Program-made: the position numbers and the translations under genes
Shown here: piece after piece, positions 1-64,000 of the stretch
Numbering within the stretch: the first letter of the stretch is position 1
How the letters are laid out: every line of letters begins with the position of its first letter
Notes under the pieces: generated by a model
The model's database searches: none
What the model saw: the letters and a program-made list of their open reading frames with translations, nothing else
What the model was told of the DNA's origin: nothing
NCBI GenBank assembly: GCA_002726235.1
Contig: PBSN01000013.1
Span: forward strand, 1 to 64,000
DNA length: 64,000 nucleotides
Direction: 5' to 3'
Source of the DNA: Nitrospiraceae bacterium
GTDB lineage: Bacteria > Nitrospirota > Nitrospiria > Nitrospirales > UBA2166

Positions 1-1
1 T

Positions 2-463
2 TGTCTCGTTCTTGCTGAACAGCATGATTTTGTCCTTATTGACTGTCCGCCATCGTTCGGGCTTCTCACCGTTAATGCGCTGGTTGCCGCCGAGTCGGTC
101 CTAATTCCGGTTCAGTGCGAGTATTACGCCATACACGGGCTTGGCCAGCTCATGGAAAATATTAATCGCGTCCGCCGGATCTATAATAAAAATCTTAGCA
201 TTGAAGGTATTTTGTTGACGATGTTGGATGCGAGGAACAATCTCTGCAACCAAGTGGCGCAAGAGATACGAACGACCTTTACTGACAGGGTTTTTGCCAG
301 CGTGATTCCAAGAAATGTCGCTCTCGCTGAGGCTCCAAGCTATGGACGGCCAGTGTTGACCTACAATAATCATTCCGCTGGCGCGCGGGCATATATCGAA
401 CTTGCACATGAGGTTCTTGAAAAGGGGCATGACTTCTCCGGTCACTCTCCTGTTGCTTCATGA
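2..463 (+). CDS. parA: ParA/Soj chromosome partitioning ATPase (5' truncated by window edge)
   Basis: Frame open from position 2: DFVLIDCPPSFGLLTVNALVAAESVLIPVQCEYYA...IPRNVALAEAPSYG; directly upstream of parB. Confidence 0.95.
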   Translation, partial: CLVLAEQHDFVLIDCPPSFGLLTVNALVAAESVLIPVQCEYYAIHGLGQLMENINRVRRIYNKNLSIEGILLTMLDARNNLCNQVAQEIRTTFTDRVFASVIPRNVALAEAPSYGRPVLTYNNHSAGARAYIELAHEVLEKGHDFSGHSPVAS

Positions 464-570
464 CGGCGCGGGTGCGGTGCTTGAATCCTCACGTATGCCC
501 TATACGTGCTGGTTTTGCGTTTCTCGCGTTTTACCCTGAGCCAACATCAAAACAACCTGAGGAGTTATGA

Positions 571-1416
571 ATGGAAAAGAAAGCGTTGGGTAGAGGCTTA
601 GATGCTATTTTCTCAAAAGACACACTCTTGTCCATTGAGACGCTTGATGAGCGGAAAGAGATTCGTGTCGATTGCGTCATTCCCAATCGGAATCAGCCCC
701 GACGTCGTTTTTCCCAGCCAGAGATTGATGAGTTGGTGGAATCAATAAAACACAATGGAATTCTTCAACCGGTGTTGGTCCGAGAGACGCCAGATGAGAA
801 GTTTGAACTCATTGCAGGGGAACGACGGTGGAGAGCGGCCTCTCTCGCCGGCCTTCACACCATTCCGGCAATGGTCAAGCAGGTTTCCGATCATGAGGTT
901 ATGGAATTAGCCCTAATTGAGAATATCCAACGTGCAGACTTGACTCCCATTGAGGTCGCACGGGCATATCAGCGTCTGATTCAAGAGTTCTCGCTTACCC
1001 AGGATCAGCTATCAACGCGTGTTGGAAAAACGCGGTCATCAGTGGCTAATATGTTGCGGCTCTTAACGTTGCCACATGGCGTTCAGGAGCTTGTGGAATC
1101 CGGAAGTCTTACGATGGGGCACGCCAAGGTTCTGCTTTCGCTGTCCAATATTGATGAGCAACAGGCGTGGGCAAAACGGGCGGTGCACGAGAAGTTGTCT
1201 GTACGAGACCTCGAGGGGCTTCTTCAGCCAAAAGCAAGACGGCCTCGCCCGGTCGCAAAACTAAAAGATCCTAACGCGACAAATGTCGAAGAGCAGCTTA
1301 AACGGCGCCTTGGAACAAATGCGAAGCTAACGACTGGACCAAAAGGCGGACGAATTTCTATTGACTATTACTCCCTCGAAGACCTGGAACGAATTCTTGA
1401 GATTATCCTCCGCTAA
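571..1416 (+). CDS. parB: ParB/Spo0J partitioning protein
   Basis: KALGRGLDA N-terminus, NQPR, LIAGERRWRA, ALIENIQRADL, HTH region; RBS GAGGAG. Confidence 0.96.
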   Translation: MEKKALGRGLDAIFSKDTLLSIETLDERKEIRVDCVIPNRNQPRRRFSQPEIDELVESIKHNGILQPVLVRETPDEKFELIAGERRWRAASLAGLHTIPAMVKQVSDHEVMELALIENIQRADLTPIEVARAYQRLIQEFSLTQDQLSTRVGKTRSSVANMLRLLTLPHGVQELVESGSLTMGHAKVLLSLSNIDEQQAWAKRAVHEKLSVRDLEGLLQPKARRPRPVAKLKDPNATNVEEQLKRRLGTNAKLTTGPKGGRISIDYYSLEDLERILEIILR

Positions 1417-1448
1417 ATGAATGAATGAATGAATGAATGAGTGAGTGA
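1417..1448 (+). repeat. Tetranucleotide tandem repeat (ATGA)6(GTGA)2 between the parB stop and the mnmA start
   Basis: Read directly: taa-atga atga atga atga atga atga-gtga gtga-gg. Confidence 0.95.
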
Positions 1449-2560
1449 GGGTCGTGAGAGCTAAAGGAAAGGTTGTCGTGGGGTTGAGTGGTGGCATCGA
1501 TAGTGCCGTTGCTGCAACCCTCCTCGTTCGGCAAGGTTTCGAGGTTGTGGGGGTTACGTTGCAGGTGTGGGAAGCCGAAGACGAAGCTCGAGAGGCGACC
1601 AAAAAGTGGCAAGAGAGAAGCTGTTGTAAGGTTGGTCTTGCGCGGTTTGCCACGGAGCAGCTTGGGATTGCACATCACGTGGTCGATGTCAAAAGCGAGT
1701 TTCGAAAAGCCGTCATTGACGATTTTATTGACGGATATGCTGCAGGCCAAACACCAAATCCCTGTGTGCGGTGCAATGAACGTGTCAAGTTTGCACAGCT
1801 CTACGAGGTGGCCCAAAGTCTGCAAGCGGATTACGTCGCAACAGGGCACTATGTTCAGCTCGTCCGCGATATGGCGACTGATGAGATTCATCTTACCCGC
1901 GCTGTCGATCGTTCCAAAGACCAAACATACTTTCTTCACCGATTGCAGAGGGACTGGTTGCCACACCTCCTATTTCCTCTCGGGGCGTTGAAGAAGTCCG
2001 ACGTTTGGACTATCGCGGAGTCTCTTGGTTTGCCGGTTGATGAAATTTCAGAGAGCCAGGAAATTTGCTTTGTGACTCAGTCAAGTTATCGAGAATTTCT
2101 CGAAAAGGAAGTTCCGGAAATCGGGAGGCCGGGGAATATCGTTGATCTATCTGGTCTTGTGTTGGGACAACATCAGGGGGTGTTTAATTATACGAGTGGG
2201 CAACGACGGGGTCTTGGTGTTGCAACTGGGGAGAGAATGTTTGTGCTTGAGGTTGAACCTCAGACCGACACCGTTGTCGTCGGCCCAGAGGAAAAACTGT
2301 TTCGGTCGGATTGTTTGGTTGGGGACCTGAACTTGCTCTGTTCGACCAAAACGCTGTTTGAGAAACCCGTCATGGGAAAGATTCGATATGCGACGACCGT
2401 AGCGCCTGCGGTGGTGAAACCCCATTCGGATAATGTCGTGCAAGTTGTCTTCGAGACTGCTCAGCGGGCCATTACACCGGGGCAGTCGGCGGTGTTTTAT
2501 CGAGGAGACCAGGTGCTCGGAGGAGGAATCATTATAAACTCAAAGGGAGGCCGATCATGA
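1445..2560 (+). CDS. mnmA: tRNA-specific 2-thiouridylase MnmA
   Basis: SGGIDS PP-loop, TPNPCVRCN, ATGHY, KDQTYFL, ESQEICF, TPGQSAVFY. Confidence 0.96.
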   Translation: MRVVRAKGKVVVGLSGGIDSAVAATLLVRQGFEVVGVTLQVWEAEDEAREATKKWQERSCCKVGLARFATEQLGIAHHVVDVKSEFRKAVIDDFIDGYAAGQTPNPCVRCNERVKFAQLYEVAQSLQADYVATGHYVQLVRDMATDEIHLTRAVDRSKDQTYFLHRLQRDWLPHLLFPLGALKKSDVWTIAESLGLPVDEISESQEICFVTQSSYREFLEKEVPEIGRPGNIVDLSGLVLGQHQGVFNYTSGQRRGLGVATGERMFVLEVEPQTDTVVVGPEEKLFRSDCLVGDLNLLCSTKTLFEKPVMGKIRYATTVAPAVVKPHSDNVVQVVFETAQRAITPGQSAVFYRGDQVLGGGIIINSKGGRS

Positions 2561-2646
2561 ACCCTTTAGATTCTGTGCCTGGGACAATCGTCTCAGGTTT
2601 TGTTCTTACCGTCATCCTGTTCGCGCTTGCGAGGGTGCTGGTTTAA
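2557..2646 (+). CDS. 29-aa single-TM peptide MNPLDSVPGTIVSGFVLTVILFALARVLV (not in ORF track)
   Basis: GGAGG RBS upstream; ATGA overlap with the mnmA stop; hydrophobic helix. Confidence 0.7.
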   Translation: MNPLDSVPGTIVSGFVLTVILFALARVLV

Positions 2647-2697
2647 CCCAACAGCGACTAATGGCAATCAAAGCGTGAAGGAGGGTAGATAAGATAC

Positions 2698-3198
2698 ATG
2701 GAAGCATATCTTGAGTTGTTGTTCCGATGGGGCCATTTTCTTGCCGGCATTGCGTGGATTGGCATTCTCTATTATTTCAACTTTATCCAAGCCGCCTACT
2801 TGAAAGTGGTAACTCCTGAAGCCAAGGCTGAAGCGTTCCAACACCTTGTTCCGAACGCATTGGCGTGGTTCCGTTATGCTGCGCTGTGGACGTGGGTGTT
2901 CGGAATACTCTTGTTGTTGACGAGCAAGGAATACTCTTTAGGAGAAGCGTTTTTGTTTCAAGGTGACTCAAAAGTCATTGGTATGGGGGCGTGGCTCGGA
3001 ACGATCATGTTCTTTAACGTGTGGATGATTATTTGGCCCAATCAAAAGAAGGTGTTGGGTATGGTCGAGGTTCTTGCGGAGGAAAAACCGCGTGCGGCCC
3101 GGATCGCGTTGTTAGCGTCCCGCACGAATGTTGTGTTATCGATCCCGATGCTCTTTTTCATGGCGGCAGCGGGCCACGCACCGGCGGGTTTGTTCTGA
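2698..3198 (+). CDS. Urate hydroxylase PuuD-like membrane protein (Urate_ox_N family), without cytochrome c domain
   Basis: [51 protein letters not shown] motifs; no CxxCH. Confidence 0.8.
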
Positions 3199-3360
3199 GG
3201 TAGTAATGCTGATGTGCACTACGTTTGGTGCGTGATATCGACCGTGCATTGCCCATGGACTACTCGGTGTCTCGTCGCAGTTTGAAGCATGTGGTAAGGC
3301 TCTAGTGAGAGTCGTGCGCGCATTTCATTTCAGTTGTGAACTAGAGTTAAGGGATAGAGC

Positions 3361-4131
3361 ATGACGCATATTCGCATTGTCGCGGGCAAAGAGCTCCGTA
3401 GTTACTTCATGTCGCCCGTCGCGTATGTCGTGATTGCGATGTTTCTTCTTATCGTCGGTGTGCTGACCTATCTTGCGGCTACTCAGGCAAGCACAGTTGC
3501 GATGCAGCAGATGCAAGTGAAGGGAGTCATTCCCGAGTTGCACGTGAATGAACTGGTTTTCCGCCCCGTTTTTGGGAACCTTGCCATTATCCTTTTGCTA
3601 TTACTGCCAATGCTTACCATGCGGTTATTTGCAGAGGAGCGTAAGATGCGCACCATGGAATTGTTGATGACGTCACCCATTACGGTAACTGAAATGGTTA
3701 TTGGGAAATATCTTGCCACGACCGTAGTGTTTGCCGGGATGGTGGGATTGACCGGGCTGACCCCTCTTATGCTCTCGTTTTTTACAGACATTGAATGGAT
3801 GCCGTTGGGTGCGGCATATTTCGGTCTGTTTCTCCTAGGTGCTCTGTTTCTATCGGTCGGATTATTTGCTTCCGCACTCACTGAGAATCAGATTATCGCC
3901 GTGTTCGTGTCATTCGGGATTTTGCTTTTGTTTTGGATGGCGGGATGGGCCGCCGAAGCATTGCAAGGGCAGGCGATTGGGCAGGTGTTGTTGTATCTCT
4001 CGGTTGTCGATCATTTCGAGCCTTTTGTAAGTGGACTCGTCGATACTCGCGATATCGTGTACTACCTCACCAGTATTATCTTTTGGATCTTCCTGACCCA
4101 TCGGGTTATCGAATCGCAGCGATGGCGGTGA
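3361..4131 (+). CDS. ABC-2 type permease (GldF-like)
   Basis: KELRSYFMSPVAY, TMRLFAEERK..TMELLMTSP, SALTENQIIA; multiple TM helices. Confidence 0.9.
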   Translation: MTHIRIVAGKELRSYFMSPVAYVVIAMFLLIVGVLTYLAATQASTVAMQQMQVKGVIPELHVNELVFRPVFGNLAIILLLLLPMLTMRLFAEERKMRTMELLMTSPITVTEMVIGKYLATTVVFAGMVGLTGLTPLMLSFFTDIEWMPLGAAYFGLFLLGALFLSVGLFASALTENQIIAVFVSFGILLLFWMAGWAAEALQGQAIGQVLLYLSVVDHFEPFVSGLVDTRDIVYYLTSIIFWIFLTHRVIESQRWR

Positions 4132-4166
4132 GGCCGTTTTTGTGATGGACATGTGAGAGGAATGCG

Positions 4167-5741
4167 GTGAAGCGGTACGTAGTTGTAGGGCTTGGGATTG
4201 TCGGGATGGTGTTGGCGGTCACAGGGCTAGCGCTAAATGATCTCGCGCTTCTTCCGACCTGGGGCGTGACGGGAATTGCTGCCCTTGCCCTTGGATGTTT
4301 AATCACCTTTTTCATCCTGCATTTTGAAACCGTCAAGACTTTCTCAGCTCAGCGTTCAACGCGCCTCGGATTCAACAGTATCCTCATGGTGCTGCTTTTT
4401 CTTGGAATTCTTGAAGTCATCAATTTTCTCAATGCCAGGCATCCTCTCCGGATTGATCTCTCGGAAAGTAAAGAATTTACCGTTGCCCACCAAACTCGTG
4501 GGGTGTTGGAGAGTCTTGTGGAGCCAATGACCATTACCGCGTTCTCGAAGGAAGGAAGTAAGGGGGCAACACGGTATCGTAGTATTCTGGATACCTACCG
4601 GTATCATACCGATTACATTACATACACCGTGGCAGATCCTGATAAAAAACCCGCACTTGCGCGAAAATATGGCATTACAAAATTTGACACCGCTATTCTT
4701 GAAAGTGGCGATCGAACAACGGAAGTGATCGCGCCCACTGAACAAGCATTAACCAATGGGATTATTCGTGTGAGTCGGACAGACAAGACGTCCGTTCGTT
4801 TTCTCGTTGGCCACGGTGAGCCGGGGTTGGATGACACCGGAAAACAGGGGTATTCCATGCTCAAGGCATCCATAGAAAACACTGGGTATGACGTCTCCAC
4901 GATTTCGTCTCTTCAGGATGACCTATTTTCTGATCGTGACTCAGTGCTTGTTATCGCAGGACCTCGGCGCATGTTTACTGACGATGAACTTGTGCAGGTC
5001 CAGAAATACATTCTAAAAAAGCGACGGCTCTTGCTGCTTCTGGACCCGGTATTGCAACCTGAAACCAATACTGGCCTTGAACCCCTTCTGGCTGTTCGTG
5101 GTGTGAGTTTGGGCAATGGCGTCATCATGGACCCGGAATCGAGGCTGTCTGGGGCAGAGGCCACGATACCTATTGTTACGTCGTATCCAGAACACGAGAT
5201 TACCCACCAGTTTGATCTGGCAACCTTTTTTCCGCTGGCACGGCCTCTGCTGTTTGACACGGCGGGTGATGCCAGCGCACAGAGCGATTGGGATATTGAT
5301 CCTCTTGCGAATACCAATGCCACCAGTTGGGAGGAGCATGACTTGCAGTCGGCCGATGATGCAACGTTTGACGCTGCCACTGATATCAAAGGGCCGCTTA
5401 CAGTTGCTGTGGCAGTGGCGCCGAAGAAAATTTTCGGACATGGAGGCGTGGAATTAAAAAATACGGATAGATCTCCCACCATGGTTGTCATCGGCGATTC
5501 GGATTTTGTTACCAATGCGTCCGTGAATTTTTCCGGNAATCGCGATTTTTTTCTCCATGCACTCCACTGGTTGGCTGAAAGGGGGAATCTGATATCCATC
5601 TCTCCAACAGTGGCGTCGTTCACGCCGATGGTTTTGACGAGAAACCAATTGCAAATAGTATTGTACGTCCAGGTCCTCCTTCTTCCTGGTGTTGTGTTTG
5701 GTCTTGGGGCCTATGTATGGCAGCGCCGCCGTCGCTTGTAG
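4167..5741 (+). CDS. GldG-family ABC transporter auxiliary component
   Basis: N-terminal TMs, RIDLSE..F, EQALTNGI, FLVGHGE, VVIGDSDF, N.DFFL.ALHWL, C-terminal TM followed by RRRR. Confidence 0.88.
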   Translation: MKRYVVVGLGIVGMVLAVTGLALNDLALLPTWGVTGIAALALGCLITFFILHFETVKTFSAQRSTRLGFNSILMVLLFLGILEVINFLNARHPLRIDLSESKEFTVAHQTRGVLESLVEPMTITAFSKEGSKGATRYRSILDTYRYHTDYITYTVADPDKKPALARKYGITKFDTAILESGDRTTEVIAPTEQALTNGIIRVSRTDKTSVRFLVGHGEPGLDDTGKQGYSMLKASIENTGYDVSTISSLQDDLFSDRDSVLVIAGPRRMFTDDELVQVQKYILKKRRLLLLLDPVLQPETNTGLEPLLAVRGVSLGNGVIMDPESRLSGAEATIPIVTSYPEHEITHQFDLATFFPLARPLLFDTAGDASAQSDWDIDPLANTNATSWEEHDLQSADDATFDAATDIKGPLTVAVAVAPKKIFGHGGVELKNTDRSPTMVVIGDSDFVTNASVNFSXNRDFFLHALHWLAERGNLISISPTVASFTPMVLTRNQLQIVLYVQVLLLPGVVFGLGAYVWQRRRRL

Positions 5742-5744
5742 CAA

Positions 5745-5870
5745 GTGGACGGTGGAAATGCTCTCCCGTGAGTTCGTGTTTCTTTGTCATGCTCACGTTC
5801 CTACCTAGGACGCTCAGTGTACTAACGCAGCGTTGGCTATGCCGGCAGGGGTTTTTAAGCATTCCCTCAT
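5745..5870 (+). repeat. Degenerate intergenic repeat copy
   Basis: TTGTCATGCTCACGT core and TTTTTAAGCATTCC end resemble the copies at 37.4 and 41.5 kb. Confidence 0.5.
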
Positions 5871-5927
5871 GTCCAGCAATGAGCGCATACGACTTAGTGG
5901 TGCCTGCATGACCCTACGGTTCATCAG

Positions 5928-7283
5928 ATGAAACCGTATGTTGCGACCTTTGTGTTTGGCGGGCTACTCCTTCTTGCTCTGCTGTATCTGTATGCGGTTG
6001 AGTTTCCTGACGCTCACCGAAAAGCCGAAGAGGAAAAACGTGCGAAGCAACTAGTCAGCTTTCAGAGCGATGATGTTCGCAGTATGACGCTTCAATATCG
6101 TGACCAAGATGCGATTAATCTCGAAAAAAGGCCGGGTGGTCAGTGGTGGTTGATGAAGCCTGGACTCTACCGGGCGGATCATACTGAAGTCGAAGATATC
6201 ATTCGAGATCTGGCGCTCGCGAACGTGGTACGGATCATTAACGAATCAGGCAACGATCTTGGTGATTATGGGTTGGTGCCACCTCAGCTGACCTTGTCAT
6301 TGACGCTGAAAGATCGAGACGAACAGTTGCTGATTGGAGAAAAAGGACCGATATCGTCGCAGCTTTATTTCAAGCGAACATCAGAACCTCAGGTTTATTT
6401 AACCAATCTCCCTGATCGGGACATCCTTGCGAAAACTCCCTATCTTCTCCGCAGGAAAGAGTTGTTTGAGGTTGATCGGGAAAACGTTGATCGGCTGAGG
6501 CTTGAGTATCAAACGGGCATGGTTTCCTTGTTCAAAACGGCACACACATGGTTTCTCGATGCACCCATTGAGTTTCTTGCTGACCAATCTGAGATCGGAG
6601 CGTTGCTCTTTCAGATCGAGAATCTCAAGGCTGGGAAGTTCATTGATGATGTGGAGGAGCAAAAGAGAATACGTGCACAATTTGGCGTGCCACAACTCGT
6701 CATCCATCTGCAAGCTAACAATCGCCCGCATGCGGTAAAGTTTTTCGCGAGTGCGAATGACTCGGAGTGGATCTACGCAGCAACAACGCCCGACTTTCCA
6801 GTTTTTCTCGTTTCCCGTGCGGCGATTCAAGGAATTCCAAATACGCTGTTTGCGTTTCGCAATAAGCATCTTGTCGTTGTCGATCGTTCTCTCGTGACGC
6901 ATCTCGCACTGACAACACCGGATCAGCAACTTGTCTTGCCACTGGAGCCTGCGGAGCAGCCTATGCCCCATCCCGTTCGAGAATTTATGAATCGCGTGCT
7001 AAGCATACAAGCGGAGATACCAATCCAGGATAATGTCGAGGCCGATGATTTTCTCGCGCTCGGGCTTGATACGCCTGCACTCGAGGTGAAGTTATTGGGG
7101 AGCGGAGGAACTGTTCTCGGCTCTCTTGTTGTGAGCGAGATTCTTGCCGTCGAGGAAGAGGGGCAAGCCGGTTCTGCAAATGCGAGAGGGTCTGCTCTCC
7201 CCGGAGTCTACGGAATCCGGTCCAGTATCTTGGTTAGCATTCCGACGGAAGCTGACCTCACGGTTCCAGTCATGATGCCGTGA
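5928..7283 (+). CDS. DUF4340 domain-containing protein
   Basis: N-terminal TM, repeated W...P....AD / YGL..P modules; usual last gene of GldFG-type clusters. Confidence 0.8.
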   Translation: MKPYVATFVFGGLLLLALLYLYAVEFPDAHRKAEEEKRAKQLVSFQSDDVRSMTLQYRDQDAINLEKRPGGQWWLMKPGLYRADHTEVEDIIRDLALANVVRIINESGNDLGDYGLVPPQLTLSLTLKDRDEQLLIGEKGPISSQLYFKRTSEPQVYLTNLPDRDILAKTPYLLRRKELFEVDRENVDRLRLEYQTGMVSLFKTAHTWFLDAPIEFLADQSEIGALLFQIENLKAGKFIDDVEEQKRIRAQFGVPQLVIHLQANNRPHAVKFFASANDSEWIYAATTPDFPVFLVSRAAIQGIPNTLFAFRNKHLVVVDRSLVTHLALTTPDQQLVLPLEPAEQPMPHPVREFMNRVLSIQAEIPIQDNVEADDFLALGLDTPALEVKLLGSGGTVLGSLVVSEILAVEEEGQAGSANARGSALPGVYGIRSSILVSIPTEADLTVPVMMP

Positions 7284-7307
7284 ACGAACAGCGTTGATCA
7301 CTGGTAT

Positions 7308-8081
7308 GTGGTGATGCGAGACGGTGATCCGCCTTATGACGATGATCTGATTGTTGGAGTACATCCACTCAAAGAAGCTCTCCGCACAGTCAATGTGCGA
7401 CTAGACCAAGTAATCATTCGGCAGGGCTCCCGCAATCGTCAGCATGAAGAAATACGGCGCTTGGCAAAGCACGCGTGCGTTCCCGTCAAACTTGTTCCGA
7501 GCGAAGCGTTGGACCGCTTGGCTCGGTCGCCCAAGCATCAGGGCGTTCTTGGCTATGTCTCGCAAAAAGTGTATGTGTCGTTTGATGCCTTATTGGAGGA
7601 AGTGGGAATGGCCGAGGTGTCCCCGTTTTTGCTTGTGCTGGATGGGGTAGAAGATCCAAGAAATATGGGAGCCATCATTCGGACTGCTGAGGGTGCTGGA
7701 GTCAGCGGGGTGGTCGTGCCTGATCGGCGCGCTGTTGGTATGACAAGCGTTGTAGCCAGGGCTTCTGCTGGTGCTCTTGAACACGCTACCGTAGCGCGGG
7801 TTGCCAATCTGTCACAAAGCATTGAGCGACTTAAATCAAATGGGGTATGGGTGTATGGCCTTGATCCTCATGCAGCCAAGAGTTACCTCGACCTTGACTA
7901 TCGCGGTCCAATTGCGATTGTCGTTGGTGGTGAGGGGAGAGGGATTCGTCCTGGGCTTCTCAAGCAGTGCGATGATCGCGTGGCAATTCCAATGCAGGGA
8001 ACAGTGTCGTCCCTTAATGTGTCGGTTGCCGCCGCAGTTCTGTTCTACGAAGTTGTTCGGCAACGAGGGGGTTCGGAATGA
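7308..8081 (+). CDS. rlmB: 23S rRNA Gm2251 methyltransferase (SpoU/TrmH family)
   Basis: HQGV, LDGVEDPRNMGAIIRTA, GGEGRG, IPMQGTVSSLNVSVA. Confidence 0.93.
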   Translation: MVMRDGDPPYDDDLIVGVHPLKEALRTVNVRLDQVIIRQGSRNRQHEEIRRLAKHACVPVKLVPSEALDRLARSPKHQGVLGYVSQKVYVSFDALLEEVGMAEVSPFLLVLDGVEDPRNMGAIIRTAEGAGVSGVVVPDRRAVGMTSVVARASAGALEHATVARVANLSQSIERLKSNGVWVYGLDPHAAKSYLDLDYRGPIAIVVGGEGRGIRPGLLKQCDDRVAIPMQGTVSSLNVSVAAAVLFYEVVRQRGGSE

Positions 8082-8121
8082 CCTGTCGGTGCACGGATAG
8101 GTTTAACGGAGAGGTGCATCA

Positions 8122-8913
8122 GTGGTCGGCAGCATTGCAGTAGTGACATTCGCATTTGGCGCTATTGTGGGAAGCTTTCTCAATGTGTGCATTCACCGCC
8201 TTCCTCGCGGCATGTCAGTGGTTCGTCCTGCGTCACATTGTCCCGCTTGTCAGAGGCCTCTTCGCGCTACGGAGAATATTCCTTTTTTTAGCTTTCTCGT
8301 GTTGCGTGGTCGGTGCCGGCATTGCAATGTGAAAATCTCATGGCGCTATCCGTTTGTTGAGGGACTGAACGGTCTTGCGTATGTGTTGGTCGTGAAGCAG
8401 TTTGGATTCGAGCCTGCCACATTTGTCTACGCACTGTTGCTTTCGGCGCTGATCGTTGTCACCTTCATTGATCTTGATCATCAGATTATTCCAAATGAAA
8501 TTACATACCCTGGCATGCTATTAGGGCTCCTTGCCGCGGTCACGGTGCTTCCTATCAGTTGGTGGGATTCGTTGGGAGGGTTGCTGTGCGGAGGAGGCGT
8601 ATTGCTCTTCGTTGTTTGGATCAGCCCCTATATTTTCGGACGTGAGGGCATGGGCTTAGGAGATGTCAAGCTTCTTGCGATGTTAGGGGCCTTTCTCGGC
8701 TGGCAAGCCACGTTGCTCACGTTGCTATTGGCTGCGTTTTCTGGATCGATGGTAGGACTGACGTTGGCCGTTACGAAACTCATCACACTCAAGGATCCAA
8801 TTCCATTCGGGCCTTTTCTCGCGCTGGGTGCGACATTGGCGCTCTTTTTTGGCGCAGGACTTATCGACTGGTATACCGGATTGTTCGAGGTCGAGGGTTT
8901 TAGGTTTCGGTGA
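8122..8913 (+). CDS. pilD: Prepilin peptidase / N-methyltransferase (A24)
   Basis: GSFLNVCIHRLP, two CxxC pairs, FIDLDHQIIP, GMGLGDVKL, IPFGPFLA. Confidence 0.95.
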   Translation: MVGSIAVVTFAFGAIVGSFLNVCIHRLPRGMSVVRPASHCPACQRPLRATENIPFFSFLVLRGRCRHCNVKISWRYPFVEGLNGLAYVLVVKQFGFEPATFVYALLLSALIVVTFIDLDHQIIPNEITYPGMLLGLLAAVTVLPISWWDSLGGLLCGGGVLLFVVWISPYIFGREGMGLGDVKLLAMLGAFLGWQATLLTLLLAAFSGSMVGLTLAVTKLITLKDPIPFGPFLALGATLALFFGAGLIDWYTGLFEVEGFRFR

Positions 8914-8964
8914 AGAGAGTCCCAGCGTAGGCAAGCTATAAAACGAGATTAGGATCTTCTTATG

Positions 8965-9183
8965 TTATGGACTCTGCACCTCAGGGTANCCGAGTGCCGC
9001 GAGTTTTTCCACGAGGTTCTCACGGGACAATTGGGGTCCTTGTACTGCCACCTGTCCAGTTGAAACCTCGACCTCGACACTGTCAATGTTGGGAAGGGCG
9101 AGCAAGCCTTCCCGTATGTTGGTGGCGCAACCATCGCACTTCACTTTCTGAACCATAAACAATTCGCGTTGCATCACTTTCAT
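8965..9183 (-). CDS. Heavy-metal-associated domain protein (CopZ-like chaperone)
   Basis: VKCDGCAT metal-binding motif, about 70 aa; start at 9183 or 9174, downstream of a G-rich RBS. Confidence 0.8.
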   Translation of the reverse strand: MKVMQRELFMVQKVKCDGCATNIREGLLALPNIDSVEVEVSTGQVAVQGPQLSRENLVEKLAALXYPEVQSP

Positions 9184-9346
9184 TCCCCCCTGTACAACGA
9201 TAGCAGTTATTGTGAGTGGCGAGTCTTTGACCAAGAGAGTTTTGCATATCAGTTGCTCGCTGTCATCACTTTTTTGATATACAGCGGGGGGCATGATTGC
9301 ATTTTCGGAAGGTTTGTGGTTTTTATGGCTCGAGTCGTTACGTGTT

Positions 9347-9420
9347 TGGGGGATCGTCTAATGGCAGGACGGCAGACTCTGACTCTGTCTATCAAGGTTC
9401 GAATCCTTGTCCCCCAGCCA
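9347..9420 (+). tRNA. tRNA-Gln (CTG)
   Basis: TGGGGGA/TCCCCCA acceptor stem, GCAGA-CTCTGAC-TCTGT anticodon arm, GGTTCGAATCC, encoded CCA. Confidence 0.97.
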
Positions 9421-9524
9421 CTGCGTAGCGCGGGTGTTTCAACAGGACGTCACGGCCTCGCAGACGAGAGGCTGGGAGTAAGATGAGTGACCAATGGGAG
9501 CACCCAAATCACAAAACCCTAAGG

Positions 9525-9564
9525 CTGTATCCATAGAGACACGTGCGTATCGCTATGGATACAG
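9525..9564. other. Inverted repeat/hairpin downstream of tRNA-Gln
   Basis: CTGTATCCATAG...CTATGGATACAG, 12-bp perfect stem. Confidence 0.7.
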
Positions 9565-9974
9565 TGCGTATGTGAAGCCTTCGCCTTTTTGTTTGGTGCG
9601 TCGCGCTTCATGCAACTGACAAATCTCTTTATCAATTAGCCGCTTCGTTCGAGTGCTGTCTTCGGGTCATCGCTGCGAGTGTTCCTTGGCATCATTTATG
9701 CTGTCCCTATGACAGTGCCGTTGCGTTGAGGGGTGCCGAGCAAAGGTGTGCTGGGTACAGGTCGCTTCGGAGACCCAGTTTCAGAATGATGATTCTGACG
9801 TGGGGTGTGCCTGCCGGACGAAGATCACTCAGTCCATGACTTGGTGAGCGAGATCAACTAATCCGAAAGTGAGGTGAGCATTGTGATTCAAAGAGAGGCA
9901 TGATCATGGTGGAGTTCCACTGGGATGCTTCGATGAGAATTTCAAATTTGATCAAGCTTTGTTAGATACGTCAC

Positions 9975-10004
9975 TTGACAGGGGCGTTGTGGGCGCTGGA
10001 TAAT
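9975..10004 (+). promoter_or_regulatory. Sigma70-type promoter for collagen-like lipoprotein 1
   Basis: TTGACA-18 nt-GATAAT followed by GCGCNAGCC; matches the promoter at 14498. Confidence 0.65.
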
Positions 10005-10272
10005 GCGCNAGCCAATAGTGACAAATATTTGGCGCTGGCTATGGGTGACTGCATTTTTGCCCGCAATTGGTTTTGGTAGGTGTCCATAATGTAGTGGGTT
10101 TAGGGAATCAGAATAAAATTAGGGAGTTAGTGCGAGGCGAGAGCGAGAAAATGAAGGGAATANGAAAGACTGGAAAGAAAGGAAAGTTCGGTGGTCACTG
10201 GGGAAAATTGGGAGGGGAACTACCCTCTTCCTAATCAATCCGCATTCAAGGGAAGAAGGAGGATTTAGCGAC

Positions 10273-12054
10273 ATGGGATACATGAGGAAAAAGACGAGAA
10301 AGGGTTCATCTACCCTCGTCCATTTGCTGGCTGTTATGGCATTGGGATTGTTTTTGGTGGCCTGCGAAGGCGAAGAGGGTCCCGCGGGGCCTGCAGGAGC
10401 ACAAGGTGACGCCGGCGAGACTGGGGCGACTGGAGCGCCAGGTGTTGGTGTTGCTGGCGAGNCCGGCGNGGCCGGCGCGNCCGGCGAGACTGGGGCAACC
10501 GGCGCGCAAGGCCCNCTTCCGGCTGGAGCGGTGGGACTTACGGGCACGGTAATGAAGGGAGCTCTTGTAGGAGCAACGGTGACGTTTAAGGGAACTGGTG
10601 CGGGTTGTACGGCCATAGGCAATACGGCAACCGGAACACCCCCGCTGTGTAATCTTGCGGCGACTAATACTGTTCTTTCGGCAACTACCGACTCAGGTGG
10701 TGGCTACAATGTCCAGATCAATACTGACTACACGGGGCCGATCATTATCGAGGCCNCTGGTGGTACCTATCTCAATGAAGCGGATGGATTGACCAAGACG
10801 GGACCATCCACAGCGATGAAGACTGCCGTACCGGTCGCGCCAACCACTGGCCAACTCGTCGCCTCCGTGACCCCGTTCACGTCAATGGCGGCTGCGCGGG
10901 CTCTCTCACAGGCGACCACATTCGCAGTAACCTCAACACTCATTACTGCAGCGAACGATGCCGTAGAAGCACTCTATGGGATTACCGATATTATCGGGAC
11001 GGATCCAATTAATACCTCCCTCGTACTGCCGGCTGGTTCTACTGCCCAGCCCCAGCAATACGGTCTTATGACGGCTGCATTTTCCCAGGCGGCTGCGACT
11101 CTTGGCATCGTGGATCCACTCAATTTTGTGAACGCTGTGGTCACGGATTATACGGATGGCGTCTTGGACGGAAAGTCTGGCTCTGACGCAAATAATGCAG
11201 CTGCGGGAACCGCCATCACGCCGACTGGAACGACAGTGCCTCTCACGGCAACTTCGGCTGCGACTGAGCTTGTGACAGCAGCCATCACGTTTGGAGCGTC
11301 TGCACTTAATGTGTCGGGCGTAACGATTTCGGCAGCTGTTCAGACTGCAACGACGGCTGCTGCTACGACTTCGACAGCGTCAACCGCCTTGTCCTATTCC
11401 GTTTTGAATAATCGGATCATCCTGCGGTCGGGCGNGACACCTGTTGATACTGCTCAGGGCGTCGAGTCTATCACGAGTGGAGTCGCCATCATGGCGCCGG
11501 CAGTAGCGCAGGAGAACGCGACATTGAAGGTGGTCGTGCCCTATGCGCTTGTGACCGGCACCGCTGCGGCGAACGTGGCACCGCAATTCACATTGTGTGC
11601 GGCAACGGCCGCCAACTCGGAGACCTGCCACGCTACGGACAAGAGGAGTATGACCATCACGCTGAGCCAGCTGACTCTTACGCCATCTGGCAGCATTCTG
11701 ATTGCGACGATTCCCGCCTCATCGGTTGTCACGTTTAGTGGAACGGATTCCGATGGCACAGCGGTCACCCTCGCGGCGAGTCAAGCGCCAGGAACCATTT
11801 TCACGGTATCAGCGACGACGAACGCTCATGAGCTGACGTTCGATCCCAACGCGCTTCTTGNAGTGTTGCGGACAGCCGGCGTCACAAGTGTGGATTTGCT
11901 CNANGAAGCTGGACACTATACCTACACGGTTACTCCATCGGCACTGACTTATCTCCGGTCCAATGGGGTGCAGGCGACATGCACATCGGCAGATGTGACA
12001 GTAGGAGCGTGCGTGTCTACGACAACAATCAAAGGCCCCTTGAACATTTCGTGA
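10273..12054 (+). CDS. Collagen-stalk, Ala/Thr-rich surface lipoprotein (paralog 1)
   Basis: Lipobox LVAC; about 16 Gly-X-Y triplets; KG..GA.V / TTD..G.Y / GGTYLNE / VTPFT domain; C-terminal Cys pair; RBS GGAGG. Confidence 0.85.
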   Translation: MGYMRKKTRKGSSTLVHLLAVMALGLFLVACEGEEGPAGPAGAQGDAGETGATGAPGVGVAGEXGXAGAXGETGATGAQGXLPAGAVGLTGTVMKGALVGATVTFKGTGAGCTAIGNTATGTPPLCNLAATNTVLSATTDSGGGYNVQINTDYTGPIIIEAXGGTYLNEADGLTKTGPSTAMKTAVPVAPTTGQLVASVTPFTSMAAARALSQATTFAVTSTLITAANDAVEALYGITDIIGTDPINTSLVLPAGSTAQPQQYGLMTAAFSQAAATLGIVDPLNFVNAVVTDYTDGVLDGKSGSDANNAAAGTAITPTGTTVPLTATSAATELVTAAITFGASALNVSGVTISAAVQTATTAAATTSTASTALSYSVLNNRIILRSGXTPVDTAQGVESITSGVAIMAPAVAQENATLKVVVPYALVTGTAAANVAPQFTLCAATAANSETCHATDKRSMTITLSQLTLTPSGSILIATIPASSVVTFSGTDSDGTAVTLAASQAPGTIFTVSATTNAHELTFDPNALLXVLRTAGVTSVDLLXEAGHYTYTVTPSALTYLRSNGVQATCTSADVTVGACVSTTTIKGPLNIS

Positions 12055-12103
12055 TATAAGGGAAGGGGTAGCGAAAGCGTTGAGTCACTAAGCAAGACGC
12101 TAC

Positions 12104-12153
12104 AAAGTACGAAGGGTCCAATTTCCTGTATGGAGTTGGACCCTTCGTACTTT
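12104..12153 (+). terminator. Intrinsic terminator (possibly bidirectional)
   Basis: AAAGTACGAAGGGTCCAA...TTGGACCCTTCGTACTTT, 18-bp inverted repeat. Confidence 0.85.
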
Positions 12154-12184
12154 TATCTACTTCCGGAGAAAGGCTGATCGGCAC

Positions 12185-13972
12185 GTGATCTCTCGTATAA
12201 CAAGTGTTCCAATAATTCGGATAATTCTTATATGCGCAGTGGTGGCGGGATCCATTGATGTGGCATGGGGAGAGAAAACTGGCCATCTCTTCTCTCGCAC
12301 ACTTGGGAATACGGTTCCGCAAGTGATTTCCTGGTTTGGGTTTTCGGTTGAGTCGATTGGGGATCTCACTGGGGATGGTGTTGCGGACCTTGTGGTGGGT
12401 GCGCCACAGCAAACCCTGGACGGTATTGCGCAGCAGGGCAAGGTGAGCGTGTTTTCTGGTCGAGATGGAACCATCCTCTTGACACTTCTTTCCCCTTCCC
12501 CTCAGCCTCAAGCGAACTTTGGCGAAGTCGTAGCCGTCAGTGATATCAATCGGGATGGCATCTCTGATCTCGTGGTTGGTGTTCGCTTGCAGGATGTGGA
12601 TGGGAAGGAAGATCAAGGAGCAGTACATGTGTTTTCGGGTGCCGACGGCACGTTGTTGTCTGCCATCGAGGCACCGATTCCGCAGGCACACGCTTTTTTT
12701 GGCGCCGCGTTGGCGCCTTTATATGACCGGAGCAATCAAACCGGGAGAGCCGAAATCGTTGTCGGCGCTCCGCAGCAATCGTTTGGCGATGGTGCTGGCG
12801 AGGGCGCGGCATTTATGTTGTCAGCAACGACTGGGGAGCCGCTTTCCGTCATTTTGCACCCAGACCCGCAAGACGGAGCAGCATTCGGGTGGGCGGTCGA
12901 ATCGGTGGGTGATCTCGATGGAGATGTCGTGCCTGACTTTATTGTTGGCGCTCCATTTCAAACGGTGTCAGGACGTGAGCTGCAAGGCCAGGTCTATGTT
13001 TTTTCCGGTGGGAGCGTGTTGTCTGGGCAGACTGTCGAACGCCCTGCTCATATGTATACCTTGAACTTCCCTGACCCCGACATGCCGTCGGCGCGGTTTG
13101 GGTTTGCGCTCGCAAGCATTCATGATGTCAATGACGATGGAGTCCCTGATCTCGTGGTCGGCGCACCGACGGCTGACTTTGGAGATCTTAGCAATCGGGG
13201 CAGCGCGTTTATCTTCTCTGGGGCCGATGGGATGCTTCTGCNTACCCTCACTGACCCAGCGCCTCTGCAAGATGCGTTTTTCGGCGCGGCGCTCATATCG
13301 CCTGGTGATGTTGATGGTGATGGCATTGCCGATGTTGCGGTTGGTGCGCCGACTCCCGTGACCCGAGGAAGCGCATTCGTGCAGCCCGGCAGGGTGCTGT
13401 TGTTTAGCGGTGCCAGTGGAGAACACCTCGTGACGTTGGATCCCCCTTCCCCTGGCGTAGGTGCGAGTTTCGGGTTTTCGTTGGCAGCTGTTGGGGACGT
13501 CGATGGGGATGGAATGCCAGATTTGCTTGCAGGGGCCCCCTTTCATGACGTGACGCTTGATGAGAAAACGCATGCAGCGCAAGGGGAAGCCTTTGTGATT
13601 GATGGGTTGGGGCCAGATCTTAAAGGGAAAGTTCTTGAGGTGGTCCGGACAGTTACTGTATCCGGCCAAGACCGTCTTGATTTTATGGTGAAGATTAAGA
13701 ATCGAGGCACAGTCAAAACAACGGTGCCGTTTAAGGTGAAAGTGCATATTTCAAATGATGAGGCTTTCGATGGTGGAACCCTTGATCCCAGGGTTGCGAA
13801 ATGGAAAGTAGTGGAGTCCTTGTCTCCTGGTGCCTCGATTATTCTCACCGGGGTTGCGGAATTTAACGAATCAGTTGCCGGCAAGTTTTTGCTCGTCAGG
13901 GTTGATCCCAAGAATGAAATTGCGGAGAAACAAGAGGGGAATAATATCAAGCGTCTCAAGGTNCCAGGTTGA
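12185..13972 (+). CDS. Secreted FG-GAP (integrin-alpha-like) beta-propeller protein with C-terminal CARDB-like domain
   Basis: Seven FG...GDxDGDGxxDLxVGAP repeats; signal-like N-terminus; PDL...IKNRG...VDPKNEIAE..EGNN tail. Confidence 0.88.
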   Translation: MISRITSVPIIRIILICAVVAGSIDVAWGEKTGHLFSRTLGNTVPQVISWFGFSVESIGDLTGDGVADLVVGAPQQTLDGIAQQGKVSVFSGRDGTILLTLLSPSPQPQANFGEVVAVSDINRDGISDLVVGVRLQDVDGKEDQGAVHVFSGADGTLLSAIEAPIPQAHAFFGAALAPLYDRSNQTGRAEIVVGAPQQSFGDGAGEGAAFMLSATTGEPLSVILHPDPQDGAAFGWAVESVGDLDGDVVPDFIVGAPFQTVSGRELQGQVYVFSGGSVLSGQTVERPAHMYTLNFPDPDMPSARFGFALASIHDVNDDGVPDLVVGAPTADFGDLSNRGSAFIFSGADGMLLXTLTDPAPLQDAFFGAALISPGDVDGDGIADVAVGAPTPVTRGSAFVQPGRVLLFSGASGEHLVTLDPPSPGVGASFGFSLAAVGDVDGDGMPDLLAGAPFHDVTLDEKTHAAQGEAFVIDGLGPDLKGKVLEVVRTVTVSGQDRLDFMVKIKNRGTVKTTVPFKVKVHISNDEAFDGGTLDPRVAKWKVVESLSPGASIILTGVAEFNESVAGKFLLVRVDPKNEIAEKQEGNNIKRLKXPG

Positions 13973-14394
13973 AATGTGGCACATCTATCCCGGGTTGCAT
14001 CGGCAACAGTTTTCGGTAACTGTTTAATTTAATGGTGCCGTTTGCAATTAGGTGCGAACCAGCCACATCCTCTCTCTTGGGAAATCACAGCAATGCTGAA
14101 CTGCTGGGGTGTCAAAACTATGNATGACGTTGTGGTGTTTTTGGTCGATGACAGTGAATGCCTGGGTTCGAAATAATGATTCGGTTCAGCGCGTAGTGCC
14201 GGATCGCGCAACATCCTCGGGTGGCGCGAGAAGTTCAGAATAGGCAAGCACATGGGCACCGGGAAAAAGTTCTGATGTCCCCGCGTCACGAGCAGAAAGA
14301 TGAGTTGGATGACGAGTTTCAGATCGCGGTTCCCTGGGGGTGGATCCGAGAGTGATGCCGGGAAAATACAAGAATGGTATTCTATCTAACGTTT

Positions 14395-14502
14395 AGATTG
14401 AGCAAATTGAGATGTAATTGGGGACGAGGAAAGAAATTTTTTCTTGCAGGTTGAGTAAATTGAGATGTAATTGGGGACGAGAAAGCGAAATTTTTTCTTG
14501 AC
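14395..14502 (+). repeat. About 53-bp imperfect tandem duplication upstream of the promoter
   Basis: AG(A/G)TTGAG(C/T)AAATTGAGATGTAATTGGGGACGAG...GAAATTTTTTCTTG occurs twice; the second copy runs into the -35 box. Confidence 0.9.
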
Positions 14503-14526
14503 ATGAGGTGTATCGAAATAGATAAT
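14498..14526 (+). promoter_or_regulatory. Sigma70-type promoter for collagen-like lipoprotein 2
   Basis: TTGACA-17 nt-GATAAT followed by GCGCTAGCC. Confidence 0.7.
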
Positions 14527-14791
14527 GCGCTAGCCGTTAGGGAGAAATGGGATGCGCGGGTTCTATCACGATTTGGTTTTTCTTGACACCGGATGGGTGA
14601 CTGTCTCAGAATGCTTCCGGTTTTTCTCTGGTGGGTCGAGGTGCGGTAGTGACCTTGGATCGTACGACGAATGGGTGTAACGGGGATGACACACATAGAT
14701 GTGAGACATACAACATGACGATTGGGGTAGCAGTGGCAGGACTAACTAGAGGTAGTATGGGGGAATGGGGGCAACACGGAAGGGTCAAGAA

Positions 14792-14842
14792 AAAATATGG
14801 GGACGAAAAAAAAATATGGGGACGAAGAAAATATGGGGACGA
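14792..14842 (+). repeat. Three direct repeats AAAATATGGGGACGA in the leader
   Basis: Copies start at 14792, 14811 and 14828. Confidence 0.9.
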
Positions 14843-14901
14843 GAGGTGAAGTTGTGTTGTTGAGTAGAAATGAAGATCATCAAATAGGGAGGACTGAACC
14901 A

Positions 14902-17022
14902 ATGGGAAACAAGAAAACGGCGAGGAAGGCCCGGTGGGCATCTTCAAGCTTCATCCTTTTGCTGTGTGCATTAGGGTTGGGGTTAGTGCTGGTTGGTTGT
15001 AGCGGTGATGATGGTTCGGTCGGAGCTCCCGGCCCAGCTGGACCTCCGGGACCAGCCGGATCTGTCGGACCTGCAGGGGCAACTGGAGCGGATGGCTCCT
15101 CTGGCTCAGCAGGAGCAAGGGGCCCAGCGGGCCCAGCGGGACCAGCGGGAGCGCAAGGCGCATCAGGATCGACGGGCGTGGCGGGAGCGACAGGAGCAGA
15201 GGGATCTGCGGCAGTGGTTCCTGGGTCAACCCTCACGAAGGGACTTGCCATCAAAGGGCCTATTGCTAACGCGGTCGTGGTTCTGTCGTTGTATGGAGCC
15301 AATAATGGCGACGCGTGTCCTGCCAGCACTACTGCCATCGCGGGCTCAGGGGCGCTGGCTTTGACAGGTCGATGCATCGTCGGCTCCTCGGGGACAACCG
15401 ATGAGAACGGTCTCTTTGCGCTCACCATTCCTGGTGATCAGACAGCGGCTGCGGGTCCTTTCCTGATCACAGTCAGCAACGGAACCATGCTTGATGAGGT
15501 GACTGGAGCAACGGTTACAGGGCCACAGGGCGGCGGCATCAACACGGAATTTCGGTCGCTTCTTGCTCTCGACTTTGCCGATGACCTGAGACTTCCCGGT
15601 GGGGCAGCGAACATCATTCCTGTTGCCGTGACCGCACTTACCGAAATGGCAGCATCTCGTGCACTGGCTGCCGGCGTGGTCGCGCCGTCTCCAGCTGATG
15701 CGCATTCGGCAAACACGCAAACGGCCGAGCTCTTTGGCCTGGGCGGTGTTGATATTACGACGACTATTCCGTCTAATATTCTCGATCCGAATTCGTCAAA
15801 CGACTCAGACGTCGCCAAGAAGTACGGCTTGATCAACGCAGCATTCTCCCAGCTTGCACAGGTGCTTGAAGGGGATCAGGATGTGCTTGATGTCGTAAAT
15901 GCTGTGAGCAACGATTATGACGACGGTATCTTGAACTCACAATCACGTGACGGACTAGATGCGTCTGTTACCGTGACGGGTGCATCCCGGACAATGCCGG
16001 CGAGTACGATGGGGAATACCTTCGCCGCTGCTATCGAGACTATTCAGGCCAGCTCGGTGAACCAAACTGGGTTCACTATTGATGCGGCTACCATCACCAC
16101 CATCAGCAAAGCGCATATCATGTCAAATAATATCGTCACCCTTGCGGACAATGGCTGTGTTGTCGCCGATGCCAGGTTGCCTTCAGGGTCGATGATCTTT
16201 GTGCGGCAGCATCGAGGTGGGACCAGCACCGGCGTTGCTACTGATGGAGCAGCGGATGACCAGGGTATTGTGAATGGTGTCGCAACGCTGAGAAATGCGG
16301 CGGGCGGACTTGGGGACACGATCGGACCGGATCTTGCCGGCCGTCTTGCTGTCACCTTCCCTGGCGGCGGGTTGTTCTCGGCCCAGAGTGTGACAATCCG
16401 TTGCGTTCTCGCCAACTACTCGCAAGGCCAGACTGCAGCTGGTGACCGAGGTACTGGACAGATTATGATCAGCCCTCGGTTTACCATTCGTGACCCTGTC
16501 ACGGCTGATGTCGCTCTTGGGCTTGCGACTCAAGCTCATGTCGATGCTCTCGCTGGCTCCGCGAGGACCATCACTGGAGTTCTCAGTGGAATGTTAATCA
16601 ACAACAATCCGACTGGCGTGACTGCGTCGCAGCCGGAAGGTACGGTCATTACGATTACGGGCCTGCGTGATGGAAACGGAAGCACCATCAACGTGACCAC
16701 CCCGCTTCCCCCAACAGCCATTCTGAACCAGGGGGGGAATGTGGTACGGTTTGTTCCCAATGCGCTTATCGCAGCGCTCAGCAATGCCGGAATATCGCAG
16801 TTTGATACGCTGGTTAAATCGGGAACTTTCGTTTATGAGATTTCACCGGGCATGAATCTGCAGTTGCATCCTAATACTACAGGCGCAACGGAGAGCAACG
16901 CCCCACCAGCGGGTCGTGCGCAAACATGCAACGGGGATCCAGATACGATGGTCAGTATCACTCCCACAGGTACCTGCACGGCTGTGAACACGATCAGGGG
17001 GTCATTGACCGTCGCGCAGTAA
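14902..17022 (+). CDS. Collagen-stalk surface lipoprotein (paralog 2)
   Basis: Start re-assigned to ATG 14902 (GGGAGG RBS); lipobox LVGC; 23 consecutive Gly-X-Y triplets; same domain motifs and C-terminus as 10273-12054. Confidence 0.85.
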   Translation: MGNKKTARKARWASSSFILLLCALGLGLVLVGCSGDDGSVGAPGPAGPPGPAGSVGPAGATGADGSSGSAGARGPAGPAGPAGAQGASGSTGVAGATGAEGSAAVVPGSTLTKGLAIKGPIANAVVVLSLYGANNGDACPASTTAIAGSGALALTGRCIVGSSGTTDENGLFALTIPGDQTAAAGPFLITVSNGTMLDEVTGATVTGPQGGGINTEFRSLLALDFADDLRLPGGAANIIPVAVTALTEMAASRALAAGVVAPSPADAHSANTQTAELFGLGGVDITTTIPSNILDPNSSNDSDVAKKYGLINAAFSQLAQVLEGDQDVLDVVNAVSNDYDDGILNSQSRDGLDASVTVTGASRTMPASTMGNTFAAAIETIQASSVNQTGFTIDAATITTISKAHIMSNNIVTLADNGCVVADARLPSGSMIFVRQHRGGTSTGVATDGAADDQGIVNGVATLRNAAGGLGDTIGPDLAGRLAVTFPGGGLFSAQSVTIRCVLANYSQGQTAAGDRGTGQIMISPRFTIRDPVTADVALGLATQAHVDALAGSARTITGVLSGMLINNNPTGVTASQPEGTVITITGLRDGNGSTINVTTPLPPTAILNQGGNVVRFVPNALIAALSNAGISQFDTLVKSGTFVYEISPGMNLQLHPNTTGATESNAPPAGRAQTCNGDPDTMVSITPTGTCTAVNTIRGSLTVAQ

Positions 17023-17075
17023 GCACTAACGACCATAGATTCAGGCTTCTACAAGTCTGGATAGGGTGAGTATGT

Positions 17076-17117
17076 CGAAGGGCCCGACACCGATTGGTGT
17101 CGGGCCCTTCGTTTATT
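17076..17117 (+). terminator. Intrinsic terminator
   Basis: CGAAGGGCCCGACACC-GATT-GGTGTCGGGCCCTTCG-TTTATT, 16-bp stem. Confidence 0.88.
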
Positions 17118-17449
17118 CATCGTACCCTTGTACTGTGTTACATGCTGGCAGGTTTACTCGTTGCAGATTAGTTGCCACTTTGCCGGTGCTTGGCCATCGC
17201 AACCCGCGGTACGTGACTCCCGTAATGCGAAATTTGCGAGTGGATGTTTTTCTTTCCGCCCCTGCCCTGCTCGTTTCAGATGCTTGCTTCGCGATGTATT
17301 CGATTAGATAAACCGTGATCGTTGCCCGTTGCACAGGCGCACGGACGTGGTGAAGATGCTCGTGGTCACCTTGTCCTGCTGGGTGGACTCACCGTAGTTT
17401 GGCGCTTCCCTCCTTCCCAAGATAATCTATTGCGCATGTCCAATCACTC

Positions 17450-18019
17450 ATGAAGACACACCTGTTATTCTTGCCCCATCCCTTCTTTTTTAGTACATCA
17501 TCTTCTGCTATCAACCTGTATAAATAGTACAAAAGGGAGCAGTGCAGATAATCCTTATGTCATTGATGAACCTGAAATTTCAAAAGCAATATTTTTGTCG
17601 CTAAAAGGCACACCCTATTTCTATCAAATTTCAAGTGATGCCTTTTTTAGATTCCACCAGGGATAACAACACCACAATAGATGGGTGTTGTAGTTTTCCT
17701 TGTTTTTCATTTGTCTCCTAGATCAAAGCTTTCATGCAGTTCAAGAGGTTGATGGGCAAAACTTCCGGTGGGAGAATGGGATGAAGCGTATGGGGAAAAA
17801 TGGTCTTGGGTTGGACGAAAGTATGGCCGAGAGTTTAAAAGCACGCAAGGCATTGGTGGAGGCACCTACTATATTGGTGTTTATAACAAGGCAAACAAAG
17901 GCAATTGCGTTTTGGCCGTAGGGGATAGAGAAAAAGGCACTCCTTTTGTTAGGGCCAAAATGATTTTTTTACTCCCAAAGCTCAAAAAAACAATTGTGGG
18001 AGCAAGCAAATTGCGATGA
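17450..18019 (+). pseudogene. AT-rich frameshifted remnant of a probably secreted hypothetical protein
   Basis: Protein-like segments split across frames: NPYVIDEPEISKAIF...PYFYQISSD, VDGQNFRW, YGEKWSWVG, GTYYIGVYNKANKGNCVLAVGDRE. Confidence 0.5.
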
Positions 18020-18214
18020 AGCTCTTGTTTGAAAAACAGCCAGATAGCGAGTGAACATAGAGTAAGAAAACCTCGATAGATACTATTTAGGCAGTAAGGA
18101 AATTAAAACTCGCGTCAGTGTGGTGGCCCAAAGCACTTCGCGTTGGGAGCAACTTCTTACTCTGCTCCAGGGGCGTGACTGAGTCCGCAAAAATTACCCC
18201 ACTATGATGGGATG

Positions 18215-18604
18215 CTAGGTGTTTTCCTCTTCACTGCTTGCTTCGTGGTTGGCAGGACACTTCGAAAGTAGTTCTAATGCAACTCTCCGCAAGTGGTGTT
18301 TTCTCGCTCCCTTAACACCTCTCTTGTGCCAATACTCTTCCAATGGCAAGGGGGACTCTCGTAGTATGGTGTTTCTTTTTTTCTGCAGCTGTAGACGTTT
18401 CCACAAATAGCGTTGGAGTAGCGGGTGTTCTGTGTGTATCATCAATACAGAACGGACAACCACTGCTAGCCATGATCTTTCCCCCTCTGTGCCCGGCTCA
18501 TATTTTTTCAGTGTCTTCAATCTTGTATCGTCGGTTTCGTCGCAGATCCTCCGGACGATGTCTGTCCTCTTCGTCCTTTTTTCAATGTTCGCCCGCGGCC
18601 ACAT
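18215..18604 (-). CDS. Hypothetical protein or gene fragment
   Basis: 129-aa ORF with no recognised motif; may be a remnant. Confidence 0.25.
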   Translation of the reverse strand: MWPRANIEKRTKRTDIVRRICDETDDTRLKTLKKYEPGTEGERSWLAVVVRSVLMIHTEHPLLQRYLWKRLQLQKKRNTILRESPLPLEEYWHKRGVKGARKHHLRRVALELLSKCPANHEASSEEENT

Positions 18605-18775
18605 ATTTCCCGGATTTTTTGTTGTAGAGAAATTTGTATCCGTCGAGACACATCACACGTGGTTTGCCGTAACACAACTTTCCGCGACTGCAGCTGCTCT
18701 ATAAACATGGGGCCGCCACAGGCAAAGTAGAAGTGGTGGTGGGCGAGATTGCGTGGTGGCTAGATGGTGGTGATG

Positions 18776-18804
18776 CGCCCCCTGGCGCTAGACGCCAGGG
18801 GGCG
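18776..18804 (-). terminator. GC-rich hairpin after the Kelch adhesin gene
   Basis: CGCCCCCTGGCG-CTAGA-CGCCAGGGGGCG; no clear U-tract. Confidence 0.55.
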
Positions 18805-18818
18805 GTGATGTGGAGCTG

Positions 18819-21800
18819 TTAGTTAAACGTAGCGATTACGACGACAGGCGCCGTGAGTTCAATGTTGCATGAAATATTGGTCCCGGAACACCCGCCACTC
18901 CATCCAGCGAAGGTCGAACCTGTCTCTTCCGTTGCGGTGAGTGTTGCCACTGCTCCTGAGGAATATGCATGGGAGCAGTCTGATCCGCAATTAATTACGG
19001 GCGTGGTCCCGGTTAGTGTCATACTGGTCACGGTTCCTACGCCGCTTCCTGTTCGGCCAACGGCCAACGTCTGTTCGGTGAAGGTTTCCCCTCCTACCGT
19101 TACAGTCGAGGCTGCATCAAACGCAGCGATGACGGTTTTGCTGTGTGTCATGGTTACGGTACATGTCGTCGCGGTTCCGGAACAGCCCCCTCCCCCCCAT
19201 CCGATAAATGTCGAACCGGATGCTGGGGCTGCCTCCAGAGTGATAGCCGTTCCAGTGACGATCGATTCGGAGCAGTCTGTCAATGAACCATTGCTGCCGC
19301 AGCTTATGCCGGTGGCCGTGATCGATCCTGTCCCGGTCTCTTTCACTTCTATCACCGTGAGTAATGAGGCCGCGCTGCTCACGTTCGTAAACTCAGCGGT
19401 TACCGTGCGGGCTTGTGTCATGGAAACCGTGCATGTTGATGTGCCCACACATACGCCGCCACTCCATCCGGCAAATGTTGCGGTTTCATCGGCGGTGGTA
19501 GCGGGGATTGCCGTCAGAGAGACAGACGTTCCAGTGGTGTAGTTGTTCGTGCAATCTGCTCCGCACAAAATGCCTGCCGGGCTACTCGTGACGGTTCCGG
19601 TACCAGTGCCGATTTTGGTCACCGTCAGTGCTGCGGATGAGCCAACGGGTCCCGAGAATTCAGCACCCACAGTGAAATTTTGCGTCATGATCACCACACA
19701 CTGTCCGTTGCCTGTACACCCGCCGCCACTCCACCCGATGAATGTATCGGTGGACGAGGGGAATGCCTGGAGAGTGATAGGAGTTCCAATGGGGTAGGTT
19801 TCTGTACAATCTAGGCCACAGTCAATGCCAGCAGGAGCACTCTTGACTTCGCCTGAACCAAGGCCTGGTTTGGTTACCGTAAGCGTCACGGAGCTTGAGA
19901 ACTCAGCGGATACAGTGTGGCTTTGCGTCATAGGCACCGTACACAGTCCCGAGCCTGCACATCCGCCGCCACTCCATCCGGCAAGAGCCCACCCTGGAGC
20001 TGGCGTCGCTTGCAGGATGACAACGCTTCCTGAAGAGAAGACTTCTGTGCAATCGCCACCAGTTCCCGTTCCGCACATAATACCACCAGGTATGGTCTCG
20101 ATTGCGCCTTGGCCCGACACGATGACCGAGAGGGTCACCTCTTGGCCTGGCGTGGGTGCGGCTGGTGTGGGTGCGGCCGGCGTGGGTGCGGCCGGCGTGG
20201 GTGCGGCCGGCGTGGGTGTGGTCGATGCGAGTTCGAAGGATGCAATTATCGATCTGTTCTGAAGCAACGAAACGAACTGACAGGTCCCACTCAGCGAATC
20301 ATCGACGATGAGGGTAACGTTACATGCGTCGCCGCTCCATCCCGTGAACACAGAGCCCGGATCAGCCGTGGCCGTGAACAGGACGGTCGCGTTGGCTGGA
20401 AAGTTGCTGGCGCATCCTGTCGCCGTGATATCGGTTGATACACATGTGATGCCTTCTGGAGCGCTAGTGATCATACCGCTTCCATCTCCGGCACGAGTGA
20501 CGGTCACGAGGGGGAAGCTACTAGAACCGGCGGCAACAGTGGCGGCCGCATCGATCACTCGTGTCAGGGTGTTATTGTGTGTGTTCTCTTCGCCGGCAAC
20601 GGGATCAATAGTAACAAGCGCGAACATGTCGGTAATGGACCCAAGTCCCTTAACCTTAAATTTTATCTTTGCTTCTGCCCCGGCATTGAGGTCATTAATT
20701 GAGATGGTTTGGAGCGGGGTATCCAGCTCATCCAAAGTTTCATCGGCGGACAGGTACAGGGAGACAGGAATGGATGCGAGGCCTGCTCCTGTCGGGTTAA
20801 ATGGGCCGTTGGCTGCTTCCGTCCCGAGATTATTGATTGTCACTTTAACTTTAAGCCTGTTGCCGCCTTCCTTTGCCTTTACCGTAAGTTTCGTGACGAT
20901 CATGGCAAGATCAGGTGCAGACTTCACAAACAATTCCGCAGTGGAGAGGATGCCGACGCCCCCTGTCAAAAGCAATTGCCCGTTCTGAAGCAGGGTAGCC
21001 GTGTGCAGTTGCCGCGGTGTTGTCATCGAAGTGATAGCGGCAAAGGAGGTGTTTTCGGGGTCAAATGTCTCTGCGAATGCTCCAGCTCCGCCTGCGAGAA
21101 GTACGTGTCCACTTGGGAGCACCGTGGCCGTATGAAGTTCGCGTGTTGCCGTCATGGGGCCGATAGCGAGGAATGATTCGGTGGTCGGATCAAACAGTTC
21201 GGCCGTCTTACCTGCCGTAGCTTCTTGAGCGATCCCGCCTGCGATAAGGACATTGCCATCAGGCAGTAGCGTGGCGGTGTGCAGACTTCGGGCGGTCGTC
21301 AGATTGCTGACTGCGGTGAATGACTCGGTGGTCGGGTCGAACACCTCGGCTGTCGCAAGTGCAAAGATGTCACCCAGGCCGCCGGTGAGAAGTACGCGGC
21401 CATCCGCTAACAATGTGGCGGTATGGCGGCTTCGGGCGGGCGTCAAGTTGTCAGTCGTGGTGAATGACTCGGTGGTCGGGTCGAACACCTCGGCTGTGGC
21501 AAGTGTTTGGCCGTTCTCGCTGATCCCGCCGGTGAGAAGCACGCGGCCATCCGTTAACAAAGTGGCGGTGTGGCGGCTTCGTGTGGCCGTCAAGTTATCG
21601 GTCTCAGTGAAGGACTCCGTGTCCAGATCAAACAGTTCAGCTGTTGCGCCGCCGCCTGATCCTCCGGCAACTAGTACGCGGCCATCCGTCAACGACACTG
21701 CTGTGTGCTCGTGGCGCGACGCAATCATGTTTCCCGTTGGGAAAAACGATTCGGCTTCAGTGTCAAACAACTCGGCCGTTGCGCCGCCGCCAAACCCTCC

Positions 21801-22997
21801 GGCGATGAGCACTTGCCCTGATGATAGGAGAGTTGCCGTATGGCTCTGGCGAGCTGTGATCATGCTGTTTACTGCAAGAAAGCGGCCTTCGAGTGGGAAG
21901 AGTCCCGGCGGGGTCACTTCGGGTGTTACCTCTGGTGTCACAGGGATAGGGATCTCAAAGAGCTCAGCAGTCGTGCTACCGCCAACTCCCCCCGCGATCA
22001 GTACCTGTCCAGTGGGCATCCGGGTAGCTGTTTGGAATGCGCGCTCCGTGGTCAAAGGTTCCGTTGGGGAAAATACGCCTGTCGCTGGATCGAAAAGCTC
22101 TGCGGTAGATCCTCCCGCCAAGCCCCCTGCAACAAGTACCTGCCCGTTCGATAAGAGCGTTGCCGTGGGGTTTCTCCGCTCAGTGAGCAAGTCGCCCGTC
22201 GGTGTAAACACCCCCGTTGCTGGGTCAAATAGTTCGGCGGAGGACAACGTCAGCCCATCTCCTGCCCCCCCGACAATGAGTACCTGCCCGGTGGACAACA
22301 GGGTGGAGGTGTGGTTGCTGCGGGCTACCGTCATGGTGCTGGCAGGGGTAAAGGTCCCGGTGGCTGGATCATAGAGCTCAGCCGTTGCCGTACCCTCAGC
22401 GCCTCCTGTTAGGAGTACCTGCCCATTCGTGAGGAGTGTGGCGCGGTGAAACATTCGTGCAGAGGTCAAATTGCTTGTCGGGGTAAAGGTTCCGGTTAGC
22501 GGATCATAGCGCTCGGCTGTTGCGAGGGATCCGCCATCCGAGCCCGTTCCTCCGGCGAGGAGTACATGGCCATTAGGCAATAGAGTCGCCGTATGATTAC
22601 TCCGAGCTGTGGTCATGTTGCCTGTCGTGGTAAAGGTCTCAGTTGCCGGGTCGAACAGTTCGACCGATGTGTCGCTGCCCACGCCGCCGGCGATGAGCAC
22701 CTGCCCATCATTTAGAAGAGTTGCGGTGTGAAGGGTGCGCGTCGTGCCCATGCTGCCTACGGGGGAGAATTCTGCAATCGCTGGGTCGAATAGCTCCGCT
22801 GTTGCTCCCGCATCCGAACCGCCGGTGATGAGCACCTGCCCATCATTTAGAAGAGTTGCGGTGTGAAAGATTCGTGGCGCGGTAAGGGTGCTGGTGCTCG
22901 TAAATGTCTGGCTTATGGCTGATATGCCACTTCCGAGAATGACAGCCGCCCCGGTTGCTAGTATGAATAGTGACCAACTGCTTGTTGTCCGTATCAC
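18819..22997 (-). CDS. Large secreted adhesin-like protein: two sets of 7 Kelch repeats, CARDB-like domain, six divergent InlB B-repeat-like domains
   Basis: Signal peptide; HTATLLxxGxVLIxGG repeats; PEVT and PTPAA linkers; G.G.V.S.P.GI.CG..C...F.GWSG.C....C.V.M repeats. Confidence 0.88.
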   Translation of the reverse strand: MIRTTSSWSLFILATGAAVILGSGISAISQTFTSTSTLTAPRIFHTATLLNDGQVLITGGSDAGATAELFDPAIAEFSPVGSMGTTRTLHTATLLNDGQVLIAGGVGSDTSVELFDPATETFTTTGNMTTARSNHTATLLPNGHVLLAGGTGSDGGSLATAERYDPLTGTFTPTSNLTSARMFHRATLLTNGQVLLTGGAEGTATAELYDPATGTFTPASTMTVARSNHTSTLLSTGQVLIVGGAGDGLTLSSAELFDPATGVFTPTGDLLTERRNPTATLLSNGQVLVAGGLAGGSTAELFDPATGVFSPTEPLTTERAFQTATRMPTGQVLIAGGVGGSTTAELFEIPIPVTPEVTPEVTPPGLFPLEGRFLAVNSMITARQSHTATLLSSGQVLIAGGFGGGATAELFDTEAESFFPTGNMIASRHEHTAVSLTDGRVLVAGGSGGGATAELFDLDTESFTETDNLTATRSRHTATLLTDGRVLLTGGISENGQTLATAEVFDPTTESFTTTDNLTPARSRHTATLLADGRVLLTGGLGDIFALATAEVFDPTTESFTAVSNLTTARSLHTATLLPDGNVLIAGGIAQEATAGKTAELFDPTTESFLAIGPMTATRELHTATVLPSGHVLLAGGAGAFAETFDPENTSFAAITSMTTPRQLHTATLLQNGQLLLTGGVGILSTAELFVKSAPDLAMIVTKLTVKAKEGGNRLKVKVTINNLGTEAANGPFNPTGAGLASIPVSLYLSADETLDELDTPLQTISINDLNAGAEAKIKFKVKGLGSITDMFALVTIDPVAGEENTHNNTLTRVIDAAATVAAGSSSFPLVTVTRAGDGSGMITSAPEGITCVSTDITATGCASNFPANATVLFTATADPGSVFTGWSGDACNVTLIVDDSLSGTCQFVSLLQNRSIIASFELASTTPTPAAPTPAAPTPAAPTPAAPTPGQEVTLSVIVSGQGAIETIPGGIMCGTGTGGDCTEVFSSGSVVILQATPAPGWALAGWSGGGCAGSGLCTVPMTQSHTVSAEFSSSVTLTVTKPGLGSGEVKSAPAGIDCGLDCTETYPIGTPITLQAFPSSTDTFIGWSGGGCTGNGQCVVIMTQNFTVGAEFSGPVGSSAALTVTKIGTGTGTVTSSPAGILCGADCTNNYTTGTSVSLTAIPATTADETATFAGWSGGVCVGTSTCTVSMTQARTVTAEFTNVSSAASLLTVIEVKETGTGSITATGISCGSNGSLTDCSESIVTGTAITLEAAPASGSTFIGWGGGGCSGTATTCTVTMTHSKTVIAAFDAASTVTVGGETFTEQTLAVGRTGSGVGTVTSMTLTGTTPVINCGSDCSHAYSSGAVATLTATEETGSTFAGWSGGCSGTNISCNIELTAPVVVIATFN
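20149..20218 (-). repeat. 15-bp coding tandem repeat (PTPAA linker, about 4.6 copies)
   Basis: GGCGTGGGTGCGGC(C/T) repeated on the + strand. Confidence 0.9.
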
Positions 22998-23441
22998 GCG
23001 TACCCCCTCATACTCTGGTTGATATTTATGTACGCTACCTGACCAATAACCCTAGCGTACCATAACTCGGTTTTTTTTGGTGTATCTTGGTGTATCAACT
23101 GGAAAAACTGTACCAAGAATAATATGTGTTCGGCGGACAGTAAGCACATGGAGATAGGGGAAGTCATGCAGGATCTAACGACAGATTCTGAGGCGTATGT
23201 TTGAGCGATGCCCTCTTGAAGGCTTTTCTCTTAGGCCTCTCTCATTCATTCACGGAACGTTCACGGTTCCTGATGGTGAGCATTCAGTACACCTGTGTAT
23301 TGGGGTGGTTCTTGTTTGTAGGATGAAGAATATTCATCGAAACGTTCTCCTTATTGCTCGCGTTGATACTAGATGCGTGATTGCTGACTGCAAGGAGCAC
23401 AATGTCGTGGTACGCAGTGCAGGACGCGAATGGAGAGAGAG

Positions 23442-23876
23442 TTAGGCTAGGCGCTCCCAGAGGGCACGGACAGTCTGTTGATGTCCGCCAAGGGTGAGTG
23501 GGGGAGTTGTCAGGAGAAGACGATTTCCGGAAAACTCGAAGAAACGTGTTTGTATCGTCCCTCCCCAATTCGGAAACAAGCTGCATTCCAAGATATGCGC
23601 GATGGTTCTCTTTGATTCGTTGACATCGTAGGTGCCGCAGTACGCCATATATCCCTGAAATGCCGTTCGGGTTTCCTCAGCGCTTCCCTGTAACGGGTCT
23701 CCGGATGCAAACGACATCCGATCACGCCGCATGACGTGTCCGGACATGTACCCGTGTATGTCATACATGATCATTCCAGCCGGGTTTTGGCCGAGTGGAT
23801 AACTCACGGTTCCATCTGCCCGGCAGAGTTCAAATGAAATTAATTTCCATGTCCCAACAAATTGCTCTTTTCCCAA
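23442..23876 (-). CDS. Lipocalin-like domain protein
   Basis: FVGTWKLISFE, G..P.GMIMY...GYMS, YMAYCGTY, SLFPNW, L.WER. Confidence 0.85.
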   Translation of the reverse strand: MGKEQFVGTWKLISFELCRADGTVSYPLGQNPAGMIMYDIHGYMSGHVMRRDRMSFASGDPLQGSAEETRTAFQGYMAYCGTYDVNESKRTIAHILECSLFPNWGGTIQTRFFEFSGNRLLLTTPPLTLGGHQQTVRALWERLA

Positions 23877-23896
23877 TGCTTCTCTTCCTTAACTTC

Positions 23897-24550
23897 TTAG
23901 CGGGCAGTTCTTGGGGAGACCGGCGCCTTATCCTGAAAAGTACATAGATCGTGAAGCATGCACGTGGGGCAGGCTGGTTTGCGCGCCTTGCAGACATAAC
24001 GTCCGTGCAAGATAAGCCAATGATGCGCGTGCCGGTGCCATCTCTGGGGTATTCTCGTCTCTAGGCCCTGCTCCACCGCAAGGGGTGTTGTCCCTGGTGC
24101 GAGTCCTGTTCGGTTGCTCACTCTAAAGATATGGGTATCGACTGCAATGGTTGGGACTCCGAACGCGCAGTTCAAAACTACATTTGCTGTTTTTCTGCCC
24201 ACGCCAGGCAACGCCTCAAGGCTTTCTCGTGTGGGGGGAATCTGTCCGCCATGTTCGGCGATAAGTATGCGACTCAACTTGATGATGTTTTTTGCCTTCG
24301 TATTGTATAAACCGATGGTTTTTATGTAGTGACGAAGGCGGCGCTCGCCTAGGCGAAGCATTTTTTCTGGCGTGTCCGCGACAGCAAATAAGGGGGGGGT
24401 GGCTTTGTTGACTCCAACATCTGTGGATTGCGCTGACAAGACTACCGCGACGAGGAGCGTGTACCGATTCACAGATTGCAATTCAGTGTGGGGTGCGGGG
24501 TTCTGGGTGGAGAATCGATGAAACATTGTATTCACTGCCGATGCCGTCAT
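23897..24550 (-). CDS. nth: Endonuclease III
   Basis: VLSAQSTDVGVN, LPGVGRKTANVV, VDTH, CKARKPACPTCMLHDLC 4Fe-4S motif. Confidence 0.96.
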   Translation of the reverse strand: MTASAVNTMFHRFSTQNPAPHTELQSVNRYTLLVAVVLSAQSTDVGVNKATPPLFAVADTPEKMLRLGERRLRHYIKTIGLYNTKAKNIIKLSRILIAEHGGQIPPTRESLEALPGVGRKTANVVLNCAFGVPTIAVDTHIFRVSNRTGLAPGTTPLAVEQGLETRIPQRWHRHAHHWLILHGRYVCKARKPACPTCMLHDLCTFQDKAPVSPRTAR

Positions 24551-24717
24551 CGCTTACAGTGAACTAGTGGTCATTGCGTATGCGGAGGACATTGGCCAGG
24601 ATATTCACGCAGTGCGTACAGTGCGGTCGTAGTGCTGGAATACCTGAAGTGTACGTGGTTGTACGGTAAGGGTATTCGTGATGTGAGAACAAAGCTGGTG
24701 AGATTTTAGCATTCTAC

Positions 24718-26169
24718 TTAGTATGCCCTGGCAAAGATGGCCGTTTGATTTGTTCTTTTTCCTGTCAGAACGCATTGCCCTTCTTCCTTAGCGTTCTCCA
24801 TGGGGAGGCAACGAAGGGTTGCCTTGGTTTCCTTCTGGATTCGTTCTTCATCTTGAGTTGTGCCTGCCCAATGAACATGGAGAAACCCTCCTTGTTCCCG
24901 CAGCACGTCTTGGAATGCAGTGTATGAGGTCACGCGATGCGTATTGTCGGTACGTTTCTGTAACGCTTGATGACGTAGATTTTCTTGAATGGAGTGAAGG
25001 AGTGTTCGTGTTTCCTGGGCGACTCCAGCAAGTGGAACCCCAAAGTTTTTCCCTTCTTTTCCTGGGCGATCGCGGCGCGCGAGGACAGCACTTTGCTGTT
25101 GCACGTCTTTCGGTCCAATCTCAATGCGAATGGGCACCCCTCGCATCTCCCAATCATTGAACTTGAAGCCAGGGGTCTGGTCGTCCCGACGGTCAACTTT
25201 GACTCGCATGCCTTCGTCTCGAAGGCTCGCGTGGACATGGTCAGCAATCTCCAACACGGGGCCCCGCTCAGCTTCTTTTCGCCAAATGGGTACGATCACA
25301 ACTTGAATGGGCGCGAGCGCGGGCGGGAGGCGAAGCCCGCGGTCATCGCCGTGTGCCATGATCACGGCTCCAACCATCCGTGTGCTTATGCCCCAGCTTG
25401 TGGTATGGCACAATTGAGTAACATTGTTTTGGTCGAGGAAGCTGACATTAAAGGCTTGAGCAAATTTTGTTCCCAAATAGTGACTCGTTCCCATTTGCAA
25501 TGCCCAGCCGTTTCCCATCATTCCCTCGATCGTGTAGCTATCAACCGCACCGGCAAACTTTTCTCGGTCACTTTTGACACCTTTGATTACGGGGATGGCC
25601 GCATCGTTTTCTGCAAAGTCGACGTAGACGTCCAACATGCGCAATGTTTCTTCTCTCGCTTCTTTCTCCGTCGCATGGGCGGTATGACCTTCCTGCCAGA
25701 GAAACTCCATCGTCCGTAAAAAAGGGCGGGTTCGCATTTCCCAGCGCACCACGTTGGCCCATTGATTAATCAATAGTGGCAAATCACGATAGGATTGAAT
25801 CCATTTTGCGTAGTGGTGACCGATGATGGTTTCCGAAGTTGGGCGAACGACCAGTGGTTCTTCTAAGGTGTTTCCCCCGCCTATCGTCACGACTGCAAGT
25901 TCGGGGGAAAAGCCTTCAATGTGCTCCGTTTCTTTTTGTAGAAAACTCTTCGGGATGAAGAGCGGAAAATACGCGTTCACATGGCCGGTCGCTTTGAAAC
26001 GGCGATCGAGTCCTGATTGAATGGCTTCCCACAGTGCGTACCCGTAGGGTCGAATCACCATTGACCCGCGCACAGGTGAGTCTTCGGCTAGTTCAGCCTC
26101 GCGAATGACGTCGAGGTACCACCGCGAGTAATCTTCGTTCTGTGGTGTAATTTTATTGTTATCGGCCAT
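24718..26169 (-). CDS. proS: Proline--tRNA ligase (archaeal/eukaryote-like type)
   Basis: HIEGFSPE, VRPTSET, QWANVVRWE, FLRTMEFLWQEGHT, C-terminal FARAY. Confidence 0.96.
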   Translation of the reverse strand: MADNNKITPQNEDYSRWYLDVIREAELAEDSPVRGSMVIRPYGYALWEAIQSGLDRRFKATGHVNAYFPLFIPKSFLQKETEHIEGFSPELAVVTIGGGNTLEEPLVVRPTSETIIGHHYAKWIQSYRDLPLLINQWANVVRWEMRTRPFLRTMEFLWQEGHTAHATEKEAREETLRMLDVYVDFAENDAAIPVIKGVKSDREKFAGAVDSYTIEGMMGNGWALQMGTSHYLGTKFAQAFNVSFLDQNNVTQLCHTTSWGISTRMVGAVIMAHGDDRGLRLPPALAPIQVVIVPIWRKEAERGPVLEIADHVHASLRDEGMRVKVDRRDDQTPGFKFNDWEMRGVPIRIEIGPKDVQQQSAVLARRDRPGKEGKNFGVPLAGVAQETRTLLHSIQENLRHQALQKRTDNTHRVTSYTAFQDVLREQGGFLHVHWAGTTQDEERIQKETKATLRCLPMENAKEEGQCVLTGKRTNQTAIFARAY

Positions 26170-26187
26170 GGGGCGATCTTTTTCTCA

Positions 26188-26739
26188 TCATGTCATGCTC
26201 TTCCTCTGGTACGCTACGACACGCTCAATGAATTTGGTCCGTACGACGCGGTGCTGTAGACGGGTCTCATCCTCGACGGGAAGCGAGGGACAATGGGTGG
26301 TGACCACTGAAGCGAATAGTCCTCGCCCATGTGCAACAAGGGAATGGGCTTGGTACACGGGGACGTCGTCCAACCCGCAGGATGGTGAGCGCGCTTTCAG
26401 AATAAATCCGTGGATGCCTGTTGTCAGCAGATCACGCATCCGGAAGTCCGAAAATTTCAAAAGCATCTCTGTCATATCTTGATTGGAGCCGGACGTCATT
26501 AATCTTGGAGTGTCCGGTGTTCCTATCATCTGGAGGGTTTCGCGTGGGATGCCGAGGCCGCATTCAACTTCAGGACATACGGGAACCCATTGGAAGTGGG
26601 TTCCTAACTCTTCCGCAATAACTTGGGTGTTCTTATGCCCTCCGTCGTACCGGACACGCTCGCCAAGCAAACAGCGGCTAATGCCAACACGAGGACGCAA
26701 TGGGATGTCGCAGAGTTCTTTGAAAACAGGGGGTTTCAT
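26188..26739 (-). CDS. DUF523 / 2-thiouracil desulfurase (TudS-family) Fe-S protein
   Basis: GISRCLLGERVRYDGGH, PVCPEVECGLGIPRE, ILKARSPSCG; start re-assigned to ATG 26739. Confidence 0.85.
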   Translation of the reverse strand: MKPPVFKELCDIPLRPRVGISRCLLGERVRYDGGHKNTQVIAEELGTHFQWVPVCPEVECGLGIPRETLQMIGTPDTPRLMTSGSNQDMTEMLLKFSDFRMRDLLTTGIHGFILKARSPSCGLDDVPVYQAHSLVAHGRGLFASVVTTHCPSLPVEDETRLQHRVVRTKFIERVVAYQRKSMT

Positions 26740-26759
26740 GAATTCATGCGGCAGACCAG

Positions 26760-26894
26760 TTACAGATTGTTTTTGAAATTTCTTTTCACTCGTTTCGTGT
26801 TGAAATAGCGATAGATGCGAACGACAAGCGGAATAGCGATGATGAGTACAATGGTTGCACCCATGAAGAATTCTTCTTCGGAAATGGCGAACAT
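26760..26894 (-). CDS. 44-aa single-TM small protein MFAISEEEFFMGATIVLIIAIPLVVRIYRYFNTKRVKRNFKNNL (not in ORF track)
   Basis: GGAGG RBS; fills the queC-DUF523 gap; TM helix with basic tail. Confidence 0.6.
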   Translation of the reverse strand: MFAISEEEFFMGATIVLIIAIPLVVRIYRYFNTKRVKRNFKNNL

Positions 26895-26897
26895 GAG

Positions 26898-27596
26898 CTA
26901 ACGAGCCTCCAATGCCGGATCCGGTATGCCTGCTTCGTGAAACCCCTTTTGTCTGAGGAGGCAACTATCGCATTCGCCGCACGGCTTGCCCTGAGGTGAT
27001 GGATCATAACAGCTGTGGGTAAGGCTGAACGGCACTCCGAGTTCGATGCCTTTCAAAATAATCTCTGCTTTGGTGAGCTGAAGCAGTGGTGCGTACACCG
27101 TGATTGGTGACCCCTCTATCCCTTGTTGTGTGCCGAGCCGAGCTAATGCATTGAATGCCATCACGAACTCCGGGCGGCAGTCTGGGTATCCCGCGTAGTC
27201 GAGCATATTGGCGCCAAAAAAGATAGCCGATGCGCCAAGTGACTCGGCCCATGCGAGAGCAAGGGAAAGAAAGATAGTGTTTCGTCCTGGCACGTAGGTG
27301 GAGGGGATGCCCTGCCCAATGCGCTCGACCGTTCTGCCCTTTGGCACGGGGATGGAGGTGGTGAGCGCGGAGCGACTGATGGTGCGGAGATCAACATCAA
27401 GAACTAGTGAAGAGGCAGTTTTAAGGCTCGTCGCGACCTGTTGCGCATGGGCAATTTCAATCTCATGCCGTTGACCATAATTCAGAATAAGGCAGTGGCA
27501 CTCATACCCATCGGCCATTGCGATTGCGGTGGTAACGGTTGAATCCAGGCCTCCGCTGGTAAGGACCACGGCTTGGGTGGCATCCGCTGTACTCAT
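26898..27596 (-). CDS. queC: 7-cyano-7-deazaguanine synthase
   Basis: SGGLDST, YGQRH, TYVPGRN, GYPDCRPEF, SCY..PCGECDSC. Confidence 0.96.
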   Translation of the reverse strand: MSTADATQAVVLTSGGLDSTVTTAIAMADGYECHCLILNYGQRHEIEIAHAQQVATSLKTASSLVLDVDLRTISRSALTTSIPVPKGRTVERIGQGIPSTYVPGRNTIFLSLALAWAESLGASAIFFGANMLDYAGYPDCRPEFVMAFNALARLGTQQGIEGSPITVYAPLLQLTKAEIILKGIELGVPFSLTHSCYDPSPQGKPCGECDSCLLRQKGFHEAGIPDPALEAR

Positions 27597-28672
27597 GAAA
27601 GGGGGCGCTCTCCGAGTGTAATATCCACAGTGCGTTGTGTCTTGCCGCGGATAAAAGTGACGCGTACTGTTGCTCCAGGTGTATGGCGACGCATCTCTCG
27701 GCCAAGGTCTTCGACCGATGTGACGGGTTTCCCGGCGAGGGAGGTAATCACATCGCCTCCAATGATCACGATGGAGTTCCCGATCAGTACTTGTCGGGTT
27801 CCGCCACGAAGTCCTGCCTTGGCGGCGGGACCGTTCTTGAAGACACGAACGAGGAGAACTGCTTGCTTGACAGGGAGCTCAAGCGCCTGCGCAACTCTTG
27901 GAAGAAGGGTCTGCATATCAGCACCCATCCACGGGTAGGATACATATCCCTTGCTGATGAGTTCGTCGATGATGCGTTTTGCCGTATGGATGGGGATGGC
28001 AAAGCCAATACCGACACTTCCGCCTGAAGGCGTGAAAATTGCGGTATTGATTCCAATCATTTTTCCGGAGGAATCCAGCAGTGGGCCACCGGAATTCCCC
28101 GAATTAATCGCGGCATCGGTCTGTATCACGTTTTCAAGTTCAACTCCACCAACCTGCAGCGTTTTCCGAATTGAACTAATCACTCCTGTTGTGAGTGTTT
28201 GATTTAGTGCGAATGGGTTGCCGATGGCAAGAACTTTTTGTCCAGTTCTGAGATTACGCGAGTTGCCTATGGAAATAACCGAGAGTCGTTCAGGGGGGGC
28301 ATCAATGCGCAGTGTTGCTAGGTCGCTCAGCGGATCAGCTCCGACGAGTTGGGCTTCCCATTGACTCCCATCCGACAGGGTGACTTCAAGTCGCTGGGCT
28401 CCTCGTACTACATGATAATTCGTCACGATATGTCCGCTCAGATCGATGATCGCGCCAGACCCAGACCCTTCTTGCGGAATCGGTGTCATAAAAAAGTCAT
28501 ATGACACGGATCGAGTCGTGATATTCACAACAGCTGCCTTGGTATTGTTGTAGACCTGAATGGTATTTTCTTCATCCTGTGTGTGTGCCGGTGAATAGGA
28601 TGGATGCACGAACAACACGAACATGAAGAATATGCTTACGACCGCCCAAAGTGTCTTGTTGCTAGATGACAT
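27593..28672 (-). CDS. HtrA/DegP-family serine protease with one PDZ domain
   Basis: TNYHV, DLA, IQTDAAINSGNSGGPL, GIGFAIP; signal peptide. Confidence 0.93.
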   Translation of the reverse strand: MSSSNKTLWAVVSIFFMFVLFVHPSYSPAHTQDEENTIQVYNNTKAAVVNITTRSVSYDFFMTPIPQEGSGSGAIIDLSGHIVTNYHVVRGAQRLEVTLSDGSQWEAQLVGADPLSDLATLRIDAPPERLSVISIGNSRNLRTGQKVLAIGNPFALNQTLTTGVISSIRKTLQVGGVELENVIQTDAAINSGNSGGPLLDSSGKMIGINTAIFTPSGGSVGIGFAIPIHTAKRIIDELISKGYVSYPWMGADMQTLLPRVAQALELPVKQAVLLVRVFKNGPAAKAGLRGGTRQVLIGNSIVIIGGDVITSLAGKPVTSVEDLGREMRRHTPGATVRVTFIRGKTQRTVDITLGERPLS

Positions 28673-28722
28673 GATCTACAAGGTTCCTGTTTAAATACAC
28701 GGTGAAACTCATAACATGGCAT

Positions 28723-30456
28723 TTATGGTTTTACAAGATGGAATTGCGTTTCGTACAGGGTGCGGTACGTTGCACTGCGAGTTATCAGTGCATTATGTGG
28801 TCCCTGGTCGATAATGCGGCCACCCATAAGCACTAGGATACGATCGGCATGTTGTAGCGTTGCCAAACGATGCGCGATGATAAAGGTGGTTCGATTGCGT
28901 GTCAGTTCGTTCAGTGCCGCACGTATTTTCACTTCAGTTTCTGTATCGATGCTTGAAGTGGCCTCGTCGAAGACGATGATTGGAGGATCTTTGAGAAGGA
29001 CGCGGGCGATGGCGAGTCGCTGCTTCTGACCAACCGATAATTTTACGCCACGTTCTCCCACTAATGTCTCGTATTGCTCGGGGAGGGAGGCAATGAACTC
29101 GTGGGCTCTGGCTGCTCTGGCAACCGCTTCGATGTGGCTGAAATTGGCTGCTAGATCGCCGTACGCAATGTTTTCCCGAACGGTGCCATTGAAGAGGAAC
29201 GGTTCTTGTTGTACCATCCCTATGTGATCGCGCACGTAGGCGAGTGGGAGCGCGCGAAGATCATGGTCATCGAGAAAAATACTTCCTTGTTTTACGTCAT
29301 AGAAGCGCATGAGTAGCTTAAGGAATGTACTCTTTCCGGCTCCGGAATGTCCGACAAGAGCAATGCGCTCCCCTGCCTGAACTGCAAAACTCATGTTCGT
29401 GAGGACCGGTGTAGCAGGTCGGTAGCTGAACGTCACATTCTTGGCTGTCACATTTCCACGTAGACGATGTGATGGCGTTGTTACGCCCGGTTGGTCCCGG
29501 ACTTCTGGCGTGGCATCTAGGATTTCGACAACACGATCGCCTGCAGCAAGCGCGCTCTGAAGCATGTTGTTGACCGAATGGATTTGGTTGATCGGGATAT
29601 AGAACAATGCAACGTAGGCAAGAAACGCGACGAGTTCGCCGACCGTAAGCTGACCTGCCTGAACCTGCGTCGTTCCGTACCAGAGAATAAGGACACTTCC
29701 AAGGCTTCCCATAAAAATCATGCTGGGCGAATATGTTGCCCATAGCCGCATCACTTGAAGGGTGCTTTCGCAATAGGCGGCGCTTCGCTGTCTGAATCGT
29801 TCTCGTTCGTAGGAATGGCGATTAAACGACATGGTTTCTCTGATGCCTGAGAGCGCGTCCTGAAGATAGGCGTTGAGTTCAGCTACGGCTCGTCGGATCG
29901 TGTGATAGAAGCGATGGATGGTTCTGGTATACAGCACCGCAACGAGAACAAGTACTGGAATGGGAAGCAATGACAGGATGGCAAGTTTCCAGTTGAGAGA
30001 AAATAAGATGATTGATATTCCAATCAGGGTTAACGATGCCATCAAGAGCGTCTCGAGTCCATCGATAAAGATACGTTCGATGTTTTCCACGTCATTGCTG
30101 ACTCGGCTCATGATTTCTCCAGTTTGCCTGTGTTCGTAATAGGCAATTGAGAGGCGCTGGAGAGACTCGAACACTTTTTCACGAAGGTCGTAGATCACTT
30201 TTTGTTCGAGGGTGTTGTTGAAACGGATTCGTAGACTGGCGGCGATATTACGTCCAGTGTGTGCGGCGATGAGCGCACCGATAAGCCATGGGAGGAACGT
30301 GTCGTGCCCTCCAACAATAACATCGTCGATGATGAGTTTGATGATCCATGGCGGAACAAGATCAAGCGCGGTCACTCCCGCTGCTGTGATCAAGGTAAGC
30401 GAGGATAGAACCCAGTATGGTTGGATAAAAGCAAGGACGCGGAGCAGCGATTTCAG
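28723..30456 (-). CDS. ABC exporter, fused permease/ATPase (MsbA-like)
   Basis: GHSGAGKST, LSVGQKQR, FDEATS, IAHRL; probable CTG start at 30456 (ORF track starts at 30393). Confidence 0.92.
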   Translation of the reverse strand: MKSLLRVLAFIQPYWVLSSLTLITAAGVTALDLVPPWIIKLIIDDVIVGGHDTFLPWLIGALIAAHTGRNIAASLRIRFNNTLEQKVIYDLREKVFESLQRLSIAYYEHRQTGEIMSRVSNDVENIERIFIDGLETLLMASLTLIGISIILFSLNWKLAILSLLPIPVLVLVAVLYTRTIHRFYHTIRRAVAELNAYLQDALSGIRETMSFNRHSYERERFRQRSAAYCESTLQVMRLWATYSPSMIFMGSLGSVLILWYGTTQVQAGQLTVGELVAFLAYVALFYIPINQIHSVNNMLQSALAAGDRVVEILDATPEVRDQPGVTTPSHRLRGNVTAKNVTFSYRPATPVLTNMSFAVQAGERIALVGHSGAGKSTFLKLLMRFYDVKQGSIFLDDHDLRALPLAYVRDHIGMVQQEPFLFNGTVRENIAYGDLAANFSHIEAVARAARAHEFIASLPEQYETLVGERGVKLSVGQKQRLAIARVLLKDPPIIVFDEATSSIDTETEVKIRAALNELTRNRTTFIIAHRLATLQHADRILVLMGGRIIDQGPHNALITRSATYRTLYETQFHLVKP

Positions 30457-31355
30457 TGACGGACCTCCCGCCCCTGTTGTTCGGCATGGTACGAGCTGCG
30501 TACAAGCGGTCCGGATTCCACGTGAGTGAACCCCTTGTTGATGCCGGTGGTACGTAGCGCTTCAAATTCTAGTGGTTCGTAAAATCGTGAAACTTGGCGA
30601 TGGGCATTGGTTGGCTGGAGGTACTGACCGATGGTGAGTATTTCGCACCCGACGGAGCGAAGATCGTCCATGACGGTCTCTACTTCCGCTATCGACTCGC
30701 CCATGCCGACGATCATGCCGGATTTTGTCATGATTCCAGATTGCATGGCATGCGCGAGTACATTAAGTGATCGACAGTAGTTGCCTTGTGGTCGAACAGA
30801 ATGAAACAGGCGTGGCACGGTTTCGATATTATGGTTTACGATGTCCGGATGAGCACCAAGGGTGACGTCAAGGGCACTGGTTTCTCCCTTGAAGTCGGGA
30901 ATTAAAACTTCAATGCGACAATTGGGTGTTTGTGTTCGAATGTGGCGGATCGTTGCCGCAAATTCCGCACTTCCACCATCTGAGAGATCGTCACGATTTG
31001 GGGAGGTGATGACTACGTGTCGAAGCCCTAAGCGTTCCACCACCTGCGCGATTCTCAGGGGTTCCCCTGGGTCTATTGCAAGGGGCTTGCCTGTTGTAAC
31101 GGAACAGTATTCGCACCGTCTGGTGCAAATCTCTCCGAGGATCATCAGGGTCGCGGTCTGATTATTCCAGCATTCCCAGATGTTGGGGCACCGAGCTTCC
31201 TCACAGATGGTGTGAAGTGAGAATTTCTCGGTGAGGTGTTTTATCTGGGCATAACGAGGTCCAGATTTGAGGTGTATGCGAAACCATGGAGGGAGGGATT
31301 TTCGCTCACCTCCTGCATTTGAACGGGCTCGTGAGACTGGTGCGCCTCGATGCAA
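30453..31355 (-). CDS. lipA: Lipoyl synthase
   Basis: CEEARCPNIWEC, CTRRCEYC, RSSYHA; TTG start behind AAGGAG. Confidence 0.95.
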   Translation of the reverse strand: MHRGAPVSRARSNAGGERKSLPPWFRIHLKSGPRYAQIKHLTEKFSLHTICEEARCPNIWECWNNQTATLMILGEICTRRCEYCSVTTGKPLAIDPGEPLRIAQVVERLGLRHVVITSPNRDDLSDGGSAEFAATIRHIRTQTPNCRIEVLIPDFKGETSALDVTLGAHPDIVNHNIETVPRLFHSVRPQGNYCRSLNVLAHAMQSGIMTKSGMIVGMGESIAEVETVMDDLRSVGCEILTIGQYLQPTNAHRQVSRFYEPLEFEALRTTGINKGFTHVESGPLVRSSYHAEQQGREVRH

Positions 31356-31365
31356 TGGCGACTCC

Positions 31366-31713
31366 TTAACCCCGCACTTGACTCCAACATAGGTTCTCGT
31401 CGATCTCTTTATCGGGATTGAGATCTCTGGCTTTTTGAAGCAGCACTTCCTTGGTTTCGGGTTGTTGTGGATCCGGTATACAGCAGTCGTCGACGGGGCA
31501 GACGGCTTGGCATTGTATATCGTCAAAGTGCCCCACGCATTCTGTGCAACGATCGTGGGTAATAACATAAAGCGTGTCGCCCTCCCCGTCTCCTTCGGAG
31601 ACCTTGTAGCCTTTAGCTTCGGCGTCGCTTCTTACTTCAAAAATTGCTTCGTTGGGACACTCTGGAAGGCATGCGCCACAATTAATGCACTCTTCGGTAA
31701 TTTTAACTGACAT
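31366..31713 (-). CDS. 2x[4Fe-4S] ferredoxin (YfhL-like)
   Basis: CINCGACLPECP and CTECVGH....QCQAVCP; GGAGG RBS before ATG 31713. Confidence 0.92.
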   Translation of the reverse strand: MSVKITEECINCGACLPECPNEAIFEVRSDAEAKGYKVSEGDGEGDTLYVITHDRCTECVGHFDDIQCQAVCPVDDCCIPDPQQPETKEVLLQKARDLNPDKEIDENLCWSQVRG

Positions 31714-31980
31714 GAACCGTCCTCCTTGAATTATTTCTTCTGTCAGTACAGAAAAGCATCGCAAGTTAGCAAGGAAACATGGACTATGATAGCAGTTTGG
31801 GGCACCAAAGCCCAATAGTAGCAAGTACATAGATGCTGGGAATAAGGGCATCAGCGTGGTTAATAAGACCTACCACAGGCGTGGGCATGGGCCTAGCGAA
31901 AATATAATGTTGACGTTTATTTCCTCTTTTCGCTATTCTGCGTTTTTTTTCAAAGGTGCGAGAAAGGTTTTAGGAGTGTC

Positions 31981-32427
31981 ATGAAAATCAGTCGGCTTGA
32001 AGAATACGGTCTGCGGTGTATGTTGCAGCTTGTACAGCATGTTGGGGAGCCAATGAGGGTCGAGGCAATTGCCAAACTGGAAGGGTTGTCGAAGGCTTAT
32101 GTGGCGAAGATCATGTCTCCGCTACGGCGAGCTGGTCTCGTCCTCAGTGTTCGCGGCGTGCGAGGGGGATACCTGTTGGTCCGTCCGCCGGAGATGATCA
32201 CCCTCACTGAGGTTCTGTTTGCACTTGAGGCTACTGAGGTAGACGAGGGGTTTTGTCGAACGCATAGCGGAAATTGTCCACGGTGTATCCATATGTCGGA
32301 TTGTGGGATTCGGGCGATGTGGATGCAGGTCACTGCGCAGACGTATCACGCGCTGTCGCATATCACGCTGGCTCAGTTGCTTGGAAAAGAAACTGTAGTT
32401 GCCAAGCGCATCAAACAGCATTTTTAG
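31981..32427 (+). CDS. Rrf2/IscR-family transcriptional regulator
   Basis: EYGLR, SVRGVRGGYLL, C-terminal Cys cluster CRTHSGNCPRCIHMSDC. Confidence 0.9.
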   Translation: MKISRLEEYGLRCMLQLVQHVGEPMRVEAIAKLEGLSKAYVAKIMSPLRRAGLVLSVRGVRGGYLLVRPPEMITLTEVLFALEATEVDEGFCRTHSGNCPRCIHMSDCGIRAMWMQVTAQTYHALSHITLAQLLGKETVVAKRIKQHF

Positions 32428-32531
32428 CGGGGGGAACATTGTCGTCATCACTTCCAGGCGCCCAATAATCGGTATTGTCTTTCGGCGACACGATGTCGAC
32501 CATGTGTATGTCACACAAAAGGAGATTATCT

Positions 32532-33086
32532 ATGGGAAAAGTTATCTCAATTGAACCGACACCCAACCCGCATGCAAAGAAGTTCATGTTGGATAGTCCG
32601 GTATGTACAGGAAGTGCACGATCGTTTGAAAAAATAAATGATGGGATAGTAGATCCCCTAGCACACGCCCTATTTGAGATTGACCATATCACTTCAATTT
32701 TTTATGTGCAGGAGTTCGTGACGGTGAGTAAGGCTCCTGATGTTTCGTGGGATGCGCTGGAACAGCAGATCATTTCGACGATTGAAGCGAATCTTGATGC
32801 TGTCATTGGGAGCAGGGAAAAAGAACCTGAGCATGCCAATGCGTCTACTACAGCCTCCAATCCACTTCTCGAAAAAATCAATGCGGTTCTAGACGAGAAA
32901 GTTCGTCCCGCGTTGGCTGGTGATGGGGGTGGGCTTAATGTCCTCGGGCTTGATGGCCTCACGTTGAAGATTCACTATCAAGGGGCTTGTGGGAGCTGTC
33001 CCAGTGCAACTACAGGCACGATGATGGCAATAGAGAATGTACTCAAGAAAGACGTTGATGAGCGAATCCAGGTCACCCTGGCTTAG
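32532..33086 (+). CDS. NfuA/Nfu1-type Fe-S carrier (Nfu_N + NifU_C domains)
   Basis: EPTPNP..KF, VRPALAGDGG, YQGACGSCPS. Confidence 0.92.
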   Translation: MGKVISIEPTPNPHAKKFMLDSPVCTGSARSFEKINDGIVDPLAHALFEIDHITSIFYVQEFVTVSKAPDVSWDALEQQIISTIEANLDAVIGSREKEPEHANASTTASNPLLEKINAVLDEKVRPALAGDGGGLNVLGLDGLTLKIHYQGACGSCPSATTGTMMAIENVLKKDVDERIQVTLA

Positions 33087-33098
33087 CAGGGAGGAGTT

Positions 33099-34208
33099 AT
33101 GTCGGATGCGATATGCGCTGTGCGCGAGGAGGCTGTTCTTCATGTTCTCCGAACCGTCCAAGACCCAGATCTTCATAAGGACATTGTCAGCCTCGGTTTC
33201 ATCAAGAATCTAGCGATTGCAGGGACCAAAGTTAGTTTTGATGTTGAACTGACAACACCTGCTTGCCCGGTTAAAGAACAACTAAAACAGGAATGTTATG
33301 ACAAGGTGCTGGCCTTGGATGGTGTGGCGGAAGTCGACATTTCAATGACCTCGAATGTTCGGGCGCGAGAGGTTCAGAGTTCGATTGCGATACCAGGAGT
33401 CAAAAACGTGCTTGCTGTCGCGAGTGGAAAAGGTGGCGTCGGGAAGTCAACGGCAAGCGTCAATATTGCGTTGGCGCTGCAGGCGACAGGAGCGCGTGTT
33501 GGGTTGCTGGACGCTGATATTTATGGACCGAGCATTCCGACCATGCTGGGTATCGACGGCGCTCTTGAAAAGACAGCGGAGAATAAACTCGTCCCAAAAG
33601 AAAAGTTTGGGCTTCGTGTTATGTCGATGGGTTTTCTGGTCTCTGACGATGCTCCCGTGGTATGGCGTGGGCCAATGGTGCATGGCATCCTGCAACAATT
33701 CCTTGGCCAGGTGTTATGGAATGACTTGGACTATCTCATTGTTGATATGCCCCCGGGGACGGGAGATGCGCAGTTGACCCTCACACAGTCAGCCCCTCTC
33801 GCTGGCGCGGTCATTATTACGACTCCACAAGACGTCAGTTTGATTGATGCACGACGCGGTTTGAGGATGTTCGAACAGGTAAACGTTCCTGTGCTTGGCC
33901 TGATTGAGAACATGAGCTTTTTTGTCTGCCACACGTGTGATGAACGGCACGATATTTTTCGTCATGGTGGTGGCAAGAAGGTGAGTGAAGAGCTAAGAAT
34001 TCCATTCCTTGGGGAGATTCCCATTGATCCCAGCATTGTGCTTGGCGGAGATACGGGTGTGCCCATTGTGCAGCAGGCTCCAAGGTCTGCTGCAGCCAAG
34101 GCGTATCACTCAATTGCGTCAAATATAGCCGCGGGATTGAGCATGGCTGCCATGGAGCTTATCGATCCTGCAGACCTGAAATTGCAATGGAAAACCACGT
34201 CTCAGTAG
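33099..34208 (+). CDS. mrp: Mrp/ApbC (NBP35-family) Fe-S carrier ATPase with DUF59 N-domain
   Basis: VQDPDLHKDIVSLG, LTTPACP, SGKGGVGKST, DADIYGPS, WRGPM, DMPPGTGD, ENMS..CxxC. Confidence 0.94.
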   Translation: MSDAICAVREEAVLHVLRTVQDPDLHKDIVSLGFIKNLAIAGTKVSFDVELTTPACPVKEQLKQECYDKVLALDGVAEVDISMTSNVRAREVQSSIAIPGVKNVLAVASGKGGVGKSTASVNIALALQATGARVGLLDADIYGPSIPTMLGIDGALEKTAENKLVPKEKFGLRVMSMGFLVSDDAPVVWRGPMVHGILQQFLGQVLWNDLDYLIVDMPPGTGDAQLTLTQSAPLAGAVIITTPQDVSLIDARRGLRMFEQVNVPVLGLIENMSFFVCHTCDERHDIFRHGGGKKVSEELRIPFLGEIPIDPSIVLGGDTGVPIVQQAPRSAAAKAYHSIASNIAAGLSMAAMELIDPADLKLQWKTTSQ

Positions 34209-34549
34209 TGACGGATCATCCTATTGTGATCAACACGCTTCGACCTACCGGCATCCGCCAAATTGGTGAAAACGTATTAGGTATTACCTGGAATGATGGC
34301 CATGAAAGCCGTTATCCCGTCAAGGCACTACGAGAAGCGTGCGAATGTGCAGTTTGCATTGATGAATGGTCTGGAGAAAAGCGTATTGAGCCTGGCGCTA
34401 TTCCTGAAGATGTGCATCCCCTAGAGATCAATCCTGTTGGTCTTTACGGTATCCGTATTGACTGGAGTGATGGGCATAACAGTGGTATTTATACCTTCCC
34501 GCATATTCGATCTTTATGTGCCTGTCTAACCTGCTCTGGATGTAAGTAG
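34187..34549 (+). CDS. DUF971 / GBBH-like N-terminal domain protein
   Basis: ITWNDGHES.Y, LREACECAVC, VGLYGIRIDWSDGHNSGIY; exact start uncertain. Confidence 0.85.
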   Translation: MENHVSVVTDHPIVINTLRPTGIRQIGENVLGITWNDGHESRYPVKALREACECAVCIDEWSGEKRIEPGAIPEDVHPLEINPVGLYGIRIDWSDGHNSGIYTFPHIRSLCACLTCSGCK

Positions 34550-34604
34550 CGTGCTATTGGAACGCCGGTGGCAATCAAATGGAAAGTTCGTAGATGGTCA
34601 ACGC

Positions 34605-34632
34605 TTGACATGTTGTTGAAGCTCTCTATAAT
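34605..34632 (+). promoter_or_regulatory. Consensus sigma70 promoter with GC-rich discriminator
   Basis: TTGACA-16 nt-TATAAT-GCGC. Confidence 0.8.
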
Positions 34633-34752
34633 GCGCTCCTGTGAGATTTTGAGGTTTCGTGAATTGAGGCATGTTCCAAGCGGTGGGGCTGGTCTGCATT
34701 TGGGTAGTACAGGGCGGGATAGGTACTCATACTAGGCGCACAGGGACGATAG

Positions 34753-34992
34753 ATGTCAACGAGAGCGTATGTGCTTCTGAAGGTTAAAACGGGAAAAACG
34801 AAAGACGTTGTGAGGGCATTGAACGCCGTATCCAGTGTAAAGCAGGTTCATCCATGTTTTGGCCAGCCCGATGTGTTTTGCTTTGTCGAAGTGCAAGATG
34901 AAAAAGGTCTTTCCGATCTTGTCATACGGACGATCCACACGATCGACGGGGTTGACGAAACTGACACCCATATTGTGGCAGAGACGGCGTAA
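34753..34992 (+). CDS. Stand-alone Lrp/AsnC ligand-binding (RAM) domain protein
   Basis: 79 aa, AYVL..V..G, FGQPD, I..IDGV.ET.T; no HTH. Confidence 0.82.
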   Translation: MSTRAYVLLKVKTGKTKDVVRALNAVSSVKQVHPCFGQPDVFCFVEVQDEKGLSDLVIRTIHTIDGVDETDTHIVAETA

Positions 34993-35012
34993 GACCGGAA
35001 ACGATTAATTAG

Positions 35013-35105
35013 ATGTCCAGTGTTGTAAAGAAGCGACGAAAGAAGATGCGCAAACACAAAGACCGAAAACTGAGAAAACGTATGAAGTTTCAACGGAGGA
35101 AGTAG
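35013..35105 (+). CDS. 30-aa basic protein, bS22 / mS38 (AURKAIP1-COX24) family small ribosomal protein (not in ORF track)
   Basis: MSSVVKKRRKKMRKHKDRKLRKRMKFQRRK matches the S-V-x-K-K-R-R-K-x-M-x-K-x-K-x-R-K-L family pattern. Confidence 0.88.
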   Translation: MSSVVKKRRKKMRKHKDRKLRKRMKFQRRK

Positions 35106-35179
35106 CCCCTCGTTCCTTCTGTTCTAAGATCCACTTCCTCCTTTGCTCCATTCTCACACAGAGAGATCACAGGCGACGG

Positions 35180-35292
35180 TCGGCTGAGCCTCCTTACTAA
35201 GGCCAAAGGGTCGTTGGTGTGCGTGGCGCACACGAAGTATGCGGGCATAACAACGGGGGGAATGCCCCTGGCAGCTGTTTTCAACAGCCCTG
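35180..35292 (-). repeat. Degenerate intergenic repeat copy
   Basis: Reverse complement TTGAAAA...CCGTTGTTATGCCCGCATACTTCG aligns with the 41424-41541 copy. Confidence 0.6.
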
Positions 35293-35293
35293 A

Positions 35294-36523
35294 TTATTGA
35301 ATGACCGCTAACACATCGACGATGCCATCTCCATCAATATCGGTTCCGATGACATCTGGGGTGCTGTCGTTATTGTGGTCGAAAGAGTGGGTTTCATACG
35401 TCCCATCGCCGTCTTTGTCATGCGCTGTCTTCTCATGGCGACCGTTTTTGTCCGCGTCGCGAGCAATATAATCGGGCACGCCATCCTGATCCCCGTCGAT
35501 AATCCACGCATCCACATATTTGTTTTGGTCAGAATCGATTCCAATGCGATCGATTACCCCATCGTCATTGGTATCAAATTGTTTCAGAATTCCATTCCTT
35601 CTCCAAGTGGTCAGCGTTTCCGCTGCCCACGATGTAATGTCGGGGATGTTCTCAGCCCGAGGTGAGGGGAGTACGTCAAGAAACGAAGTGATTGTGTCTG
35701 CTGGTATGGCATAGCTCTGAGATGTTTCAGGGTCATAAAATGCCGCCACTCCGATCACGTCTCCGCGTTTGTTAAGGATTGGACCGCCAGGACTTCCAGA
35801 GACAGTTTGTGCATGAATCACCATAGGCTGTGTATGTATTTGTGTGTGTCGAACGCGCTTGGAATATTCTTCTGACCAGGAAATGGTCGTGTTGATTTCG
35901 GTCACCGCCGTATCGCTATATACCCATGCTTCCGGAGTGGGGAGTCCGATACTAAACACTTGGTCGCTAACGTGAACCTTCGATACGTCTCCAAATGCGA
36001 CAGGATTCCTGTTGGCGGGTGGATGGGGAAGGTGAAGAACAGCAAGGTCGTTCCCTGGGTTTGCCATGAACACATTGGCGGTAACAATCAAGTTTTTTCC
36101 TATATCCGCAATGCTCTTTGGCCGAAACACGGCAGCAATGGTTTTGGCCTCTTTGACGACGTGCCAATCCGTTAAAATTAATCCTCTCTCATCAATGATC
36201 AAGCCAATCCCGGTTCCATTGTCAGTTATGACATATACAACCGAGTCGACAGCATTCCCAAAGGCTTGTGCACCGGGACTCGTTTGATAGGGGTCATTAA
36301 TCAGGTCAAGCCAAAAAGCTAGGACCGCTTTTTCTGCGCGGGCAATAAATTCCACAGTTGGATCGCTTGGAGAAACAAAGCCTCGAACGGTGGCTGCGGA
36401 TTTTTCCCAAAGAGATGGTACTGGGGATCCGGGCATGAATGACGTTGATTGGGCAAACGCCGACAACGCAGTGGCAATTAGAACGCAGACGGTGATCAGA
36501 ATGTGAACTGACAGTATCGGCAT
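35294..36523 (-). CDS. Secreted trypsin-like domain protein (catalytic Ser apparently replaced) with C-terminal DxDxDG repeats
   Basis: LTDWHVV, NDLAVL, GSPGGP in place of GNSGGP; about six D-x-[DN]-x-[DN]-G-like motifs; start uncertain. Confidence 0.75.
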   Translation of the reverse strand: MPILSVHILITVCVLIATALSAFAQSTSFMPGSPVPSLWEKSAATVRGFVSPSDPTVEFIARAEKAVLAFWLDLINDPYQTSPGAQAFGNAVDSVVYVITDNGTGIGLIIDERGLILTDWHVVKEAKTIAAVFRPKSIADIGKNLIVTANVFMANPGNDLAVLHLPHPPANRNPVAFGDVSKVHVSDQVFSIGLPTPEAWVYSDTAVTEINTTISWSEEYSKRVRHTQIHTQPMVIHAQTVSGSPGGPILNKRGDVIGVAAFYDPETSQSYAIPADTITSFLDVLPSPRAENIPDITSWAAETLTTWRRNGILKQFDTNDDGVIDRIGIDSDQNKYVDAWIIDGDQDGVPDYIARDADKNGRHEKTAHDKDGDGTYETHSFDHNNDSTPDVIGTDIDGDGIVDVLAVIQ

Positions 36524-36666
36524 GGGAGATAGCTTTGCGAATCTACTGTTGCGAGGGAGGGCCCCATGTGATTGTCCAGCATAACAATCCATTTCCTGCA
36601 CTGTCAACGCGCAGAAACGCTTGCTTTGCGCGGTCGAATTGGTGTGGGCAGAGCGGCAAAAAAACG

Positions 36667-37251
36667 TCAGTGCATCAAGTGCTGACGCACTTGGAGGTAG
36701 CGGGACTCCTGCATATGGTCCAGCGTTGAGCGTACGTGGTCAAGTCCTACTACGCACAGCTCGAAGTTGTCAGAAAGTTTCTGCCATGCCGATGTATTGG
36801 CTTTTGGAGGGTGGTCTTTATATTCAGCCGCGATTGAATAGGATCGTTTGCCTGTCCTGATGTAATCAATCAAGAAATCTCCGTGATGAATCATCCCTGA
36901 TGATTTGATGCGGCGGAGGTGTTGCGGAAAGATTCCGCCCATGAACAGGGTAAAGTCACCAATGTGCTGGTGAACTTCTTGCTCTCGTTCGAAGGAGGAG
37001 GCCTCTAGGAGGACATCAGATTCATATAACATTTCTATGACGGTTCCAACCTGGTCTCCGTTGCGATTGCGAATCGTGTACAACCGATCGATATCGATAA
37101 ATTTTAACAGCAACTCACTGATGTAGGATGTGACATGCAAATCATCCCACCGGAGATAGTGCAGAAAACTACGTTCGACGAGTGATCTGAAGAGGTGTCT
37201 GAGCGGATGGTCGTTGGGAATCGAGGTGCTCATCATGTTCTGTCCCTCCAC
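36667..37251 (-). CDS. Hypothetical protein
   Basis: 194-aa ORF with protein-like composition (HIGDFTLFMGGIFP, GKRSY); fits the gene packing. Confidence 0.75.
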   Translation of the reverse strand: MEGQNMMSTSIPNDHPLRHLFRSLVERSFLHYLRWDDLHVTSYISELLLKFIDIDRLYTIRNRNGDQVGTVIEMLYESDVLLEASSFEREQEVHQHIGDFTLFMGGIFPQHLRRIKSSGMIHHGDFLIDYIRTGKRSYSIAAEYKDHPPKANTSAWQKLSDNFELCVVGLDHVRSTLDHMQESRYLQVRQHLMH

Positions 37252-37344
37252 AAGTCACAACATGTCTCTCGTGCCGAATGATAATGGCGAGAATCCTTTC
37301 AACTTGTCAATGGCATATCACATATGTGAGGACGGCAGGCTACC

Positions 37345-37455
37345 CCCTCCCTGCATCGGTGTTCTCGGCTCGTTGTCGTGCGTATGTGCTTCGCGTACAT
37401 TCTGTGCGCCAAATGTTCTGCGGTCTCGCGGGGCAAGTTTTTTTCAACATTCCTG
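37345..37455 (+). repeat. Degenerate intergenic repeat copy
   Basis: GTTCTCGGCTCGTTGTCGTGCGTATGTGCTTCGCGTACATTCTGTGCGCCAAA... aligns colinearly with the reverse complement of 41424-41541. Confidence 0.75.
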
Positions 37456-39231
37456 TCAGGGTGGAAAGAAAAATGGAATTGTGACTGTCGCAAAGACCCA
37501 CAGAACGAGATTTAAGGGCAAGCCTATTCGAACAAAATCTTTAAATGTGTACCCGCCAGGACCCAATACCATAAGATTAGTTTGATAGCTGATTGGTGTT
37601 GCAAAACATGAACTGGCACCAAAAATTATTGCGATCATGAGGGGTATTGGATTCATGCCCACTTCGGTTGCTACGCTTAGTGCTACAGGAACCATAAGGG
37701 CTGCCGTCGCGGTGTTCGAGAAAAATGCGGTAAAAACCATGGTGAGGAAGTATATTCCCCCAATGACAATCCATGGCTGTGTAGTGCCGATCACACCGAG
37801 GAAATGGGTAGCAATGTCGAATGCCAAGCCAGTCTTTATCATGGCCAGCCCAAGGGGAATTGTTCCAGCCATTAGGAGCAAGACTGACGTATCCATTGCC
37901 TGAGTCGCTTCAGATAATCTAAGGCATCGTGTGAGAAGCATGAGTGCGGCTCCGGATAGCGTAAGTGAGACAAGTGGGAACACGTTCAATGCAGCGAGAA
38001 CTACGACTCCAACCATAATAGCTAGGGCAATAGGTGCTTTTTCCCGTTCAACCATGGCTTGTTGGATTTCTTCAACAACCATGACCCCGCCTGCTTCGCG
38101 AAGCCGAATGAGTCCATCGACGTCGGATTGAACCAGCAACACGTCTCCCACTTTCAGGCGTGTCTCGCGGATCAATAATCGATGTGGTCTCCCCAAACGT
38201 TCGATTCCAAGCACTTTTATCCCGTAAAGGCGGTTTAACCCGATTCGACTCAGCCGACGGCCGACATAGGGTGAGTTGGACAGGATCACGGCTTCAGCAA
38301 GGGTGTTGTCGCCAGGTTGTTGCTTGGTCGCTTCACCTTCCTGGATGGCAGGCGCAAGCACGACTCCCACGCTTGAAATTAGGGTGCGGATATTCATAGC
38401 AGTTCCATGAATGATTAGCGCGTCATCGGGTTTGATAATTGTGGTTGGGTCAATGGGCGACCGTAGCACTTCACGCTCTCTGATAATTTCAAGAATTGTT
38501 ACCTCTGCCCCTTCTCCGAAGACCGCTGAGATTGGTTGGCCGATCAAGGATGACTTCGCTTGCACAATGACTTCTGTGTCGAACGTTCCTCCCCGATCCT
38601 GCGTTGACTGCAAGATGACCGGCGTACGATTTGGAAGGAGTGTGTCACTAAGGAAGTACAGGTAGACGACGCCAATGCTGAGATTCAGAATCCCAAGCAC
38701 TGAGAAATCAAAAATGCCAAACTCTGGACCCCCACTACGTTTGGAGAGATCGTTGACGAGGATGTTGGTACTCGTCCCAATCAGCGTGCAGGTGCCACCG
38801 AGAATTGCAAGGTAGTTGATGGGCATGAGTAGCTTAGACGGGCTGATTGTCAGGCGTCGGCAGACGGTGAGCGCAATCGGAATCATCATCATGACAATCG
38901 GCGTATTGTTCGCAAAGGCGCTCAGTGTTGGAATCAGAGCGGTGAGAAGGAGAAATAGCCTGTGCTGACTTTCCTTTGCATGGCGCAAGACGAATGTCAC
39001 TGCCATGTCGAGGGCACCGGTACGAATGAGTCCGGCGCTGAGAACGAACATTCCTGCTACCGTGACGGTTGCGGAACTTGAAAAACCTGAGATGGCCTCT
39101 TCTGGCGTCAGGAGGCCAGTGATCGCGAGAGTCGCAATGATCAGGAGCGCAGTGACCTCTGTTCGAATGTGCTGAGTGATCAGGAGGGTGACTGCTATGA
39201 GGATCAGCAGGGAGAGGATAATTTCGTCCAT
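37456..39231 (-). CDS. SLC13/DASS-family permease with two TrkA-C (RCK_C) domains
   Basis: SAFANNTP, LGGTCTLIGTSTN, FFSNTATA, TPISYQTNLMV..GGY.F.DF. Confidence 0.92.
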   Translation of the reverse strand: MDEIILSLLILIAVTLLITQHIRTEVTALLIIATLAITGLLTPEEAISGFSSSATVTVAGMFVLSAGLIRTGALDMAVTFVLRHAKESQHRLFLLLTALIPTLSAFANNTPIVMMMIPIALTVCRRLTISPSKLLMPINYLAILGGTCTLIGTSTNILVNDLSKRSGGPEFGIFDFSVLGILNLSIGVVYLYFLSDTLLPNRTPVILQSTQDRGGTFDTEVIVQAKSSLIGQPISAVFGEGAEVTILEIIREREVLRSPIDPTTIIKPDDALIIHGTAMNIRTLISSVGVVLAPAIQEGEATKQQPGDNTLAEAVILSNSPYVGRRLSRIGLNRLYGIKVLGIERLGRPHRLLIRETRLKVGDVLLVQSDVDGLIRLREAGGVMVVEEIQQAMVEREKAPIALAIMVGVVVLAALNVFPLVSLTLSGAALMLLTRCLRLSEATQAMDTSVLLLMAGTIPLGLAMIKTGLAFDIATHFLGVIGTTQPWIVIGGIYFLTMVFTAFFSNTATAALMVPVALSVATEVGMNPIPLMIAIIFGASSCFATPISYQTNLMVLGPGGYTFKDFVRIGLPLNLVLWVFATVTIPFFFPP

Positions 39232-39513
39232 CTAAGATGGGATCCTAAAACCGATGGCAACGATAGTACAGGCGCATAAATGGTACGGAAGCAACGATGT
39301 CTAACAGTCTACTGCACACCCAAACAATGCCAGAAGATGTTCATGTTACATGGAAATACTCAACACGTCAGTTAAAACGCAGAATGCCCAAAAAGGTTGC
39401 AAGTCCATCGGCGCGCAGAGCGTAATGAGGTATGTGAAGGAGGGAACGCTTCTGGCGGATTTTTTTAACATCTTGTTAGGGCCGAACGTCAGACCGGACG
39501 TAGTCGCAATCCC

Positions 39514-39747
39514 TCAGAACTTACTGAGCATACGGGAGATGAGGCGTGACCGTTCGATAATCGTGGTTTTTTCGGATTTTAGCATGTCGAGCTCAGTTTT
39601 GACCTTGAGAAACCCCTTATATGCCTCCTGCATTTCTAGATTGACGGTATAGAGGGCTCGATCGAGTTCTGCTGCCATCTGCATCAGCCGATCGTAGTTT
39701 TTTTCGAGATTGCCGGCCTCTTCAGAGGTCAGTGGTTGGACTGACAA
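39514..39747 (-). CDS. Small coiled-coil hypothetical protein
   Basis: 77 aa, helical composition; GAGGAGG RBS before TTG. Confidence 0.6.
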   Translation of the reverse strand: MSVQPLTSEEAGNLEKNYDRLMQMAAELDRALYTVNLEMQEAYKGFLKVKTELDMLKSEKTTIIERSRLISRMLSKF

Positions 39748-40063
39748 GATGCTAGATCCTCCTCATGTGGCTTGGTTGGAACAATGCCATCTGTTAATGA
39801 CGTAAATGGTTTTCCCGCTCTTATCTGTCGAAAGCGGACAAAACCCGTATCTCACGAGCATAGGATGGCACCGTATAGCGTCTGGCGATGTGATGTCAAG
39901 GCACCGTATTTGAGTATTTGAGAGAGGCGAGAGGATTGTCGCTCCATTCTTCACATTCATACGCACGCAACAAGTAATGGGTTGAGTGCTCCGGCTAGCA
40001 GGCACAGAGAAGTCAGTAGCCACTTCTTCTCCTGAATTTGAGCATCTCAGGCATGTTTATAAA

Positions 40064-40092
40064 TTGACAACTTCTAGGACTTCTCCTACAAT
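40064..40092 (+). promoter_or_regulatory. Sigma70 promoter of the aminotransferase/threonine operon
   Basis: TTGACA-17 nt-TACAAT. Confidence 0.75.
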
Positions 40093-40135
40093 CGCGTACG
40101 CGTTTTTCTATTAACTAGAGTAGGCTAACATCGCG

Positions 40136-41311
40136 ATGAAACAGGGTTTTCACCGAATTAACAGGCTTCCCCCGTATGTTTTTGCGGAGGTGACAGCGCT
40201 TAAGCTTGAGGCGCGACACCAAGGGGAGGATATCATAGATTTTGGGATGGGAAATCCGGATATGCCCACTCCGCAACCGATTGTTGATAAGTTGGTCGAA
40301 GCGGCGAAAAATCCCAGAAATATGAGATACTCGGCATCTCGAGGCATTACCAAGCTGCGTGCTGCGATTGCCGCGCGGTACAAGCGAAAATATGGCGTCG
40401 ACCTTGATCCAGAGACGGAGACGATCGCAACTATTGGATCAAAAGACGGCATTGCGCACCTTGTGTTGGCTCTCGTGGGGCCAGGGGATGCGGTGTTAGC
40501 TCCGACCCCCACGTACCCTATTCATCTCTACAGCGTCATTATCGCTGGCGCAGAAGTCCGCGGGGTGCCGTTGCGGGAAGGGGAGGATTTTTTCGAGGCG
40601 ATTACCGTTGCCTATCGCCAGACCCTTCCGCGACCGAGATTGTTAATTCTCAACTTTCCGCATAATCCAACAACTCAGACTGCCGACCTCGAATTTTTCA
40701 AAAAAATTGTCGCATTTGCAAAAGCGAATGACATCATGGTTATGCATGATCTGGCTTATGCCGATTTGGTATTTGATGGTTACCGTGCGCCAAGCTTTTT
40801 AGAGGTTGATGGAGCGAAGGACGTTGGGGTTGAGTTTTTTACCCTCTCAAAAAGTTATGCGATGCCCGGATGGCGTGTTGGCTTTTGCGTAGGCAATCGT
40901 GACATCGTTGGCGCGCTGGCGAAAATAAAGAGCTACCTAGACTACGGCATCTTTCAGCCAATCCAAATCGCGAGTATTCTCGCGTTGAATGAACAGGAGG
41001 AGTCCGTGACAGATATTGTCTCGACGTATCGATCGCGGCGCGATGTGTTGGTGGATGGACTCAACCGGATTGGCTGGCCGGTCCATCGGCCTCTTGCGAC
41101 AATGTTTGTATGGGCTAGGATTCCTGATCGATTTCGCTCGATGGGTTCCCTCGCCTTTTCAAAGATGCTTCTGCATGACGCAAAGGTTGCAGTGTCTCCG
41201 GGTATCGGGTTTGGAGAATATGGCGACGAACATGTCCGGTTTGCGCTGGTGGAGAACGAACATCGAACTCGTCAAGCCATTCGATGTATCAAACAAACAT
41301 TGACCGTGTGA
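40136..41311 (+). CDS. alaC: Class I/II PLP aminotransferase (AlaC-like)
   Basis: [54 protein letters not shown]. Confidence 0.85.
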
Positions 41312-41423
41312 GCACTTAGAGCCTTTTCGCATGCCGTGATGGGGGAGTGTTGAAAAACGTACAAATGTTCAGAAGCCTGGCATGGCACATGAAAAGCGAA
41401 ACACCCCGGGTGAATGGCAAGGT

Positions 41424-41541
41424 GGTTAAAAAGACTTATTTGGTCGAGTCGCAGACCTGTTTGGCGTACGGAGTGTATGCGGAGTACGTAGGCATGACAA
41501 CGGACCGAGAGCGACGCTAGGTACCTTTTTCAATAGACTGT
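41424..41541 (-). repeat. Degenerate intergenic repeat copy
   Basis: Reverse complement aligns with 37345-37455; ends GTTAAAAAG / CTTTTTCAA form a loose inverted repeat. Confidence 0.75.
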
Positions 41542-41549
41542 TAGATAGC

Positions 41550-42875
41550 GTGATGAAACAGCGAATTGGTATTGGAATCATTGGCTTCGGCACGGTTGGG
41601 TGTGGGGTTGTGAAGATCCTCATCGATCAGGCAGAGCTTATTCGTCGACGAGTTGGCATTCCGCTTGAGATTGTCGGCATAGCTGATCAGGACATCACCT
41701 CGGATCGTGGCATTGCCCTCGACCGGGGTATCCTGACGACCGATGTTAAGCGACTCATTGACAACCCTCAAACCGATATTGTCGTGGAACTTATTGGTGG
41801 ATTAGAACCCGCAAAACAATTTATTGTGGCAGCGTTGACAAAAGGCAAGCCACTCGTGACTGCGAATAAGGCACTTTTAGCCGTTCATGGTGAGGAGATT
41901 TATGCCACAGCTCAGCAGTATGGTGTGGATATCGGGTTTGAAGCCAGCGTTGGTGGTGGGATGCCCATTATCCGCACGCTCCGCGAAGGACTTGCGGGTG
42001 AGAAGGTTCATACCATCTACGGCATCATCAACGGGACAGCCAACTACATTCTGACAAAGATGAATGAAGAAGAGGTGCCATTTCAGGAGGTTGTCGCGGA
42101 AGCTCAACGTGCTGGTTTTGCCGAAGCAGACCCCTCAACGGATATTGAAGGATTGGATTCAGCCCATAAGCTCGCTATTCTCATCAATCTTGCCTTTGGG
42201 ACCCCAGTGAACCTTGGAGATGTATATACAGAGGGAGTGACATCAATTACCTCCTTAGATCTCGAAGCGGCACGTGAATTTGGGTACACCATCAAGCTTC
42301 TGGGAATCGCCAAGTGGAGTTGCGGGGATGCTAGGTTGCCACAAGGACAGATAGAAGCCCGTGTTCACCCAACCATGATTCCCAATCATTCGCCGCTTGC
42401 GCAGGTGAATGGGGTATTCAACGCCATTCATCTGGTGGGGGAAAGCGTTGGAGATATCATGGTGTATGGGAGAGGGGCAGGATCGCTTCCCACCGGGAGT
42501 GCAGTAGTAGGTGACCTTATTGACATAGCTCGCAATCTCGTTACGAAAGCGTGCGTGCGTGTCCCTCACTGCTCGTTTCAACCGGATGCTCGCGAGATGC
42601 TTCGGCTTAAGCCCATGGCAGAGTTGTGCTGTGCCTACTATTTGAGGTTCACCGTTCAAGATACGCCGGGCATATTATCGCAGCTGGCGGGAATTCTGGG
42701 AGATCACGACATTAGTATTGCCTCTGTCTTGCAACGTGGCCGTGAGCGCGGGGGGAAGGTTCCGGTTGTCATGATTACTCACGAAGCCACAGAGCACAAT
42801 ATCCAGGCTGCGATTCAAAAAATCGAAGGCAATCTGTCGGAGCGAACGATGATCATTCGTATTGAATCGCAATAA
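41550..42875 (+). CDS. hom: Homoserine dehydrogenase with ACT domain
   Basis: GFGTVG, VELIGG, VTANKA, FEASVGGG, GIINGTANYIL, AEADP. Confidence 0.96.
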   Translation: MMKQRIGIGIIGFGTVGCGVVKILIDQAELIRRRVGIPLEIVGIADQDITSDRGIALDRGILTTDVKRLIDNPQTDIVVELIGGLEPAKQFIVAALTKGKPLVTANKALLAVHGEEIYATAQQYGVDIGFEASVGGGMPIIRTLREGLAGEKVHTIYGIINGTANYILTKMNEEEVPFQEVVAEAQRAGFAEADPSTDIEGLDSAHKLAILINLAFGTPVNLGDVYTEGVTSITSLDLEAAREFGYTIKLLGIAKWSCGDARLPQGQIEARVHPTMIPNHSPLAQVNGVFNAIHLVGESVGDIMVYGRGAGSLPTGSAVVGDLIDIARNLVTKACVRVPHCSFQPDAREMLRLKPMAELCCAYYLRFTVQDTPGILSQLAGILGDHDISIASVLQRGRERGGKVPVVMITHEATEHNIQAAIQKIEGNLSERTMIIRIESQ

Positions 42876-42876
42876 G

Positions 42877-43941
42877 ATGAGTAAACATCCTCAGGGCGTC
42901 ATTGCCACTTATCGCGAGTTTCTTCCGGTGACGGACAAGACGCCTATTGTGTCGCTTCACGAAGGGCGCACTCCGCTGATTGCGGCTCGGCAATTAGGGA
43001 AAACGTTTAATCCTCCGATCGCCGTGTATCTCAAGTGTGAAGGTTTTAACCCAACCGGATCGTTCAAAGATCGCGGCATGTGTCTTGCGATATCAAAGGC
43101 GCTTGAGAAAAAGGCGCGGGCAGTGATTTGTGCGTCCACTGGTAATACCTCAGCGTCCGCTTCGGCCTACGGGGCACGAGCGGGACTTCCAGTCTGTGTT
43201 GTGATTCCAGAAGGTGAAATTGCCATGGGAAAGCTTGCTCAGGCCATAATCCACGGAGCGAAGGTTCTCCAGATCAAAGGGAATTTTGATGTGGCGTTGG
43301 ATATGGTTAAGGAAATTGCGGCCAACCAGTCGCTTGAGATCGTCAATTCCATTAATCCGTTTAGGATTGAGGGGCAAAAGACCGCTGCGTTTGAGGTGTG
43401 TGATGTGCTTGGGACCATGCCAACCTATCATTTTCTTCCAGTAGGAAATGCTGGAAATATTACTGCCTACTGGAAGGGGTATCGGGAGTACAAGGATGCG
43501 AAACGAATTTCCTCGTTGCCGAAGATGATGGGATTCCAAGCGGCGGGTGCTGCGCCGATTGTTATCGGGCGAGTGGTGAACAATCCCGAAACCGTCGCGT
43601 CGGCAATTCGCATTGGAAATCCTGCCAGTTGGAAAGCAGCAGCGAATGCCGCAGCGGAGTCGTCAGGAACCATCGATATGGTAACCGACGACGAAATTCT
43701 CGATGCCTACAAAATGGTTGCTGAGCAAGAAGGAATCTTTTGTGAACCAGCTTCAGCGGCATCTGTTGCTGGCCTGCTCAAACTGGCACGCGCGGGTATA
43801 TTTCAGGCCAATGATGCGGTGGTGTGTACGTTGACTGGCCATGGGCTGAAAGATGTCGATCGTGCCATGGCTGTTGCGTCTAGGCCAACAACATGTGTGA
43901 ATGCTGGAGATGTCGCAGAGGCAATCAGAGGGTGGCTCTGA
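42877..43941 (+). CDS. thrC: Threonine synthase
   Basis: NPTGSFKDRG, CASTGNTSAS, PVGNAGN, CEPASAAS, TGHGLKD. Confidence 0.96.
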   Translation: MSKHPQGVIATYREFLPVTDKTPIVSLHEGRTPLIAARQLGKTFNPPIAVYLKCEGFNPTGSFKDRGMCLAISKALEKKARAVICASTGNTSASASAYGARAGLPVCVVIPEGEIAMGKLAQAIIHGAKVLQIKGNFDVALDMVKEIAANQSLEIVNSINPFRIEGQKTAAFEVCDVLGTMPTYHFLPVGNAGNITAYWKGYREYKDAKRISSLPKMMGFQAAGAAPIVIGRVVNNPETVASAIRIGNPASWKAAANAAAESSGTIDMVTDDEILDAYKMVAEQEGIFCEPASAASVAGLLKLARAGIFQANDAVVCTLTGHGLKDVDRAMAVASRPTTCVNAGDVAEAIRGWL

Positions 43942-43973
43942 TGGTCTGCTTTTTTCTGTGAATATTGCTATCA

Positions 43974-45197
43974 ATGAGTTTGGTTGTTCAGAAGTACGGA
44001 GGAACTTCGGTCGGGACGGTTGATCGGATCAAGCATATCGCAGAGAGGATCGCTGCGGTGGCGCACGACAATCATCACATTGTGGTGGTGGTCTCTGCAA
44101 TGAATGATGAAACCGATCGATTGATGACGCTTGCGCATGAGATTTCAGCCCAGCCCGACGAGCGTGAGTTAGATCTTCTTCTTTCGAGTGGTGAACGCAC
44201 CACCATCGCCCTAGTCGCAATGATGCTCAAGGAGATGGGAGTGAAAGCGCGATCATTTACCGGTCGCCAAGTTGGCATTTTTACCAACAATGCACACACA
44301 AAAGCTAGGATCGAGCGGGTAGCCGCAGACAGGATTACGACCGCTTTGGAACAGAACCTAGTGCCGATTGTTGCAGGGTTTCAGGGAATCAACGAGCAGT
44401 CGGATGTTACCACATTGGGGCGCGGCGGTTCCGATCTTACGGCGATAGCATTGGCGGCATCTTTACATGCGGATCGATGTGAGATTTATACGGATGTTGA
44501 TGGGGTTTACACGGCCGATCCGAGAATTGTTCCGATGGCGAGGCGGCTTGATCGCATCTCGTACGAAGAAATGCTTGAGATGGCCAGTCTTGGAGCGAAG
44601 GTGCTTCAGGATCGTGCTGTCGTATTTGCGGCGAACCATCAGGTGAGAATTGTGGTAAAGTCAAGTTTTTCCGAGGCTCCTGGGACCGAAGTTATTCAAG
44701 AACATAGAGAAATGGAACGCAATGCCGTCTCTGGCGTGACCTATGATCGTAATCAAGCCAAGGTTACTCTCATCGGTGTGCCAGACACGCCGGGTATTGC
44801 CGCGCGTATTTTTGAACCTGTTGCACAGGCTGATATTATCGTTGATATGATCATTCAGAACGTAGGTCAGGATGCGATGACAGATATCTCTTTTACTGTG
44901 CCAAAGGACGATGTTCCGAAGGCGATTGAGGTAATGAATTGTGTTTCACAGGAGATTCACGCGAAACGAGTTGAAGTGGTGCAAGATATTGCCAAGGTGT
45001 CACTCGTCGGGGTTGGTATGCGCGCCCATTCGGGCGTTGCAGCAAAGATGTTTGTCATAATGGCCAACGAGGGTATCAACATTATGATGATCAGTACCTC
45101 TGAGATTAAGATTTCCTGTGTGATCGAAGAAAAACATGTCGAGGCTGCAGTGAAGCTGCTTCATAGGGAGTTTGAACTCGATAAGGCATCGAGATAA
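43974..45197 (+). CDS. lysC: Aspartate kinase
   Basis: [30 protein letters not shown], two ACT domains, STSEIKIS. Confidence 0.96.
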
Positions 45198-45207
45198 TGG
45201 GAGGTCG

Positions 45208-46158
45208 ATGACGGTTGCTCGGTTAGGGCTCTGCCTCGGCATGATCCTTGTCGGCGTGTTTCATGGTGGGGCTATTCTATGGGGGGCACCTGAGGAAGAG
45301 GCAGAGAAGTATAATCAAGAGGCCGTTGCCTCGGATGATAGAGGCGCAAAGGAAATGCGCCGAGCCGAAATTGCCAGAACTAATCAGGAACTCAAAATGA
45401 TCCAAGTTGGAGTCTTAGAGGGACTCAAAGGAAAAGGGGTTATTCCGCCTGAGGATATGGAGTTTATTCCTGCTGGCACGTTTGTCATGGGGTTGGAGGA
45501 AACCGACATCTCCGGCTTAAAGCCGGCTCACCGAGTCTATCTTGATGCCTATTGGATTGATCGATTCCCGGTGACCAATGAGGCCTATCAAGCGTGCGTT
45601 GAAGCACATGTGTGTCGCCCGCCTATGGATCGACCTGGGGGATTCTTAAACCGGCGGGAATATTATGACAATCCTGATTTCGCAAATTTCCCGGTAAATT
45701 ATGTGCGTCATGGGCATGCGGTCACCTATTGCCACTGGGCAGGAAAGCGTTTACCTACGGAGGCAGAATGGGAGAAAACAGCGCGTGGTGATGATGGACG
45801 GCTGTATCCGTGGGGAGACGAAATCCCAGAAAGGCTTCTTGAGACCGACCCGAAGTTTCCATCCGTCCCACAGGTCGATCCCGTGGGGTCTATTCCGGAA
45901 TTCGTAGGTCCATATGGGGTGATGGATATGGGCGGGAGCATGTGGGAATGGGTCGCAGATTCATACGAGGGGGATTATTACGCGAATAGCCCAGTGGTAA
46001 ACCCCAAGGGACCGCAACAAGCACACGCGACGAAAGTGAAGCGCGGGGGGGATCGATTTATTCTCACGCCGTGGGCCGTGACCAGAAGTCCTGAATGGGC
46101 GCGTGATTCGAATCCCAACGTGGGGTTTCGATGCACGAAGGATCTCACCATCCCATGA
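45208..46158 (+). CDS. Secreted formylglycine-generating enzyme (FGE-sulfatase) fold protein
   Basis: IPAGTFVMG, PVTN, KRLPTEAEWEK, DMGGSMWEWV, GFRC; signal/TM at N-terminus; start uncertain. Confidence 0.85.
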   Translation: MTVARLGLCLGMILVGVFHGGAILWGAPEEEAEKYNQEAVASDDRGAKEMRRAEIARTNQELKMIQVGVLEGLKGKGVIPPEDMEFIPAGTFVMGLEETDISGLKPAHRVYLDAYWIDRFPVTNEAYQACVEAHVCRPPMDRPGGFLNRREYYDNPDFANFPVNYVRHGHAVTYCHWAGKRLPTEAEWEKTARGDDGRLYPWGDEIPERLLETDPKFPSVPQVDPVGSIPEFVGPYGVMDMGGSMWEWVADSYEGDYYANSPVVNPKGPQQAHATKVKRGGDRFILTPWAVTRSPEWARDSNPNVGFRCTKDLTIP

Positions 46159-47804
46159 GCAAGCGGACGATCGAGATCTATGATACCACCCTACGTGACG
46201 GGTCGCAGGCAATTGATGTGGCCTTCTCAGCGGATGACAAGGGTCGTATTGCGCACAAGCTGGATGAGCTGGGAGTGCACTTCATCGAGGGCGGATGGCC
46301 TGGATCAAACCCTAAGGACATCGAGTTTTTCAAGGTGATGAAGGATCACCCTCTCACCCATGCTAAAGTGGTTGCCTTTGGATCGACACGCAAAGCGGCA
46401 CTGCGAGTTCAGAATGACCCGAACTTGCAGGCCTTGTTGAAAGCAGACACCGAGGTCATCACCATTTTTGGGAAAAGCTGGGTGTTGCACGTTTCCACTG
46501 CGCTTGGGATTTCGCGTGCGAAGAACCTTGAACTCATCTCGGACTCGATTGCCTATTTACGCAGTTATGACAAAGAGGTGATTTATGATGCTGAGCACTT
46601 CTTTGATGGGTTTAAATCTGATCCTGACTACGCATTGAAGACATTGGAAAGCGCGACAAAGGCGGGTGCGATGCGCCTAGTGTTATGTGACACCAATGGG
46701 GCTGCGATGCCGTGGGAAATTCGCGAGATCGTCACCAAGGTATCGAAGGAGACGAAAACGCCAATTGGAATCCATGCGCACAATGATGGGGAGATGGCAG
46801 TGGCAAATTCTCTCATGGCGGTTAGAAGTGGGGCCACCCAGGTGCAGGGAACGATCAATGGCATTGGAGAACGATGTGGAAACGCTAATTTGTGTTCCAT
46901 CGTGCCCAATCTGAAATTAAAAATGGGCCGAGAATGTCTCTCCAGCGAGCAGCTTCAGAAACTTCGAGGTGTCTCTCTCTTTGTGTGCGAAATTGCTAAT
47001 CTGACACCGGATAAACGACAACCCTATGTTGGAGAAGCCGCGTTTACTCACAAGGGAGGCGTACATATTCATGCAGTTGAGAAGCATCCTACTACCTACG
47101 AACATGTCATGCCTGAAGCGGTTGGCAATTGCCGTAAGATTCTCATATCGGATAGCGCGGGACGCAGTGCGATCTTAGCCAAAGCCAAGGATTTTAACCT
47201 CTCACTGTCAAAGGCCAGCCCTCAACTTGATGCGCTACTCCGCGAGTTGAAGGATCGCGAACATCAAGGTTTCCAATTCGATGGAGCTGAAGGATCGTTC
47301 GAGTTGCTGATGCGGAAAGCAATTGGGCCGGCTGGTGAATCGTTTGAATTGCTCGGATTCCGCGTGATCGTTGAAAAGAGGGATGCAAGGCAGGGAACGG
47401 TATCAGAAGCGACCATTATGGTGCGTGTGGGGGACCGTGTTGAGCATTGCGTGGCGGATGGGAATGGGCCGGTGCATGCGCTTGATAACGCTCTTAGAAA
47501 ATCCTTGGAGCTGTTTTACCCGGAACTTTGTGGCGTCCAACTCCGGGATTACAAGGTGCGCGTGTTGACTGGTGCGAAGGGGACCGCATCGAAGGTGCGT
47601 GTTTTGATTGTGTCGGGCGATCATGAGAGGGAATGGAACACGGTAGGGGTCTCAGGTAATATTATTGATGCGAGTTGGCAGGCGCTTGCGGATAGTATTG
47701 AACTCTGTCTCCTGCGGGAACATACGTCAAAATCAAATTCATTGCCAAAAAGGAGCCCGAAGAGGGGGCATGCGAAAAGCAGATCTGGCACACGAACTGT
47801 TTGA
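46155..47804 (+). CDS. cimA: Citramalate synthase
   Basis: YDTTLRDGSQ, IEGGWPGSNPKD, YDAEHFFDG, HAHND, GERCGNAN, HKGGVH, GNGPVHALD. Confidence 0.92.
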   Translation: MSKRTIEIYDTTLRDGSQAIDVAFSADDKGRIAHKLDELGVHFIEGGWPGSNPKDIEFFKVMKDHPLTHAKVVAFGSTRKAALRVQNDPNLQALLKADTEVITIFGKSWVLHVSTALGISRAKNLELISDSIAYLRSYDKEVIYDAEHFFDGFKSDPDYALKTLESATKAGAMRLVLCDTNGAAMPWEIREIVTKVSKETKTPIGIHAHNDGEMAVANSLMAVRSGATQVQGTINGIGERCGNANLCSIVPNLKLKMGRECLSSEQLQKLRGVSLFVCEIANLTPDKRQPYVGEAAFTHKGGVHIHAVEKHPTTYEHVMPEAVGNCRKILISDSAGRSAILAKAKDFNLSLSKASPQLDALLRELKDREHQGFQFDGAEGSFELLMRKAIGPAGESFELLGFRVIVEKRDARQGTVSEATIMVRVGDRVEHCVADGNGPVHALDNALRKSLELFYPELCGVQLRDYKVRVLTGAKGTASKVRVLIVSGDHEREWNTVGVSGNIIDASWQALADSIELCLLREHTSKSNSLPKRSPKRGHAKSRSGTRTV

Positions 47805-48048
47805 AAAAGTGGGAATTTCCAAACGGGATGCGACACATATTGTCAACAGCGTCTTCTCGTCTATCAGGGAAACCCTGCAAAAAGGCGAGTCGGTTAAGAT
47901 TACCGGGTTTGGATGCTTTATGGTGCGGAGTAAGGGGTCGCGCAAAGGAAGAAACCCTCGAACCGGAGAGGAAATAGGTATTACGCCACGCCGGGTTGTG
48001 AGCTTTCGGCCAAGTCAGGTGTTCAAACGGCATGTCAGTCCGAGCTGA
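47770..48048 (+). CDS. ihfA: Integration host factor alpha subunit
   Basis: MRKADL, VKITGFG.F, GRNPRTGEEI.ITPRRVVSFRPS; followed by MerR gene and tRNA-Pro. Confidence 0.9.
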   Translation: MRKADLAHELFEKVGISKRDATHIVNSVFSSIRETLQKGESVKITGFGCFMVRSKGSRKGRNPRTGEEIGITPRRVVSFRPSQVFKRHVSPS

Positions 48049-48391
48049 ACATTCGCAGACCAAGAAACTCTTCCACAAAATAGGGGAAGTCAGTGAGATT
48101 ACTCAGGTGCCTGCCTATGTGCTCAGGTTCTGGGAATCGGAATTCAAGTTTCTTAAACCAGAAAAAGGGCCAGGGCGACGACGGACGTATGTTGAGAGGG
48201 ATATCAAAACCGTACTTACCATCAAGAAGTTGCTGTATGATGAGGGCTACACCATCGAGGGGGTAAGGCGCTGGTGGGGAAGAAAATCGCGTGCAAAGCG
48301 TGAGGATTTGGCCACTACACGGCTTCCGGGAGAGGTACTCAATCACGTCAAAGCCGAACTTAGCGAGGTGCTCAAGATCGTCACGTCATAG
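48032..48391 (+). CDS. MerR-family HTH regulator
   Basis: KIGEVS, VLRFWESEF, RRTY, LLYDEGYTIEG. Confidence 0.9.
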   Translation: MSVRAEHSQTKKLFHKIGEVSEITQVPAYVLRFWESEFKFLKPEKGPGRRRTYVERDIKTVLTIKKLLYDEGYTIEGVRRWWGRKSRAKREDLATTRLPGEVLNHVKAELSEVLKIVTS

Positions 48392-48432
48392 ATGGAAAGT
48401 CGTAGCCAAAATGTCACAGCACTTCAGTGGTT

Positions 48433-48509
48433 CGGGGCGTAGCGCAGCCAGGTAGCGCACTCGCTTGGGGTGCGAGAGGTCGGCCGTTCAAATCGGCTCG
48501 CCCCGACCA
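48433..48509 (+). tRNA. tRNA-Pro (GGG)
   Basis: CGGGGCG/CGCCCCG acceptor stem, CTCGC-TTGGGGT-GCGAG anticodon arm, GTTCAAATC, CCA. Confidence 0.97.
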
Positions 48510-48521
48510 GTTATGGGAAGC

Positions 48522-48584
48522 GATCAGCAGTCAATGTTCAGCTCAATTTTCCCCTATCTCTTGGCTGAGCGCTGACTGCTGATC
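48522..48584. other. Long hairpin between tRNA-Pro and the DedA gene
   Basis: GATCAGCAGTCA...TGACTGCTGATC, 12-bp outer stem with further internal pairing. Confidence 0.65.
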
Positions 48585-48593
48585 ACGTCTTGG

Positions 48594-49178
48594 ATGTTTC
48601 AGGATCTTGCGCAATGGATGCTTGAGTGGGCAGGATCTCCTTACGCGGTCTGGGCGTTGTTTTTTATCGCGGTTGCCGAATCGTCTTTTTTTCCAATCCC
48701 TCCTGATATCCTCCTCATTGCATTAGTTTTGAACGACCCGGATAGGGGGATGTATTTGGCTACGGTGACAACGGCTGGATCAGTGATTGGTGGAGGCATC
48801 GGGTATTTTATTGGGTTTTGGGGAGGACGCCCGATTCTCAAGCGATTTGTTGCAGAGAACATCATCGGGCGAGTCCAGCGGCAATTTGATCGTTATGGAG
48901 GCTGGGCGGTTGGCATTGCGGGGTTTACCCCCATTCCGTACAAGATCTTTACTATTGCTTCTGGGGCGTTTGCATTGAAACTTTCCGTGTTTGTGGTGAT
49001 GTCCCTTGCGGGACGAGGCGGGCGTTTTTTTGCAGTTGCGGGGTCTATCAAGCTCTTTGGTGCACAGATGGTTGAGTTGATTGAGCGCTACTTTAACATT
49101 GGTTCACTTGTTCTGATTGTGGTGATCGCAGGAAGTGCTTTTCTCGTCCACCTCTTGCGGAAAGCGGAACCCGTGTAG
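48594..49178 (+). CDS. YqaA/DedA (VTT domain) membrane protein
   Basis: AESSFFPIPPD, GSVIGG, GFTPIPYKIFTI, RGGRFF. Confidence 0.9.
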   Translation: MFQDLAQWMLEWAGSPYAVWALFFIAVAESSFFPIPPDILLIALVLNDPDRGMYLATVTTAGSVIGGGIGYFIGFWGGRPILKRFVAENIIGRVQRQFDRYGGWAVGIAGFTPIPYKIFTIASGAFALKLSVFVVMSLAGRGGRFFAVAGSIKLFGAQMVELIERYFNIGSLVLIVVIAGSAFLVHLLRKAEPV

Positions 49179-49191
49179 ACGGGATCTTCCT

Positions 49192-50655
49192 ATGCTTACG
49201 ATTCATAATACCATGAGTGGAATGAAGGAAGCCTTTAAGCCACTGATTCCCGGTCAGGTTGGAATGTACGTGTGTGGCGTAACGGTGTATGACGACTGCC
49301 ACCTTGGGCACGCGAGAAGTGCCATCGTTTTCGATACCATCCGTCGCTATCTCCAATGGCGAGGATTTGTGGTCACCTACGTCAGAAATTTCACGGATGT
49401 GGATGATAAGATCATCGTGCGGGCAAATCAGGAATCACGGGATTGGACTGAGGTTGTGGCCCAATACATTGATGCGTTTGCGCGCGATATGGAAAGATTA
49501 TCCGTGACCGTTCCAGATCAGGAGCCGCGAGCGACGGAACATATGCCAGAAATTATTCATATGGTCGGCGGTTTGATTGATAAGGGTGTGGCATACGTGG
49601 TGGATGGGAATGTGTATTATCGCGTAGGAGGCTTTTCGGAGTACGGTTGCCTCTCACATCGAAAGCTCGCCGATATGCTTGCGGGTGCTCGTGTTGACAT
49701 TGATGAACGCAAACACCATCCAATGGATTTTGCGCTGTGGAAGACTTCGAAGGTGGGAGAGCCTGCGTGGGAAAGTCCGTGGGGCAGCGGTCGTCCTGGA
49801 TGGCATATCGAATGTTCAGCGATGTCAGTGGCCCATCTGGGGGAAACATTCGATATTCATGGAGGAGGAGAAGATCTGATTTTTCCCCATCACGAAAACG
49901 AGATCGCCCAATCTCAAGCATTCACTGGAAAGTCGTTTGCGCGTTATTGGATACACAATGGTTTTGTCACCATTCACGCGGAAAAAATGTCGAAGTCCCT
50001 TGGTAATACGTTCACCATCAGAGCATTGTTCGAGGCGTCTGGGTATGCGGAAGTCGTGACGGCTGAGGTGATCCGCTATTTCGTGCTCTCTGCGCATTAT
50101 CGCAGCCCCATCGATGTTCTCGATGACAGTTTTCAGGAAAGTAAGCGTGCGCTCAATAATGTGTACGATCTATTGCTCCGGCTTGACGAAGTCAGCACAA
50201 CGCATGGTGGGGCTGATGCAGACATCGCTGGCATTCTGACTCGGCTTCAATCGGGCTTTGAGGCGGCAATGGATGATGATTTCAACACGCCTGAAGCTAT
50301 AGGCGAACTTCAGCGTGTTCGCACAGAGATCAATGTATGTTTGGCGAAAGGCCTATCTGGGGAAACAGCGGCGCAGGTGCGAGACAGACTTCGGAGTATC
50401 GGACAGGTGTTGGGATTGTTCCAGATTCAAGTGCAGGACTGGGAATTTGGGGAAAAAGCCGCTTGGACGAGCAAGTTGGCCAATCGATCGACTCCTCAGC
50501 TGAGTGAAGTGGATATTGAGGAGATGATCGGTGAACGGCAGGCCGCTCGTTCGAACAAGGATTGGAAACGTTCAGACGAGATTCGGGACAATTTGGCAGT
50601 ACACGGTGTGATTCTTGAGGATCGTCCAGACGGCACATCGCGATGGAAGAGATGA
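49192..50655 (+). CDS. cysS: Cysteine--tRNA ligase
   Basis: YVCGVTVYD, HLGH, GRPGWHIECS, FPHHENE, KMSKS. Confidence 0.97.
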   Translation: MLTIHNTMSGMKEAFKPLIPGQVGMYVCGVTVYDDCHLGHARSAIVFDTIRRYLQWRGFVVTYVRNFTDVDDKIIVRANQESRDWTEVVAQYIDAFARDMERLSVTVPDQEPRATEHMPEIIHMVGGLIDKGVAYVVDGNVYYRVGGFSEYGCLSHRKLADMLAGARVDIDERKHHPMDFALWKTSKVGEPAWESPWGSGRPGWHIECSAMSVAHLGETFDIHGGGEDLIFPHHENEIAQSQAFTGKSFARYWIHNGFVTIHAEKMSKSLGNTFTIRALFEASGYAEVVTAEVIRYFVLSAHYRSPIDVLDDSFQESKRALNNVYDLLLRLDEVSTTHGGADADIAGILTRLQSGFEAAMDDDFNTPEAIGELQRVRTEINVCLAKGLSGETAAQVRDRLRSIGQVLGLFQIQVQDWEFGEKAAWTSKLANRSTPQLSEVDIEEMIGERQAARSNKDWKRSDEIRDNLAVHGVILEDRPDGTSRWKR

Positions 50656-50701
50656 GTCGAAAATTGGACACTAGTATCTGGAACCTGAGGCATGAGATGT
50701 A

Positions 50702-53548
50702 TTGCCTGAGATTTCAAAGAACGTCCACGAGTCCAGACCTCGGACTCCTGCTGAGGCTTTCATGAATCGGCACACTCAGGCAAATCAGAGTCAGATGGAC
50801 AGTGATGTACGTGCGTTACTCGCCGAGTTGCAGAAGGTCTCCAAAAGAAGTTGCGAAGAATGTATCCAGTCGCTTCCGGCAGCTCTCGAACGATGTGACA
50901 TTAAGGTTATCCGTCTATGGATTGATCTTGGAATTGAAATTGCTTCCAGCTCTGGGGCAACAGGGATACGCTATTTCAAAGAAAGCCTTGCATTTCTTAT
51001 CGCGCTTAAAAAAGCAGAACATCAAGAGCGTGTATTGACGGCAGCCATACAGATGATCAATGTTGATGACGATGCCAAAGGTGCGGGGGCATGTCTTGCG
51101 TTCGAGTGTGTGCGTAGGGGGGGCGTGGCTGTTGGTGTTCTTGCGGAAACGAGTCTTGATGAATGGATGGCGATCGGGATGGATATTGGGAAGTGGAATA
51201 CCCTTGCTGCCGTCGAGTACTTCCGAGAAAGTCCGGCCGTCTTGCAGGTTATTCCGTTCGATCATCTCAAGCGATGGGCTGAATGCGGGATCAAACTGGT
51301 CACCACGAATCAATTTGATAATTTTGATTACTTGTTGACGGTAGAGTTCTTTCGAATGACGTCACAGATTTTCAGTGCGATTCCAGAATTGGAGATGCGC
51401 TTACGGGTGCTGGACTATGGGAATCAGCTTGCTGATCAAAGTCCACATGTTGCAATGGCGTTCTTGAAACAGAGTCCGAATGCCGTGGCGGCAATTATCC
51501 AGGTTCCGGAGGGTTGCTCGGCTGATGAAGAAGTCAGCCTGCGAGAAGAAGGCAATGCACGGTTTGAACAGTGGGTTAGTGCTGGAATGCAGGCGCTCGA
51601 ATACAGCGTGGAAGCGGCACGAGCCTACTTCGCGTATGAAAGCCGTTGGGCATTGGTCTCCATTGAACGGGCCATGAGCGGCGTGTCTATTCAGACAATG
51701 CGTCGATCCTTGCGGTTGCTTGTGACCGGTCTGAGCGGGAAAGACATACGTATTGAAACTCATCGTGCTCATGCTACCGCGTCGACCTCATCCGCAATGA
51801 CGGAATGTCCGGTTGAGCAACCTAGGGTTGAGCGTCCCCCATGCCTTCAGGATACAGTGGACTCCATTGTGCTTCCATCGGTTCTCAATTCCTATCCACG
51901 AAAAAGTGACAATGCGCGCTTATATCGTGTGATGGCCGCACATAAGGCCGGACATTTCGAATTTGGGACGCATGAATTGCGCATCGACTCTCTACGCGAC
52001 CTTGTCGCGGACCTTCACTCTCGCTATGGCCAGAGTCATTGGCCTGCCTCGGTGTGGGAGGTCTTTGCATTGTACCCCTCCCCTGCGCTGGCTCAAGATT
52101 TGTGGATGATTGTCGAGGACGCGCGAGTCGATTCACGACTCGCGCGAGAATACCCTGGTCTTCGTCGTGACATGGATCGTGTCGTGAAAGAAGCGGTAAT
52201 CCAACGCCCGCTGTTCCAGTCAGGATCATTGCGTGACATGGTGGTTGAAGCCTTAATGCGTATGTCCGTCAATCAATCGACTGATGGGATTCCAGCGTCA
52301 TGCCAGGAAATTCTTGATCAAGCTCGCCCCATGTTTGCCGAGGTGCAGGATGTGCGTACGACATGCGAAGTCGCACTTCGAATGGCCGATCGCCTGTATA
52401 GGTTGCTCGATGTTCTGAGTCCCATGGACTCGTCTTTGTCTGAGACGGCGAGTTTAGTACCAGACTCCCAAGGCTCACAGCCAGACGAGGGTGATCACAC
52501 TCAGCAGGGGAATGGATTCGCCTATCACCAGGTCACCAATTTGGCCCATCGTGGTGTTGCACAGTCCGTTCCCAATGAGGGGGTCGAATTTCTGGATCGC
52601 CAAATCCTCGAGGTTGATGCTTTCCAAGATGAGGAGACTTCAGACTCTCAGCGGGTGTTTCATTATGATGAGTGGGATGCGACGCTTGGCGATTATCGGT
52701 CTCGTTGGTGCAGAGTTGTTGAAGACGTAGGGGAAGCGAAAGCCGGAGGTGAGGCCTTCGTGGCGCGAACGTTGGCGGATCATCAATGGACAATTCAGCG
52801 GCTTCGTAAATATTTCGAAGGCATTCGACCGAGTGCACTCCGGTGGGTAAAGAACCAGCTCGACGGCGAAAATGTCGATATGGATGCAGCAATTGATTGG
52901 CTTGCAGAGCGACGGGCACATCGGGCTCCATCGGATCGCGTATTCATGAATCGCGAAATGCGTGTGAGGAACGTGTCTGCGGCTGTGCTGATGGATATGA
53001 GTGGTTCGACAAACCGACTGTTAGATCCCAATGGAAAACGCGTCATCGAGGTCGAAAAAGAAGCGCTGATTCTTCTATGCGAAGCTTTGGAGGCGCTTGG
53101 AGATCGCTACGCGATCTATGGGTTCTCTGGCCGATCTCGCCACGATGTCCGGTTCACCATTCTGAAAGAATTTGATCATGTCTACGATAGTAGATGCAAA
53201 CAACGAATTGGCGCGATTGAGCCGGTACATCAGAACCGAGATGGGGTTGCCATACGCCATGCGGTGGCAAAGCTGCGTCATGAGCGTGCAAAGGTCAAAC
53301 TTCTTTTACTGTTGAGTGACGGGAGGCCGCTGGATGACCAGTATGAACGCGATTATGCGCTTGAGGACACACGAATGGCGTTGCTCGAGGCCAAACGATT
53401 AGGGATTCATCCGTTTTGTGTGACGATTGATCGTGAAGCACCCACCTATCTGAGTCGGATGTGTGGTGAAGTTGGGTTTATGGTGGTTGATCAAGTCGGC
53501 CGTCTGCCGGATTGCCTGCCGCACATTTACCGGCGTTTGACAACATGA
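50702..53548 (+). CDS. NorD/CbbO-like VWA domain protein with long helical N-terminal region
   Basis: YDEWD...DY, DMSGST MIDAS, EKEAL, NRDGVAIRH, LSDGRPLD, PFCVTID; start uncertain (alternative 50762). Confidence 0.88.
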   Translation: MPEISKNVHESRPRTPAEAFMNRHTQANQSQMDSDVRALLAELQKVSKRSCEECIQSLPAALERCDIKVIRLWIDLGIEIASSSGATGIRYFKESLAFLIALKKAEHQERVLTAAIQMINVDDDAKGAGACLAFECVRRGGVAVGVLAETSLDEWMAIGMDIGKWNTLAAVEYFRESPAVLQVIPFDHLKRWAECGIKLVTTNQFDNFDYLLTVEFFRMTSQIFSAIPELEMRLRVLDYGNQLADQSPHVAMAFLKQSPNAVAAIIQVPEGCSADEEVSLREEGNARFEQWVSAGMQALEYSVEAARAYFAYESRWALVSIERAMSGVSIQTMRRSLRLLVTGLSGKDIRIETHRAHATASTSSAMTECPVEQPRVERPPCLQDTVDSIVLPSVLNSYPRKSDNARLYRVMAAHKAGHFEFGTHELRIDSLRDLVADLHSRYGQSHWPASVWEVFALYPSPALAQDLWMIVEDARVDSRLAREYPGLRRDMDRVVKEAVIQRPLFQSGSLRDMVVEALMRMSVNQSTDGIPASCQEILDQARPMFAEVQDVRTTCEVALRMADRLYRLLDVLSPMDSSLSETASLVPDSQGSQPDEGDHTQQGNGFAYHQVTNLAHRGVAQSVPNEGVEFLDRQILEVDAFQDEETSDSQRVFHYDEWDATLGDYRSRWCRVVEDVGEAKAGGEAFVARTLADHQWTIQRLRKYFEGIRPSALRWVKNQLDGENVDMDAAIDWLAERRAHRAPSDRVFMNREMRVRNVSAAVLMDMSGSTNRLLDPNGKRVIEVEKEALILLCEALEALGDRYAIYGFSGRSRHDVRFTILKEFDHVYDSRCKQRIGAIEPVHQNRDGVAIRHAVAKLRHERAKVKLLLLLSDGRPLDDQYERDYALEDTRMALLEAKRLGIHPFCVTIDREAPTYLSRMCGEVGFMVVDQVGRLPDCLPHIYRRLTT

Positions 53549-53907
53549 GCACTGGCGATGCCAATGTGCCGGACTGGCTCTACCGCCTCTTCACCGGGGG
53601 ATCCTATCCCTATCTTAGGAGGCAGGCAAAATTTCGTTTCAAGCGCGATCCTACTCCTGATGTACTGCGAGAACTATTTGTCGATACATTTCCCCGCTGC
53701 ACTATGAAAGTGTTGATCGAGGAAAAACAGGGCATGATCGTGCAGTTTCGTGAGCTTAAAACGTATGAGCCGGGGCAGTATATGTCCTTAGTCTGGACTC
53801 CGGTAGACGTTCTTCGTACTACATATGGACGAGGAAAATACAAGTTGAATTTCTACGAGGGTGAAAATTTTATCTGTACTACTAATGTCAAAGTTGATCT
53901 TGACTGA
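53545..53907 (+). CDS. Hypothetical protein
   Basis: 120 aa; ATGA overlap with the VWA gene stop. Confidence 0.7.
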   Translation: MSTGDANVPDWLYRLFTGGSYPYLRRQAKFRFKRDPTPDVLRELFVDTFPRCTMKVLIEEKQGMIVQFRELKTYEPGQYMSLVWTPVDVLRTTYGRGKYKLNFYEGENFICTTNVKVDLD

Positions 53908-53919
53908 GGAGAAGAATGC

Positions 53920-54858
53920 ATGGGACGTGAGAAGATTACCGTAATCGGTGCGGGCAATGTTGGCGGTACGGCTGCGCAACGACTGGCGGAGAAGGATTGT
54001 TACGATGTTGTGTTGCTCGACATTATCCCTGGCCTTCCGAAAGGCAAGGCGCTGGATTTGGCGCAATCAGCTCCAATCTGTGGCTACACCGGTGAAATTA
54101 TCGGTACCAGTGATTATAAGGATACGGCGGATTCCTCGATGGTGGTGGTGACATCTGGGGTGCCGCGAAAGCCTGGAATGGCTAGGGATGGGCTGTTGGA
54201 AACCAATGTTCGGATTGTCAAAAGTGTTGTCGAGCAGGTGGTAGAATACTCACCGAATACCATTCTCGTGATCGTTTCGAATCCCTTAGATGCTATGACC
54301 TATGTCGCGTACAAAGTAAGCGGGTTTCCCAAGGAACGTGTGCTTGGAATGGCCGGTGTTCTTGATTCAGCGAGGTTTCGTGCCGGGATTGCCAAGGAGC
54401 GCGGTGTCTCGGTGCAGGAGGTTCATACCATGGTGCTTGGTGGGCATGGCGATTCTATGGTTCCGCTGATTGGGAGCACTACTATCGCTGGGATTCCAAT
54501 CCGAGAGGTTATGTCGGAGAAAGCATTACATGATCTTGTTGAGCGAACGCGGCATGGGGGGGCGGAAATTGTTCGCTTGCTCGAAAAGGGAAGCGCCTTT
54601 TACGCACCATCTGCGGCAGTCGTTGAAATGGTAGAGGCGGTTATGAAAGACAAGCGTAGCATTCTCCCGTGTGCAACCCTCTGTAGTGGTGAATATGGAA
54701 TCTACGATGTGTTTGTTGGGGTTCCGGTCAAACTTGGTCGACGTGGGGCAGAGCAGATCGTTGAAATGACACTGACGCCGGACGAACAAGCAGCGTTGGC
54801 GAAGTCGACGGCAGACGTTACGGAACTTTGTGTGCAGATAGATGGGATGTTACAGTGA
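53920..54858 (+). CDS. mdh: Malate dehydrogenase (LDH-like)
   Basis: IGAGNVG, GKALD, PRKPGMARD, SNPLD, GVLDSARF, LGGHGD, GSAFYAP. Confidence 0.95.
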   Translation: MGREKITVIGAGNVGGTAAQRLAEKDCYDVVLLDIIPGLPKGKALDLAQSAPICGYTGEIIGTSDYKDTADSSMVVVTSGVPRKPGMARDGLLETNVRIVKSVVEQVVEYSPNTILVIVSNPLDAMTYVAYKVSGFPKERVLGMAGVLDSARFRAGIAKERGVSVQEVHTMVLGGHGDSMVPLIGSTTIAGIPIREVMSEKALHDLVERTRHGGAEIVRLLEKGSAFYAPSAAVVEMVEAVMKDKRSILPCATLCSGEYGIYDVFVGVPVKLGRRGAEQIVEMTLTPDEQAALAKSTADVTELCVQIDGMLQ

Positions 54859-54874
54859 TGACGGAGATTCAGGC

Positions 54875-54970
54875 ATGTTTAACGATACCGCTTTTTGGCT
54901 ATTGCTTATTGCCGCGATAGCATCTGTTATCTTTGCCCGCATGACCTACGTTGGTCTGAAATGGGGGTGA
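54875..54970 (+). CDS. 31-aa single-TM peptide MFNDTAFWLLLIAAIASVIFARMTYVGLKWG (not in ORF track)
   Basis: GGAG RBS, 16 nt after the mdh stop, hydrophobic helix. Confidence 0.55.
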   Translation: MFNDTAFWLLLIAAIASVIFARMTYVGLKWG

Positions 54971-55121
54971 GTTCTCCCTTCACCTCCTCCCAACGTCCCT
55001 GCATTGGATGGGCTTCGTTTGCAGTGAGGGGATGACTCCTCCCGGAAATGATGTCTCCCTCCTGGACTGCGGAACGCAATCAGGTGCGGATAATCCCTGC
55101 GTCATGAGTAGGCATTCGAGT

Positions 55122-55808
55122 TTATCCAGGCAGTCTCAGCATTCCAGTCTCAGGAGCATCGTCGAAGGTGTCCAAAATCTCCTCACCTTCGGTGGAGTCG
55201 GTCGTGCTCGTGGATCTTTTGAAGGTTCTCCAAGCGCTTCCTGAGAATACCTGGCGATTAAACGGATCAACCTGAGCAAACACGATGCCGTCGCCGTCAT
55301 TGACCAAAAAACCGCGCCAGACCCTTTGCCCTCGGCCAATATTCCCGTTGATGTTGAGGTCAAGGCGTAGACAGTTCGTCTGACTGCACACGTCATCGTC
55401 AATATCCTCGATTAAGAAGTCTCCGTCGATCTCGAGTCTTTCGAGTGATTGCGTTTCACAGTTCATAAAGAGAAAAAATCCTCTGGGGATTTCTCGTGTC
55501 TGACCGTTAGCCTCGAACCAGCCGATCATCGACGCCGGACATGTCACGAGGGATGTTTCAGCAGCCATTGCACTGACGTGATAGATTCCATCGAAACTGG
55601 TGATGCCGGGACCTCCGGATGTGCTTCCCTCGTTCGTCCTGCGGTCGTCAACTTGTGCGGTCGAAGCAATAGCGCTGCCTGCTACTGCGGAACCGATAAC
55701 AGCGACGGCTGCCGGATCCACTCCACATCCGAGCAGGGTGAAAAACCCGAGATATCCCACGCACATAATGCGCTGAATCAGTTTCTGCACTTTGACACTC
55801 CTTATCAT
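55122..55808 (-). CDS. Hypothetical lipoprotein
   Basis: LLGC lipobox after a hydrophobic stretch; co-oriented after cysE; start uncertain. Confidence 0.55.
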   Translation of the reverse strand: MIRSVKVQKLIQRIMCVGYLGFFTLLGCGVDPAAVAVIGSAVAGSAIASTAQVDDRRTNEGSTSGGPGITSFDGIYHVSAMAAETSLVTCPASMIGWFEANGQTREIPRGFFLFMNCETQSLERLEIDGDFLIEDIDDDVCSQTNCLRLDLNINGNIGRGQRVWRGFLVNDGDGIVFAQVDPFNRQVFSGSAWRTFKRSTSTTDSTEGEEILDTFDDAPETGMLRLPG

Positions 55809-55845
55809 GCGTTGCCCGCTGGGGGCAGGTGAAAGATGATGTGCC

Positions 55846-56493
55846 CTAGGGCTCATGGTGGTCCGGTATCCCAAGCTTGCTCCGAAGCGCGCGCAGTTCT
55901 GCCTCCAAGACCTCGAAGCGCTCAGTCACCGGATCGGGAATATTGATGTGGTCCATTGCTACCTCGGGAAGGCGTTCGCCCTTCACCCGGATTATTCGTG
56001 CGGGCACTCCGATAACTGTTGAGTGGGGAGGGACCGATTTAAGGACTACCGAGTTTGCCCCAATGGTGACGTTGTCTCCGATGGTCATCCCACCCAGAAT
56101 CTTCGCCCCAGCGCCGACAACCACGTGGGAACCTAACGTCGGATGTCGTTTGCCGCGTTCTTTGCCTGTTCCCCCAAGGGTGACACCTTGAAAGAGCGTG
56201 ACGTTATTTCCGATGACGGTCGTCTCTCCGATCACGACCCCTGCGCCATGATCGATAAAAAAATTACTACCTATTGCGGCCGCTGGATGAATCTCGATCC
56301 CAGTCACCATTCGGCCAATGTGGCTTAAGATGCGAGGAAGAAGGGGAACGCGGTGGTTCAGAAGCCAGTGTGCAACGCGGTGCATGAGGATAGCGTGCAA
56401 CCCCGAATAGGTTAGCAACACTTCCAAGGTGCTGACCGCTGCAGGGTCCCGCTGGAACACGGTTTGGAAATCTTGGCGAATGGTGCGAAACAT
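55846..56493 (-). CDS. cysE: Serine O-acetyltransferase
   Basis: [36 protein letters not shown]...RHPT. Confidence 0.96.
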
Positions 56494-56494
56494 G

Positions 56495-56995
56495 CTAAGG
56501 CGTGGCAGGGGACGATGGCACTGCTGCGAGGAGGCAGACCGCATGAGCGGCAATGGCCTCTTCTCTCCCGATCCCGTCAATCCCCTCTCCTGATTTGACT
56601 TTCACGTTAACACGCTGCTGATCAACGCCTAAAACGGCAGCAAGCCGAGCTTTGATTGCGGGCAGATGCGGGCCCAAGCGGGGGGCCTGAGCGACAATCA
56701 CGGTATCGACGTTGAGCAGAGAATATCCCTTCGTCGTGACGAGTTTCTGGACATCTTCAAGCAAAACCACGCTCGCGATATTTTTGAACGACGGATCATT
56801 GCTTGGAAAGCGTGATCCGATATCACCTTCTCCCAACGCGCCAAGTAGTGCATCGCAGACTGCATGGATTAGTGCATCGGCATCGGAGTGGCCGGCAAGA
56901 CCCTTGTGGTGAGGAATCTCGATGCCTCCTAGAATAAGCCGACGGTTTTTTGCCAGGGGGTGAATGTCATACCCGAGTCCGACGCGCATAGTCAT
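56495..56995 (-). CDS. ispF: 2-C-methyl-D-erythritol 2,4-cyclodiphosphate synthase
   Basis: [30 protein letters not shown]. Confidence 0.96.
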
Positions 56996-57717
56996 GGTGT
57001 TACCGCAGTCTGTTTGGTCTCGCGCCAATGCAGGAAACTTTCCGCGAAAGCCAGGTCTTGCGGGGTCGTAATCTTCATGTTGTCACTGGAACCCTCATGC
57101 ACCTTCACCTTATAGCCGAGGCGCTCGACCAGCGCCGCTTCATCAGTCATCTGAATATGGTTGGTGCGCGCATGATCGAGTGCGTTCACTAGGACATCGT
57201 ATCGAAATGCCTGAGGTGTTTGTGCCGTCCACAGCCCCTTTCGATCGATCGTCTCCCTGATCATCCCATCTTCGGATACGCGTTTGGTTGTATCCTGCAC
57301 TTTCATCGCAACGATAGCGCCGTCGACCTCGGTTGCTGCCTGGATGCAGTGCTCAAACATCTTCGGTGTCGCAAATGGGCGTACGCCATCGTGGATTACC
57401 ACTATATCAGTTCCGGGGGACACGTTTGCGAGACCCTGCGAAACCGAATCTTGGCGAGTTGGCCCTCCGGTCAGAACGTGTGCGACTTTGGTGAGGCCGT
57501 AGCTATCTACGATTGTCTCACGCCACTCGCGTTCGGCTCCTGCAGGAACCACCACAATGACTTCTCGTATAGCGGGGATAGCCTGAATCGTCCGAAGCGT
57601 GTGCACGATGAGAGGATATGCTCCTAGGGGTAAAAACTGCTTTGGCAGTTGATGTCCCATTCTGATGCCTCGCCCCGCGGCCGGAATAAGTGCGGTAACG
57701 TTAACTGGGGGAATCAT
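56992..57717 (-). CDS. ispD: 2-C-methyl-D-erythritol 4-phosphate cytidylyltransferase
   Basis: IPAAGRG.RM, PKQF, RQDSV, IHDGVRP, AQTPQAF, TDEA, KITTPQDL. Confidence 0.96.
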   Translation of the reverse strand: MIPPVNVTALIPAAGRGIRMGHQLPKQFLPLGAYPLIVHTLRTIQAIPAIREVIVVVPAGAEREWRETIVDSYGLTKVAHVLTGGPTRQDSVSQGLANVSPGTDIVVIHDGVRPFATPKMFEHCIQAATEVDGAIVAMKVQDTTKRVSEDGMIRETIDRKGLWTAQTPQAFRYDVLVNALDHARTNHIQMTDEAALVERLGYKVKVHEGSSDNMKITTPQDLAFAESFLHWRETKQTAVTP

Positions 57718-57906
57718 CTATTATACACCCTCATTCATTCTGTGTATTTTCTGTGCACTTCGTTCGCTCTCGCGCCGACCCATCATAATACGCTTTGAAT
57801 GCGAGCGGCGCAATTTCCTTTCCTTCCAAAGAGCCGAAAGTAAAGGGGTTTTTCGCTAGGATGTGGCGCCGTGGGGTGGGTTGCTCCTCGGTACGGAAAA
57901 AGTTTC

Positions 57907-57934
57907 TTGACAAGTTTTCCGAAAGTGGTATAAA
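57907..57934 (+). promoter_or_regulatory. Sigma70 promoter facing the peroxidase-Rieske-molybdoenzyme operon
   Basis: TTGACA-16 nt-TATAAA with extended -10 TG. Confidence 0.6.
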
Positions 57935-58375
57935 GGCGGTTCGCAGCCCTATGGGGGGGTCTGCATTGCGGGCTGGGAAATCAGTTTCCAGCGGTTTGCA
58001 AGTGAGCAGTTGTGCTCAAAATGGGAGAGGGGCTACGATCGTTCCTAGTGCTTGGCGCGTGCGCTCGGGTCAAATTTTGTTGTGCGAGATTGTTTGTTGG
58101 CCAGAGTGTGAGATCTCTTACATCGCTAAGACAGGCGGGCGTTTTATCGTGTCGGTTCGCGTGTAATGACATTATGTACGGTCCTTGCGATTCAGATAGT
58201 GTGAATTTTTGCAGATAGTATGAATTTTTGTATTCACTGGCAGCCAATGAAGCTAACTGCGTATGATCCCGAAAGGAGGTGCCGCAACAGGTGTTGGCCT
58301 GGCATGGTAGGGGCGAGCCAATACAATGCTCGGAAGGCGTATGATATGACAGCAGGAAAAGAGAGTGCAGGCATG

Positions 58376-58422
58376 ATAGGGGAGAGGGTTTGAATGAGAC
58401 GCTCTCCCCTATTGTTTTTGTT
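58376..58422 (+). terminator. Intrinsic terminator inside the operon leader
   Basis: ATAGGGGAGAG...CTCTCCCCTAT 11-bp stem followed by TGTTTTTGTT, ending 55 nt before the ATG at 58478. Confidence 0.75.
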
Positions 58423-58477
58423 ACGGATCAGGTTTCAGTTTTAATCAACGTTCTTTCAATCAAGAGGGGGTGTATGT

Positions 58478-60013
58478 ATGAGCATACATAACTGGAAAGT
58501 AGTGAGTAGCTTGGTGTTGGCCATGCTTCTGGCTTTCGGCGTCGGGACGGCTTTCGGCGCAGCCAAGATGGAGCTGGGCGACGATGGTTACACCGTTCCG
58601 GTGACCGACAATACGTTTGGGTTCTGGGACGAGGGATACGCGAGCTATACGGGCACTGACAATCCGAACATTGTCGCGATTCCGTTGGCGCAGGTTTTGA
58701 CGCCATTGCCGCAGGGTGCAGCTAGTGCCACACGGAACAAAGATGGTAGCGGTGAAGGCTACACCATTGGCAAATGGACGTATTGGGCGGGTGAATATAG
58801 CGATCTCCATCCCATTGAAGAAGCGGGAACTCCGTTGCCGCCAAATGAAATGGGTGTGCCGACCATGTTGAAGGCCGTTCTGGGTGAGAAAGCCTTCTTT
58901 GATGGGCGGTATTCCGGGGACACCAGCACGCCGTGTTCCAAGTGTCATGATCCGGCCCAGGGCTTCGGAACCTTCGACGACGTGTCGACGGGGTATCCGA
59001 GCATCATTCACTGGCGGAACAGCCATACGACCATGAACAACGCATGGCACGACAAGTTTTTCTGGGATGGACGGGCCTTGGCCTTGGACAGTCAGGCAGA
59101 GGGCGCCAACACGGGCTCAGGCTTAGCCGGCAATGCGACGTCCGAGCACATGCTCCCGCGGCATTTCCAATCTGATGAGTACACCATTGGTTTTTTCCAG
59201 GAGTGGAATGCTCCTCCATCCATTGCAAAGATTGACTGGGCCATCGACATCTACGAGCGGATCACACGGTCGGATCCCAACGTCGTCCCGTTTGATATGT
59301 GGATGAACGGCGATGAAGATGCCATTTCCGATGAAGCCAAGCGGGGCGCTGAGCTCTTCAACGGCGAATGGGATTGTGTGCGTTGCCACTTTGGCCCGCA
59401 TGGCGTGGGGACCCAGGATTTCTATAGCTTAGGGTTGCCGCGTATTGCTTCTTTTGACGATGATCCGTTACGCCAAGAAACAGTCCGCTACATCGACTAT
59501 GGAGCCGGTATGCATGGCATCATGGATTGGGACTTGGACTATTTCGATGACCTCGGCATCGGTATGCGGACACACTTGAAACAAGATTTGATGCATCTCA
59601 AAACCCAGCAGTTGCGTGAACTCTGCGTAACCATGCCGTACTTCCATCAGGGTACCCACAATGACCTGGATGAAGTGGTGCGGTTCCACCTGCATGGTGG
59701 CGGCAATCCGTACCTTAAGGATGCGGACGGTCGTGGGGCTGACTTTGCTGGTTGGCGCCATGAGGGTCGCGAGGGTGAAGATCCTGGACCTGGTACCGGC
59801 GGTTTCCCTGGTACGGTGAACTACGACCGCCCTGGGAAGAAAGGTGCCAACATGAAAGTGATCAATGACCCCGCTGATGAGGATGTCGACGCCATGGTGG
59901 CGTTCTTGGAGTCCATGTGCACGCCGGAAGAAGAGGGCAGTGCTCCGTGGACGGAGCGGAAGGTGTCAGTTCCGAGATATTCACCACCGCTCTATACGGG
60001 ACCTCAACCGTAA
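58478..60013 (+). CDS. Periplasmic di-heme cytochrome c peroxidase/MauG-family protein (IdrP-like position)
   Basis: Sec signal; LGE.AFFD.R.SGD, CSKCH, FFWDGRA, AKRGAELF, CVRCH, LREL..T.PYFH.G. Confidence 0.9.
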   Translation: MSIHNWKVVSSLVLAMLLAFGVGTAFGAAKMELGDDGYTVPVTDNTFGFWDEGYASYTGTDNPNIVAIPLAQVLTPLPQGAASATRNKDGSGEGYTIGKWTYWAGEYSDLHPIEEAGTPLPPNEMGVPTMLKAVLGEKAFFDGRYSGDTSTPCSKCHDPAQGFGTFDDVSTGYPSIIHWRNSHTTMNNAWHDKFFWDGRALALDSQAEGANTGSGLAGNATSEHMLPRHFQSDEYTIGFFQEWNAPPSIAKIDWAIDIYERITRSDPNVVPFDMWMNGDEDAISDEAKRGAELFNGEWDCVRCHFGPHGVGTQDFYSLGLPRIASFDDDPLRQETVRYIDYGAGMHGIMDWDLDYFDDLGIGMRTHLKQDLMHLKTQQLRELCVTMPYFHQGTHNDLDEVVRFHLHGGGNPYLKDADGRGADFAGWRHEGREGEDPGPGTGGFPGTVNYDRPGKKGANMKVINDPADEDVDAMVAFLESMCTPEEEGSAPWTERKVSVPRYSPPLYTGPQP

Positions 60014-60078
60014 CAACGCTTGAGCGAATTGGAAATCAAGAAGACACTTATTAACCTCGTTAGTGAGGAGGGCATCGG

Positions 60079-60660
60079 ATGGAAGTTAAGAAGAAAGAAA
60101 TAGCCGAAGAGCCCGAAGATTGTGGCTGTGGCGTGACGCGACGCCAGGTCATGGTTGGGGCAGCAGTCGGTACGGCAGCCCTTGCGGCGTCGGGTCTTGT
60201 GACCGGCAAGCCGGCGATTGCAGGAAGTATGGACGGATACCCAAGGAAGTTGATTGGTACGGTGAGCGGTCTTTCGACTGACCAGCCGCAGGTGTTCACG
60301 TATCCTCAGGATGCTCCATCGATTTTCCGGTCTGCGCTCGTAAAGCTCGGCGTTCCGGCGGTTGATGGTGTTGGCCCTGAAGGTGATATCGTGGCCTTTA
60401 ACGGGCGATGCCCTCATCAGGGTGGCGAGCTCGTTCCTGAAGACGACACTCTTCGGTACGATGGGGCGTCGAAAACCATGGGTCCGTGCCCGTGGCACCT
60501 TTCAACATTTGACGTGAGCAATGAAGGTATGATCACCAGTGCTCATTCCACCCAAAACCTGCCACAGATCGTGTTGGAGGTTGAGGGGGACAACATTTAC
60601 GCAGTTGGTGTAAAGGGGCTCATTTACGGGATGCCCTCCAACTTGATGCAAGTGAGCTAA
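60079..60660 (+). CDS. Tat-exported Rieske [2Fe-2S] small subunit, AioB/IdrB family
   Basis: TRRQVM Tat motif; FTYP, GVGPEGDIVAF, CPHQG, CPWH.STFD, TQNLPQIVLE, IYAVGVKGLIYG. Confidence 0.93.
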   Translation: MEVKKKEIAEEPEDCGCGVTRRQVMVGAAVGTAALAASGLVTGKPAIAGSMDGYPRKLIGTVSGLSTDQPQVFTYPQDAPSIFRSALVKLGVPAVDGVGPEGDIVAFNGRCPHQGGELVPEDDTLRYDGASKTMGPCPWHLSTFDVSNEGMITSAHSTQNLPQIVLEVEGDNIYAVGVKGLIYGMPSNLMQVS

Positions 60661-60672
60661 GGAGGGGAACTC

Positions 60673-63366
60673 ATGGCAGGAACAAGCTTCAGTAATGTAG
60701 GGTTCGCGAAAGACGAACCTACTGATAAGGTACCCCTTCCTCCGAAAGATGCGAAGGTGTATCCGACGGCCTGCGATTACTGCATCGTTGGCTGTGCCTA
60801 TAAAGCGTTTGTATGGCCTAAGGGAACCGAAGGCGGCCCGGCGGCTGGCGACAATGCCTACGGCGTTGATTTTCCGCGGGTGGATGCACTGGCGGGTTGG
60901 TGGCCAACCCCCAACCAGTACAATGAAGCCTACATTGACGGCAAGCTCCACAGTATTGTCGTAATTCCTGATGGCAATGCCACGGTAGTGAACCGTGCTG
61001 GAAACCACAGTATTCGTGGTGGAGCAATTGCGCAGAAAATTTACAATCCCAACAAGGGCACTCGGGATCGGCTTCAGACCCCGATGATGCGGGTTGGGAA
61101 TTATCACCTTCCGGTGTCTTGGGACACCGCGACGCGTGTGGCCGGTGAATTGATGCGCTACACCGTCAATGAGTTTGGGGAGCTGGCGTTGACCGGAAAG
61201 GTCGGCAGCTATATTTTCTGGGAAAATACCTATGCCTGGACCAAGCTCATGATGCAGCAGTTCGAGACCATGATGGTTGCGCACCATGATAAGCCGTCAT
61301 GGAGTTTCGGGGCGGATAGTTCCGCCATGTCGGCGCTCGGTATCAATGCGTTTGCGCCGGCCTATGATGATTACTCCACGGCAGAGGTGATCTTCTCGTC
61401 CGGTACGGATTCTTACGAGGATCATACCGTGCTCTGGACGGAGTGGATTCAGCAGGCGGAGCCGACCATGATTTATGTGCTTCCGCGTCAATCGAAGGGT
61501 GTGCCGTGGGCACTTTCCCGTGGTGGTGTGTACCTTGAAGTTTATCCTGGTACCGACGTTCCGGTTATGAACGCGATCTCTCGCGTGATTATTGAGAATG
61601 GCTGGTATGACAAGAGCTGGCTCAATTATCACGGTGTGACCCGTCATGACATTAATGCGGGCATGGGACGTGGAAAGCGGAATAGCCACAAGCAGTGGCG
61701 TACTACCAAATGGGGACTGACGCTGTCTGAGTTCAAGCAGTTCATCCTCAATGACGAATTTTCAACGTTAGAGGCTGCAGAGAAGATTGCCGGCGTTAAA
61801 CGTGCCGATATCGTTCGAGCGGCTGAAATTATGGCGAAGCCGAAGCCAGATGGTTCGCGGACCAAGACCTCGTTCTTGAATGAGAAGGGGAACTATTGGT
61901 CGAACAATTGGCTGAACAACGCGGGCTTTGTGAACTTGGCGTTCTTGTGCGGCGCTGGGACTCGTCTCGGTCAGGTCATCGGCCGTGGTGGTGGACACCA
62001 ACGTGGCATGATTCAGGGAAGCAAGTTCCTTTCGCATAAATCGCCTAACCGTTATGGGCAGAATACTCGAGTTGCTGGCGATGTCGACCAGTGGGTGCAG
62101 GCCGGCCATGCCCGTTTCTTCTACCTGACGGCTTGTCAGTGGACCAACTGTAGCTGCGCTGCAAGCGACCTGTCGGAAACCATTGCGGATCAGACAGTCA
62201 GAATGCCGCAGCAGCTCCAAAGTACCGATGCCGATCATGCGATTCAGGTCTTAAAAGAAAGAATGCAGAATCGTGGGTTGGTGCTGGTGCATCAAGACGT
62301 GTATGCCCGTGATGTCACTGAGATGGCGGATATCGTTTTGCCTGCCGCACAGTGGGGCGAGGCTGACTTGACGCGTGCTCAGGGTGAGCGGCGTATGCGT
62401 GCGTACAGTAAGTTCACCGATCCTCCCGGAGATGCCAAGCCGGACTGGTGGATTACACAAAAGATTGGGCAGTATGCAGGGTTTGGGGCAAACGGCTTTA
62501 ACTGGAAGACCAACCGCGACGTGTTGAAAGAAGCCGCGCGTTATTCCAGAAAGGGCGTGTTGGAGTATGCCCCGCTGATTCGGTACACCACCCGCTTGAA
62601 AGCGGATCCGTTCAAGTTCATCCAGTCCTTGGGGTCGACAGGTTTGCAGACGCCCATTCGGTTGGACTTGGGCAAGTTGGTTGGAACCAAAAAGCTCCAC
62701 TATGAATCTGCGCCGCAGATGCGTCACGAAGAGAACACCACGCACCACAAAAAGCTGTTCAACTGGTTCACCTTCTCCACAGGGAAGGCGATGTTCTTCA
62801 AGACCGATTGGCGGCTGTTCTCTGATTACTTTGAGCGGATTAAACCACGCGGTGATGAACTGTGGGTGACCAACGGCCGCGTGAATGAAATCTGGCAGTC
62901 CTTGTATGACGATCTTCGTCGTCCATATATCATGCAGCGGTATCCGATGAACTTCATCGAGATGCATAAAGACGATGCTGCCGCGCGTGGTATTGAGACG
63001 GGCGATCTCGTCGCGGTCGAAAACGATGACCTGCTGATTCAAACCGGTGGTCAGTTCGGTGTCCGCGATGAAGACTCGCTCTTTACGGGGCTGATGAAGA
63101 ATGGGCACATCAAACGGTCTCGTGCCGCTCTGACCGCTATGGCTGTTGTGAATACCGACGTCAAGAAGGGCGTCACCTTCATGTACTTCCTGTGGCCAGG
63201 GTCTTCGTTTAACAGCTTGATGCATGCTGTTCCGGATCCGATTACTGCTGCTCCGCGGTATAAGACTGCGAAGGGCCGGATTCGTAAGATCGGTGAGACG
63301 GCTGCGAAGCGGAGCGGGATCCTCAGGGGTCTTGAGCACAAAAACACCATGCCGGAATGGGCCTAA
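60673..63366 (+). CDS. Molybdopterin oxidoreductase large subunit, AioA/IdrA family (substrate unknown)
   Basis: VPLPP, C34-x2-C37-x3-C41-x71-S113 (CDYCIVGC...HSIRGG), EKG..W, RGGGHQ, VLPAA.WGE, GERRMR, TNGRVNE.WQ; no signal peptide. Confidence 0.92.
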   Translation: MAGTSFSNVGFAKDEPTDKVPLPPKDAKVYPTACDYCIVGCAYKAFVWPKGTEGGPAAGDNAYGVDFPRVDALAGWWPTPNQYNEAYIDGKLHSIVVIPDGNATVVNRAGNHSIRGGAIAQKIYNPNKGTRDRLQTPMMRVGNYHLPVSWDTATRVAGELMRYTVNEFGELALTGKVGSYIFWENTYAWTKLMMQQFETMMVAHHDKPSWSFGADSSAMSALGINAFAPAYDDYSTAEVIFSSGTDSYEDHTVLWTEWIQQAEPTMIYVLPRQSKGVPWALSRGGVYLEVYPGTDVPVMNAISRVIIENGWYDKSWLNYHGVTRHDINAGMGRGKRNSHKQWRTTKWGLTLSEFKQFILNDEFSTLEAAEKIAGVKRADIVRAAEIMAKPKPDGSRTKTSFLNEKGNYWSNNWLNNAGFVNLAFLCGAGTRLGQVIGRGGGHQRGMIQGSKFLSHKSPNRYGQNTRVAGDVDQWVQAGHARFFYLTACQWTNCSCAASDLSETIADQTVRMPQQLQSTDADHAIQVLKERMQNRGLVLVHQDVYARDVTEMADIVLPAAQWGEADLTRAQGERRMRAYSKFTDPPGDAKPDWWITQKIGQYAGFGANGFNWKTNRDVLKEAARYSRKGVLEYAPLIRYTTRLKADPFKFIQSLGSTGLQTPIRLDLGKLVGTKKLHYESAPQMRHEENTTHHKKLFNWFTFSTGKAMFFKTDWRLFSDYFERIKPRGDELWVTNGRVNEIWQSLYDDLRRPYIMQRYPMNFIEMHKDDAAARGIETGDLVAVENDDLLIQTGGQFGVRDEDSLFTGLMKNGHIKRSRAALTAMAVVNTDVKKGVTFMYFLWPGSSFNSLMHAVPDPITAAPRYKTAKGRIRKIGETAAKRSGILRGLEHKNTMPEWA

Positions 63367-63419
63367 CATCACCCTATTGAGGTATGTGATTAACACGCAA
63401 CGTGACATATGGACTGGTG

Positions 63420-63451
63420 CCTTGCGAGGAGGCAGTATTCTCCTCGCAAGG
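63420..63451 (+). other. Stem-loop without U-tract between the large subunit and the next gene
   Basis: CCTTGCGAGGAG-GCAGTATT-CTCCTCGCAAGG, 12-bp stem. Confidence 0.7.
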
Positions 63452-63527
63452 GCCTGGTTCGTGCATGAAATTAACTTTCGCAACTACAGTGTTTCGAGTT
63501 AGAGAAAGAGGGGAGGATCTAAGTCAC

Positions 63528-64000
63528 ATGAAAAAGCTACTTACACTTGCGGTGGCCGGCGTCTTTTTAGCCTTTGGCTTTGCCGCGACTGCGGATGCGC
63601 AGATTAAAAAACCAGGTTTCCAGAAAAAAGCTCCAAAAATGCCGAAGACGGCTTATGCTGAAGGTTCCGCTGGCGGCGGATCTGTGGCCGGGAAAGTGTC
63701 CTACTCTGGCAAGGTGCCGGATCCAAAGCCGTTTACCATCAGCAAAAATCCTGAAGTTTGTGGAATTGAAGGCAGTGGAAAAGCAACGAGTGGCGGCCAG
63801 CAGTACTCTACAGAGGGCCAGCGAGTCTTCCACTTCACCTATGCGCCGGGCGGTGTCGCACAGCATGCTGTTGTCTTCATCGAGGGCATTGAAACCGGCA
63901 AGCCGTGGGGCGATTTTGGCGCAAAGATGGACATTCGTGCCGAGGATTGCGCATTTCTTGAGTACCAGAACCTCGTCCGTGACGGAACCACCGTGTTTGA
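63528..64000 (+). CDS. Secreted protein, carboxypeptidase-regulatory-like/beta-sandwich type (3' truncated; not in ORF track)
   Basis: GGGAGG RBS; MKKLLTLAVAGVFLAFGFAATADA signal; GGSVAGKVSYSG, KNPEVCG, HAVVFIEGIETGKP, DCAF; frame open to window end. Confidence 0.8.
   Translation, partial: MKKLLTLAVAGVFLAFGFAATADAQIKKPGFQKKAPKMPKTAYAEGSAGGGSVAGKVSYSGKVPDPKPFTISKNPEVCGIEGSGKATSGGQQYSTEGQRVFHFTYAPGGVAQHAVVFIEGIETGKPWGDFGAKMDIRAEDCAFLEYQNLVRDGTTVF

What the first reader, a model, noticed from the sequence alone, without database searches (positions are those of the whole stretch)
58478..64000. Candidate undescribed periplasmic redox system: peroxidase + Rieske + AioA/IdrA-like molybdoenzyme + secreted partner
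Seen: four co-oriented genes with RBSs, in the order di-heme peroxidase-like, Tat-Rieske, Mo-bisPGD large subunit, secreted beta-sandwich protein. Known: arsenite oxidase is aioBA, usually near aioXSR, ars or phosphate genes; dissimilatory iodate reductase is idrA-idrB-idrP1-idrP2, with two peroxidases downstream. This locus has one visible peroxidase placed upstream, B-before-A order and no arsenic genes in the window. Inference: it belongs to an uncharacterised sister clade of Aio/Idr acting on an oxyanion or halogen species (for example iodine, chlorine or antimony compounds), with the di-heme protein as electron relay or remover of reactive intermediates. The host looks Nitrospirota-like.
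Basis: partly seen in the sequence, partly recalled or inferred. Interest (0 to 1): 0.9.

Follow-up and report, generated by a model that had tools for sequence, protein, structure and literature searches.

The report
Rearranged iodate-reductase-type cluster in Nitrospirales
A small-genome marine Nitrospirales bacterium carries a reshuffled version of the known bacterial iodate-reductase gene set with a built-in blue-copper electron carrier; it belongs to an untested sister branch shared with Nitrospinota, so the kind of system is known but this branch and its hosts are new.

Summary
The four genes are real, co-oriented and each has an RBS. The contig runs 25 kb beyond the window, and the cluster continues there with a second di-haem peroxidase-like gene and a mono-haem cytochrome c.

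The locus is not a new sister of Aio and Idr together. It is an iodate-reductase-type (idr) cluster.
- The 897-aa subunit is 41-52% identical to peroxidase-linked IdrA-like proteins. One of these is from Azonexus hydrophilus NCP973, an isolated iodate respirer. Identity to bona fide AioA is only 26-30%.
- In two trees it sits in a Nitrospirota/Nitrospinota clade. That clade is sister to the crown holding the IdrA types I identified with tested ones (β-proteobacterial; SAR324- and α-proteobacterial types matched by taxon only).
- It has Idr-type motifs (H-DKP, HQRG), not the AioA ones (H-NRP, HQEG).
- The upstream peroxidase is the IdrP1 ortholog and the downstream one the IdrP2 ortholog. The order is P1-B-A-X-P2-cytc instead of P2-P1-B-A.
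- The "β-sandwich" protein X contains a cupredoxin domain with invariant His/Cys/His/Met ligands, and it recurs in about a quarter to a third of idr loci.
- RNA-library contigs from three studies cover the cluster.

Most likely function: periplasmic iodate reduction. The substrate is untested in this clade. Verdict: a new variant of a known kind, of moderate interest.

The parts
58478..60013 (+). IdrP1-type di-haem cytochrome c peroxidase/MauG-family protein (511 aa; Sec signal; CxxCH at C153 and C300)
   Evidence: Pfam CCP_MauG, E 1.1e-24. Its best solved relatives are bacterial di-haem CCPs, at only 62-79 bits. In the P tree it falls in the B-proximal orthogroup, which is IdrP1 by the DN11 accession order. 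dN/dS is 0.13 against L008.
60079..60660 (+). IdrB-type Tat-exported Rieske [2Fe-2S] small subunit (193 aa)
   Evidence: Pfam Rieske and NCBIfam TAT_signal_seq hits, and arsenite_ox_S at 97.5 bits. Motif C111-x-H113-x23-C137-x2-H140, with the Tat signal TRRQVM. It scores 109-166 bits against the B genes of distinct Idr-like loci (380-381 against the two 91%-identical relatives L007/L008) and 50-89 bits against AioB.
60673..63366 (+). IdrA-type Mo-bisPGD catalytic subunit with an N-terminal [3Fe-4S] site (897 aa, no signal peptide)
   Evidence: Pfam Rieske_3, Molybdopterin and Molydop_binding. [3Fe-4S] motif C34-x2-C37-x3-C41-x71-S113. Identity is 43.8% to the Azonexus NCP973 IdrA and 26-30% to AioA. 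Trees. Idr-type motifs H-DKP and HQRG. dN/dS 0.03-0.06.
63528..64000 (+). First 157 codons of gene X, which continues to C13:64409 (293 aa). It is a secreted three-domain protein whose central domain (residues 127-233) is a type-1 copper cupredoxin. Beyond the window, on the same strand, lie the IdrP2-type di-haem protein (C13:64444-65775, 443 aa) and a mono-haem cytochrome c (C13:65919-66410, 163 aa).
   Evidence: - X alignment of 27 homologs: H167, C219, H222 and M225 are invariant.
- AF2 model: pLDDT 82.6, pTM 0.83.
- Foldseek top hits are amicyanin and other cupredoxins, probability 1.00.
- VIA-align: Z 11.5, rmsd 1.9 Å over 85 residues to Cupredoxin_1 4hcf, model range 129-232.
- All 27 of 27 members hit CarboxypepD_reg at E up to 0.1 (best 1.3e-9; the query's own hit, E 0.012, lies at residues 241-281).
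- P2: CCP_MauG, E 1.6e-22. Cytochrome c: Cytochrome_CBB3, E 1.9e-7.
- P2 falls in the B-distal (IdrP2) orthogroup with 99% support.

Best explanation
This is a periplasmic iodate-reductase-type (Idr) respiratory module of an uncultured small-genome marine Nitrospirales bacterium.

**Shown.** There are six co-oriented genes in the order idrP1-idrB-idrA-X-idrP2-cytc, and each is orthologous to or resembles its named family.

**Inferred from the tested Idr systems.**
- IdrB carries IdrA to the periplasm by the Tat route.
- The Mo-bisPGD site of IdrA reduces IO3- to HIO, which goes on to I-.
- Electrons reach the Mo site through the Rieske [2Fe-2S] and [3Fe-4S] centres.
- The two di-haem proteins IdrP1 and IdrP2 co-purify with IdrAB in tested strains. 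They would remove H2O2 or another reactive by-product, or pass electrons.

**Inferred here.** The cupredoxin X and the cytochrome c are the high-potential carriers that bring electrons from the quinol-oxidising chain to the enzyme.

The [X-idrP2] pair lies upstream of idrP1 in some other phyla. In this clade it has moved downstream of idrA.
For: **1. Similarity is bimodal.**
- In plasmids, 2 of 40 listed records reach 42.6-43.8% identity: Azonexus hydrophilus NCP973 and Thiothrix. The other 38 are AioA-type at 26.2-29.6%, among them NT-26 and Thermus HB8.
- PDB AioA chains score only 242-256 bits.
- NCP973 is an isolated iodate respirer (PMC13455634; passages read).

**2. Synteny.**
- At least two CCP-like genes lie within 2.3 kb of B-A in 67 of 70 eligible Idr-like loci, and in 0 of 27 eligible AioA loci.
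- None of the 47 AioA loci has any P or X hit.

**3. Trees.**
- FastTree (105 rows) and IQ-TREE LG+C20 (56 rows x 854 columns) agree.
- The AioA clade has 100% support.
- The query clade (100%) is sister to a crown (99%), and the two are joined at 99%. The crown holds the β-proteobacterial (Azonexus), SAR324 and α-proteobacterial IdrA.

**4. Residues.**
- Of 23 columns that separate AioA from crown IdrA, the query-clade consensus matches the crown in 20, AioA in 2 and neither in 1.
- The query has HH-DKP and HQRG, as IdrA does. AioA has IH-NRP and HQEG.
- The query keeps 156 of 164 columns that are nearly invariant in the other Idr-like rows.

**5. Both peroxidase paralogs are kept.** The upstream gene is in the B-proximal orthogroup. 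The downstream gene joins the B-distal orthogroup with 99% support.

**6. Selection.** dN/dS is 0.03-0.13 in eight of the nine gene comparisons, covering all six genes, against two 91%-identical relatives. In the ninth (X against L007) dS was too saturated to compute; elsewhere it is close to saturation.

**7. RNA libraries.**
- 7 of the 20 runs that hold the stretch are RNA libraries.
- 65% of the laid contigs match at 99% or more.
- Contigs from 4 RNA runs of 3 studies cover L005 ~200-8700. One contig spans B-A-X.

**8. Published tests.**
- idr clusters from SAR324 and α-proteobacterial OMZ MAGs reduced iodate when expressed in E. coli (PMC13455634).
- Aerobic marine bacteria with idr reduce iodate under O2 limitation (PMC11445184, abstract).
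Against: - No member of the 9- to 14-row query clade has been tested.
- The clade lies outside the smallest clade that holds the tested IdrA types.
- An AU test rejects joining it to the β-type IdrA (p 0.0021, ΔlnL 40). The group was named after the tree had been seen.
- The lineage of this genome sits on a long branch: 0.59-0.68 changes per column for A, and 1.0-1.45 for the two P proteins.
- The query itself matches the crown at only 16 of 23 signature columns, AioA at 3 and neither at 4. It differs at 8 of 164 near-invariant Idr columns.
- The σ54 regulator, histidine kinase and moaA that flank the Azonexus cluster are absent here.
- The host's electron donors are unclear. I found no NarG/NarH-type enzyme, no [NiFe] hydrogenase above cut-off, no SoxB and no haem-copper oxidase. 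There are two bd-like oxidases, in a genome estimated 90.65% complete.
- RNA-library contigs cannot prove transcription, strand or level, and no silent control stretch was laid.
Confidence: 0.6

Rival explanations
1. Same machinery, different substrate. The Nitrospirota/Nitrospinota sister clade reduces another high-potential oxyanion or halogen species, such as bromate, chlorate/chlorite-type species or selenate. The peroxidases again handle a reactive by-product.
For: - The clade is a separate, 100%-supported branch outside the tested crown, and an AU test rejects joining it to the tested β-type.
- It has its own gene order with a built-in cupredoxin.
- Five columns are fixed differently from a crown that is at least 90% conserved there: query positions 42, 460, 570, 712 and 861.
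- The query lineage evolves fast.
Against: - Only 5 of about 850 columns are clade-specific, and none is among the columns aligned to the AioA substrate-binding residues.
- 20 of 23 AioA-versus-Idr signature columns follow IdrA.
- Both IdrP paralogs are retained.
- X homologs also occur in crown loci.
- The substrate range of Idr enzymes was not looked up in the papers read.
Confidence: 0.22
2. The enzyme runs as an oxidase that feeds the respiratory chain, as AioAB does. The donor would be arsenite, antimonite, iodide or another reduced species. Electrons would leave through the Rieske centre to the cupredoxin and cytochrome c, and go on to the bd-like oxidases.
For: - AioAB, the nearest characterised enzyme outside Idr, works in this direction with azurin or cytochrome c as acceptor. 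The enzyme name is from NCBIfam; the acceptor is recalled.
- The host looks like a micro-aerobe with two bd-like oxidases and no other respiratory Mo enzyme.
- The residues aligned to AioA H195, R419 and H423 are conserved. The residue numbers are recalled.
Against: - Those three residues are also conserved in tested IdrA, so they do not discriminate.
- The AioA-specific NRP, E203 and HQEG motifs are replaced as in IdrA.
- Among the genes scanned from window 50.7 kb to C13:78 kb there is no aioXSR, ars or phosphate gene.
- Peroxidase genes are absent from 47 of 47 AioA loci.
- Iodide oxidation to iodate by such carriers is energetically marginal (general knowledge).
Confidence: 0.1
3. It is an ordinary arsenite oxidase (AioBA), as automatic annotation names it.
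For: - It passes the NCBIfam equivalog cut-offs for arsenite_ox_L (428.8 vs 359) and arsenite_ox_S (97.5 vs 95.65).
- Source names of its homologs read 'arsenite oxidase' or 'arsenate reductase (azurin) large subunit'.
Against: - The same label is carried by the IdrA of the iodate respirer Azonexus NCP973, so it does not discriminate.
- Identity to AioA is 26-30%.
- The protein lies outside the 100%-supported AioA clade.
- It lacks the AioA motifs.
- It has peroxidase neighbours that 0 of 47 AioA loci have.
Confidence: 0.04

Closest known systems
Dissimilatory iodate reductase IdrABP1P2. Studied in Pseudomonas sp. SCT, Denitromonas iodatirespirans IR-12, Azoarcus sp. DN11 and Azonexus hydrophilus NCP973, and in OMZ SAR324 and α-proteobacterial MAG clusters expressed in E. 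coli.
   Same: - Tat-Rieske IdrB.
- IdrA with the CX2CX3C...S [3Fe-4S] motif and no signal peptide.
- Two Sec-exported di-haem CCP-like paralogs, orthologous to P1 and P2.
- The H-DKP and HQRG motifs.
- A c-type cytochrome downstream.
- 43.8% identity of A to the NCP973 protein.
   Different: - Gene order is P1-B-A-X-P2-cytc rather than P2-P1-B-A.
- A cupredoxin gene sits between A and P2.
- The clade is sister to, not inside, the crown of tested types.
- There is no σ54 regulator, kinase or moaA beside it.
- The hosts are Nitrospirota and Nitrospinota. These phyla are not named among idr carriers in the passages I read (PMC8692401 section 10; PMC13455634). Supplements were not seen.
- P1 is about 130 aa longer than typical P proteins, which run about 370-400 aa.
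Arsenite oxidase AioAB (Alcaligenes faecalis 1G8K, Pseudorhizobium banfieldiae NT-26 4AAY, Thermus thermophilus HB8)
   Same: - Overall architecture: a Rieske small subunit and a 3Fe-4S/Mo-bisPGD large subunit.
- Periplasmic location and high-potential centres.
- The residues aligned to H195, R419 and H423 are conserved.
   Different: - 26-30% identity.
- A separate clade.
- NRP is replaced by DKP, E203 by D, and HQEG by HQRG.
- Peroxidase genes are present.
- No aioXSR or ars genes.
Amicyanin, plastocyanin and Cupredoxin_1-type blue copper proteins
   Same: - Cupredoxin fold for X residues 127-233 (Z 8.6-11.5).
- His...Cys-x2-His-x2-Met ligand pattern. The loop spacing matches amicyanin (spacing recalled).
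   Different: - The domain is embedded between an N-terminal β domain and a C-terminal CarboxypepD_reg-like domain.
- Sequence identity is 8-21%.
- No Pfam cupredoxin hit for the query itself.
- Copper binding is untested.
Bacterial di-haem cytochrome c peroxidases, MauG and MbnH (Pfam PF03150)
   Same: Two CxxCH haems, the CCP_MauG domain and a Sec signal.
   Different: - Only 56-81 bits to solved members.
- Far below the NCBIfam MauG and MbnH cut-offs.
- The role (peroxidase, electron relay or other) is unsettled even in the tested Idr systems.

Membership tests
Idr (iodate reductase, idrABP1P2) | The large subunit groups with experimentally linked IdrA rather than with AioA. | tested here: met
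   It joins the crown holding the Azonexus NCP973 IdrA with 99% support, apart from a 100%-supported AioA clade. Identity is 43.8% against 26-30%. Caveat: it is sister to that crown, not inside it.
Idr (iodate reductase, idrABP1P2) | Two di-haem CCP-like genes (idrP1, idrP2) lie adjacent to idrBA. This is the criterion Reyes-Umana et al. used to delimit the clade. | tested here: met
   One P lies 65 nt upstream of B. One lies downstream, after X. They fall in the two orthogroups.
Idr (iodate reductase, idrABP1P2) | Canonical gene order P2-P1-B-A. | tested here: not met
   The order here is P1-B-A-X-P2-cytc. The same or a truncated form is seen in L007, L008, L009, L012, L013, L015 and L016.
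Idr (iodate reductase, idrABP1P2) | IdrA [3Fe-4S] motif CX2CX3C...S. IdrB Rieske motif CXH...CX2H with a Tat signal. | tested here: met
   A has C34, C37, C41 and S113 (x71, against x70 in DN11). B has C111/H113 and C137/H140 (x23, against x18), with TRRQVM.
Idr (iodate reductase, idrABP1P2) | A score of at least 640 bits on the IdrA profile-HMM of Reyes-Umana et al. | not tested
   That HMM is not available here (threshold read).
Idr (iodate reductase, idrABP1P2) | Iodate-reducing activity. | not testable with these tools
   Needs expression and an assay.
AioAB arsenite oxidase | The large subunit nests in the AioA clade. | tested here: not met
   It lies outside the 100%-supported AioA clade in both trees.
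AioAB arsenite oxidase | NCBIfam equivalog cut-offs TIGR02693 and TIGR02694. | tested here: met
   428.8 against 359, and 97.5 against 95.65. This does not discriminate, because the Azonexus IdrA and IdrB carry the same product names.
AioAB arsenite oxidase | Substrate-site residues H195, E203, R419 and H423 (1G8K numbering, recalled) and the flanking IH-NRP and HQEG motifs. | tested here: not met
   H, R and H are kept. E203 aligns with D215. NRP is DKP, and HQEG is HQRG. Tested IdrA-type rows look the same.
AioAB arsenite oxidase | An aioXSR, ars or phosphate-gene neighbourhood. | tested here: not met
   None among the genes scanned from window 50.7 kb to C13:78 kb. The NT-26 control locus shows aioX, the kinase, aioR and phn genes.
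Type-1 copper cupredoxin (gene X) | Cupredoxin fold. | tested here: met
   Foldseek probability 1.00 to amicyanin and other cupredoxins. Z 11.5, rmsd 1.9 Å over 85 residues to 4hcf, for residues 129-232.
Type-1 copper cupredoxin (gene X) | The His, Cys, His, Met ligand set. | tested here: met
   H167, C219, H222 and M225 are invariant in 27 of 27 homologs. Their geometry in the model was not inspected, and copper binding was not tested.

The most novel reading that the evidence does not exclude
The Nitrospirota/Nitrospinota Idr-like clade would be a respiratory iodate (or related halogen-oxyanion) reductase of marine nitrite oxidisers and their kin.

One Nitrospinaceae MAG (G004, locus L012) holds both this cluster and a type-II DMSO-reductase α subunit of the kind expected for NxrA. 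That subunit is cut off by the contig end.

If the two work together, this would be the missing enzyme for the proposed iodate-dependent, O2-independent nitrite oxidation at oxygen-minimum-zone boundaries. In the NXR-less genome of this window, the same module would give a micro-aerobe an anaerobic electron sink.
Probability: 0.15. Interest if true: 0.8.

Novelty: new variant of a known kind. Interest (0 to 1): 0.45.

Why it matters
Iodate reduction controls iodide in sea water, and through it ozone deposition and the OMZ iodine signal. The idr carriers named in the passages I read are Proteobacteria, SAR324, Planctomycetes, NC10, Rokubacteria and Lindowbacteria.

An idr-type cluster that is under purifying selection, and held in RNA libraries, in small-genome marine Nitrospirales and in Nitrospinaceae widens the set of likely iodate reducers. 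It now reaches lineages best known for nitrite oxidation.

That makes an old proposal directly testable: iodate as the oxidant for nitrite oxidation where O2 is undetectable. The proposal is cited in PMC8114937 and PMC11373643.

The recurrent cupredoxin (X) also suggests an electron carrier for Idr. The papers I searched do not mention one.

Tried and rejected
- **Promoter and terminator scan** of L005 1-10600. It found 11 promoter-like sites (8.2 ± 3.6 expected) and 7 terminator-like sites (11.0 ± 3.1 expected). This is chance level, so no operon boundaries could be drawn.
- **RNA contig cover.** There is no cover of L005 8751-9450 in X2, X7 and X13. Cover starts at about 200-320. At most this is a weak hint of a transcript running from P1 to the cytochrome c. 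No silent control stretch was laid.
- **Tested reference sequences.** A genome-contig scan with the Azonexus IdrA returned Azoarcus, Aromatoleum and other β-proteobacteria. It did not return Denitromonas IR-12 or Pseudomonas SCT by name. The tested reference in my trees is therefore NCP973 only. SAR324 (L079) and α-proteobacterial rows stand for the expressed MAG types by taxon, not by identity.
- **Host searches** in a genome estimated 90.65% complete.
  - Without a hit above cut-off: narG, narH, COX1, the NiFe hydrogenase large subunit and SoxB.
  - The narG and narH searches of related MAGs found no NxrB-like gene. They found one contig-end NxrA-like fragment, in G004.
- **The search of earlier findings** 'near' gave nothing.
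- **Gene C** has no detectable homolog (E < 1e-5) in the Azonexus locus. The two 'downstream cytochromes' are therefore not shown to be orthologs.
- **The neighbourhood of the X paralog** on C13 near 84 kb gave no informative family.
- **Complex prediction** was not used. A transient electron-carrier contact is a poor case for it.
- **The 'unknown clade'** of Reyes-Umana (Halorubrum, Dehalococcoidia GCA_002730485.1) could not be placed by name. Unnamed representatives P0122-P0131 may stand for it.


Full report
**Observation.**
- The window is C13:1-64000 of an 88,988-bp contig. The genome is a 1.87-Mb, 27-contig assembly estimated 90.65% complete.
- The four reported genes exist at the stated places on the + strand:
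  - 58478-60013 (511 aa)
  - 60079-60660 (193 aa)
  - 60673-63366 (897 aa)
  - an ORF running off the window
- The fourth gene most likely starts at the ATG at 63528, which is followed by a signal peptide. It ends at C13:64409 (293 aa).
- GGAGG-like motifs precede all the starts.
- Pfam and NCBIfam give these hits:
  - CCP_MauG for the first gene
  - Rieske plus Tat signal for the second
  - Rieske_3, Molybdopterin and Molydop_binding for the third
  - nothing above cut-off for the fourth

**Beyond the window.** All of the following are on the same strand.
- A second CCP_MauG di-haem gene (C13:64444-65775, 443 aa) starts 34 nt after gene X.
- A mono-haem cytochrome c follows (65919-66410, 163 aa).
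- Then come a 165-aa protein without a family hit and an FGE-sulfatase-domain protein.
- No chlorite dismutase or Moco gene is adjacent.
  - One Cld-family gene lies on another contig.
  - The ThiF, ThiS, JAB and PLP genes 7.5-12 kb downstream of the FGE-domain gene are on the other strand and look like a sulfur-carrier cluster.

**Which family.**
- The 897-aa protein has 957 relatives at E ≤ 1e-20 among 8000 scored candidates. One is 93% identical, the next two are 55% and 52%, and the rest of the 120 listed are 44-51%.
- In species-representative genomes, 538 stretches encode relatives. The best 80 were kept as 79 loci.
  - Two Nitrospirales/Nitrospiraceae MAGs are at 91%.
  - One Nitrospirales MAG is at 52%.
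  - Nitrospinaceae MAGs are at 47-49%.
  - Calditrichaceae, Dehalococcoidia, Planctomycetes, Methylomirabilales and many marine α- and γ-proteobacteria are at 40-48%.
- In the plasmid collection the hits are bimodal.
  - Azonexus hydrophilus NCP973 is at 43.8% and Thiothrix at 42.6%.
  - The AioA-type hits are at 26.2-29.6% (38 of the 40 listed rows; 56 records in all). They include NT-26 and Thermus HB8.
- NCP973 is an isolated iodate respirer (PMC13455634, passages).
- Its annotated locus reads σ54 regulator, ccp, ccp, small subunit, large subunit, cytochrome c, moaA. Its Idr subunits carry the same 'arsenate reductase (azurin)' names as AioAB.
- So passing the NCBIfam Aio cut-offs does not discriminate between Aio and Idr.

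**Synteny.**
- I scored the eight proteins of this locus with phmmer against all ORFs of the fetched loci.
- Loci whose A scores 650 or more nearly always have two CCP-like genes directly upstream of B-A. This holds for 67 of 70 eligible loci within 2.3 kb, and two more have one such gene.
- None of 27 eligible AioA loci has any, and none of the 47 AioA loci has any P or X hit.
- In Azoarcus sp. DN11 the accession numbers run IdrA, IdrB, IdrP1, IdrP2 (PMC10149662, passages). B precedes A in every locus.
- A FastTree of 75 P proteins separates a B-proximal from a B-distal orthogroup. The rows came from 38 hand-picked loci plus the query.
  - The upstream 511-aa gene falls in the proximal group (IdrP1).
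  - The downstream 443-aa gene joins the distal group (IdrP2) with 99% support.
- The order P1-B-A-X-P2, or its visible part on short contigs, is shared by L007, L008, L009, L012, L013, L015 and L016. These are all Nitrospirota or Nitrospinota by record title.
- Several crown loci read X-P2-P1-B-A: Calditrichaceae L010, Planctomycetes L019, L021 and L022, and γ-proteobacteria L048, L050 and L051.
- The simplest reading is that the X-P2 pair moved from upstream to downstream.

**Phylogeny.** Rows for both trees were chosen by hand before the trees were seen, dropping truncated and near-duplicate loci.
- The FastTree has 105 rows:
  - the query
  - 47 Idr-like loci
  - 13 AioA loci
  - 6 other MopB proteins as outgroup
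  - 21 representatives of 50%-identity clusters
  - 17 close hits
- The IQ-TREE run (LG+C20 PMSF, 'quick' search) has 56 rows x 854 columns.
- The two trees agree.
  - The AioA clade has 100% support.
  - Its sister lineage begins with unnamed intermediates (P0124, P0131, P0123, P0122/P0127/P0128), with long fused forms, and with two α-proteobacterial loci that lack upstream peroxidases (L029, L033).
  - A 99%-supported group follows and splits in two.
  - One half is the query clade (100%; Nitrospirales, Nitrospinaceae and unnamed metagenome proteins).
  - The other half is a crown (99%) holding the Azonexus/Azoarcus β-type, the Planctomycetes/Dehalococcoidia/Lindowbacteria-like rows, Methylomirabilales, SAR324, and α- and γ-proteobacteria.
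- An AU test rejects uniting the query clade with the β-type (p 0.0021). That group was named after the tree had been seen.
- The clade is thus a sister branch of the crown that holds the tested kinds of IdrA, well inside the peroxidase-linked lineage and far from AioA.

**Residues.**
- A has the [3Fe-4S] motif C34/C37/C41...S113. B has the Rieske motif and a Tat signal, as described for DN11.
- Of 23 columns where AioA and the crown are each at least 80% conserved but differ, the query-clade consensus follows the crown in 20, AioA in 2 and neither in 1. The query itself scores 16, 3 and 4.
- Around the residues aligned to AioA H195, E203, R419 and H423 (numbers recalled; alignment):
  - AioA rows read IH-NRP...SE and HQEG.
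  - Idr rows read H-DKP or H-DTP, and HQRG.
  - The query reads HH-DKP, D215 and HQRG.
- Only five columns are fixed differently between the query clade and a crown that is at least 90% conserved there.
- The query keeps 156 of 164 columns that are nearly invariant in the other Idr-like rows.
- dN/dS against the two 91% relatives is 0.03-0.13 in eight of the nine gene comparisons, covering all six genes. In the ninth (X against L007) dS could not be computed, and elsewhere it is close to saturation.

**Gene X.**
- Twenty-seven homologs from idr loci align with invariant H167, N168, C219, H222 and M225.
- The AlphaFold model (pLDDT 82.6, pTM 0.83) has a central domain, residues 127-233. This domain matches cupredoxins:
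  - Foldseek probability 1.00 to amicyanin, a purple cupredoxin, plastocyanin, CuA domains and AcoP.
  - VIA-align Z 11.5, rmsd 1.9 Å over 85 residues to Cupredoxin_1 4hcf. Plastocyanins, auracyanin, azurin loop variants and amicyanin score Z 8.6-9.7.
- The Cys-x2-His-x2-Met loop has the spacing I recall for amicyanin.
- The query's own CarboxypepD_reg match lies at residues 241-281 (E 0.012). All 27 of 27 members match that family at E up to 0.1, the best at 1.3e-9.
- X homologs lie within 2.9 kb of B-A in 17 of 68 eligible Idr-like loci, and within 7 kb in 10 of 30.
- The genome has two further paralogs, so the family is not confined to idr.
- I read X as a blue-copper electron carrier for the enzyme. 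This is inferred and untested.
- A full-text search for 'iodate' with 'cupredoxin' found three unrelated papers.
- Earlier AI notes of this scan made the same suggestion for idr loci in other genomes. They are not independent evidence.

**Expression and habitat.**
- Twenty public runs from 13 studies hold the stretch. One may be the source of this DNA. They are marine, sea-water, plankton and hydrothermal-vent metagenomes, and seven are RNA libraries.
- Contigs from four RNA runs of three studies cover L005 ~200-8700, from upstream of P1 to just past the cytochrome c. Of the 57 laid contigs, 47 match at 99% or more, 2 at 95-99% and 8 at 90-95%. One X2 contig spans B, A and X (2070-6406).
- Contigs show neither strand, level nor ends, and DNA carry-over is not excluded.

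**Host.**
- The only other MopB proteins found are two NuoG and one NasC-like nitrate reductase next to NirBD.
- No NarG/NarH-type (NXR-like) gene, haem-copper oxidase, [NiFe] hydrogenase above cut-off or SoxB was found. Two bd-like oxidases are present.
- The two 91% relatives also lack NarG/NarH-type hits.
- In this lineage the Idr-like enzyme is therefore the only respiratory-type Mo enzyme seen. The electron donors remain open.
- One Nitrospinaceae MAG with the cluster (G004) has a contig-end-truncated type-II DMSO-reductase α subunit (TIGR03479, 282 bits). It is a candidate NxrA and no more than that.

**Literature.**
- Reyes-Umana et al. (PMC8692401; passages and section 10 read).
  - They delimit IdrA by the adjacency of the peroxidases.
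  - They list α-, β- and γ-proteobacteria, Planctomycetaceae, Rokubacteria, Lindowbacteria and NC10.
- The 2026 OMZ study (PMC13455634, passages).
  - It adds SAR324 and α-proteobacterial MAGs.
  - It shows iodate reduction by two such clusters in E. coli.
- Searches for 'nitrospin*' or 'nitrospir*' with 'iodate reduc*' found no paper whose title or abstract points to idr genes in these phyla. The only one I opened, PMC8114937, mentions iodate as a proposed oxidant for nitrite, as does PMC11373643.
- Supplementary tables of these papers were not seen and may list such MAGs.

**Verdict.**
- This is a known kind of system, Idr, in a new variant.
  - It is on a sister branch.
  - The order is permuted.
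  - A cupredoxin is built in.
  - The hosts are Nitrospirota and Nitrospinota.
- Iodate reduction is the most likely function (0.6). A related oxyanion (0.22) or an oxidative role (0.1) is not excluded. Arsenite oxidase is unlikely (0.04).

Noticed in passing
C13:67094-67993 (beyond the window; L005:9094-9993), and L006:6245-7276 (C13:~80245-81276, - strand): An FGE-sulfatase-domain protein (Pfam E 4.4e-55) ends the co-oriented gene row. FGE-like genes also sit directly after X homologs in L046, L060 and L080, and a second FGE-domain gene lies about 13 kb downstream. From memory, this resembles NirV beside copper nitrite reductase, so it may be a copper-site maturation factor for the cupredoxin. 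Not tested.
   Followed up: partly
G000:C8:205561-206199 and C13:83967-84686: Two paralogs of cupredoxin X lie elsewhere in the genome (34% and 38% identity). The one on C13 precedes an ORF of more than 1365 aa with no Pfam hit, which runs off the contig end.
   Followed up: partly
L029, L033 (also L030, L065): These α-proteobacterial loci branch just outside the Idr crown plus query clade. They read B-A ... X with no upstream peroxidase pair. L033 has one P after X, and L029 has none in its 8-kb flanks. They may be intermediates between the peroxidase-less and peroxidase-linked forms.
   Followed up: no
P0134, P0149, P0153, P0157, P0160 and other representatives of 1100-2100 aa: These are long fused proteins whose N-terminal ~450-880 residues resemble the large subunit at 32-37% identity. 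In the tree they form a clade between AioA and Idr. Their extra domains were not examined.
   Followed up: no
G004:C10:18000-20541 (L219:3001-5541): A Nitrospinaceae MAG carrying the same P1-B-A-X-P2 cluster (L012) has a type-II DMSO-reductase α subunit cut off by the contig end (847+ aa; TIGR03479 282 bits, narG 121 bits). It is a candidate NxrA.
   Followed up: partly
window 50702-53548 (+): A 948-aa ORF with no Pfam hit at E ≤ 1e-6. Its C-terminal part looked like a von Willebrand-type domain to my eye. This was not examined.
   Followed up: no
whole genome G000: No haem-copper oxidase, but two cytochrome bd-like oxidase genes with long open frames (605 and 650 aa) that match only the first ~240 positions of the Pfam model. 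No NarG/NarH-type enzyme was found in this genome or its two closest relatives. This Nitrospirales lineage may therefore not be a nitrite oxidiser.
   Followed up: partly
C13:73507-77993 (- strand; L005:15507-19993): A cluster of a JAB-domain protein, two ThiF-family proteins, a ThiS-family protein and two PLP enzymes. It looks like a sulfur-carrier amino-acid or cofactor pathway rather than Moco genes serving the Idr-like enzyme.
   Followed up: partly

Follow-up and report, generated by a model that had tools for sequence, protein, structure and literature searches.

Curated arsenite-oxidase models give the name arsenite oxidase to a molybdoenzyme locus near the end of the window analysed here (the first 64,000 nucleotides of contig C13 of a Nitrospiraceae genome), and to hundreds of loci like it. 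Is the encoded enzyme an arsenite oxidase and, if not, on what would it act? A first-pass annotation of this DNA had noted an AioA-like iron-sulfur motif beside an altered substrate pocket, and had postulated a more positively charged pocket and a substrate other than neutral arsenite. We find this reading partly supported. The locus probably encodes a periplasmic iodate-reductase-type (Idr) respiratory module and not an arsenite oxidase, and the remodelling extends throughout a published enzyme family. Judged from sequence comparison, the Idr family is known, and what is unusual here is the divergent sister subclade, the gene order, and a blue-copper gene inside the cluster.

Results

The idrA-like molybdopterin (Mo-bisPGD) catalytic subunit (60673..63366, + strand; 897 aa; hereafter the query) has no signal peptide, contains the Pfam domains Rieske_3 (3Fe-4S), Molybdopterin and Molydop_binding, and exceeds the cut-off of NCBIfam model TIGR02693 (428.8 against 359.05 bits); its top solved relative is AioA (4aay; HMMER, E 7e-75). 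Each motif listed at first pass, namely C-x2-C-x3-C-x71-S, HHDKPSWSFGADS, EKGNYWSNN and RGGGHQRG, is located in this ORF, and the interval then highlighted (60772-62010) spans Cys34 through one codon beyond Gly445. The 3Fe-4S site cysteines, C34-x2-C37-x3-C41, lie in CDYCIVGC (residues 34-41; 60772..60795, + strand), and the fourth position is Ser113 (61009-61011), which lies in GNHSIRGG (residues 110-117) and is separated from C41 by 71 residues. Across the query and its best 120 relatives, C34, C37 and S113 are kept in 121/121 sequences and C41 in 120/121. An x71 rather than x70 spacing between Cys and Ser was rejected as a meaningful character, as both are spread among HQR-type sequences (x70 in 125, x71 in 44, x69 in 21) in our residue comparison set of 238 aligned relatives (199 HQR-type, 38 AioA-type); the AioA-type sequences have mainly x70 (20) or x68 (13).

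The remaining motifs were compared with solved AioA chains (NT-26 4aay/5nqd; 8cgs/1g8k type), which read HNRPAYNSE, EKG(L/I)IWGND and R(L/M)GGHQEG in HMMER alignments, confirming the AioA motifs cited at first pass. HHDKPSWSFGADS (residues 204-216; 61282..61320, + strand) is the equivalent of HNRP..SE; EKGNYWSNN (residues 404-412; 61882..61908, + strand) is one residue short of AioA EKGIIWGNDN; and RGGGHQRG (residues 438-445; 61984..62007, + strand) corresponds to the last of the three. His205, Arg438 and His442 align with AioA His199, Arg447 and His451, as anticipated in the original reading, and Lys405 aligns with Lys413. Because H205, E404-K405-G406, R438, G440-G441, H442, Q443 and R444 are invariant in the query and its best 120 relatives (121/121), these motifs are not chance resemblances. 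The residue after HDKP is, by comparison, variable (G 72, S 31, T 9, A 5 of 121), and occupies the column that we take to be the Mo-ligand position. The IdrA entry in PMC10100899 specifies 'no amino acid ligand'. Within HHDKPSWSFGADS, S209-W210 forms a two-residue insertion found in 2/121 sequences (the query and P0001), and additional insertions relative to AioA occur elsewhere in the subunit, for example around residues 787-818. The relative at locus L085 belongs to the same clade as these two S209-W210 carriers, and has the same ORF length.

Eight second-sphere residues are described in NT-26 AioA, Asp169, His199, Arg201, Glu207, Lys413, Arg447, His451 and Glu453, of which Asp169 and Glu453 are acidic funnel residues (PMC10448176). 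The query has S, H, K, D, K, R, H and R here, with identity at four positions, conservative substitution at two, and loss of both funnel acids. Unlike AioA, the query has Ser179 (61207..61209, + strand) at the Asp169 position, directly followed by a 4-residue deletion, and Arg444 in place of Glu453; the Asp169 column is Ser in 192/199 HQR-type and Asp in 36/38 AioA-type sequences, and R444 is present in 199/199 HQR-type sequences, which bears out the change from QE to QR first remarked upon. Further differences from AioA are Asp206 replacing Asn200, Lys207 replacing Arg201 and, following the two-residue insertion, Asp215 opposite Glu207, an assignment on which the HMMER alignment to solved AioA and two MAFFT alignments concur. 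The glutamate previously described as lost therefore has an acidic counterpart at the level of sequence alignment, an outcome that the first-pass annotation had itself named as counting against its proposal, and this column in the 199 HQR-type sequences is mostly Asp (126), with Ser in 61 and Glu in 5. At nine positions (the eight above plus Asn200) the query site is formally about two charges more positive than that of AioA, because the funnel residues Asp169 and Glu453 become Ser and Arg; Asp206 is an added negative charge adjoining the Mo site. The more positive pocket proposed at first pass holds to this extent, although the larger change, Asp169 to Ser179 beside the deletion, had been overlooked.

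These differences recur as a set. HQR is always paired with H-D/E/H in place of HNR (199/199; 238 aligned), AioA-type sequences retain both HNRP..E and HQE/D (38/38), and the query and idr-type relatives have in common the family signature HD.P / (N/F)YWSN-N / GGHQRG. The resulting residue rule, HNRP..E with HQE versus HD.P with HQR and loss of the Asp169 loop, has zero exceptions in 238 sequences. On these alignments, the motif differences are a signature of IdrA versus AioA, and not a private remodelling of the query. Our search of the main text of PMC8692401 (where the term 'active site' occurs once), PMC10989891, PMC11445184 and PMC13455634 turned up no residue-level analysis of the IdrA active site; the rule may be printed in the first description of the enzyme (Yamazaki 2020) or in bioRxiv supplements.

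The idrB-like Rieske [2Fe-2S] small subunit (60079..60660, + strand; 193 aa) ends 12 nt before idrA and bears a twin-arginine leader (TRRQVM), placing a Tat-leader Rieske protein next to a signal-less IdrA; an RRx[FVLIM] match is present in 75/76 locus homologues of IdrB. The subunit matches Pfam Rieske, exceeds the TIGR02694 cut-off (97.5 against 95.65 bits) and aligns with AioB chains (E 6.6e-24). Its boxes read CPHQGG / CPWH, with the second Cys in neither. The Alcaligenes faecalis AioB boxes (1g8j_B) are C-T-H-M-G-C / C-P-C-H, and those of wild-type NT-26 AioB (4aay_B), CPHKGF / CPGH, are devoid of the disulfide cysteines; across 76 IdrB homologues, no box motif that we located has a Cys at either disulfide position. 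The initial remark that the Rieske subunit lacks these cysteines was correct, but describes an ordinary state.

Both subunits lie within a larger cluster. Upstream is an idrP1-like di-haem cytochrome c peroxidase (58478..60013, + strand; 511 aa) with a signal peptide, CSKCH at 153 and CVRCH at 300 (Pfam CCP_MauG, E 1.1e-24). Downstream, the ORF of a secreted cupredoxin-like (type-1 copper) protein starts inside the window (63528..64000, + strand) and runs on to C13:64409, and past the window end are an idrP2-like peroxidase with two CxxCH motifs (C13:64444-65775) and a monohaem cytochrome c with its haem motif (C13:65919-66410). From reading their translations, we named the immediate neighbours as ispD, ispF and an ORF resembling serine acetyltransferase. 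In the CCP tree, the upstream peroxidase groups with the idrB-proximal P1 of canonical loci and the downstream one with the distal P2, on opposite sides of a P1/P2 split with support of 99. Orthologues of all four components, IdrP1, IdrB, IdrA and IdrP2, are present. The canonical order idrP2-idrP1-idrB-idrA, which PMC8692401 and PMC10989891 employ as a marker, does not apply at this locus, where the order is P1-B-A-cupredoxin-P2-cytochrome c. The arrangement P1-B-A-cupredoxin-P2 recurs in seven complete related metagenome loci (L085, L087-L091 and L127), among which L085 is 91% identical to the query and L127 also has the cytochrome c. Upstream sequence of 3.2 kb or more is available for 69 genome loci, and two separate peroxidase ORFs precede the Rieske-Mo pair in 63 of these, the remainder having one long peroxidase ORF (5/69) or a downstream peroxidase only (1/69); AioA-like loci L159-L164 comprise the Rieske-Mo pair only, with no peroxidase genes.

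Among the matches listed, a cupredoxin gene lies beside canonical idr loci in 24/80 genome and 20/80 metagenome loci. Numbered on a 294-aa string that begins one codon ahead of the ATG, the cupredoxin ligands H168, C220, H223 and M226 show no variation across 19 homologues, and the AF2 model (pLDDT 80.5) matches amicyanin with a Foldseek probability of 1.00 and a TMt of 0.62-0.66. The embedded protein as modelled has a cupredoxin fold with His, Cys, His and Met ligands, and copper binding is predicted. Its fold and its His ... Cys-x2-His-x2-Met ligands resemble those of amicyanin-type cupredoxins (1aaj, 1id2). Unlike amicyanin, it is about 290 aa long and joined to a CarboxypepD_reg-like beta-sandwich (matched by 16/19 homologues); its identity to amicyanin is 12-14%, and 1/19 homologues matches Pfam Copper-bind.

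In phylogenies of the catalytic subunit (LG+G4, 57 rows; LG+C20 PMSF, 56 rows), the query subclade has SH-aLRT support of 100 in both (6 and 11 rows, respectively). It is sister to the canonical IdrA clade (99), and their union is supported at 100 with AioA outside; several branches with support of at least 95 separate the AioA rows from the query in both trees. The canonical clade contains Rokubacteria, Lindowbacteria P0037, Ruegeria halocynthiae, Moritella dasanensis, Vibrio splendidus and SAR324, and is tied to validated enzymes through organism names in the supplements of PMC8692401; the 80 genome loci listed included neither Pseudomonas sp. SCT nor Denitromonas IR-12. Those supplements show Lindowbacteria and V. 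splendidus in the figure of the iodate-reductase clade, while a species table lists M. dasanensis together with R. halocynthiae. The query scores 1059.9 bits on an Idr HMM, versus 486.7 bits on an AioA HMM; the Idr model was trained on 72 idr-locus subunits, of which 71 have peroxidase ORFs upstream, with the query's own subclade left out. Its identity is 40-48% to canonical loci and approximately 30% to AioA-type representatives; the P0148 search furnished a narrow sample of alphaproteobacterial AioA only, at an identity of at least 79%, from which every fourth sequence was used (30/119). Stems of the query lineage are long (IdrA 0.63-0.76, IdrP1 1.61, IdrP2 1.31). Relatives in idr-type loci are automatically labelled arsenite oxidase, and no separate IdrA model occurs among the NCBIfam matches.

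In three studies, RNA libraries yielded contigs that span approximately 58.2 to 66.7 kb of C13 at an identity of at least 99%, which does not prove transcription because such contigs may contain DNA. Coverage in X1-X3 starts near C13:58.2 kb with none upstream, and we dropped this boundary as a candidate transcript start, since contigs cannot show ends. Near-identical sequence is present in both marine and hydrothermal-vent RNA libraries. We detected no NarG/NxrA-type enzyme above cut-off, SoxB or haem-copper oxidase in the genome, which is 90.65% complete.

Discussion

Grouping with reductases of iodate, an anion, in two trees, together with the HMM scores, indicates that arsenite is most likely not what the enzyme acts on, in agreement with the original proposal of another substrate. 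From analogy with characterized relatives we infer iodate reduction as its activity. Function in the canonical sister clade has been demonstrated by idrA knockout, by activity staining with mass spectrometry in Roseovarius azorensis, and by expressing SAR324 and alphaproteobacterial idr clusters in E. coli, the last in PMC13455634 (PMC8692401, PMC11445184 and PMC13455634). Like the IdrABP1P2 systems of Pseudomonas sp. SCT, Denitromonas iodatirespirans IR-12, R. azorensis and SAR324/alphaproteobacterial MAG clusters described in those three papers, the present locus combines a signal-less Mo-bisPGD subunit carrying a 3Fe-4S motif with a Tat-exported Rieske partner and two di-haem peroxidase genes orthologous to P1 and P2; the N-terminal Cys3 plus Ser motif, the lack of a conserved residue at the presumed Mo-ligand column, and the arsenite-oxidase mislabelling are likewise held in common. 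It differs in its sister-subclade position, rearranged order and two-residue loop insertion, and in that its activity is predicted here.

By analogy with AioAB and IdrAB, the Tat-leader IdrB would carry signal-less IdrA across the membrane. The putative electron donors are the cupredoxin and the cytochrome c, either of which may reduce the Rieske centre, and electrons would move on to the 3Fe-4S cluster and thence to Mo. Following published Idr models, iodate (IO3-) would be reduced at Mo to hypoiodous acid or iodide, and the IdrP1 and IdrP2 peroxidases would clear a reactive by-product such as H2O2. The His/Lys/Arg/His catalytic core is retained, and the acids at the funnel mouth are swapped for Ser179 and Arg444, an exchange that suits an anionic substrate.

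An Idr-like reductase could alternatively act mainly on another oxidant (chlorate, bromate or a further oxyanion, for instance, or a substrate linked to peroxide), using the same Rieske / 3Fe-4S / Mo wire and peroxidases. We consider this unlikely, albeit worth weighing. The query subclade is sister to, and thus outside, the clade that holds all organisms named in the idr papers, and we found no activity data for it in PMC8692401, PMC11445184 and PMC13455634; its operon layout, with embedded cupredoxin and cytochrome c, is distinct and conserved, and specificity may be altered given the long stems of the lineage and the SW insertion that is private to its catalytic loop (H205-D215). However, H205, K405, R438, H442, R444 and S179 all match canonical IdrA, both peroxidase orthologues are kept, and canonical idr loci, too, can have the cupredoxin gene beside them. 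It is a related, and doubtful, suggestion that the P1-B-A-cupredoxin-P2-cytochrome c subclade is functionally distinct, either in using a substrate other than iodate, or in performing copper-protein-fed iodate respiration that provides marine bacteria of small genome size with their main electron sink other than oxygen.

That the locus encodes a true, if divergent, AioAB arsenite oxidase, the name given by automatic annotation, is very improbable: TIGR02693 and TIGR02694 scores above curated cut-offs, AioA and AioB as nearest solved structures (NT-26 4aay/5nqd; A. faecalis 1g8k), the same domain set, subunit pair, Cys3 plus Ser motif and Rieske partner (disulfide-free as in NT-26, Pseudorhizobium banfieldiae), and the retention of the His/Lys/Arg/His core and of an acid opposite Glu207 are countered by low identity, a position outside the AioA clade in both trees, an AioA HMM score less than half that of the Idr HMM, alteration of all of Asn200, Arg201, Asp169 and Glu453, which are invariant or nearly so in 38 AioA-type sequences, and two peroxidase genes that L159-L164 lack. 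The proposed reaction would run in the opposite direction to that of AioAB, with an anion being reduced.

Conclusion

If the iodate-reductase-type reading is correct, then the residue rule offers a charge-based rationale for a switch from neutral arsenite to anionic iodate. The cupredoxin that travels with idr loci becomes a candidate electron donor, for which binding to IdrAB is proposed, and if the subclade is functionally distinct, then its private SW insertion would retune the pocket. More broadly, the candidate marine iodate reducers gain through this locus one more lineage and a second operon layout, with a possible bearing on iodide production in low-oxygen water.

Family assignment and operon architecture

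The IdrA-like catalytic subunit (897 aa; 60673-63366, + strand; Pfam Rieske_3 (3Fe-4S), Molybdopterin and Molydop_binding) lies in a cluster with intergenic gaps of 12 to 158 nt. It is preceded, with 12 nt between them, by a 193-aa Rieske small subunit (60079-60660; Pfam Rieske), and this by a 511-aa di-haem cytochrome c peroxidase-like protein (58478-60013; Pfam CCP_MauG). On the same strand downstream are a secreted copper protein of approximately 293 aa (C13:63528-64409, C13 being the contig), within whose gene the window ends, a second di-haem peroxidase-like protein (443 aa; C13:64444-65775) and a monohaem cytochrome c (163 aa; C13:65919-66410), the last two recognized by haem motifs. A gene-free stretch of 760 nt (57718-58477) separates idrP1 from the divergent ispD (56992-57717, minus strand).

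The 120 best relatives of the catalytic subunit (44-93% identity, 859-920 aa) are spread over many phyla, and those bearing names are annotated as arsenite oxidase. Many relatives carry this name because the NCBIfam arsenite-oxidase equivalogs score both subunits over cut-off; for the present proteins, TIGR02693 (large) scores 428.8 against a cut-off of 359.05, and TIGR02694 (small) 97.5 against 95.65. The closest solved structures are AioA chains (4aay, E 7e-75), at approximately 30% identity. The catalytic subunit scored 1059.9 bits against an HMM of 72 idr-locus subunits from which its own subclade was excluded, vs 486.7 for an AioA HMM of 36 rows.

Among 80 related genome loci, listed at one genome per species, 69 had 3.2 kb or more of sequence ahead of the molybdoenzyme gene. 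Two separate peroxidase ORFs followed by a Rieske ORF occupy that position in 63 of these, and a single long peroxidase ORF (698-890 aa) in five; the remaining locus, L061, has a peroxidase downstream only. This peroxidase-peroxidase-Rieske-molybdoenzyme layout is the idrP2-idrP1-idrB-idrA order of iodate reductase clusters, as given in PMC8692401 and PMC10989891. The long ORFs belong to deep-branching loci (L007, L008, L011, L013, and L073) in which both peroxidases were called as one, and may either represent true fusions of IdrP2 and IdrP1 or have arisen artefactually because ORFs were called from the first start codon. Organisms named in the PMC8692401 supplement are met again among the relatives: the species table includes Moritella dasanensis (L075) and Ruegeria halocynthiae (L045), and the iodate-reductase clade figure shows Vibrio splendidus (L084) and a Lindowbacteria protein matching the name of P0037; Rokubacteria, Planctomycetes and Nitrospina branch deeply in that figure. 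Function in the canonical clade is supported, in PMC8692401, PMC11445184, and PMC13455634, by an idrA knockout, by activity staining and mass spectrometry in Roseovarius azorensis, and by expression of SAR324 and alphaproteobacterial clusters in E. coli.

We inferred two quick-search trees (57 rows under LG+G4; 56 rows under LG+C20 PMSF) from rows hand-picked among the matches, excluding partial proteins and rooting on another MopB protein of the host genome, G000. In both, the query, P0001, and L085 share a long stem (0.63-0.76) within a subclade supported at 100 (6 rows in the first tree, 11 in the second), which includes P0002-P0005, L087, L088, L090, and L127. The canonical clade is sister to this subclade (support 99), and the joint clade has support of 100. 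Outside it lie small groups with an HQRG motif (L061/L096; P0122/P0127/P0128; P0123), then two HQEG sequences (P0131 and P0124), and then the AioA-type rows. The small HQRG groups may represent intermediates between arsenite oxidase and iodate reductase. They fall between AioA and the Idr clade, with GGHQRG present and HNRP..E gone; L061 (Pelagibius sp., 7301-13279) is arranged Rieske-molybdoenzyme-cupredoxin-peroxidase with one peroxidase gene only, and no peroxidase gene was seen at L096.

The order peroxidase-Rieske-molybdoenzyme-copper protein-peroxidase recurs in metagenome relatives of the query subclade, namely L085 (91% identity), L087-L091 (48-49%) and L127 (52%), the last also carrying a cytochrome c (50% identity); L094 has the downstream half. 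Crown loci retain the order P2-P1-B-A, AioA-like loci (L159-L164) comprise Rieske and molybdoenzyme genes only, and L005 has a peroxidase directly after its molybdoenzyme gene. A 51-row peroxidase tree splits, with support of 99, into one side containing idrB-proximal proteins and the upstream peroxidase of the window, and another containing distal proteins and the downstream peroxidase, both cluster members having long stems (1.61 for IdrP1 and 1.31 for IdrP2). As the two peroxidases fall on opposite sides, all four Idr components are orthologues, with idrP2 shifted downstream. The locus is a variant of the known Idr system. It represents a sister subclade whose operon is rearranged but conserved and also encodes a cupredoxin and a cytochrome c.

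Active-site pocket and Rieske subunit

The first-pass annotation described a remodelled AioA-like pocket, with a Glu lost and QE changed to QR, and proposed a more positive charge and a substrate other than neutral arsenite. The motifs on which it drew are all present in the 897-aa ORF at the positions claimed, as is the x71 spacing between the third Cys and the Ser. PMC10448176 gives Asp169, His199, Arg201, Glu207, Lys413, Arg447, His451, and Glu453 as conserved second-sphere residues in NT-26 AioA; Asp169 and Glu453 lie at the funnel entrance, and their replacement by Ala costs 30 and 65% of activity, respectively.

We aligned 238 rows, comprising the query, its 120 best relatives, 14 cluster representatives, 30 of 119 AioA matches and 73 locus ORFs. 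The sequences fall without exception into an Idr-like HQR type (199) or an AioA-like HQE/D type (38). Position 453 is Arg in all 199 of the former, vs Glu (37) or Asp (1) in the latter, and position 169 is Ser (192), Asn (4), Gly (2) or Thr (1), vs Asp (36), Ala (1) or Phe (1). Asn200, invariant in the AioA-like type, is replaced by Asp (196), Glu (2) or His (1), and the equally invariant Arg201 by Lys (117), Thr (46), Asn (25) or others (11). At position 207, Glu in all 38 AioA-like rows, the HQR type has Asp (126), Ser (61), Glu (5) or others (7). His199, Lys413, Arg447, and His451 are invariant in both types. The HQR type also lacks four residues of the AioA DHGG loop, adjacent to position 169.

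The corresponding query residues are S179, H205, D206, K207, D215, K405, R438, H442, and R444. Asp215 is placed opposite AioA Glu207 by two MAFFT alignments as well as by HMMER comparisons with 4aay, 5nqd, and 8cgs, and relatives that lack the query's insertion have the same spacing from His to Asp as AioA has from His to Glu; the Glu of HNRP..SE therefore appears not lost but exchanged for Asp, and, as judged from alignment, the key acidic losses lie elsewhere. Formal charge over the nine positions sums to approximately +2 in the query and 0 in AioA, which bears out a more positive pocket, and the substrate is probably other than arsenite. The differences arise, however, because the query belongs to the known Idr family. 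Private to its lineage is a two-residue insertion, S209-W210, seen in 2 of the 121 sequences made up of the query and its 120 best relatives. Position 413 has Trp instead of Tyr.

The Rieske ORF has boxes CPHQGG and CPWH and a twin-arginine-type leader, and RRx[FVLIM] matches 75 of 76 locus homologues. The disulfide cysteines are indeed missing, as first described, but this does not discriminate: they are present in A. faecalis AioB but absent from wild-type NT-26 AioB, and neither position is Cys in any motif found among the 76 homologues.

A cupredoxin-like component

Of the 80 genome loci and 80 metagenome loci listed, 24 and 20, respectively, carry a homologue of the 293-aa copper protein (e.g., L027:4318-5040; L008:4196-5191; L061:11322-12083), and all of these homologues contain C-x2-H-x2-M. 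The cupredoxin-like part is joined to a CarboxypepD_reg-like sandwich. Within idr loci the gene lies either immediately before the peroxidases or somewhere after idrA. His168, Cys220, His223, and Met226 (numbered on a 294-aa string starting one codon before the ATG) are invariant in 19 aligned homologues, of which 16 match only a CarboxypepD_reg-like sandwich in Pfam. An AlphaFold2 model (mean pLDDT 80.5) has amicyanins as its best Foldseek matches (probability 1.00, TMt 0.62-0.66). The words 'cupredoxin' and 'azurin' are absent from the main text of PMC8692401. Electrons might reach IdrB from the cupredoxin-like protein, the cytochrome c, or both.

A 285-aa cupredoxin-like paralogue with the same HNPH and CDQH..M motifs lies approximately 20 kb downstream (G000:C13:83877-84734). 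Beside it, a 1365-aa ORF (C13:84894-88988) reaches the contig end, in a part containing ambiguous bases; its His-rich motifs (HSHHPHGG, HCHVAHH) are reminiscent of multicopper oxidases.

Distribution and genome context

Among the runs listed, which come from five studies, nine are recorded as RNA; part of idrBA was found in 10 of 11, and six contain half or more of the sampled words. In run X1, three contigs cover C13:58323-66704 at 99% identity or better, one extending from idrB through the copper-protein gene; X2, X3, and X5, the last a hydrothermal-vent library, each cover the larger part of this region with separate pieces. This is consistent with, although not proof of, transcription.

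G000, which is 90.65% complete, yielded neither SoxB nor a COX1-family oxidase, and no NarG/NxrA match over cut-off. It carries two long genes for cytochrome bd-like subunit I (C7:100846-101583 and C8:275810-276547). Other MopB ORFs of this genome (C4, C27) have ferredoxin-like Cys-rich N-termini and resemble NuoG or formate dehydrogenase by eye, and C14 encodes one further MopB enzyme of 714 aa.

Matches at an E of 1e-50 or better were found in five of 61 genomes (G000 and 60 relatives). Three are among the five species representatives of its own genus (G000, with G001 and G003 at 91% identity); neither G002 (88% complete) nor G004 (96% complete) gave a match. In the rest of the order, G025 has a match at 53% (one of 18 genomes in that family) and G023 a partial one at 39%, with none of 19 in a third family; the trait is therefore patchy. 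Outside the genus, an idr-type cluster was seen in only one or two of the 56 other genomes of the order. Together with its presence in three of five genus representatives, this amounts to accessory behaviour, and the idr-type cluster is probably a transferable trait.
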